A stretch of DNA of 25,436 bases from a virus (lineage: Duplodnaviria > Heunggongvirae > Uroviricota > Caudoviricetes): the IMG/VR virus record IMGVR_UViG_3300034105_002625, positions 1 to 25,436 of that record; one strand, 5' to 3'. A program made the position numbers and the translations under genes. The first letter of the stretch is position 1. Each line of letters starts with the position of its first letter. Below are positions 1 to 25,436 of this stretch, piece by piece. Below the pieces are notes generated by a model, which searched no databases, was not told the origin of the DNA, and saw only the letters and a list, made by a program, of their open reading frames with translations.

Positions 1-183
1 TGGTTAGAAAATCTTCTAGATGTAACTACTATGCAAACAAGTTTAGAAGCACAAATAGCTTCACTTATCAACCCAACAACTATAACAGGACCACTTTACA
101 GTGCTCCAGTAACAGGTTCAGTAGAGGTAATATTATTAGCAGAGGTAACAGGATCAGCAGATGTAACAGGATCAGTTGCATAA
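1..183 (+). CDS. 3' end of a truncated phage protein, possibly tail-fibre-associated
   Basis: Frame 1 is open from base 1 to TAA at 181-183 (WLENLLDVTTMQTSLEAQIASLINPTTITGPLYSAP...). Codon usage matches neighbouring genes. The LxAQIxxxINPT pattern resembles small proteins I recall near tail-fibre genes of aquatic phages (inference). Confidence 0.6.
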   Translation, partial: WLENLLDVTTMQTSLEAQIASLINPTTITGPLYSAPVTGSVEVILLAEVTGSADVTGSVA

Positions 184-204
184 TTAAAAATAAGTTCATA
201 TATT
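176..204 (+). promoter_or_regulatory. Sigma70-type promoter TTGCAT-N17-TATATT
   Basis: -35 at 176-181 and -10 at 199-204, preceded by TTCA. The same architecture recurs at 3352, 12801 and 14650. Confidence 0.55.
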
Positions 205-230
205 ACTAAATAAACACAAAATCGTTACAA

Positions 231-503
231 ATGGAAACTAAAAAGTTATCACAAGAGGAATTGAAACAAATTCAAGACATTCAAAACAAAAGTCAAGCTA
301 TTACAGTAGAGTTTGGGCAAATTGAATTATTAAAAATTCAATTAAAATCAAGAAGAGCTAACGCAGAAGAATTCTTGAAAGAATTAGGACAAGAAGAAAA
401 AACATTAGCTGAAGCATTAGAAGCTGCTTACGGAAAAGGGTCTATCAATCTAGAAAAAGGAGAATTTACTCCTTACGAAGAAGAAGCTGAAGTAGTAGAG
501 TAA
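231..503 (+). CDS. Small acidic coiled-coil hypothetical phage protein (90 aa)
   Basis: ATG start with an A-rich leader, heptad-like helical sequence, own promoter and terminator. Function not recognised. Confidence 0.75.
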   Translation: METKKLSQEELKQIQDIQNKSQAITVEFGQIELLKIQLKSRRANAEEFLKELGQEEKTLAEALEAAYGKGSINLEKGEFTPYEEEAEVVE

Positions 504-527
504 TTTCTACTAAAAGTAAAAAGAATA

Positions 528-555
528 AAAGGAGGGTTTTGACTCTCCTTTCCTA
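528..555 (+). terminator. Intrinsic terminator-like hairpin
   Basis: AAAGGAGGGT-TTTG-ACTCTCCTTT (10-bp stem with one G-U pair), 25 nt after the stop at 503. The U-tract is imperfect. Confidence 0.6.
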
Positions 556-561
556 TTTATT
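554..561 (+). promoter_or_regulatory. TATTTATT variant of the recurrent TATTTATA motif
   Basis: Intergenic, immediately after the hairpin and upstream of the sheath gene. Confidence 0.3.
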
Positions 562-610
562 ATGGAATACAGAACCTAGCACTATAGGGTGGTTTCCCAA
601 AACCAGATGA

Positions 611-618
611 TATTTATA
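611..618 (+). promoter_or_regulatory. TATTTATA motif, candidate phage late promoter
   Basis: Exact copy 27 nt upstream of the sheath ATG. Confidence 0.55.
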
Positions 619-645
619 ATAAATTAAAAAACAAATTTATAAAAC

Positions 646-2772
646 ATGGCAGAATCAATTATCTCTCCAGGAGTATATACAAGAGAAAACGACACCTCTT
701 ATATCACACCAGCACCAATTCAGGCAGGAGCAGCATTTGTTGGACCAACAGTTAAAGGGCCGGACAATCAGCCTCTTATTGTTACATCATATAGTGACTA
801 CGTAAGAAAGTTTGGTGAAACCTTTTTATCAGCTTCTAACAGACAGTATGAATTCCTTACTTCTGTAGCAGTAAAAAACTATTTTCAAAATGGTGGACAA
901 ACAGCTATAGTAACTAGAATTGTATCAGGAACTTATGACGGAGCAACTAGTACAAATATCCAAAGTGGAATTCTTGCAACAACAGCTTCACTTACAATTA
1001 GTAGTGCAAGTTTAGCACCATTTATTACACCAACAGGATCTTTCTCAATTAATGGAATTAACATTGCAGTAACAGGAAGCACTCCTCCAGCAAATACACC
1101 AACAACTCTTTTTGTAGCTTCAGGATCAACACCAGCAGATTCAATAACAGCAATTGTAACAGCTTTTAATTTTAGCTCATCAGTAGCACTATACAGTGCA
1201 TCACTTGGGAATATTAAAGCAGCAGCATCTGGAACTACAGGATTGCTTTTCAATACGACTGCTTCTTTAGTAGGAACTAACACTTTATCAAGTACACTAA
1301 ACGGATATACAAGTGTAGTTGGGGCTACTACTACAAACTTCAGTGGAGCAACAGGAACAACTACTATAGCAATAAAAACTTTAGGAAAAGGAATTCTTTA
1401 CAATAACTCTACATCAGCTACAGACTCAGGAGCACTAAACTCAGACGGATCTTTAGTATCAGGATCAGCAGATAACGTAAGATGGGAAATTGCAAATGTA
1501 AATAATGCATTAGGAACATTCTCAATACTAGTAAGACAGGGAAATGATAGTACAAATAACAAAACTATACTAGAGACATTTAATGTAAACCTTGATCCAA
1601 ACTCAGATAATTATATTGAGAAAGTAATTGGTAACCAACATATTGAAGTAGGTACAGATGGTTCAACATCTTATAACTACCCAGTAGGTGAGTATCCAAA
1701 TGCTTCTAACTATATTAGAGTATCAGCAGTTAATTTACCAACTAACTACTACCTAGCAAATGACGGTATCACAGTTAATACAGATGCTAACGGTATTACT
1801 TTTGCAGCATCTTTACCGCAAGTAAACTCAGGATCATTTCAAGGAGCACTAGGAGCAGTAAAAGCAGGAGCTAAATTCTTTGGAGATATTACAAATGGAT
1901 CTACAGATGCACAAGGATTAGTAGCAGCAAACTATACAGTAGCTCTATCATTACTTGCAAATAAAGATGAATATCAATTCAACATAGTATCAACACCGGG
2001 TTTAATCTACAAAAATAGTGCTTTCACTTCAACAGTAAACGCATTTATTGCTTTAGCAGAAAATAGAGGAGATTGTATTGCAGTAGTAGACTTAGTAGAA
2101 CAGGGAGAGGTAGTAGCTAACGTAACAACAGAAGCAGCTTCATTGAATAGTTCATATGCAGCAACTTACTGGCCTTGGTTACAAATCAAATCTGCTACAG
2201 GTAGAAACGAATGGACTCCAGCAGGAACAGTAATTCCAGGAGTATATGCATTCACAGATGCTTCATCAGCACCATGGTTTGCACCAGCAGGATTAGTAAG
2301 AGGAGGAATCGGAGGAGTAATTCAAGCAGAAAGAAAATTAACTAAAGGTGATAGAGATACTCTTTACTCAGCTAAAGTTAATCCAATTGCTACATTCCCA
2401 GGATCAGGTATATCAGTATTCGGACAAAAAACATTACAAACTAAAGCATCAGCATTAGATAGAGTTAACGTAAGACGTTTACTTATAGAACTTAAGAAGT
2501 TCATTGGTGACCAAGCAAGAAACTTAGTATTTGAACAAAATACTATAGCAACTAGAAATAAGTTCTTAGCGACGGTTAATCCATATCTTGAATCAGTAGT
2601 ACAAAGACAAGGTCTTTATGCATACAGAGTTGTAATGGACGATACTAACAACACAGCAGATGTAGTTGATAGAAATCAATTAATAGGACAGATATTTATC
2701 CAACCAGCTAAAACAATTGAATTTGTTGTATTAGATTTCACAATCGAACCAACAGGAGCAACGTTCGGATAA
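646..2772 (+). CDS. Contractile tail sheath protein (T4 gp18-like)
   Basis: N-terminal SPGVYTRE and AAFVGPTVKGP motifs; C-terminal PWFAPAG, KVNPI, VFGQKTL, DRVNVRRLL and IFIQPAKTIEFV motifs typical of sheath proteins. Lies directly before the tube gene. Confidence 0.95.
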   Translation: MAESIISPGVYTRENDTSYITPAPIQAGAAFVGPTVKGPDNQPLIVTSYSDYVRKFGETFLSASNRQYEFLTSVAVKNYFQNGGQTAIVTRIVSGTYDGATSTNIQSGILATTASLTISSASLAPFITPTGSFSINGINIAVTGSTPPANTPTTLFVASGSTPADSITAIVTAFNFSSSVALYSASLGNIKAAASGTTGLLFNTTASLVGTNTLSSTLNGYTSVVGATTTNFSGATGTTTIAIKTLGKGILYNNSTSATDSGALNSDGSLVSGSADNVRWEIANVNNALGTFSILVRQGNDSTNNKTILETFNVNLDPNSDNYIEKVIGNQHIEVGTDGSTSYNYPVGEYPNASNYIRVSAVNLPTNYYLANDGITVNTDANGITFAASLPQVNSGSFQGALGAVKAGAKFFGDITNGSTDAQGLVAANYTVALSLLANKDEYQFNIVSTPGLIYKNSAFTSTVNAFIALAENRGDCIAVVDLVEQGEVVANVTTEAASLNSSYAATYWPWLQIKSATGRNEWTPAGTVIPGVYAFTDASSAPWFAPAGLVRGGIGGVIQAERKLTKGDRDTLYSAKVNPIATFPGSGISVFGQKTLQTKASALDRVNVRRLLIELKKFIGDQARNLVFEQNTIATRNKFLATVNPYLESVVQRQGLYAYRVVMDDTNNTADVVDRNQLIGQIFIQPAKTIEFVVLDFTIEPTGATFG

Positions 2773-2788
2773 TATTTAGAAAAACAGA

Positions 2789-2796
2789 TATTTATA
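2789..2796 (+). promoter_or_regulatory. TATTTATA motif, candidate phage late promoter
   Basis: Exact copy 20 nt upstream of the tube ATG. Confidence 0.55.
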
Positions 2797-2816
2797 ATTA
2801 AATAAGTAAAAATAAA

Positions 2817-3305
2817 ATGGCAGTATTAGATCCGAATGAAATAATGTTCAGAGCCTTCGAACCAATGGTTCAACACAGGTTCGTAATGTATATAGACAAT
2901 ATCCCAGCCTTCATGATTAAAAACGTGAAAGCTCCTAACTTCACAGATTCAGAGATCAAACTTGATCACATTAACTCTTACAGAAAAATAAGAGGAAAAA
3001 GAAACTGGGAGAATATGGATATGACTTTATACTCACCAATCACACCTTCAGGTGCTCAAGCAGTAATGGAATGGGCTCGTCTAGGATACGAATCAGTAAC
3101 AGGTAGAGCTGGATATTCAGATTTCTATAAGAAAGATTTAACTCTTAATATTCTAGGACCTGTAGGAGATATCGTAGGGGAATGGATTATCAAAGGAGCT
3201 TTCTTAACAAAAGGAGATTTTGGACAATTTGACTGGACTTCTGCTGACGGAGTAGTAGAGATAGGAATCTCAATAGCAATGGATTATTGTGTATTGAATT
3301 ACTAA
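2817..3305 (+). CDS. Tail tube protein (T4 gp19-like)
   Basis: 162 aa following the sheath gene; tube-family pattern (KIRGKRNWENMDMTLY, VMEW, YKKDLTLNILGPVGDIVGEWIIKGAF, FDW). Confidence 0.92.
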   Translation: MAVLDPNEIMFRAFEPMVQHRFVMYIDNIPAFMIKNVKAPNFTDSEIKLDHINSYRKIRGKRNWENMDMTLYSPITPSGAQAVMEWARLGYESVTGRAGYSDFYKKDLTLNILGPVGDIVGEWIIKGAFLTKGDFGQFDWTSADGVVEIGISIAMDYCVLNY

Positions 3306-3327
3306 TAAAATTCAAATAAAAATTAAC

Positions 3328-3358
3328 AAGCCTGGCAATCGTCAGGCTTTGTTGTTTT
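3328..3358 (+). terminator. Intrinsic terminator after the tube gene
   Basis: AAGCCTGGC-AATC-GTCAGGCTT (9-bp stem with one G-U pair) followed by TGTTGTTTT. Confidence 0.75.
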
Positions 3359-3380
3359 AAAAAAGTTTTATTCATATATT
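3352..3380 (+). promoter_or_regulatory. Sigma70-type promoter TTGTTT-N17-TATATT
   Basis: -35 at 3352-3357 and -10 at 3375-3380, preceded by TTCA. Overlaps a TATTTATA copy. Confidence 0.55.
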
Positions 3381-3384
3381 TATA
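3377..3384 (+). promoter_or_regulatory. TATTTATA motif, candidate phage late promoter
   Basis: Exact copy 30 nt upstream of the ATG at 3415. Confidence 0.5.
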
Positions 3385-3414
3385 TATAGAAAAAGTTACT
3401 AACAAATAAAATTT

Positions 3415-4164
3415 ATGGAAAACAAATTTAACCTACCAACCGAAACGGTAGACCTTCCTTCAAAAGGACTTCTTTATCCAAAAGATTCCCCACTAGCAGA
3501 AGGTAAAATTGAAATGAAATATATGACCGCTAAGGAAGAAGATATTTTAACAAATTCAAATTACATTAGACAAGGAGTAGTTATTGATAAATTACTACAA
3601 TCACTAATCATCTCACCAATCAACTACTCAGACCTGCTTATAGGGGATAAGGATGCAGTTATGATGGCTGCACGTATTTTAGGGTACGGAAAAGATTATG
3701 ACTTTCAATACGCAGGAGAAAAAGTAACAGTAGATTTATCTACATTACAGCTTAAAGAATTAGACGAAAGTATAATAAAAGAAAAAGGTAAGAATGAGTT
3801 TGAATATAAACTTCCAAATACAGATAATAATATCACCTTCAGGCTATTAACACAAAAAGACGATAGAGATATTGATGCTGAATTAGAGGGATTAAAAAAA
3901 CTAAACAAGAACGCTAATAACGAATTGACAACACGTCTAAAGTATATGATATTGTCAATCAACGGAAACTACGAAAGAGGTACAGTGAGACAGTTTGTAG
4001 ATACAGCCTTCTTAGCTAGAGACTCTAGAGCATTCAGAGAATACTATGCTCAGATATCCCCAGGAGTAGAAACAAAAATTAAATTTGAAACAGAGTTTGG
4101 TGAAGAGGAGGACATCAACATTCAATTTAATTCTAACTTTTTTTGGCCTGAGTCCGGAAACTAG
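3415..4164 (+). CDS. Tail/baseplate-hub assembly chaperone (T4 gp26-like)
   Basis: LPTETVDLPSKGLLYP and MKYMTAKEEDIL N-terminal motifs of gp26-like proteins. Sits between tube and tape measure; ends NFFWPESGN. Confidence 0.8.
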   Translation: MENKFNLPTETVDLPSKGLLYPKDSPLAEGKIEMKYMTAKEEDILTNSNYIRQGVVIDKLLQSLIISPINYSDLLIGDKDAVMMAARILGYGKDYDFQYAGEKVTVDLSTLQLKELDESIIKEKGKNEFEYKLPNTDNNITFRLLTQKDDRDIDAELEGLKKLNKNANNELTTRLKYMILSINGNYERGTVRQFVDTAFLARDSRAFREYYAQISPGVETKIKFETEFGEEEDINIQFNSNFFWPESGN

Positions 4165-4417
4165 AGGAAACATTTTTAGGCAAATACATGAAATAGTCTT
4201 TCATGGACAAGGAGGTTATGATTGGGAGGCAGTTTACAATATGCCAGTATGGTTAAGGAGATTTACCTTCAGCACACTGCAAGAACATTACGATAAGTTA
4301 AATGCAGAAAATGATGATGAACTTAAACCAGTTAAAAACGGCAATAAAGTAGCACCACCAGATATTGTTCAAAAAGCAATGACACCAACATACAGTACGA
4401 AGGCATCTAATAAATGA
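4139..4417 (+). CDS. Chaperone extension ORF (gpT/gpE'/T4 gp51-like), probably expressed by +1 frameshift from 3415..4164
   Basis: The track ORF 4085..4417 starts at TTG. Its first in-frame ATG (4241) lies inside the YDWEAVYNMPVWLRRF motif, which resembles chaperone-extension domains. The frames overlap at a T7 run (4138-4144). Confidence 0.7.
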   Translation, partial: FFGLSPETRGNIFRQIHEIVFHGQGGYDWEAVYNMPVWLRRFTFSTLQEHYDKLNAENDDELKPVKNGNKVAPPDIVQKAMTPTYSTKASNK

Positions 4418-4425
4418 TGCCTTTT
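4400..4425 (+). terminator. Hairpin overlapping the stop of the chaperone extension, terminator candidate
   Basis: AAGGCATC-TAATAAAT-GATGCCTT perfect 8-bp stem followed by TT, immediately before a TATTTATA motif. Confidence 0.55.
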
Positions 4426-4427
4426 GC

Positions 4428-4435
4428 TATTTATA
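4428..4435 (+). promoter_or_regulatory. TATTTATA motif, candidate phage late promoter
   Basis: Exact copy 15 nt upstream of the tape measure ATG. Confidence 0.55.
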
Positions 4436-4450
4436 TGTATATAAAACACT

Positions 4451-7141
4451 ATGGCAAATCAAGGACCGCAAAAGACTTTTGACGACTATGCAAAGGCAAT
4501 AGAAGCCTTAAACAAAAAAATTATAAGTTTAGATGGAAATGGATTCCCAAATCTAACTAACGAGCTAAAGGGAATGCAAGGCGACACCGCTAGAGCTACG
4601 AAGCTATTTGAACTAATGTCTAGGGAGGCTCATGATTTAGAAGATGTCTTTGGAGCAATATCCACTACAATAAAAAACGTAGTAGCAGATTTAGATAAGT
4701 CAACAAAGGCAACTACTCTTTTTAAAAGAGGGTTAAATAGCGTAGAGGGGATAGCTAGGAAATTAGCAGATCATAAAAATGATGAGAACGTACTTACTGT
4801 AAAGCAGTTAGGTAATCTGAATAAGCAGTTAGGTTTAGAAATACAAAGCTTAGACAAAGCTCGAGAAAGAGCATCTGAAGAACAGAAAGCACTGCAGACA
4901 AAGATAAGGTACGGTAAAGCTTCCGCAGCAGAGATAAGATACTCTGAAGAACTATCCAACTACACCAAAGAAATAAACTCAGCTTTAAATCTAAAGAATA
5001 GTTACCTTGATAAAATTGTAAAGCATTCTGAAAGAGAAATCCAAATTGAAAGAGATATTCAAAAGACAATTGGACTTACTGGAATGGCTTTTAAAGGAAT
5101 TGCAGGAACACTTCAAAAAATAGGAGTAGAGTCTCAAGCTATAGAAGATCTTAATAAAAAAATTCGAGATACAGCAAAAGAAACTGGAAGTGCTTGGAAG
5201 ACAGCAGGAACAGCAATTAAAGGGACTTTTCAAATGGTAGGAGAAAGTTTAAGAGATCCTGCTGTTCAAATCGCCTTTGTAACAAAGTATTTTAAGACTC
5301 TATATGAAATAGGTTCACAGTTTAGTGCAAGAACTTTTGAAATACAAAAATCATTAGGACTTTCTACTTCTGCAGCAAAAGCTATGAACCAGGAGTTCTA
5401 CAACATGCAGCAAAGTACAAATAACATATATGCAAACTACAAAGACCTAGCAGCTGCAAATGCAAACCTAAATGAATCTTTAGGAACATCAGTAACTTTT
5501 TCTGCAGATATGCTTACAACACAGGCTAAGTTGATGGAGGTAACAGGATTAACCTCTGAAGAGTCTGCTAAAATTTACGAATACTCACTTCTTACTGGGC
5601 AATCTCAAGAACAGGTCTATAACTCAATGGGTAAGACAAATAAAGGAGTCCTTAGTAATAAGAAAGTAATGCAAGAAGTCCTAAAAACAAGTGGACAATT
5701 AGCAGCACAATATAAAAACAACCCAGAATTACTTGGAAAAGCAGTTGTACAGGTACAGAAGTTAGGAATTAGCCTACAGCAAGCTAAGAATATGTCTAGC
5801 GGGTTACTAAACTTTGAAGATTCAATCTCTTCAGAATTAGAAGCAGAATTACTAACAGGACAAGAACTTAACTTAGAAAAGGCAAGAGCACTAGCTCTTC
5901 AAGGAAAGACAGCAGAAGCAGCATCAGAAATGCTAAGACAAACAGGAGGTTTAGCTAAGTTCCAAAGCATGAATGTTCTCCAGCAGGATGCATTAGCTAA
6001 ATCTATGGGAATGTCTACAGATGAATTAGCAGATTCATTAGTAAAAGCAGAACAGTTAAATAAACTAGACGGTGTTCAAAAAAGAGCATTAGATGAAAGA
6101 GTAAGTGCACTGAAGAAAGCAGGAGAATTTGAAAAAGCATCTCAATTAGAAAAACTAGTACTACAGGATAAGACCGTTACACTAGCGGAACAAGAATTAG
6201 ACACCCAGAGTAAAATTGACAAATCAGTAAGCTCTATTAAAGAATCTTTAAAATCAGCAATTGCAGGACCTCTCGCTAGTGTAACAGATAAACTGGCAAG
6301 TGTATTAGCAGCAATGGCAGCCAATCCTGTAATAAAAGCAATGCTAGGAGTAGCAGGAGGAGCAGCAGCTATTTTAGCAGGGGTTATGGCAGGAGCAATG
6401 GCTATAAGTGCTGCAAAGAGTATGTTATTTGGAAGTAGAGGTTCAAGCGTAGGTAGACCAATGTTTACCAAAGACGTAAGCGGTGGCGGTGGAGCTGCAT
6501 CTACAATAGGGGATGTATCTGAATCTTTAGGAGGAGGAAAAAGTGCAGGAATGGGAAAACAACTTAAAACTTTAGTTAAAAATCCAAAAGCAATGGGAAG
6601 AGCTCTAAGACGTTCCGGCGGAGGAAGCATGATGAAGGGATTAGGAAAAGGTTTACTAAAGGGTGGTCTAAAGAGTATTCCAATGTTAGGTGCACTAATA
6701 GGAGGAGGAATGGAAATAGCCGAAGGAGGCTTTAATGTAGAATCACTAAGTAGAGCAGCACTATCAGGAGGTGGAGCTTTCCTTGGCGGACTAGCAGGTT
6801 CAGCAGTAGCACCAGGAGTAGGTACAGTCGCAGGCGGAATTGGAGGAAGCATGGCTGGAGACTGGTTAGGAGATAAAATCTTTGGAGAAAGAGGAGAGAA
6901 ACCAGAAGAGATGCAAGACTTTATACTACGTCCAGGACAAAAACCTCTTAAATTTAGAAAAGACGATGTAATAATGGGTGGAACTAGTCTAACAGGAAAC
7001 GCAACTGGCGGTACTGGAGGAGGAAATGTAGAAGCTTTATTAAGAGAGTTGATAGCAGCAGTTAAAGAAGGAGGTAATATAAGCATAGGGGCAAATAAAC
7101 TAAATGAAGCTATAGGTATCAACCTACATCCAATGAGATAA
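4451..7141 (+). CDS. Tail tape measure protein (896 aa)
   Basis: Long Ala/Lys/Glu/Leu-rich helical protein directly after the chaperone pair, with hydrophobic Gly-rich segments in the C-terminal third. Confidence 0.88.
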   Translation: MANQGPQKTFDDYAKAIEALNKKIISLDGNGFPNLTNELKGMQGDTARATKLFELMSREAHDLEDVFGAISTTIKNVVADLDKSTKATTLFKRGLNSVEGIARKLADHKNDENVLTVKQLGNLNKQLGLEIQSLDKARERASEEQKALQTKIRYGKASAAEIRYSEELSNYTKEINSALNLKNSYLDKIVKHSEREIQIERDIQKTIGLTGMAFKGIAGTLQKIGVESQAIEDLNKKIRDTAKETGSAWKTAGTAIKGTFQMVGESLRDPAVQIAFVTKYFKTLYEIGSQFSARTFEIQKSLGLSTSAAKAMNQEFYNMQQSTNNIYANYKDLAAANANLNESLGTSVTFSADMLTTQAKLMEVTGLTSEESAKIYEYSLLTGQSQEQVYNSMGKTNKGVLSNKKVMQEVLKTSGQLAAQYKNNPELLGKAVVQVQKLGISLQQAKNMSSGLLNFEDSISSELEAELLTGQELNLEKARALALQGKTAEAASEMLRQTGGLAKFQSMNVLQQDALAKSMGMSTDELADSLVKAEQLNKLDGVQKRALDERVSALKKAGEFEKASQLEKLVLQDKTVTLAEQELDTQSKIDKSVSSIKESLKSAIAGPLASVTDKLASVLAAMAANPVIKAMLGVAGGAAAILAGVMAGAMAISAAKSMLFGSRGSSVGRPMFTKDVSGGGGAASTIGDVSESLGGGKSAGMGKQLKTLVKNPKAMGRALRRSGGGSMMKGLGKGLLKGGLKSIPMLGALIGGGMEIAEGGFNVESLSRAALSGGGAFLGGLAGSAVAPGVGTVAGGIGGSMAGDWLGDKIFGERGEKPEEMQDFILRPGQKPLKFRKDDVIMGGTSLTGNATGGTGGGNVEALLRELIAAVKEGGNISIGANKLNEAIGINLHPMR

Positions 7142-7155
7142 TAAAATAAACAAAC

Positions 7156-7163
7156 TATTTATA
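7156..7163 (+). promoter_or_regulatory. TATTTATA motif, candidate phage late promoter
   Basis: Exact copy 21 nt upstream of the ATG at 7185. Confidence 0.55.
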
Positions 7164-7184
7164 ATAAAATAAAAAACAATTAAT

Positions 7185-7409
7185 ATGGGACTATTAGATT
7201 TACTACCAACATCTAACTTAGGGTTAGACGGAGCAACACCAACACGTATACCAAGTGCTAATCCAGCATCAACCCTACACTATCAATCATCAATTACCGA
7301 TGTACCAAACATCGATCAAAGCCCTTCTGCATTAGACATAAACGGTATCAAACCAACTATCTCTCCTACAGGACAACAACTTCCATATTTGGATCATTTA
7401 CCTAGATAA
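7185..7409 (+). CDS. Small Pro-rich hypothetical protein in the tail module (74 aa)
   Basis: ATG with an A-rich leader and upstream motif; fills the gap between tape measure and baseplate genes. Confidence 0.7.
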   Translation: MGLLDLLPTSNLGLDGATPTRIPSANPASTLHYQSSITDVPNIDQSPSALDINGIKPTISPTGQQLPYLDHLPR

Positions 7410-7417
7410 GAAGCTAA

Positions 7418-9106
7418 ATGGCAAGCGGACTAATTACAAAGAACACAGACCTTAAAAGTCTGAAGTATGGCTCTATGCCTCTTGGAAGTGATAAACCTTA
7501 TGTTACTAAAAACATAGGAGATGCACCAAGTAGCCAAATAGGGTCAGAAATTTCACATCGCATTGACGATGTTTCCCGTATTGCCCAAATGCTTGTAAAT
7601 AAGCCGGGAATAAAATACCTACTAAACGAAGCATTACTACAGCAAGTAAACGTAGGTCAAAGAATTAAAAAAGCACAACAGGGAGGAAAATCTTTAGTTG
7701 GAGCAGTTTTACAGCAAGCTGGAAGCACACTTCTTACAACAGTAAAAATTGCAGGATCAACTCTAGCACAAGTTCCTGTAAATGGAACAGGTACACATTT
7801 CTTAAAAGGATTTAGAACCGACACATATTTACGACCAGGTGCAAATGAAAAAATACCAGGAGCATTTGCTTCATTTTTTGGAGCAGGTGGAGTAGAAGGA
7901 GCACAGTATGCCCTAAGAGGAGAAACTGTACCAACTAATGTACAGACACAGTTCTATAAAGAAGGAAGTACTGTTAATAACGGAGACATTAAGAACCCTA
8001 CAACAGGTAAACCTTCAACCCTTTCTTATGATGCAAAAGTATTTACAGAAGATTACGGAACAGTAAATACTAACATAGTAGATAACACACCGCTACCAGA
8101 AGGAGATGCAAACAGACTAGCTGCATATAATGCAACAGCAGGGCAGGTAATAACAGTTACCCCATCAGGTAGTGCGTTAAGGCAGACCACAGCCAGCCCA
8201 GGAAACTTAGGTATATCAAACTTAACAGCTACAGGTAGTTATGGTCCAGATACTCTTAAGATATTTCAACCAACAACCTCAAAATACTCAGGACCAGAAA
8301 CCGGTTCATATCTTGAGCAAGAAAAGAAATTTGGAACTTTAAACAGAAATGTAACAAAAGAATTTAGAATAAAATTAGGAGATCAAGGAGATGCGCTTGA
8401 TGATAAAAAAGCAGCAAGAAGGAAAAACGAGTACTGGTTCATATCAGATGTAGATAAACGTAATCCAAGCGGATCTTTAGCGATTGATCAGATGAATCTA
8501 ATAGGTGTGAAGGATGCAAAAGTAGATGGAAACACAGCTGGTAGAGATCTAATTAAATTTAGATTTCATATTCTTACAGCAGATGGAGAAGAAAAAATAT
8601 TATACTTCAGAGCCTTCCTAGACTCGTTCGCAGATAACTACTCAGGACAATGGAACCCAGTAAAGTATTTAGGTAGAGCAGAAGATTTTCAAATCTATGG
8701 TGGCTTTCAAAGAAAAATTTCACTATCTTTTAAAATAGCAGCAGCTACTAGGTCAGAGATGAAACCATTGTATCAGAAAATGATTTGGCTAGCCTCAGCA
8801 ACTGCTCCAACATATGCAAATGAAGGACAGTTTATGAGAGGAACTATTACAAAAATAACAGTAGGAGATTATATTTATGAACTGCCCGGAGTCTTAAATA
8901 GTGTAAATTATACTTGGAATACAGAATATCCTTGGGAAATAGCAATGCTAGAGCCAGAAGGAGTACAAGGAGATGCAGAAATGCAGGAATTGCCAATGAT
9001 AATGGATTGTAGTATAGACTTTACCCCAATTCATACATTTACACCTGAGACAGGACTTAAGAAATTCTTCACAGCAGGAACAAGGTCGGAAAATACATAC
9101 ATATAG
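7418..9106 (+). CDS. Baseplate/tail-tube initiator-like structural protein
   Basis: C-terminal part (FRAFLDSFADNYSGQWNPVKYLGRAE...RKISLSFKI...ITVGDYIYELPGVLNSVNYTW...DCSIDFTPI) has the alternating beta pattern of tube-fold initiators (gp48/gp54-like). Position fits. Inference. Confidence 0.65.
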   Translation: MASGLITKNTDLKSLKYGSMPLGSDKPYVTKNIGDAPSSQIGSEISHRIDDVSRIAQMLVNKPGIKYLLNEALLQQVNVGQRIKKAQQGGKSLVGAVLQQAGSTLLTTVKIAGSTLAQVPVNGTGTHFLKGFRTDTYLRPGANEKIPGAFASFFGAGGVEGAQYALRGETVPTNVQTQFYKEGSTVNNGDIKNPTTGKPSTLSYDAKVFTEDYGTVNTNIVDNTPLPEGDANRLAAYNATAGQVITVTPSGSALRQTTASPGNLGISNLTATGSYGPDTLKIFQPTTSKYSGPETGSYLEQEKKFGTLNRNVTKEFRIKLGDQGDALDDKKAARRKNEYWFISDVDKRNPSGSLAIDQMNLIGVKDAKVDGNTAGRDLIKFRFHILTADGEEKILYFRAFLDSFADNYSGQWNPVKYLGRAEDFQIYGGFQRKISLSFKIAAATRSEMKPLYQKMIWLASATAPTYANEGQFMRGTITKITVGDYIYELPGVLNSVNYTWNTEYPWEIAMLEPEGVQGDAEMQELPMIMDCSIDFTPIHTFTPETGLKKFFTAGTRSENTYI

Positions 9107-9115
9107 GGTAGGTTT

Positions 9116-9412
9116 ATGAAAAGATACGAGAACATAAAAGTAGTACAATCACCAGAAGGAAAGCAGTATAGAACAACAACAATCTATCCAGAAACTCCTA
9201 TAAGTGAAAATGACTATTATATTATTACAACTGCAGGAGATCGTTATGATAATCTAGCAGATCAATTCTACAGTGATCATACACTTTGGTGGGTAATAGC
9301 ATCAGCAAATAATTCAGAAAGAGCTTCTTTAATTGTAGAACCAGGAATTCAACTTAGAATACCAGGAAATATAGATACAATCATAAACAATTACAATAAG
9401 GTAAATAAGTAA
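9116..9412 (+). CDS. LysM-like baseplate protein (gp53/tail protein X-like)
   Basis: YYIITTAGDRYDNLADQFYSDHTLWWVIASANN...PGIQLRIP matches the LysM-like pattern; lies before the hub gene. Confidence 0.85.
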   Translation: MKRYENIKVVQSPEGKQYRTTTIYPETPISENDYYIITTAGDRYDNLADQFYSDHTLWWVIASANNSERASLIVEPGIQLRIPGNIDTIINNYNKVNK

Positions 9413-9416
9413 AAAA

Positions 9417-12098
9417 ATGGCGGATGGTAAAATCATAGGAGGACCCTTCAGCAAGGAAGTTATAGCACAGTTAGCTTTACGAAGTAAGATTGTTTCTAAA
9501 GCCACTAGAGAGAATAAGGAACTCATATATTTAACATCAAAAACAGGATGGGTAAAACTAACCTCAGGAGTTAATGTAGGAGGTTCTTCTGCTTTAGCCA
9601 AGAAGTATATAATGGTTGGCGGTGTTAAAGGAAGAACCGGTACAGATACTTATAGTAATTTTTCAGGAGAAAATGGAAAAGGTTTTAGACCAATGCCAGG
9701 TATAACTGGAGTTCAAATAAACTCATTAGGGCAATTCGGACAATTAAAAGAAGCTACAGTCACTTTTAACTGTTGGGATAGATCTCAAATAACAGAACTA
9801 GAACTTCTTTTTATGAGACCTGGATTTACAGCATTACTTGAATGGGGACATACTGTCTATGCAAAATTAGAAGGTGAGTTTGAGAAAACTCCAAAAACTG
9901 TTGGATCTTTTTTTGATGCAGGCACTTCCAAAGAGCAGCTCTACAATGAAATAAAAGCCTTAAGGAAAGAAAGCGGATGTAACTACGAAGGTATGTTCGG
10001 CTTTATAAAAAACTTTTCATGGACCTATCGACAAGATGGAGGATATGACTGTACAACTAGTTTAGTTTCTATAGGAGAAATTATGGAATCTCTAACAATA
10101 GATGTAGATACTCCGGCACTTACAACCATAGTAGGAGATAAAACAAAAATAATACCTGCTACAATGCTGCAGAATGTTTTAAAGACCATTAAAGAAAGCC
10201 CTACAAATGGTTCTTGGAAAGACATAAAAACCAAATTCCCACAATTTGCTTCTAAGCACATAACAGTGGGGGGACGTGATACTTTAGATGTAGTAAAATT
10301 CTTTTTAAGGAGCATAAAAACAGGAGAAACAATAAACACAGATACAGGGCAGAGTTTTAGCTACATGTCACTGAAGAGCTTCTGTGAATTAGTCAATACA
10401 GTTATTATAGTAGATAATAACAAAAAAAACGTGATAAGGCTAAATACAGACATACTTAAGTTAAATAGTCAAGGTGGGGATAATACAAAAATACCTACCT
10501 GCAGATTTAGAACTTACAAGAACCATACATCAAGTGATCCAGGAGTTTGTATGTTAATGACCGACGGGTCTAAGAACTGGCCTTATGAGGAGAACCTTTT
10601 TGCTAAAATGCGATCAAACGCAGAAGGCTCTACTGATGAAATTTTAAATATTTACGTAAATGTAAACCTTCTTGAAAGTGCAATGACAAACCTACTTGCA
10701 ATGCCAGAGAAGGGCGATAGGAATTTACTAAACTTAATGAACCCAATCTTTGCAGAAATAAACTCTGTACTAGGAGATATTAACGATATAGGTTTACAGT
10801 ATGAAGAAGAGGAGTTTACCTACTACATAGTAGACAGAAAAGTGCAAGTTGAGACAAAGGACGTTTCGATCCTAAATGTTACAGGACTTAAATCAACTGT
10901 TTCACAATTCAACTTTACAACCAAGCTATCTCCAGCCATTACAACTATGTGTGCAATTTCAGCACAAGCAGGAGCAACAGATGTAGGACTAGAAGCAGGA
11001 GCATTACTAAGATGGAATGAAGGGTTAGAGGATCGAATTATTACTAAGAAGTCTATGAAGGTAGACGAACCAGCCTTTCCAACTGTTCCAACAACTTTTC
11101 CAATAGCAGGAGTTCCACTACCTACAGCAGCTGTACAGCCAACACCGGAACAACAAAGAGATGTTCAGCAGACCGATAGAAGAAATACAATTAAAGATGC
11201 ACTAGCACAAGTATATAATTCTGGACAATACGACAGTGAAGCAATAGCAGTTGCAAGAGCTCAATTTGGACCATATTCAACAAACTACGTACAATTCTAT
11301 GCAGAGGATAAAGTCAATGTGGGAAATGCAGGACCAGCAGGCATCATACCTTTCCAGGTAGGAATTGAAATGGATGGAATCTCAGGTATAAAAATTGGAC
11401 AAGCCTTTAAAATTAACGAAGGAATAATGCCAGCAAAATACGATGGAGTAGTTGGATTTATAGTAACAGGAATTGATCATAACATTGCAGGGAATAGATG
11501 GGTAACTAATCTTAAAGCTCAAACTATTGTACTAAAAGGTACAACAGAGAAACTAAGCGTTCCAACATACTCAGATGGCTTTACAGGAACAGGAGTTTCA
11601 ACAACTGAAGTAGCCGGACTAACTCCTATAACAAACTTTAAAGCAGAGAATGGACCTGCTAAAGTAGCAGCAGAACAGTACTTAGGGAGAAACCTTAGTG
11701 ATACAGAGTGGAATCAACTGGTAAGAGCAACCTTTGCAGAAGCAGGAGTAAATCAAACAGAGAGAGCTTACGTAATGGCAACTATTTTAAATAGAACTCG
11801 TGTAGCTAAATCTACAGTAACATCTATATTAACAGCCAAGAATCAATTTCAATCAGTAACAGGGACTGCAAGTAACGGACGTCAGCCAAGTTCTAATTAC
11901 AGAAATGGACCAGATAAGGTAAATGAAAAGAACATTTACGGTGCTGCAACAGGTATTTTAAAGAATGTACCTAAAACCATTATAAACTTTACAGCAGCAA
12001 ATAGAGCAGCATATGGAGCAGGAACTAATATAGCATATCTTGACACATTGAAAAAGAAAGGTGGAATACAGATAGGACAGACAGTCTTCTCATCATAG
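9417..12098 (+). CDS. Baseplate hub-like protein with C-terminal SleB/Hydrolase_2-like cell-wall hydrolase domain
   Basis: Follows the LysM gene. Hub-like motifs (ALLEWGH, GGYDCTTSLVSIGE, GIKIGQAFKI...GFIVTGIDHNI...WVTNL). C-terminal LVRATFAEAG...VMATILNR...ILTAKNQFQSV matches SleB-type lytic transglycosylases. Confidence 0.75.
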   Translation: MADGKIIGGPFSKEVIAQLALRSKIVSKATRENKELIYLTSKTGWVKLTSGVNVGGSSALAKKYIMVGGVKGRTGTDTYSNFSGENGKGFRPMPGITGVQINSLGQFGQLKEATVTFNCWDRSQITELELLFMRPGFTALLEWGHTVYAKLEGEFEKTPKTVGSFFDAGTSKEQLYNEIKALRKESGCNYEGMFGFIKNFSWTYRQDGGYDCTTSLVSIGEIMESLTIDVDTPALTTIVGDKTKIIPATMLQNVLKTIKESPTNGSWKDIKTKFPQFASKHITVGGRDTLDVVKFFLRSIKTGETINTDTGQSFSYMSLKSFCELVNTVIIVDNNKKNVIRLNTDILKLNSQGGDNTKIPTCRFRTYKNHTSSDPGVCMLMTDGSKNWPYEENLFAKMRSNAEGSTDEILNIYVNVNLLESAMTNLLAMPEKGDRNLLNLMNPIFAEINSVLGDINDIGLQYEEEEFTYYIVDRKVQVETKDVSILNVTGLKSTVSQFNFTTKLSPAITTMCAISAQAGATDVGLEAGALLRWNEGLEDRIITKKSMKVDEPAFPTVPTTFPIAGVPLPTAAVQPTPEQQRDVQQTDRRNTIKDALAQVYNSGQYDSEAIAVARAQFGPYSTNYVQFYAEDKVNVGNAGPAGIIPFQVGIEMDGISGIKIGQAFKINEGIMPAKYDGVVGFIVTGIDHNIAGNRWVTNLKAQTIVLKGTTEKLSVPTYSDGFTGTGVSTTEVAGLTPITNFKAENGPAKVAAEQYLGRNLSDTEWNQLVRATFAEAGVNQTERAYVMATILNRTRVAKSTVTSILTAKNQFQSVTGTASNGRQPSSNYRNGPDKVNEKNIYGAATGILKNVPKTIINFTAANRAAYGAGTNIAYLDTLKKKGGIQIGQTVFSS

Positions 12099-12122
12099 AG
12101 TTTAAAAATTAAATATAGTAGA

Positions 12123-12788
12123 ATGTACATACCTAAATCGAGATATAAAAAACCTAAATCAACTGACGGTACAGAGTTTGTAGAAGTTAAGTCTAGAAAA
12201 CTGTATAAGGGTTTTTATATAGAAACTTATAAAGGAAAGTTTTTTGCAGGAAAAACACCTGAAGAGGGAGGAGTTGAATTAGAAAAAATTAAAAAGGATA
12301 TAAAATTTCCGCTAGGTCTTTTAGGACTTCTAGCAGGATTCTTTTTAAAAAAACCAACTCAATCTGAAAAAGATAAAGGAGTAACAAAAAGAAATTTTAT
12401 ACAGGATAAAAACAACAACAAAATAATAGAAACAGATCCAGACACATATGCCCAGGCTAAAGAAAGTCTTGTAAATAGTGCATTTGCAGAAATAGATTGG
12501 ATTATAGGAGGACCAGCCAATGATGTAATGTTTGGAGAATATTTATATGAAGGAGCAGAATCTAAGAATAAAAAAACAATTCAAGCTCTAGAGACTACAT
12601 TACCGGGAATCTCTACCTTTGTAACCGATTATACCTACCTGGTGGAAGATACTACAACTACTACTACAACAGTAGAAAATCTAGCAGTATCTCAATCGGC
12701 CTTAGATCAAGCACAAACCTTCCTAATACAAGATCCAGATATACAACTAGAAAATTTTCGAAAAGCAAATTTCGATTTAAGAAAATAA
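12123..12788 (+). CDS. Hypothetical phage protein (221 aa), last gene of the tail block
   Basis: Intact ORF followed by a terminator; contains a short hydrophobic stretch (LGLLGLLAGFFL) and a Thr run. Confidence 0.75.
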   Translation: MYIPKSRYKKPKSTDGTEFVEVKSRKLYKGFYIETYKGKFFAGKTPEEGGVELEKIKKDIKFPLGLLGLLAGFFLKKPTQSEKDKGVTKRNFIQDKNNNKIIETDPDTYAQAKESLVNSAFAEIDWIIGGPANDVMFGEYLYEGAESKNKKTIQALETTLPGISTFVTDYTYLVEDTTTTTTTVENLAVSQSALDQAQTFLIQDPDIQLENFRKANFDLRK

Positions 12789-12795
12789 AACATAT

Positions 12796-12821
12796 AAGGC
12801 TTGCTTTTGCAGGCCTTTTTT
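12796..12821 (+). terminator. Intrinsic terminator ending the structural block
   Basis: AAGGCTTGC-TTTT-GCAGGCCTT stem (one G-U pair) followed by further Ts (T6 run at 12816-12821). Confidence 0.8.
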
Positions 12822-12829
12822 CTTATATT
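12801..12829 (+). promoter_or_regulatory. Sigma70-type promoter TTGCTT-N17-TATATT embedded in the terminator
   Basis: -35 at 12801-12806 and -10 at 12824-12829, preceded by TTCT; 19 nt upstream of the polymerase ATG. Confidence 0.6.
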
Positions 12830-12848
12830 AAAGAAAAGGTTATAAGAT

Positions 12849-14174
12849 ATGTTCTATATTATAGAGACAGAGGAGCAAATACAGCTTCTAAAAAATTTAG
12901 GCAGGAAAGGAGGGTATGTGGAAGTCATTTCTTCAAATGATAACTATCATCCACTTCTTACAACTACCGTAGCAGTCTACTTAAGACCTTTAGATCACCC
13001 TGAAGGGTATATTATTCCAATAAGTCATGATGAAGGATTAAATCTAACAAAAGACTGTGTCTCTGACATATTAAAAGAATACACAACACTTTATACATTT
13101 GATAAGAAAGAATTGATGTACCACTTCATATTACCTTCTGTCATAGATCTTTCCTTGCTTCATTCAATGACTTCTTATAATAGACTTGAACTTCCAAGAT
13201 CTAACTCAACTTGCAATTGGTATTACAATCGTTTTTATGATTTTAAAGAAATAAATGCTATAATTCCTATATCAAAGTTATTTGAAAAATGTGAAGAGAA
13301 TTATAAGTCTTTAGGGAAGATATTGCATATTGCAATACCCAATGGCTTTGATTTTTACAATAAGACTGCAACGTCTGTTTTCTTTATGATTGAAAGAGCT
13401 GGATTGAGAATAACCTATCAATCTTTTTTAGAATTATTTAAACCAAACAATCCTGTTTATAGTATTGATAACAATATCATATATACTTCGTATAATTTAT
13501 ATAATACAACTTCTCGTCCAACAAATGCTTTTAATTCAGTAAATTTTGCAGCAATTCCAAAAGCACCTGAGTTTAGAAAAGCAATTATTCCTCAGAACGA
13601 TGTTTTTGTTGAAATGGACTTTGATGGATATCATTTAAGATTATTATGCGAGCAAATCGGATATGAATTAACAGATGAGTCAGCTCACGTTCAATTGGCA
13701 AGACTTTACTTTGGAAAGGATGAAATAGCTGAAGATGAGTATGCAAAAGCAAAACAAATTAACTTCCATGCCATTTACGGAAAGATTCCACCTGAGTATG
13801 CTTTCCTAGAAATCTTTGATAAGATACAGAATTATATAAACGGTCTTTGGAAGCAATTTAAAGAACAAGGATACGTAGAGGATCCAATATCAGGAAAAAG
13901 ATTTACACAAGATCTTCCAGAAATGCATCCGCAGAAGCTTATGAATTATATGATGCAAAGCTTGGAAACCTCAAGAAATATTCTTATATTAAAAGATGTG
14001 CTTATGTTTCTTCAAGATAAGAAAAGCAGCTTAGCACTTTATACTTACGATGCCTTTGTATTTGATTTTGACAAAGAGGATGGAAAAGAGACGTTAGAAT
14101 CTCTAGAAAAAATAATGAATCAGGGAGGAAAGTACCCTATAAAATTCAAATACAGTAGTAACTTAGTTTTGTAA
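12849..14174 (+). CDS. Short, atypical family A DNA polymerase-like protein (441 aa)
   Basis: Motif A-like EMDFDGYHLRLL, motif B AKQINFHAIYG, motif C-like LYTYDAFVFD, and TTSRPTN...VNFAAIPK corresponding to TGRLSS..PNLQNIP. Confidence 0.85.
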   Translation: MFYIIETEEQIQLLKNLGRKGGYVEVISSNDNYHPLLTTTVAVYLRPLDHPEGYIIPISHDEGLNLTKDCVSDILKEYTTLYTFDKKELMYHFILPSVIDLSLLHSMTSYNRLELPRSNSTCNWYYNRFYDFKEINAIIPISKLFEKCEENYKSLGKILHIAIPNGFDFYNKTATSVFFMIERAGLRITYQSFLELFKPNNPVYSIDNNIIYTSYNLYNTTSRPTNAFNSVNFAAIPKAPEFRKAIIPQNDVFVEMDFDGYHLRLLCEQIGYELTDESAHVQLARLYFGKDEIAEDEYAKAKQINFHAIYGKIPPEYAFLEIFDKIQNYINGLWKQFKEQGYVEDPISGKRFTQDLPEMHPQKLMNYMMQSLETSRNILILKDVLMFLQDKKSSLALYTYDAFVFDFDKEDGKETLESLEKIMNQGGKYPIKFKYSSNLVL

Positions 14175-14184
14175 AATAAAAACA

Positions 14185-14192
14185 TATTTATA
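14185..14192 (+). promoter_or_regulatory. TATTTATA motif
   Basis: Exact intergenic copy 1 nt before the annotated ATG at 14194; the true start may lie downstream. Confidence 0.4.
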
Positions 14193-14193
14193 A

Positions 14194-14649
14194 ATGATAC
14201 AAATAGATGTAGCGCCAACAATGTTCGATTACGATATCGAATCAAATTACAATTACGCTGACATGAGCAACAAACTTTTCTGTACATTCTCCTCAGAAGA
14301 AAATCTTGAGGAAATATTAAGTACGATACAGGGCAAATACAAGATCATTTATAATAAAATTTTCGTTCTTTATTCAAAGAGCCAAGATGAATATATCTGT
14401 ACATATAACGTAGAATTCGGAAACGTTTCTAATTTTCTAGAAAATACTATTTTAGTTCATAGAAAAAAAGAATCAAATACCCTATACACAATCAATTCAT
14501 TAAATCGACTAATTGAATCTCTAAACGGAGGAGTATTAGATACAAACTTCAGAGTTGAATGGAATGACTATCAAAACTGTATACTTTTAACAAAAGGAGC
14601 AGAATTAAAAAGAGTCAACACAAAATTATTTAGAATATTAGAATTATAG
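14194..14649 (+). CDS. Hypothetical protein between polymerase and SSB (151 aa; start uncertain)
   Basis: Intact ORF with a globular-looking sequence (NKLFCTF, ILVHRKKESNTLYTINSLN). Alternative starts at MFDYD or MSNKLF. Confidence 0.75.
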   Translation: MIQIDVAPTMFDYDIESNYNYADMSNKLFCTFSSEENLEEILSTIQGKYKIIYNKIFVLYSKSQDEYICTYNVEFGNVSNFLENTILVHRKKESNTLYTINSLNRLIESLNGGVLDTNFRVEWNDYQNCILLTKGAELKRVNTKLFRILEL

Positions 14650-14678
14650 TTGGAATATTAAAATATTCTTCTTATCTT
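14650..14678 (+). promoter_or_regulatory. Sigma70-type promoter TTGGAA-N17-TATCTT with a palindrome in the spacer
   Basis: -35 at 14650-14655 and -10 at 14673-14678, preceded by TTCT. Inverted repeat GAATATT-AA-AATATTC at 14653-14668. Confidence 0.55.
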
Positions 14679-14715
14679 ATATAAATAAAAGTTTTAATTA
14701 AAAATCAGTTACATT

Positions 14716-15567
14716 ATGGATTTAAACGCAATTAAATCAAAGTTAGCCGCTCTAAACAGTGGTGGAAATCAAGACCGTGAGAAAGTAGACTTCGATAAGA
14801 TTTACTGGAGACCGGCAAACGGAAAATCAACTATTAGAATCGTACCTTCGGCATTCAATGCTGCAGATCCTTTCACAGAGTTGAAACTACACTACAACAT
14901 CGGGAAATTTCCTATGATGTCTCTTTCAAACTACGGAAAACAAGATCCAATCGAAGAATTCGTAAAAGAATTAAGAAAAACATCTGACAAAGACAATTGG
15001 TCTCTTTCAGGAAAACTATCACCTAAATCTAGATTCTTTGCTCCTGTTGTTGTAAGAGGAGAAGAAGAAAAAGGAGTTCGTCTTTGGTCATTCGGAGTTA
15101 ACATCTACAAAGCATTATTGGCTTTAGCAGAGGATGAAGACATTGGAGATTTTACAGACGTAATGAGTGGATGGGATATGGTTGTTGAAAACACACCAGC
15201 TGCAGGACCAGGTCAGTTCCCAACTACTACGGTTCGTATCAAACCAAAACAAACTACATTATCAGATGACGATAGTAAAGTGAACTCTTGGCTAAAAGAC
15301 CAACCAAACGCTTTAGAAGTACAAACTCAGTACGACTATGAATACATCAAGAAAAAATTACAAGAGTACTTAAATCCAGGAGAAGAAGTAGCATCAGCAG
15401 CTCCAGTAGCAGCAGAATCAATTGCACCAGTATCTACTCCATCAGCAGTAGCTGAACCAACTGACTTAGATAGAGCTTTAGGAAGCAATAAGACAGACTT
15501 TACTTTAGAGACTGCAGTTGAGGGTAACAAAAGTACAGTAAATAAATTCGACGATTTATTCAACTAA
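14716..15567 (+). CDS. Single-stranded DNA-binding protein (T4 gp32-like)
   Basis: YWRPANGKSTIRIVP...PF.E...HY core typical of gp32-like SSBs, a low-complexity linker and an acidic-aromatic tail (KFDDLFN). Confidence 0.82.
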   Translation: MDLNAIKSKLAALNSGGNQDREKVDFDKIYWRPANGKSTIRIVPSAFNAADPFTELKLHYNIGKFPMMSLSNYGKQDPIEEFVKELRKTSDKDNWSLSGKLSPKSRFFAPVVVRGEEEKGVRLWSFGVNIYKALLALAEDEDIGDFTDVMSGWDMVVENTPAAGPGQFPTTTVRIKPKQTTLSDDDSKVNSWLKDQPNALEVQTQYDYEYIKKKLQEYLNPGEEVASAAPVAAESIAPVSTPSAVAEPTDLDRALGSNKTDFTLETAVEGNKSTVNKFDDLFN

Positions 15568-15570
15568 GAA

Positions 15571-16650
15571 ATGGCAGTTAGAAAAACAGCCCCTAAAACC
15601 GCTAGCGAGATAATCAAAGGCGGTTTCAGTCTCGATAACTTTAAGAAAAACAAAGGGTTTAGTAATTCTTCTGTAAAATTTAAAGAACAAGACTGGATTA
15701 AAGTCTCAGATGCTTTTTCAGAAGTAACATCCCTTAAAGGAATACCTATGGGGCATATTACCCTCTTAAGAGGACATTCTGATACAGGAAAAACTACTCT
15801 ACTATTAGAAGCAGCAGTTGAAGCACAAAAGAGACAAGTACTTCCGGTATTCATTATTACCGAGATGAAATGGTCTTGGCCTCATGCTCAAATGATGGGT
15901 CTTCAAGTTGAAGAGGTAGTTGATGAGGAAACAGGAGAAATAACTGACTACAAAGGATTTTTCTTATATGCAGATAGAGGAACTCTAAATACCATAGAAG
16001 ATGTAGCAGTTTATATCTTGGACTTAATCGATGAACAAAAGAAAGGAAATCTTCCTTACGATTTATGTTTCTTCTGGGATTCAGTTGGATCAGTACCAAG
16101 TGATTTATCAGTAAGATCAAATAAGAATAATAACGAATGGAATGCTGGAGCAATGTCTACTCAATTTGGAAATAACGTAAATCAAAAGATTATGTTATCA
16201 AGAAAAGAAGCAAGCAAGTATACAAACACTCTAGTAGCAATCAATAAAGTTTGGACTGCAAAACCTGAACATCCAATGGGTCAACCTCGATTGGAGAATA
16301 AAGGAGGAAAAACAATGTGGTATGATGCAACAGTTATTATTACCTTCGGAAATATTACAAATTCAGGAACAAGTAAGATCAAAGCCGTTACAAAAGGTAA
16401 AGAGTTTGAATTTGCTAAAAGAACCAAAGTTCAGATAGAAAAGAACCACATCGATGGTATTCAATCTAGAGGAGCAATCATTATGACCAGTCATGGATTT
16501 ATTGCAGACGATAAGAAAGCAATTGATACATATAAAGACACTCATAAAGGATCTTGGGCAAATACGTTAGGGTCAACAGACTTTACAGTAACAATCGAAG
16601 CCGAAGTAGGAGAAGACTTAAGAACTGATATGGAAATGCTCGATGAGTAG
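15571..16650 (+). CDS. uvsX: RecA/UvsX-like recombinase
   Basis: Walker A GHSDTGKT, Walker B LCFFWDSVGS, and INKVW...KGGKTMWY RecA-like elements. Confidence 0.88.
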   Translation: MAVRKTAPKTASEIIKGGFSLDNFKKNKGFSNSSVKFKEQDWIKVSDAFSEVTSLKGIPMGHITLLRGHSDTGKTTLLLEAAVEAQKRQVLPVFIITEMKWSWPHAQMMGLQVEEVVDEETGEITDYKGFFLYADRGTLNTIEDVAVYILDLIDEQKKGNLPYDLCFFWDSVGSVPSDLSVRSNKNNNEWNAGAMSTQFGNNVNQKIMLSRKEASKYTNTLVAINKVWTAKPEHPMGQPRLENKGGKTMWYDATVIITFGNITNSGTSKIKAVTKGKEFEFAKRTKVQIEKNHIDGIQSRGAIIMTSHGFIADDKKAIDTYKDTHKGSWANTLGSTDFTVTIEAEVGEDLRTDMEMLDE

Positions 16651-17665
16651 TTATTTAGATATACTAAATAAAATCGAACAAAAACCAGACAGAAAACTAA
16701 ACGACCATGTTTTGATTGTAGATAGTATGAATACCTTTATAAGGTCTTTTGCAATGCTACAGTCTATGAATCCACAAGGCCATCACACCGGTGGTCTTGT
16801 TGGTTTTTTAAGGTCATTAGGTTTTCTAAATAGAACAATTGACCCTACTAGAATCATTTGCGTATTTGACGGACAAGCTTCCTCTTCAAGTAGAAAGAAT
16901 ATTGATCCTGAATACAAAGCAAATAGAAATATTAAGAGGATTACCAATTGGGAAATATTCGATGATAAAGATGACGAGTTCCAAAGCATGACAATGCAAA
17001 TGGGACGATTGGTTGAATACTTACAGTGCTTACCTCTAACTCTAATCTCTATTGATAAGATAGAAGCAGATGATACTATATCTTATCTAGCTCAGAAATT
17101 TGCAGCTAATAATAAAAAGGTAACAATTGTTTCTTCTGATAAAGATTTTTTACAGATAGTGGATGAAAATATAGAAGTTTATTCCCCTATCAAGAAAAAA
17201 ACCTACGGAAAAAAAGAGGTACAGGAAGAAATAGGAATGATCCCTGAGAATTATTTAATAATGAAAGCACTATTAGGTGATAACTCAGATAACCTTACAG
17301 GTATAAAAGGATTAGGACCTAAGACACTCATAAAAGAATTCCCAGGACTAGTAAAAGATCCTTTATTTGAATTAAGTGATATTCAGAAAATTTGTAATGA
17401 AAAATTACAGACTAAGAAAATATTCGCACAAATACTGTATGATTGGAATAAAGTAAAAACTAACTATGAATTGATGAATCTTTTAGAGCCAAGGTTGGGA
17501 GATTACGAAATAGTTCATATATTAGATAAGATAAAAGAGCCAATACCTGCTTTACAGGTTGTTACTTTTTTAAAAATGTTAGAGGCAGATCAAATCGAAG
17601 CTCTAAACAAAAACGTTGAAGGATGGTTAGAGATTTTTAGACCGCTTTCAACATATCAAAAATAA
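16643..17665 (+). CDS. 5'-3' exonuclease/flap endonuclease (T4 RNase H / PolI 5' nuclease family)
   Basis: LIVDSMN, CVFDG, YKANR, EADD, SSDKD and ALLGDNSDNLTGIKGLGPKT (helix-3-turn-helix) motifs. Start overlaps the recombinase stop by 8 nt. Confidence 0.93.
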   Translation: MSSYLDILNKIEQKPDRKLNDHVLIVDSMNTFIRSFAMLQSMNPQGHHTGGLVGFLRSLGFLNRTIDPTRIICVFDGQASSSSRKNIDPEYKANRNIKRITNWEIFDDKDDEFQSMTMQMGRLVEYLQCLPLTLISIDKIEADDTISYLAQKFAANNKKVTIVSSDKDFLQIVDENIEVYSPIKKKTYGKKEVQEEIGMIPENYLIMKALLGDNSDNLTGIKGLGPKTLIKEFPGLVKDPLFELSDIQKICNEKLQTKKIFAQILYDWNKVKTNYELMNLLEPRLGDYEIVHILDKIKEPIPALQVVTFLKMLEADQIEALNKNVEGWLEIFRPLSTYQK

Positions 17666-17685
17666 GTTATAATAAAATAAGTTAC

Positions 17686-19038
17686 ATGACATCATTAGCA
17701 AAATTATCTTCCTACGGAAAAGGATTCCAATTAAAAGTATTGGGAGCATTACTAACAGACAAAAAATTCTTGCTTAACACAAGAGATTTACTACAACCAG
17801 ATTATTTTGATTCAGATGCACATAAGTGGATCCTAGAAACTACTATCAAGTATTATGATAAGTATCATACTACAATTTCATTGGAAGCATTGAAAATTGA
17901 ATTACAGAAAGTAGAGAATGATATCTTACAAGTAGCAGTTAAAGCAGAATTAAGAAACTGTTACGAAGCCACTCAAGAGGATCTAGCATACGTTGTAGAA
18001 GAATTTACTACCTTTGCCAAAAACCAAGAACTTAAAGCAGCATTACTAAACTCAGCAGACCTATTAAATCAAGGAGACTTTGATGGAATTAGAGGATTGA
18101 TTGAAAGAGCTATGAGAGCTGGTATGGATAAGAATATGGGTCATGAATATAATAAGGATGTAGAGAGTCGTTATAGAGAAAACTACAGACCAACTATTCC
18201 AACACCTTGGCCGATTATGAATGAAACCATTGGAGGTGGTTGGGGCCCTGGCGATTTAATTATTATGTTTGGTAATCCTGGAGGAGGAAAGTCTTGGACG
18301 ATGGTGGCAGCAGCAGCACATGCAGTACTAATGGGATTCAATGTAAACTTCTATACTCTAGAACTAGGAGAAGATTATGTAGGAAAACGTTTTGACTGTT
18401 ACTTCACAGGACATGGAATTGAAGAAGTAAATAAACATAGAGGAGAGGTTGAGAAGATTGTAGGTAAATTAAAAGGAAAATTAATTGTAAAAGAGTATCC
18501 ACCAAAAGGAGCTTCAATCAATACAATTAAATCTCACATCCAGAAATGTATCGATATGGATCACAAACCAGATATGGTTATTATTGATTATGTCGATTAT
18601 TTAAAAGCACCTTCTAAATCTCGTTTCACAGAGAGAAAAGATGAAATAGATGATGTGTTTATTGGAGCAAAAGGACTAGCTAAGGAACTTCAAATTCCTA
18701 TTCTAACACCATCTCAAGTTAATAGAATGGGTGCTAAGGATTCTGTTATCGAAGGAGATAAAGCAGCAGGTTCTTACGACAAGATGATGGTAGCAGATAT
18801 TTGTTTATCTCTTTCTAGAATGAAAGAAGATAAGGTTTTAGGAACGGGAAGAATTCACGTTATGAAGAACAGATATGGAATGGATGGTATGACCTGGGAT
18901 GCAAAAGTAGATACAAATAATGGTCATATTGAGATTTTAGGAAACATGTTACTAGACGAATCTGGCGACAAACCTAAAGGAAGTTATAAAGAAATAGCTA
19001 ACAAGTTCTTTGAGTTGGAGAGTCAAGTTCCATTCTAA
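17686..19038 (+). CDS. dnaB: Replicative DnaB-like helicase (T4 gp41-like)
   Basis: Walker A GNPGGGKS, YTLEL, VIIDYVD, PSQVNR and VMKNRYG motifs of SF4 helicases. Confidence 0.92.
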   Translation: MTSLAKLSSYGKGFQLKVLGALLTDKKFLLNTRDLLQPDYFDSDAHKWILETTIKYYDKYHTTISLEALKIELQKVENDILQVAVKAELRNCYEATQEDLAYVVEEFTTFAKNQELKAALLNSADLLNQGDFDGIRGLIERAMRAGMDKNMGHEYNKDVESRYRENYRPTIPTPWPIMNETIGGGWGPGDLIIMFGNPGGGKSWTMVAAAAHAVLMGFNVNFYTLELGEDYVGKRFDCYFTGHGIEEVNKHRGEVEKIVGKLKGKLIVKEYPPKGASINTIKSHIQKCIDMDHKPDMVIIDYVDYLKAPSKSRFTERKDEIDDVFIGAKGLAKELQIPILTPSQVNRMGAKDSVIEGDKAAGSYDKMMVADICLSLSRMKEDKVLGTGRIHVMKNRYGMDGMTWDAKVDTNNGHIEILGNMLLDESGDKPKGSYKEIANKFFELESQVPF

Positions 19039-19043
19039 AAGCC

Positions 19044-19051
19044 TATTTATT
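19044..19051 (+). promoter_or_regulatory. TATTTATT variant motif upstream of nrdB
   Basis: Intergenic, 41 nt before the nrdB ATG; one mismatch to TATTTATA. Confidence 0.35.
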
Positions 19052-19092
19052 TCTACAGTCATAATCTATAACGAATATTAAAAAAAGCGAAT

Positions 19093-20070
19093 ATGAGTCT
19101 AAAAGACGAACGCATAGTTTACAAACCATTTGAATACCCACAAGCACACGATTACTGGCTTAAAGCGCACCAAGCGCACTGGTTACATACAGAAGTTCCA
19201 ATGTCACAAGACGTAACAGATTGGAATTCGAACTTAAAACCACACGAAAAAAATGTTATAGGCGGAATCCTAAAAGGATTTGCTCAAACAGAAACAGTTG
19301 TAAACGATTACTGGACATCTTTAGTAACAAAATGGTTTAGAAAACCAGAAGTTATCATGATGGCAGTTACTTTTGGAGCTTTCGAAACAATCCATGCTGA
19401 AGCATATGCTCTACTAAACGAGCAATTAGGATTAGATAATTTTGCAGAATTCTTAGAAGACGAATCAACAGCAGCTAAAATTCAATCTTTACTGGATGTT
19501 AGAGACGGAAATGCAGGAGAAACAGATTGGCATGAAGCAGCTAGATCTCTAGCAATATTCTCAGCATTTACCGAAGGAGTAAATCTATTCTCTTCTTTTG
19601 CGGTACTATTATCATTTAAGATGAGAAATAAGTTAAAAGGAGTAGGTCAAATAGTTGAATGGTCTGTAAGAGATGAATCACTTCACTCAGAAGCAGGATG
19701 TTGGTTATTTAGAACTTTAATGGAAGAATATCCAGAACTAAAAACAGAAAAACTTATCAACGATATTAGAGAAGCAGCAACACTTGCTCTTCAACTAGAA
19801 TTTAACTTTATCGATAAGATATTTGAAATGGGAGATTTAGAGAATTTATCTAAAAACGAACTAAAAAACTTTATTAAACACAGAGTAAATACTAAGATGG
19901 GAGATTTAGGATTAAAACCTTTAATACCTTCAGATCAAATCGATAAAGGAGCTTTAAAACAAATGTTATGGTTTGATGCAGTAGTAGCAGGTAAACAACA
20001 TACAGATTTTTTCGCATCAAGAGTAACGAATTATGCCAAAGGGCATATGGATTGGGACAACGCATTTTAA
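19093..20070 (+). CDS. nrdB: Class I ribonucleotide reductase beta subunit
   Basis: Ferritin-like metal ligands E67 (FAQTE), E98-x-x-H101 with Tyr105, FTEG and RDESLH; C-terminal DFF...VTNY. Confidence 0.96.
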   Translation: MSLKDERIVYKPFEYPQAHDYWLKAHQAHWLHTEVPMSQDVTDWNSNLKPHEKNVIGGILKGFAQTETVVNDYWTSLVTKWFRKPEVIMMAVTFGAFETIHAEAYALLNEQLGLDNFAEFLEDESTAAKIQSLLDVRDGNAGETDWHEAARSLAIFSAFTEGVNLFSSFAVLLSFKMRNKLKGVGQIVEWSVRDESLHSEAGCWLFRTLMEEYPELKTEKLINDIREAATLALQLEFNFIDKIFEMGDLENLSKNELKNFIKHRVNTKMGDLGLKPLIPSDQIDKGALKQMLWFDAVVAGKQHTDFFASRVTNYAKGHMDWDNAF

Positions 20071-20079
20071 TTTAATTTT

Positions 20080-21789
20080 ATGGGAGTAGATTACAGTGCC
20101 TGGAAACCAGGCGTAGATTATCCGGAATGGATGAATGAAGTATCTTTGGCAACAATTTCAAACGGATATTTACTTCCGGATGAAAATCCAAAGAAGGCTT
20201 ATAGAAGAGTTGCTGATGCAGTAGCTAAAAGATTAGATCGTCCTGATCTAGCAAACAAGTTTTTTAAATACATGTGGAAGGGTTGGCTAAACCTAGCTTC
20301 ACCTGTACTCTCAAACACTGGAACTGACAAAGGACTTCCAATCTCATGTTTCGGTATAGATACTCCTGATTCAATCAGAGGTATTGGATTAACCAATGCA
20401 GAACTGATGAGACTTACCTCTTTAGGAGGAGGAGTAGGAATTGGACTAGGAAGAGTTAGAGGAAGAGGAAAAAAGATTGCCAATGGCGATACAGGTAACT
20501 CAGAAGGAATTATACCTTGGGCTAAGATCTATGATTCAACTATCATTGCTACAAATCAAGGATCAGTTCGTAGAGGAGCAGCTTCTGTAAATCTAGACAT
20601 CAATCATATTGATATAAAAGAGTTCTTACGTATTAGAAGACCACAAGGAGATCCAAACCGTCAGTGTTTAAATTTACACCAATGTGTTTCTATCGATGAT
20701 AAGTTCATGAAGAGATTAGAGCATAGAGATCCTGAAGCAATGGAACTATGGGTTGAGATTCTTAAATCAAGAGTTGAGACAGGAGAGCCTTACATTATGT
20801 TTAAGGATAATGTTAATAACGCTAATCCACCTGCATACGTTAAAAATAACTTAGATGTTACAATGACTAACATATGTTCGGAGATTGCTTTACATACTGA
20901 CGAAGAGCATTCATTTGTATGTTGTTTATCTTCTTTAAATATTACAAAATACGAAGAGTGGAAAGATACTGATTTAGTTGAAACGGCAATTTATTTCTTA
21001 GATGGAGTATTAGAAGAGTTCTTAGTTAAGACAAATGGTAAAGATTCTTTAATTAGAGCACACCGTTCTGCTAAGAAAGGAAGAGCATTAGGATTAGGAG
21101 TTTTAGGATGGCATTCATTCTTACAATCAAAAGGATTACCTTTTAATTCAATCGCATCTACTTCTTGGACAAATAGAATATTTGCACAGATTAAAACACA
21201 AGCAGAAGCAGCTTCTAGAAAATTAGCTGAAGAGTATGGTGAACCAATCTGGTGTAAAGGAACAGGAATGAGAAATACGCATTTAATTGCTATTGCTCCA
21301 ACAGTTTCTAATTCAACAATCTCAGGAGGAGTATCAGCAGGTATTGAACCAATTCCAGCAAACGTTTATACTTTCAATTCATCTAAAGGAACTTTCATTA
21401 GAAAGAATCCAGTATTAGAAAAATACTTAGAAGACAAAGGACACAATACAGAAGAGGTATGGCAGCAAATTTTAAAGGATAGAGGATCAATTGCAAATCT
21501 ACCTGAAGACATTATGCCGTTTGATGATAAAGAAGTATTCTTAACATTTGCAGAAATAAACCAATTGGCTTTAGTAGAACAAGCTTCGGTAAGACAGAAG
21601 TATGTTGACCAGGCTCAATCACTAAACTTAGCATTCGATCCGGGAGATAGTCCTAAATTTATAAACCTTGTTCACCAGACAGCTTGGAAACTTGGATTAA
21701 AAACGTTATATTATTTAAGAACCGATTCTGTCATAAATGGGGATATCGGGAGTAGAACTTCTGAAGACTGTTTAAGCTGTGATGGATAA
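20080..21789 (+). CDS. nrdA: Class I ribonucleotide reductase alpha subunit, no ATP-cone apparent
   Basis: GLPISCF, GGGVG, TNICSEI (N-x-C-x-E), CCLSSLN, IAPT, KTLYYLR and C-terminal CLSCDG. At 569 aa there is no room for an N-terminal ATP-cone. Confidence 0.97.
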   Translation: MGVDYSAWKPGVDYPEWMNEVSLATISNGYLLPDENPKKAYRRVADAVAKRLDRPDLANKFFKYMWKGWLNLASPVLSNTGTDKGLPISCFGIDTPDSIRGIGLTNAELMRLTSLGGGVGIGLGRVRGRGKKIANGDTGNSEGIIPWAKIYDSTIIATNQGSVRRGAASVNLDINHIDIKEFLRIRRPQGDPNRQCLNLHQCVSIDDKFMKRLEHRDPEAMELWVEILKSRVETGEPYIMFKDNVNNANPPAYVKNNLDVTMTNICSEIALHTDEEHSFVCCLSSLNITKYEEWKDTDLVETAIYFLDGVLEEFLVKTNGKDSLIRAHRSAKKGRALGLGVLGWHSFLQSKGLPFNSIASTSWTNRIFAQIKTQAEAASRKLAEEYGEPIWCKGTGMRNTHLIAIAPTVSNSTISGGVSAGIEPIPANVYTFNSSKGTFIRKNPVLEKYLEDKGHNTEEVWQQILKDRGSIANLPEDIMPFDDKEVFLTFAEINQLALVEQASVRQKYVDQAQSLNLAFDPGDSPKFINLVHQTAWKLGLKTLYYLRTDSVINGDIGSRTSEDCLSCDG

Positions 21790-21800
21790 AAAATAAAAAT

Positions 21801-22250
21801 ATGGTATACTTTATAGTAGTAGTACTTCTAGTAATTGGAGCACTAGTTTATATTACAAACATAGCAAAAGCTGAAGTAAAAAGATTAGAACAGGTTATAG
21901 TTGAAAAAGAACTAGAACTGGTTGAAGAGATTAAGAAAGCAAGGAAAGATTCAACATTTAGATCCTCAGCAGTTAACTGGGGTAAGACAATTGAACACTT
22001 TGTTCCTTTCATGACTAAGTTTCCAGTACCACCTGAAGATGTAGTCTTTTTAGGAATGCCAATTGATTATGTAGGATTTACTAATACAGATAGCAAAACT
22101 AAATGTGAGGTACATTTCATTGAAGTAAAATCAGGAAATGCATTCTTAATGGGTAAGCAGAAAAACATTAAGCAAGCAATTCTAGACGGAAGAGTTCACT
22201 GGCATGAAATTGCAGTAGACGGTAACAGAGCAGAGATCACAGAAGAATAG
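21801..22250 (+). CDS. Membrane-anchored PD-(D/E)XK endonuclease related to archaeal Holliday junction resolvase (Endonuc_Holl-like)
   Basis: N-terminal hydrophobic helix (YFIVVVLLVIGALVYI), a coiled segment, then GKTIEHFVPF...FLGMPIDYVGF...FIEVKSG. Confidence 0.8.
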   Translation: MVYFIVVVLLVIGALVYITNIAKAEVKRLEQVIVEKELELVEEIKKARKDSTFRSSAVNWGKTIEHFVPFMTKFPVPPEDVVFLGMPIDYVGFTNTDSKTKCEVHFIEVKSGNAFLMGKQKNIKQAILDGRVHWHEIAVDGNRAEITEE

Positions 22251-22251
22251 C

Positions 22252-22259
22252 TATTTATA
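22252..22259 (+). promoter_or_regulatory. TATTTATA motif upstream of the secreted-protein operon
   Basis: Exact copy 4 nt before the ATG at 22264. Confidence 0.5.
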
Positions 22260-22263
22260 TGAA

Positions 22264-23262
22264 ATGAATATACTAGCCAAAATAGTAAAATTGTTATACC
22301 CTCTACTAATACTAGGGGGTATTTTATCTACACAGAGTCAAACCTTTACGCACTCAGGATATATCTATGGTTCAAATGCAGTAGGCATATCTGGTATACC
22401 AGTTTACCTGTATAAAAGAACAACACCAACATTAACAGGATTTACATCTCAGAATAACTACAACGGTCATTCCTACTATAGGTCAACAGGTTCTATGACC
22501 TGGACTGCTGCAAGACAGGCTTGTTTAAATATGGGAGGACATTTAGTAACTGTAACAACAGCAGCTGAAAATACTTTTATATTTAACCTATGGCCTAATG
22601 GATGGATTGGATTAACAGATGAAGCAGTAGAAGGGCAATGGAGATGGGTAACTGGGGAAACCTTTTCTTGGGCTAATTGGAATGGAGGTGAACCTAATAA
22701 TTCCAATAATGAAGACTATATACAATTTGTAGGAGGAGGGAAGTGGAATGATTTACCAAATACATCACTTCCTTATGTATTGGAATTTGAGTATATAGTA
22801 GACTATACACCTTGGACTTTATTAACAACTTCAACAACAGATGCTTCGGGTAGATATTCTTTCTCTACATCAACAAACCCCTCAATAGAATACTACATTA
22901 CTTTTACTCCACCCTCCTTACCATCTTTAATTAACCTAGATGCTCAAACCTCTAATACCTTAGTAACAAATCCTCTTCTAATGAGAAGTAAAGATTTCTA
23001 TAGATTTGATGTTAATAGTGATGGAAAAGTAACCATATCAGACACCTACTTAATATATGCTAAAAAGAATGGATTATTTACATCATTCCCTGCCTCACCG
23101 CCGGATAGTAGAATATTCACCACAACACAATGGAGTACATTTAGTAACAGTACAGTAAATCAAAAGATAGCATATCCTGGAGTACAGTCTATAACAATCA
23201 ATACACCAACCTCAGGAGGAGCATCTTCATTCTATATTACAAGAGTGGGGTACACTAACTAA
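22264..23262 (+). CDS. Secreted protein: Sec signal peptide, SdrD-B/CnaB-like beta-sandwich with inserted C-type lectin domain, dockerin-like C-terminus
   Basis: Signal peptide ending STQS|Q26. Lectin at about 22441-22791 with TW..A...C...GGHL, WIGL, W.W, NW..GEPN and WND motifs. DVNSDGKVTISD Ca-binding loop at 23008-23043. Confidence 0.85.
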   Translation: MNILAKIVKLLYPLLILGGILSTQSQTFTHSGYIYGSNAVGISGIPVYLYKRTTPTLTGFTSQNNYNGHSYYRSTGSMTWTAARQACLNMGGHLVTVTTAAENTFIFNLWPNGWIGLTDEAVEGQWRWVTGETFSWANWNGGEPNNSNNEDYIQFVGGGKWNDLPNTSLPYVLEFEYIVDYTPWTLLTTSTTDASGRYSFSTSTNPSIEYYITFTPPSLPSLINLDAQTSNTLVTNPLLMRSKDFYRFDVNSDGKVTISDTYLIYAKKNGLFTSFPASPPDSRIFTTTQWSTFSNSTVNQKIAYPGVQSITINTPTSGGASSFYITRVGYTN

Positions 23263-23272
23263 AAACTTACAA

Positions 23273-23280
23273 TATTTATT
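23273..23280 (+). promoter_or_regulatory. TATTTATT variant motif upstream of the cohesin-dockerin gene
   Basis: Intergenic, 58 nt before the ATG at 23339; same TATTTATTAT extension as at 554. Confidence 0.4.
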
Positions 23281-23338
23281 ATAGACAAAGTGCAAGAGCA
23301 CCAGGTTTTATTAAAAAAAATAACTTAAAAAAAAAGAA

Positions 23339-24430
23339 ATGAAGAAATTACTTTTAATGTTAAGTTTAGTTTTAGTAACACTTACTGGGTATTCACAAAC
23401 TATTGCACCAGATGCTACTAAACCTTACTTAATTTTTGATCAAGCCTACAACCTACAACCAGTTGGGGCAGCAACACCAACATCTGTTGCAATCTACTAC
23501 GATAATGCAGGATCTACTGCCATTAAAGCAGTACAGTTTAGATTATGGTACGACAAGACCGTATTTGATTCACCTACCGTAACTTACGTAGGATCAGAAA
23601 TAAACAACTATTTCCAAACTCTAGTAAACACAACAGAAGGTAGCGTAACAGTTACATGGGTTTATACAGGAGCAAATGCTTCATTCGACTTAACTGATGG
23701 GCAAATGTTTAATGTAGCTCTTCCTTTTAAAGCATCTTACACAAATGGTGCAGTAGCATCAATGGCTTTTACAGGAGCAACAGCTTATCCATCTTATGGA
23801 ACTTTAGCCAATGGAACTGATACAGTATTAGGATTACAAAACTATGGTGGAGCATTTACAGAACCAGTATTTAACTATGCAGCTACATTCCTAAACGACC
23901 CAACCAATCCTGCAACAGACGTACCAGTTATCTTACAGAAATCTTCAAACGGAACAGTTTGGACTGATGTAATGACTGTACCAACTCTAGCAACAGGAGT
24001 AGCAGCATTTACAACAAACCTAGATCAGACATACTGGCAAATTAGAGTAAAAGTAGCACCAGGCTTAACAGCACCAGCTGCTTTATCTACAGCAGATTCT
24101 AATATGATTGCTCAAATGGCTACAGGAATTCAAACACCAACAGGTACTCAATTCTATACAGCTAACCCTAATCAAGCAAACAATATAACAATCTCGGATT
24201 CATATACAGTATTCTCTAGATTAGCTCAAGGTAATTCAACTTACCCAAACAATCCAGATGTATTATTCTTTACAGAAGCTCAATATACTTCAATAGCAGC
24301 ATCTGCTACAAGTTTAGAGGCTACAATCCCAGGTCAAGTAACATTCCTATCAGCTAACATCAATAACACAGTTGCTGCTAATTACTATTTACTGGTACTA
24401 GGAGATGTAAACGGAACAGGACGTAACTAA
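23339..24430 (+). CDS. Secreted protein: Sec signal peptide, cohesin-like domain, beta-sandwich, dockerin-like C-terminus
   Basis: Signal peptide MKKLLL...TGYS|Q20. Cohesin-like IKAVQFRLWYDKTVF...GSVTVTW...MFNVALPF. C-terminal TISDSY and LGDVNG. Confidence 0.75.
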   Translation: MKKLLLMLSLVLVTLTGYSQTIAPDATKPYLIFDQAYNLQPVGAATPTSVAIYYDNAGSTAIKAVQFRLWYDKTVFDSPTVTYVGSEINNYFQTLVNTTEGSVTVTWVYTGANASFDLTDGQMFNVALPFKASYTNGAVASMAFTGATAYPSYGTLANGTDTVLGLQNYGGAFTEPVFNYAATFLNDPTNPATDVPVILQKSSNGTVWTDVMTVPTLATGVAAFTTNLDQTYWQIRVKVAPGLTAPAALSTADSNMIAQMATGIQTPTGTQFYTANPNQANNITISDSYTVFSRLAQGNSTYPNNPDVLFFTEAQYTSIAASATSLEATIPGQVTFLSANINNTVAANYYLLVLGDVNGTGRN

Positions 24431-24431
24431 T

Positions 24432-25163
24432 ATGATACGTTGGATAGTAATATTATTTATATCCATAAACTCACTCTACTCCCAGGTACAATTTCAAGTG
24501 CCTGGGATTACTGTGTTACCTACTCAGACTATTGAACTACCTGTAACTGTTTTAACAAATGGAAATACAGTAGGTAGTTTAGAATTTGCTTTAAACTATG
24601 ATCAAAGCATACTACAATTCTCAGAGATAGTACTATCGGAACAAGCACAAACCTGGGTATCATATACAATGGATGCAGGTAATGGAAAAGTAAGATGGGG
24701 TGGTTATGATAAATCCCACGGAGGACATTCTATAACTACACCTTCAGAATTATTTATACTTAAGTTTATAGTACTAAATCCAAACTGGATTATAACTCCA
24801 ATCACGGTTGGAAGAAAAACAGCAGGAGATGTACAGGGATGGGATATAGCAGTAACAAATACTAATGGGTATATCAATTATAATAGAACTGCAATACCTA
24901 TCGATGAAACAAAAATAAACGGTATAGTACATCCAAATCCAACAGATGGACTTGTAACAGTAGATTTAATACTACCAACAAGTGATTACTATAGAGTATC
25001 AGTAGTAAACATGTCAGGTACAGAGTTAAGAAGGAGAGTTGAACATTATATAAAAGGAGCCAATATAACAGAAGAAGATCTTAGTTCTTACTCAAGTGGC
25101 ACCTATTTATTAAATATAACCAGTAAGAACTTTACTAAAACATTTAAAATAATTAAAAAATAA
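24432..25163 (+). CDS. Secreted protein: Sec signal peptide, cohesin-like domain, type IX secretion (Por) C-terminal sorting domain
   Basis: Signal peptide ending SLYS|Q18. Cohesin-like TIELPVTV...VGSLEFALNYDQSILQF...GKVRWGG...LFILKF. Final ~80 aa (HPNPT...DLSSYSSGTYLLNI...TFKIIKK-stop) match the type A T9SS CTD pattern. Confidence 0.88.
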   Translation: MIRWIVILFISINSLYSQVQFQVPGITVLPTQTIELPVTVLTNGNTVGSLEFALNYDQSILQFSEIVLSEQAQTWVSYTMDAGNGKVRWGGYDKSHGGHSITTPSELFILKFIVLNPNWIITPITVGRKTAGDVQGWDIAVTNTNGYINYNRTAIPIDETKINGIVHPNPTDGLVTVDLILPTSDYYRVSVVNMSGTELRRRVEHYIKGANITEEDLSSYSSGTYLLNITSKNFTKTFKIIKK

Positions 25164-25166
25164 ATC

Positions 25167-25436
25167 ATGTCAGAAGAAACAAACGAAGGTGGATTATCAG
25201 GATTGAAAAAAACAATCTTAGGAACTTTAACAACTATTGTAACAGCAGGAGGAGTTTGGTTAACAACTCATTTATTTGGAGGAGAAGCTACAGATAAAGA
25301 AGAAGTAAAAACTGAAGTAGCAGCACCAGCAGCTGCAGCACCAGTTATCATCAACTTATCAAACAATAACACCAACCAACAAAAACAACAATCAAACAAT
25401 TCCAATTCAGCTAAAGCAGCACCTGCACCAGTTCAA
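25167..25436 (+). CDS. Truncated membrane-anchored protein (5' part)
   Basis: ATG at 25167, 3 nt after the previous stop, open to the window end: MSEETNEGGLSGLKKTILGTLTTIVTAGGVWLTTHLFGG, then Ala/Pro- and Asn/Gln-rich linkers. Not in the supplied ORF track. Confidence 0.75.
   Translation, partial: MSEETNEGGLSGLKKTILGTLTTIVTAGGVWLTTHLFGGEATDKEEVKTEVAAPAAAAPVIINLSNNNTNQQKQQSNNSNSAKAAPAPVQ

What the first reader, a model, noticed from the sequence alone, without database searches (positions are those of the whole stretch)
22264..25436. Phage-encoded lectin/cohesin/dockerin module with a type IX secretion signal
Seen in sequence: directly after the replication block, three co-oriented genes encode proteins with Sec signal peptides (lectin + dockerin-like; cohesin-like + dockerin-like; cohesin-like + C-terminal HPNP...G.Y.L.I...TFKIIKK), followed by a membrane protein. 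Established knowledge: that C-terminal pattern is the type A T9SS sorting signal of Bacteroidota, which directs export and often surface anchoring, and cohesin-dockerin pairs assemble cellulosome-like complexes. Inference: the phage builds a glycan-binding structure on the infected cell surface using the host T9SS. Possible roles are attachment to particles or neighbouring hosts, receptor masking or superinfection exclusion. Signal peptides argue against ordinary virion proteins. I know of no characterised phage system like this.
Basis: partly seen in the sequence, partly recalled or inferred. Interest (0 to 1): 0.92.

Follow-up and report, generated by a model that had tools for sequence, protein, structure and literature searches.

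The report
Phage cohesin-dockerin lectin set with T9SS tag
A Flavobacterium phage carries a conserved set of exported proteins that look built to snap together, cellulosome-style, into a sugar-binding structure tied to the host's type IX secretion system; nothing like it has been characterised in a virus, and a cultured phage-host pair exists to test it.

Summary
Three co-oriented genes (22264-25163) encode signal-peptide proteins:
- A: a C-type lectin domain plus a dockerin-like module.
- B: a cohesin fold plus a paralogous dockerin-like module.
- C: a cohesin plus a type A T9SS sorting domain.
A membrane protein (D) follows.

The junction is not chimeric. The same block sits in cultured Flavobacterium phage vB_FspM_immuto and in about 25 viral contigs.

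New here:
- The three genes belong to a conserved seven-gene envelope module, with D, a CsgG-like protein, an outer-membrane barrel protein and a small exported protein.
- In distant relatives B and C are fused into one protein.
- A's sugar-binding head is swapped between relatives (C-type lectin, PA14, GEVED, laminin-G) on a constant docking module.
- The complete relative holds only one T9SS tag, two cohesins and two docking modules.

Best reading (about 0.55): a lectin-adaptor-anchor complex assembled by cohesin-dockerin-type contacts at the infected cell's surface. How A and B cross the outer membrane, and what the complex is for, remain unknown.

Phage-encoded T9SS cargo had been noted in two papers. 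I found no report of a phage cohesin-dockerin set. The scan holds one other first-reader note on this same stretch, and none on other DNA.

The parts
22264..23262 (+). Gene A: exported lectin protein (332 aa). Signal peptide about residues 1-25. The first strands of a beta-sandwich come next, then an inserted C-type lectin domain, then the rest of the sandwich, a dockerin-like module and a small C-terminal subdomain.
   Evidence: ORF. Pfam Lectin_C. The C-terminal 165-306 is paralogous to B 191-332 (E 3e-7). The N-terminal 25-72 matches the first strands of the contiguous sandwich in P0176.
22492..22767 (+). C-type lectin domain of A (residues 77-168). It keeps EPN (143-145) and WND (161-163), the calcium and sugar-site motifs, but has only one cysteine.
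   Evidence: Pfam PF00059, 58.3 bits against a cut-off of 22.6. The motifs were read from the translation. Their meaning comes from established knowledge of C-type lectins.
23008..23043 (+). Calcium-loop-like segment of A's dockerin-like module (D-x-N-x-D-G-x-x-x-x-x-D, residues 249-260), followed by a helix.
   Evidence: Sequence. Sub-threshold alignment to the Group I dockerin 5m2o_B over this segment (E 0.11). Pfam Dockerin_1 E 0.11.
23339..24430 (+). Gene B: exported adaptor (363 aa). Signal peptide 1-19, cohesin fold 25-177, beta-sandwich 178-240, two-helix dockerin-like part 251-296, C-terminal subdomain to 363.
   Evidence: AlphaFold2 model, pLDDT 86.7, pTM 0.75. Cohesin matches at Z 13-15. 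The stretch 25-301 aligns to CipA cohesin-X-dockerin chains 4fl4_I and 3kcp_A at Z 14.7 and 14.3.
24432..25163 (+). Gene C: exported anchor candidate (243 aa). Signal peptide 1-17, cohesin from residue 19, T9SS type A C-terminal sorting domain 166-243.
   Evidence: Pfam Cohesin and Por_Secre_tail, and TIGR04183, all above cut-off. It is the only Por_Secre_tail match in this record and in the complete 160 kb relative.
24927..25160 (+). T9SS type A sorting domain of C, with the conserved PNP, G-x-Y and K-I-I-K motifs.
   Evidence: The motifs are conserved in the alignment with fused relatives.
25167..25436 (+). Gene D (cut by the window end; 105 aa in the full record). One transmembrane segment, then a low-complexity Ala/Pro/Asn/Gln tail ending in a conserved Trp.
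   Evidence: Orthologues sit in the same position in 23 related viral loci and the cultured relative (L002) and in L029 and L030.

Best explanation
Genes A, B and C encode a phage-made, three-part cohesin-dockerin-type assembly that carries a sugar-binding head. All three proteins enter the periplasm through Sec.

C (cohesin plus type A sorting domain) is taken across the outer membrane by the host's type IX secretion system and either stays on the surface or is released. B (cohesin, beta-sandwich, dockerin-like module) docks onto C through its C-terminal module. A docks through the paralogous module onto B's cohesin. This places a calcium-type C-type lectin, or in relatives a PA14, GEVED or laminin-G head, at the tip.

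The set is the first half of a conserved seven-gene envelope module. The other products are the membrane protein D, a CsgG/LpoB-like periplasmic protein E, an outer-membrane barrel F with a tethered N-terminal domain, and the small exported protein G. These may supply the outer-membrane route or platform for A and B, which lack a T9SS tag.

Shown: the domain make-up, the folds, synteny, the fusion and the head swapping.
Inferred: who binds whom, T9SS export, surface location, and the role. My guess for the role is binding of host or neighbour surface glycans during infection, for receptor masking or cell and particle attachment.
For: Domains and folds:
- Lectin_C in A; Cohesin, Por_Secre_tail and TIGR04183 in C, all above the curated cut-offs.
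- The B model has a cohesin fold at Z 15.2 (rmsd 2.5 A over 140 residues). Its residues 25-301 align to the CipA cohesin-X-dockerin chains.
- A and B share a C-terminal module.

Rosetta-stone fusion: nine of the ten relatives scanned (631-668 aa) are B fused to cohesin plus Por_Secre_tail, and three more hits have the same length. P0123 residues 409-640 align with C residues 17-243.

Counting: the complete relative (160 kb) and this record each hold one sorting domain, two cohesins and two docking modules. No other phage protein is a candidate partner.

Signal peptides ending in small residue|Gln are conserved in the orthologues of A, B, C, E, F and G.

Synteny: A-G are syntenic in about 25 viral contigs. 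The gene order is rearranged but the set stays together in distant contigs L029 and L030.

Head swapping on a constant module.

Complex prediction, with B cohesin plus C cohesin and A's module as the partner:
- Verdict: weak support. Score 0.34; best of 3 controls 0.01.
- That mark was reached by 58 of 80 solved complexes and 2 of 110 mismatched pairs. At 0.60 or under it was reached by only 7 of those 80, and by both mismatches that passed.
- The runs agree in at least 64% of contacts, and the partner's pLDDT is at least 55.
- Replacing B's cohesin dropped the score to 0.01.
- Cohesin-dockerin complexes are solved, so this pass may reflect likeness only.

Not chimeric: 82.8% nucleotide identity and the same order in cultured phage vB_FspM_immuto_2-6A.
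Against: - Only C has a T9SS tag. A and B have no recognised way across the outer membrane, and piggy-back export through T9SS is not established.
- The dockerin-like modules fail Pfam's Dockerin_1 cut-off. In this clade B's calcium loop is degenerate (N-P-N-Q-A-N-N instead of D-x-N-x-D-G).
- The complex score is weak, and no interface was reported.
- Many type A T9SS substrates of Flavobacterium are released rather than anchored (established knowledge), so 'anchor' is uncertain.
- Head type does not follow either the phage's tail region or its glycan island in five related genomes. This gives no support to a simple receptor-matching role.
- There are no localisation or binding data, and transcription is not shown (one RNA-library hit).
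Confidence: 0.55

Rival explanations
1. Periplasmic or vesicle-bound complex. A and B never cross the outer membrane on their own. The lectin and cohesin-dockerin contacts act in the periplasm, for example on peptidoglycan or on lipopolysaccharide or capsule intermediates. Alternatively they leave only in vesicles or at lysis.
For: A and B have Sec signals but no sorting domain. E resembles the periplasmic CsgG/LpoB-type domain only by language-model features. D looks like an inner-membrane protein with a periplasmic tail.
Against: - C keeps a full type A sorting domain, with its motifs conserved across distant relatives.
- In fused relatives B itself carries that tag.
- The heads (C-type lectin, PA14, GEVED, laminin-G) are typical of extracellular adhesins.
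Confidence: 0.15
2. Envelope-remodelling or egress module. The seven genes act in lysis or outer-membrane disruption, or they exclude superinfecting phage. The lectin set targets the module to the envelope.
For: In the lineage of L041 a peptidoglycan-binding amidase gene (endolysin-like) lies directly upstream of the A-like gene. D, and in some relatives an extra small membrane protein, are present. F is an outer-membrane barrel.
Against: - None of A-D matches any PHROG family, lysis families included. E, F and G were scanned against Pfam only, without a significant match.
- The endolysin adjacency appears in one lineage only.
- Neither a T9SS tag nor swappable lectin heads is needed for lysis.
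Confidence: 0.12
3. Self-polymerising fibre. B's docking module binds B's own cohesin head-to-tail. A caps the tip and C forms the base, giving a pilus-like filament instead of a 1:1:1 complex.
For: - B carries both a cohesin and a docking module, A only a docking module and C only a cohesin.
- Foldseek also matches Gram-positive pilins weakly.
- In fused relatives one chain has two cohesins and one docking module.
Against: - The two cohesins and the two docking modules are strongly diverged from each other (24% identity between the modules). This is what distinct specificities would look like.
- The fusion of B to C points to a B-C contact.
- B self-association was not tested.
Confidence: 0.1
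4. Virion-associated proteins. The set decorates capsids or tails, as Ig-like and lectin-fold domains do in other phages.
For: [quoted passage not shown] The sorting domain is itself a beta-sandwich.
Against: - Conserved cleavable signal peptides on all three proteins.
- The genes lie after the replication and nucleotide-metabolism genes, outside the tail block.
- No other phage protein carries a cohesin or docking module.
- No reverse transcriptase or template repeat, so this is not a diversity-generating retroelement target.
Confidence: 0.05

Closest known systems
Clostridial cellulosome scaffoldins, especially the CipA C-terminal cohesin-X-dockerin II unit docking onto an anchoring cohesin (PDB 3kcp, 4fl4)
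   Same: - B has the same order of modules: a cohesin, an Ig-like sandwich and a helical calcium-loop module.
- A second protein (C) offers a cohesin joined to a cell-surface targeting signal.
- A third protein (A) joins a functional head to a docking module.
   Different: - No enzymes: the cargo is a lectin or another binding head.
- The anchor is a T9SS sorting domain, not SLH repeats or a sortase signal.
- The docking module fails Pfam's dockerin cut-off, shows only one clear calcium loop and has an extra C-terminal subdomain.
- It is encoded by a virus.
Phage-encoded T9SS cargo reported from metagenomes: 'Cryophage' endoglucanase, GH39 and PA14 proteins (PMC7468147); a crAss-like BACON protein with a sorting domain (PMC6949934)
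   Same: A phage of Bacteroidota encodes a protein with a type A sorting domain. The cargo is variable between phage variants.
   Different: In those cases each cargo carries its own tag. Here a single tagged cohesin protein would carry untagged partners by docking, and it sits in a conserved seven-gene envelope module. Neither paper reports cohesin or dockerin modules.
T9SS-secreted surface adhesins of Flavobacterium, such as the lectin-domain adhesin RemA (from my own knowledge, not tested here)
   Same: A glycan-binding protein exposed on the cell surface through T9SS.
   Different: RemA is one large host protein with its own C-terminal signal. Here the lectin and the signal are on separate phage proteins.
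Functional-amyloid export components: CsgG (curli) and FapF (Pseudomonas)
   Same: E is called CsgG-like by language-model features and by some JGI annotations. F has an N-terminal domain, a long disordered linker and a 12-strand-type barrel, and FapF is its top Foldseek hit.
   Different: E has no Pfam CsgG hit and no lipobox, and by my reading its would-be membrane hairpins are charged. The F model is of low confidence (pLDDT 51.8), and its matches are generic 12-strand barrels.

Membership tests
T9SS type A C-terminal sorting domain (TIGR04183 / PF18962) | Profile score above the curated cut-off at the extreme C-terminus | tested here: met
   TIGR04183 46.5 bits against 23, and PF18962 39.6 bits against 27, over residues 166-243 of 243.
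T9SS type A C-terminal sorting domain (TIGR04183 / PF18962) | N-terminal Sec signal peptide on the same protein | tested here: met
   A hydrophobic N-terminus ending in Y-S|Q is conserved in all orthologues. This is a heuristic reading; no SignalP run was possible.
T9SS type A C-terminal sorting domain (TIGR04183 / PF18962) | Secretion depends on the host T9SS, and the domain is cleaved | not testable with these tools
   This needs expression in wild type against gldK, sprA or porV mutants.
Cohesin (PF00963) | Profile score above the cut-off | tested here: met
   Met for C: 34.6 bits against 24.1. B reaches only 11 bits and 17.4 bits in the six-frame search, so B fails by sequence.
Cohesin (PF00963) | Nine-strand jelly-roll cohesin fold | tested here: met
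   B residues 25-177 match many solved cohesins: Z 15.2, rmsd 2.5 A, 140 aligned for 6kgd_A, and Z 13-15 for more than 20 entries. C was not folded.
Cohesin (PF00963) | Binds a dockerin partner | tested here: inconclusive
   One search gave weak support: score 0.34, best control 0.01. That mark was reached by 58 of 80 solved complexes and 2 of 110 mismatches. At 0.60 or under it was reached by only 7 of the 80, and by both mismatches that passed. Contact agreement was at least 64% and the partner's pLDDT at least 55. The pass may reflect likeness to solved complexes.
Dockerin type I (PF00404) | Profile score above the cut-off | tested here: not met
   A reaches 13.1 bits, P0122 17.6 and P0125 18.8, against a cut-off of 22.9. 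A PDB profile search found dockerins only at E 0.11 and 5.8. I therefore call the module dockerin-like, not a member.
Dockerin type I (PF00404) | Two duplicated calcium-loop-plus-helix segments | tested here: inconclusive
   A has one canonical loop (D249 to D260) followed by a helix. The first segment keeps only the helix with its preceding Asp. The B model shows two main helices at 251-262 and 285-296. In this clade B's loop is degenerate.
C-type lectin domain (PF00059) | Profile score above the cut-off | tested here: met
   58.3 bits against 22.6, covering profile positions 2-99 of 107.
C-type lectin domain (PF00059) | Calcium and sugar-site motifs (EPN or QPD, and WND) | tested here: met
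   EPN at 143-145 and WND at 161-163, read in the translation. EPN predicts mannose, GlcNAc or fucose-type ligands by established knowledge. Binding was not tested.
C-type lectin domain (PF00059) | Conserved disulfide pairs | tested here: not met
   The whole of A has only one cysteine.
Cellulosome | Dockerin-bearing carbohydrate-active enzymes assembled on a scaffoldin | tested here: not met
   No catalytic domain was found in A-G or in head variants. The heads are Lectin_C, PA14, GEVED and Laminin_G_3. It works like a scaffoldin system but is not a cellulosome.
CsgG family (PF03783), for the neighbouring protein E | Profile match and lipoprotein signal | tested here: not met
   No Pfam hit. 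The signal peptide ends in A|Q with no Cys. The only resemblance is by language-model features at 0.94 and in some JGI names.

The most novel reading that the evidence does not exclude
The seven genes form a self-contained, phage-encoded surface-appendage system with two export routes. The host T9SS places the cohesin anchor C. The phage's own barrel F, with E, D and G, exports A and B, which then assemble outside the cell by calcium-dependent cohesin-dockerin-type contacts. The product is a tip-adaptor-anchor complex, or a B polymer, whose exchangeable lectin head lets the infected cell grip particular glycans on itself, on neighbouring hosts or on particles. This would be a virus re-tooling the adhesive surface of its host during a lytic infection.
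Probability: 0.2. Interest if true: 0.85.

Novelty: new variant of a known kind. Interest (0 to 1): 0.72.

Why it matters
Cohesin-dockerin assembly is known from bacterial and archaeal cell surfaces. T9SS cargo in phages has only been noted in passing. A conserved phage module that joins the two, with interchangeable sugar-binding heads, would show that lytic phages of Bacteroidota rebuild the outside of the infected cell, not only its metabolism.

The module is abundant. Its members have hundreds to thousands of metagenomic relatives, and near-identical DNA occurs in about 20 lake-water data sets.

It is also present in a cultured pair, phage vB_FspM_immuto and Flavobacterium sp. LMO8. Secretion, binding and fitness effects can therefore be tested directly.

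It may also offer a compact natural display scaffold for Bacteroidota.

Tried and rejected
Searches that found nothing useful:
- PHROGs gave no hit for A-D.
- PDB sequence searches with profiles of B and E found nothing.
- The scan with E then found only two loci among 185,579 species' genomes. One is a 2.2 kb fragment. The other lies on a 248 kb contig of a Flavobacteriaceae MAG that also encodes a tail sheath, so I read it as a binned large phage, not a bacterial copy.
- tblastn of B and E against 50,697 phage records hit only the Immuto isolates.

Ideas tested and dropped:
- Diversity-generating retroelement acting on the lectin: no reverse transcriptase in either genome and no template repeat.
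- A's head type tracking the phage's variable glycan island: not seen. The PA14-head genome G004 shares most of this record's island at 84-87%, while the lectin-head genome G002 differs over much of it.
- Head type tracking the tail or baseplate region: not seen either. The region at 3.3-12 kb is 82-86% alike in G004 but largely diverged in the lectin-head genomes G002 and G003. This rests on five genomes only.

Leads I do not rely on:
- E as a true CsgG channel: see the membership test.
- The F model has mean pLDDT 51.8. Only the barrel (60-80) is usable, and its matches are generic 12-strand barrels.
- G gave no informative lead.
- One metatranscriptome library holds contigs 90-99% like parts of A, B and C, including one across the A-B gap. 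These are contigs from an RNA library, so they show neither transcription nor its level.
- Promoter and terminator scans were at chance level.
- Literature searches found no paper on the Immuto lectin or cohesin genes.
Full report
**Setting.** The window is the first 25.4 kb of an 89 kb viral record. It encodes a myovirus tail (sheath, tube, hub), then SSB, a UvsX-like recombinase, an exonuclease, DnaB, NrdB, NrdA and a Holliday-junction-resolvase-like endonuclease, all on the + strand. The stretch 19000-25436 is 82.8% identical in DNA to cultured Flavobacterium phage vB_FspM_immuto_2-6A (160 kb, host Flavobacterium sp. LMO8, Baltic Sea). The gene order is the same there, and the products are annotated only as 'lectin C-type domain-containing protein', 'hypothetical protein' and 'cohesin domain-containing protein'. 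The junction near 22250 is therefore not an assembly chimera. The same endonuclease-to-A junction recurs in many viral contigs.

**The observation.** Three tightly packed genes follow the endonuclease, with gaps of 13, 76 and 1 nt.
- A (22264-23262) has a Pfam C-type lectin domain (58.3 bits against 22.6). It keeps the EPN and WND motifs but has a single cysteine.
- C (24432-25163) has a cohesin (34.6 bits against 24.1) and a type A T9SS sorting domain (TIGR04183, 46.5 bits against 23). The PNP, G-x-Y and K-I-I-K motifs are conserved.
- B (23339-24430) gives only a faint cohesin signal by sequence. An AlphaFold2 model built on 19 diverse relatives (pLDDT 86.7, pTM 0.75) shows a cohesin fold for residues 25-177 (Z 15.2, rmsd 2.5 A over 140 residues). 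Residues 25-301 align with the cohesin-X-module-dockerin unit of CipA (4fl4_I Z 14.7, 3kcp_A Z 14.3).
- D (from 25167) is a single-pass membrane protein with a low-complexity tail.

All three finding proteins, and the downstream E, F and G, start with a basic residue, a hydrophobic run and a small residue followed by Gln. This pattern is conserved in orthologues. It fits signal peptidase I sites of Bacteroidota (established knowledge). No SignalP run was possible.

**The shared docking module.** The C-terminal 165-306 of A and 191-332 of B are paralogous (E 3e-7). The module consists of a transthyretin/CarboxypepD_reg-like sandwich, a helix, a D-x-N-x-D-G-x-x-x-x-x-D loop with a second helix, and a small beta subdomain. 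It resembles dockerins only below threshold: Pfam gives 13-19 bits against 22.9, and the PDB profile search gives E 0.11 to a Group I dockerin. I call it dockerin-like and do not file it in that family.

In A the lectin domain is inserted after the first strands of the sandwich. In the relative P0176 the lectin domain precedes an uninterrupted sandwich.

1. Context. A-B-C-D are followed by E (237 aa), F (475 aa) and G (150 aa), and all seven are syntenic in about 25 viral contigs down to 45-55% identity. E is CsgG/LpoB-like only by language-model features and some JGI names, with no Pfam hit. F has a small N-terminal domain, about 150 disordered residues and a C-terminal barrel ending in Phe. 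Its best, weak matches are FapF, NanC/KdgM and autotransporter barrels.
2. Fusion. A profile search over 1.84 billion representatives found about a dozen relatives of 627-668 aa. Nine of the ten scanned with Pfam are B continuous with cohesin plus sorting domain. Their contigs keep D-, E-, F-, A- and G-like genes nearby in a different order. A fusion of two proteins in some genomes is a classical hint that they work together, and here probably that they touch.
3. Head swapping. Orthologues of A keep the docking module but carry Lectin_C, PA14, GEVED, Lectin_C with an inserted Laminin_G_3, or unrecognised heads.
4. Counting. This record and the complete Immuto genome each contain one sorting domain, two cohesins and two docking modules. 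The set is closed.
5. Distribution. The module is essentially confined to phages. In one genome for each of 185,579 species, E found two loci: a short fragment, and a 248 kb MAG contig that also has a tail sheath gene.

**Mechanism.** The simplest wiring is that A's module binds B's cohesin, B's module binds C's cohesin, and C's sorting domain engages T9SS.
- The B-C link rests on the fusion.
- The A-B link has only weak computational support. The score was 0.34 and the best control 0.01. That mark was reached by 58 of 80 solved complexes and 2 of 110 mismatches. At 0.60 or under it was reached by only 7 of those 80, and by both mismatches that passed. Contact agreement was at least 64% and the partner's pLDDT at least 55. 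The score fell to 0.01 when B's cohesin was replaced while C's was kept. Solved cohesin-dockerin complexes may have guided the model.
- T9SS export of C is inferred from a family-level signal plus a signal peptide.
- The weak point is that A and B lack a tag. They may ride on C, or leave through F (with D, E, G), or stay periplasmic until lysis. None of this can be settled here.

**Role.** This is open. Exchangeable glycan-binding heads on a constant chassis suggest adaptation to variable surface sugars. I tested two simple predictions, and neither held in five related genomes: head type follows neither the phage's variable sugar-biosynthesis island (reported earlier by this scan) nor its tail region. 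A diversity-generating retroelement is absent. Receptor masking, protection of progeny from debris, host aggregation and attachment to particles all remain possible.

**Comparison with what is known.** The system works like a cellulosomal scaffoldin set but lacks enzymes, so it is not a cellulosome. Phage genes with T9SS sorting domains have been noted in cryoconite 'Cryophage' (PMC7468147) and in crAss-like contigs (PMC6949934). In both, each cargo carries its own tag. My searches of the held literature found no description of a viral cohesin-dockerin set or of these Immuto genes.

**Verdict.** I rate it a new variant of known kinds and of high interest, because a cultured phage-host pair makes it testable. 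Confidence in the surface lectin-adaptor-anchor model is about 0.55.

Noticed in passing
G000 25478-28073 (beyond the window; L003:479-3074): Three more exported proteins always travel with A-D. E (237 aa) is CsgG/LpoB-like by language-model features only. F (475 aa) has a small N-terminal domain with two conserved Cys, about 150 disordered Ser/Thr/Gly/Asn-rich residues and a C-terminal outer-membrane barrel ending in Phe. G (150 aa) is a small exported protein with a conserved Cys. The E family alone gave more than 5,400 metagenomic hits.
   Followed up: partly
L012:8156-9411 (also L004, L011, L013, L014, L023, L026 between D and E): Some relatives carry two extra genes between D and E. One encodes an 89 aa single-pass membrane protein. 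The other encodes a 327 aa very acidic, repetitive Ala/Glu/Gly/Val-rich protein with a coiled-coil-like tail and no signal peptide. Both are absent from this record, where D and E overlap.
   Followed up: no
L002:9242-9820 (NC_055915 9935-10513): The cultured relative has an extra NUC1-type DNA/RNA endonuclease gene between the Holliday-junction-type endonuclease and gene A. This window lacks it (13 nt gap).
   Followed up: no
L041:4798-5679: In a divergent lineage, on a 248 kb contig binned in a Flavobacteriaceae MAG that also has a tail sheath gene, a PG_binding_1 plus Amidase_2 endolysin-like gene lies directly upstream of the A-like gene.
   Followed up: partly
L030:1203-7879: In one distant contig the B-C fusion gene sits directly downstream of a run of glycosyltransferase, methyltransferase and carbamoyltransferase genes. 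This record has its own sugar island about 41 kb downstream. No co-variation between head type and island type was seen in five genomes.
   Followed up: partly
window 6001-7000 (inside ORF 4451-7141): There is a local rise in G+C (0.41 against about 0.35) and a strong GC skew (0.30) inside an 896 aa tail-region ORF that has no PHROG match.
   Followed up: no
window 3300-12700: The baseplate and fibre region is mosaic among close relatives. It is 82-86% alike in genome G004 but largely replaced or diverged in G002 and G003, which are otherwise 89-91% alike from 12.7 kb onward.
   Followed up: partly
window 22264-25436: Near-identical DNA is held by about 19 lake-water or freshwater metagenome runs from separate studies. 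A marine metatranscriptome library holds contigs 90-99% alike.
   Followed up: partly
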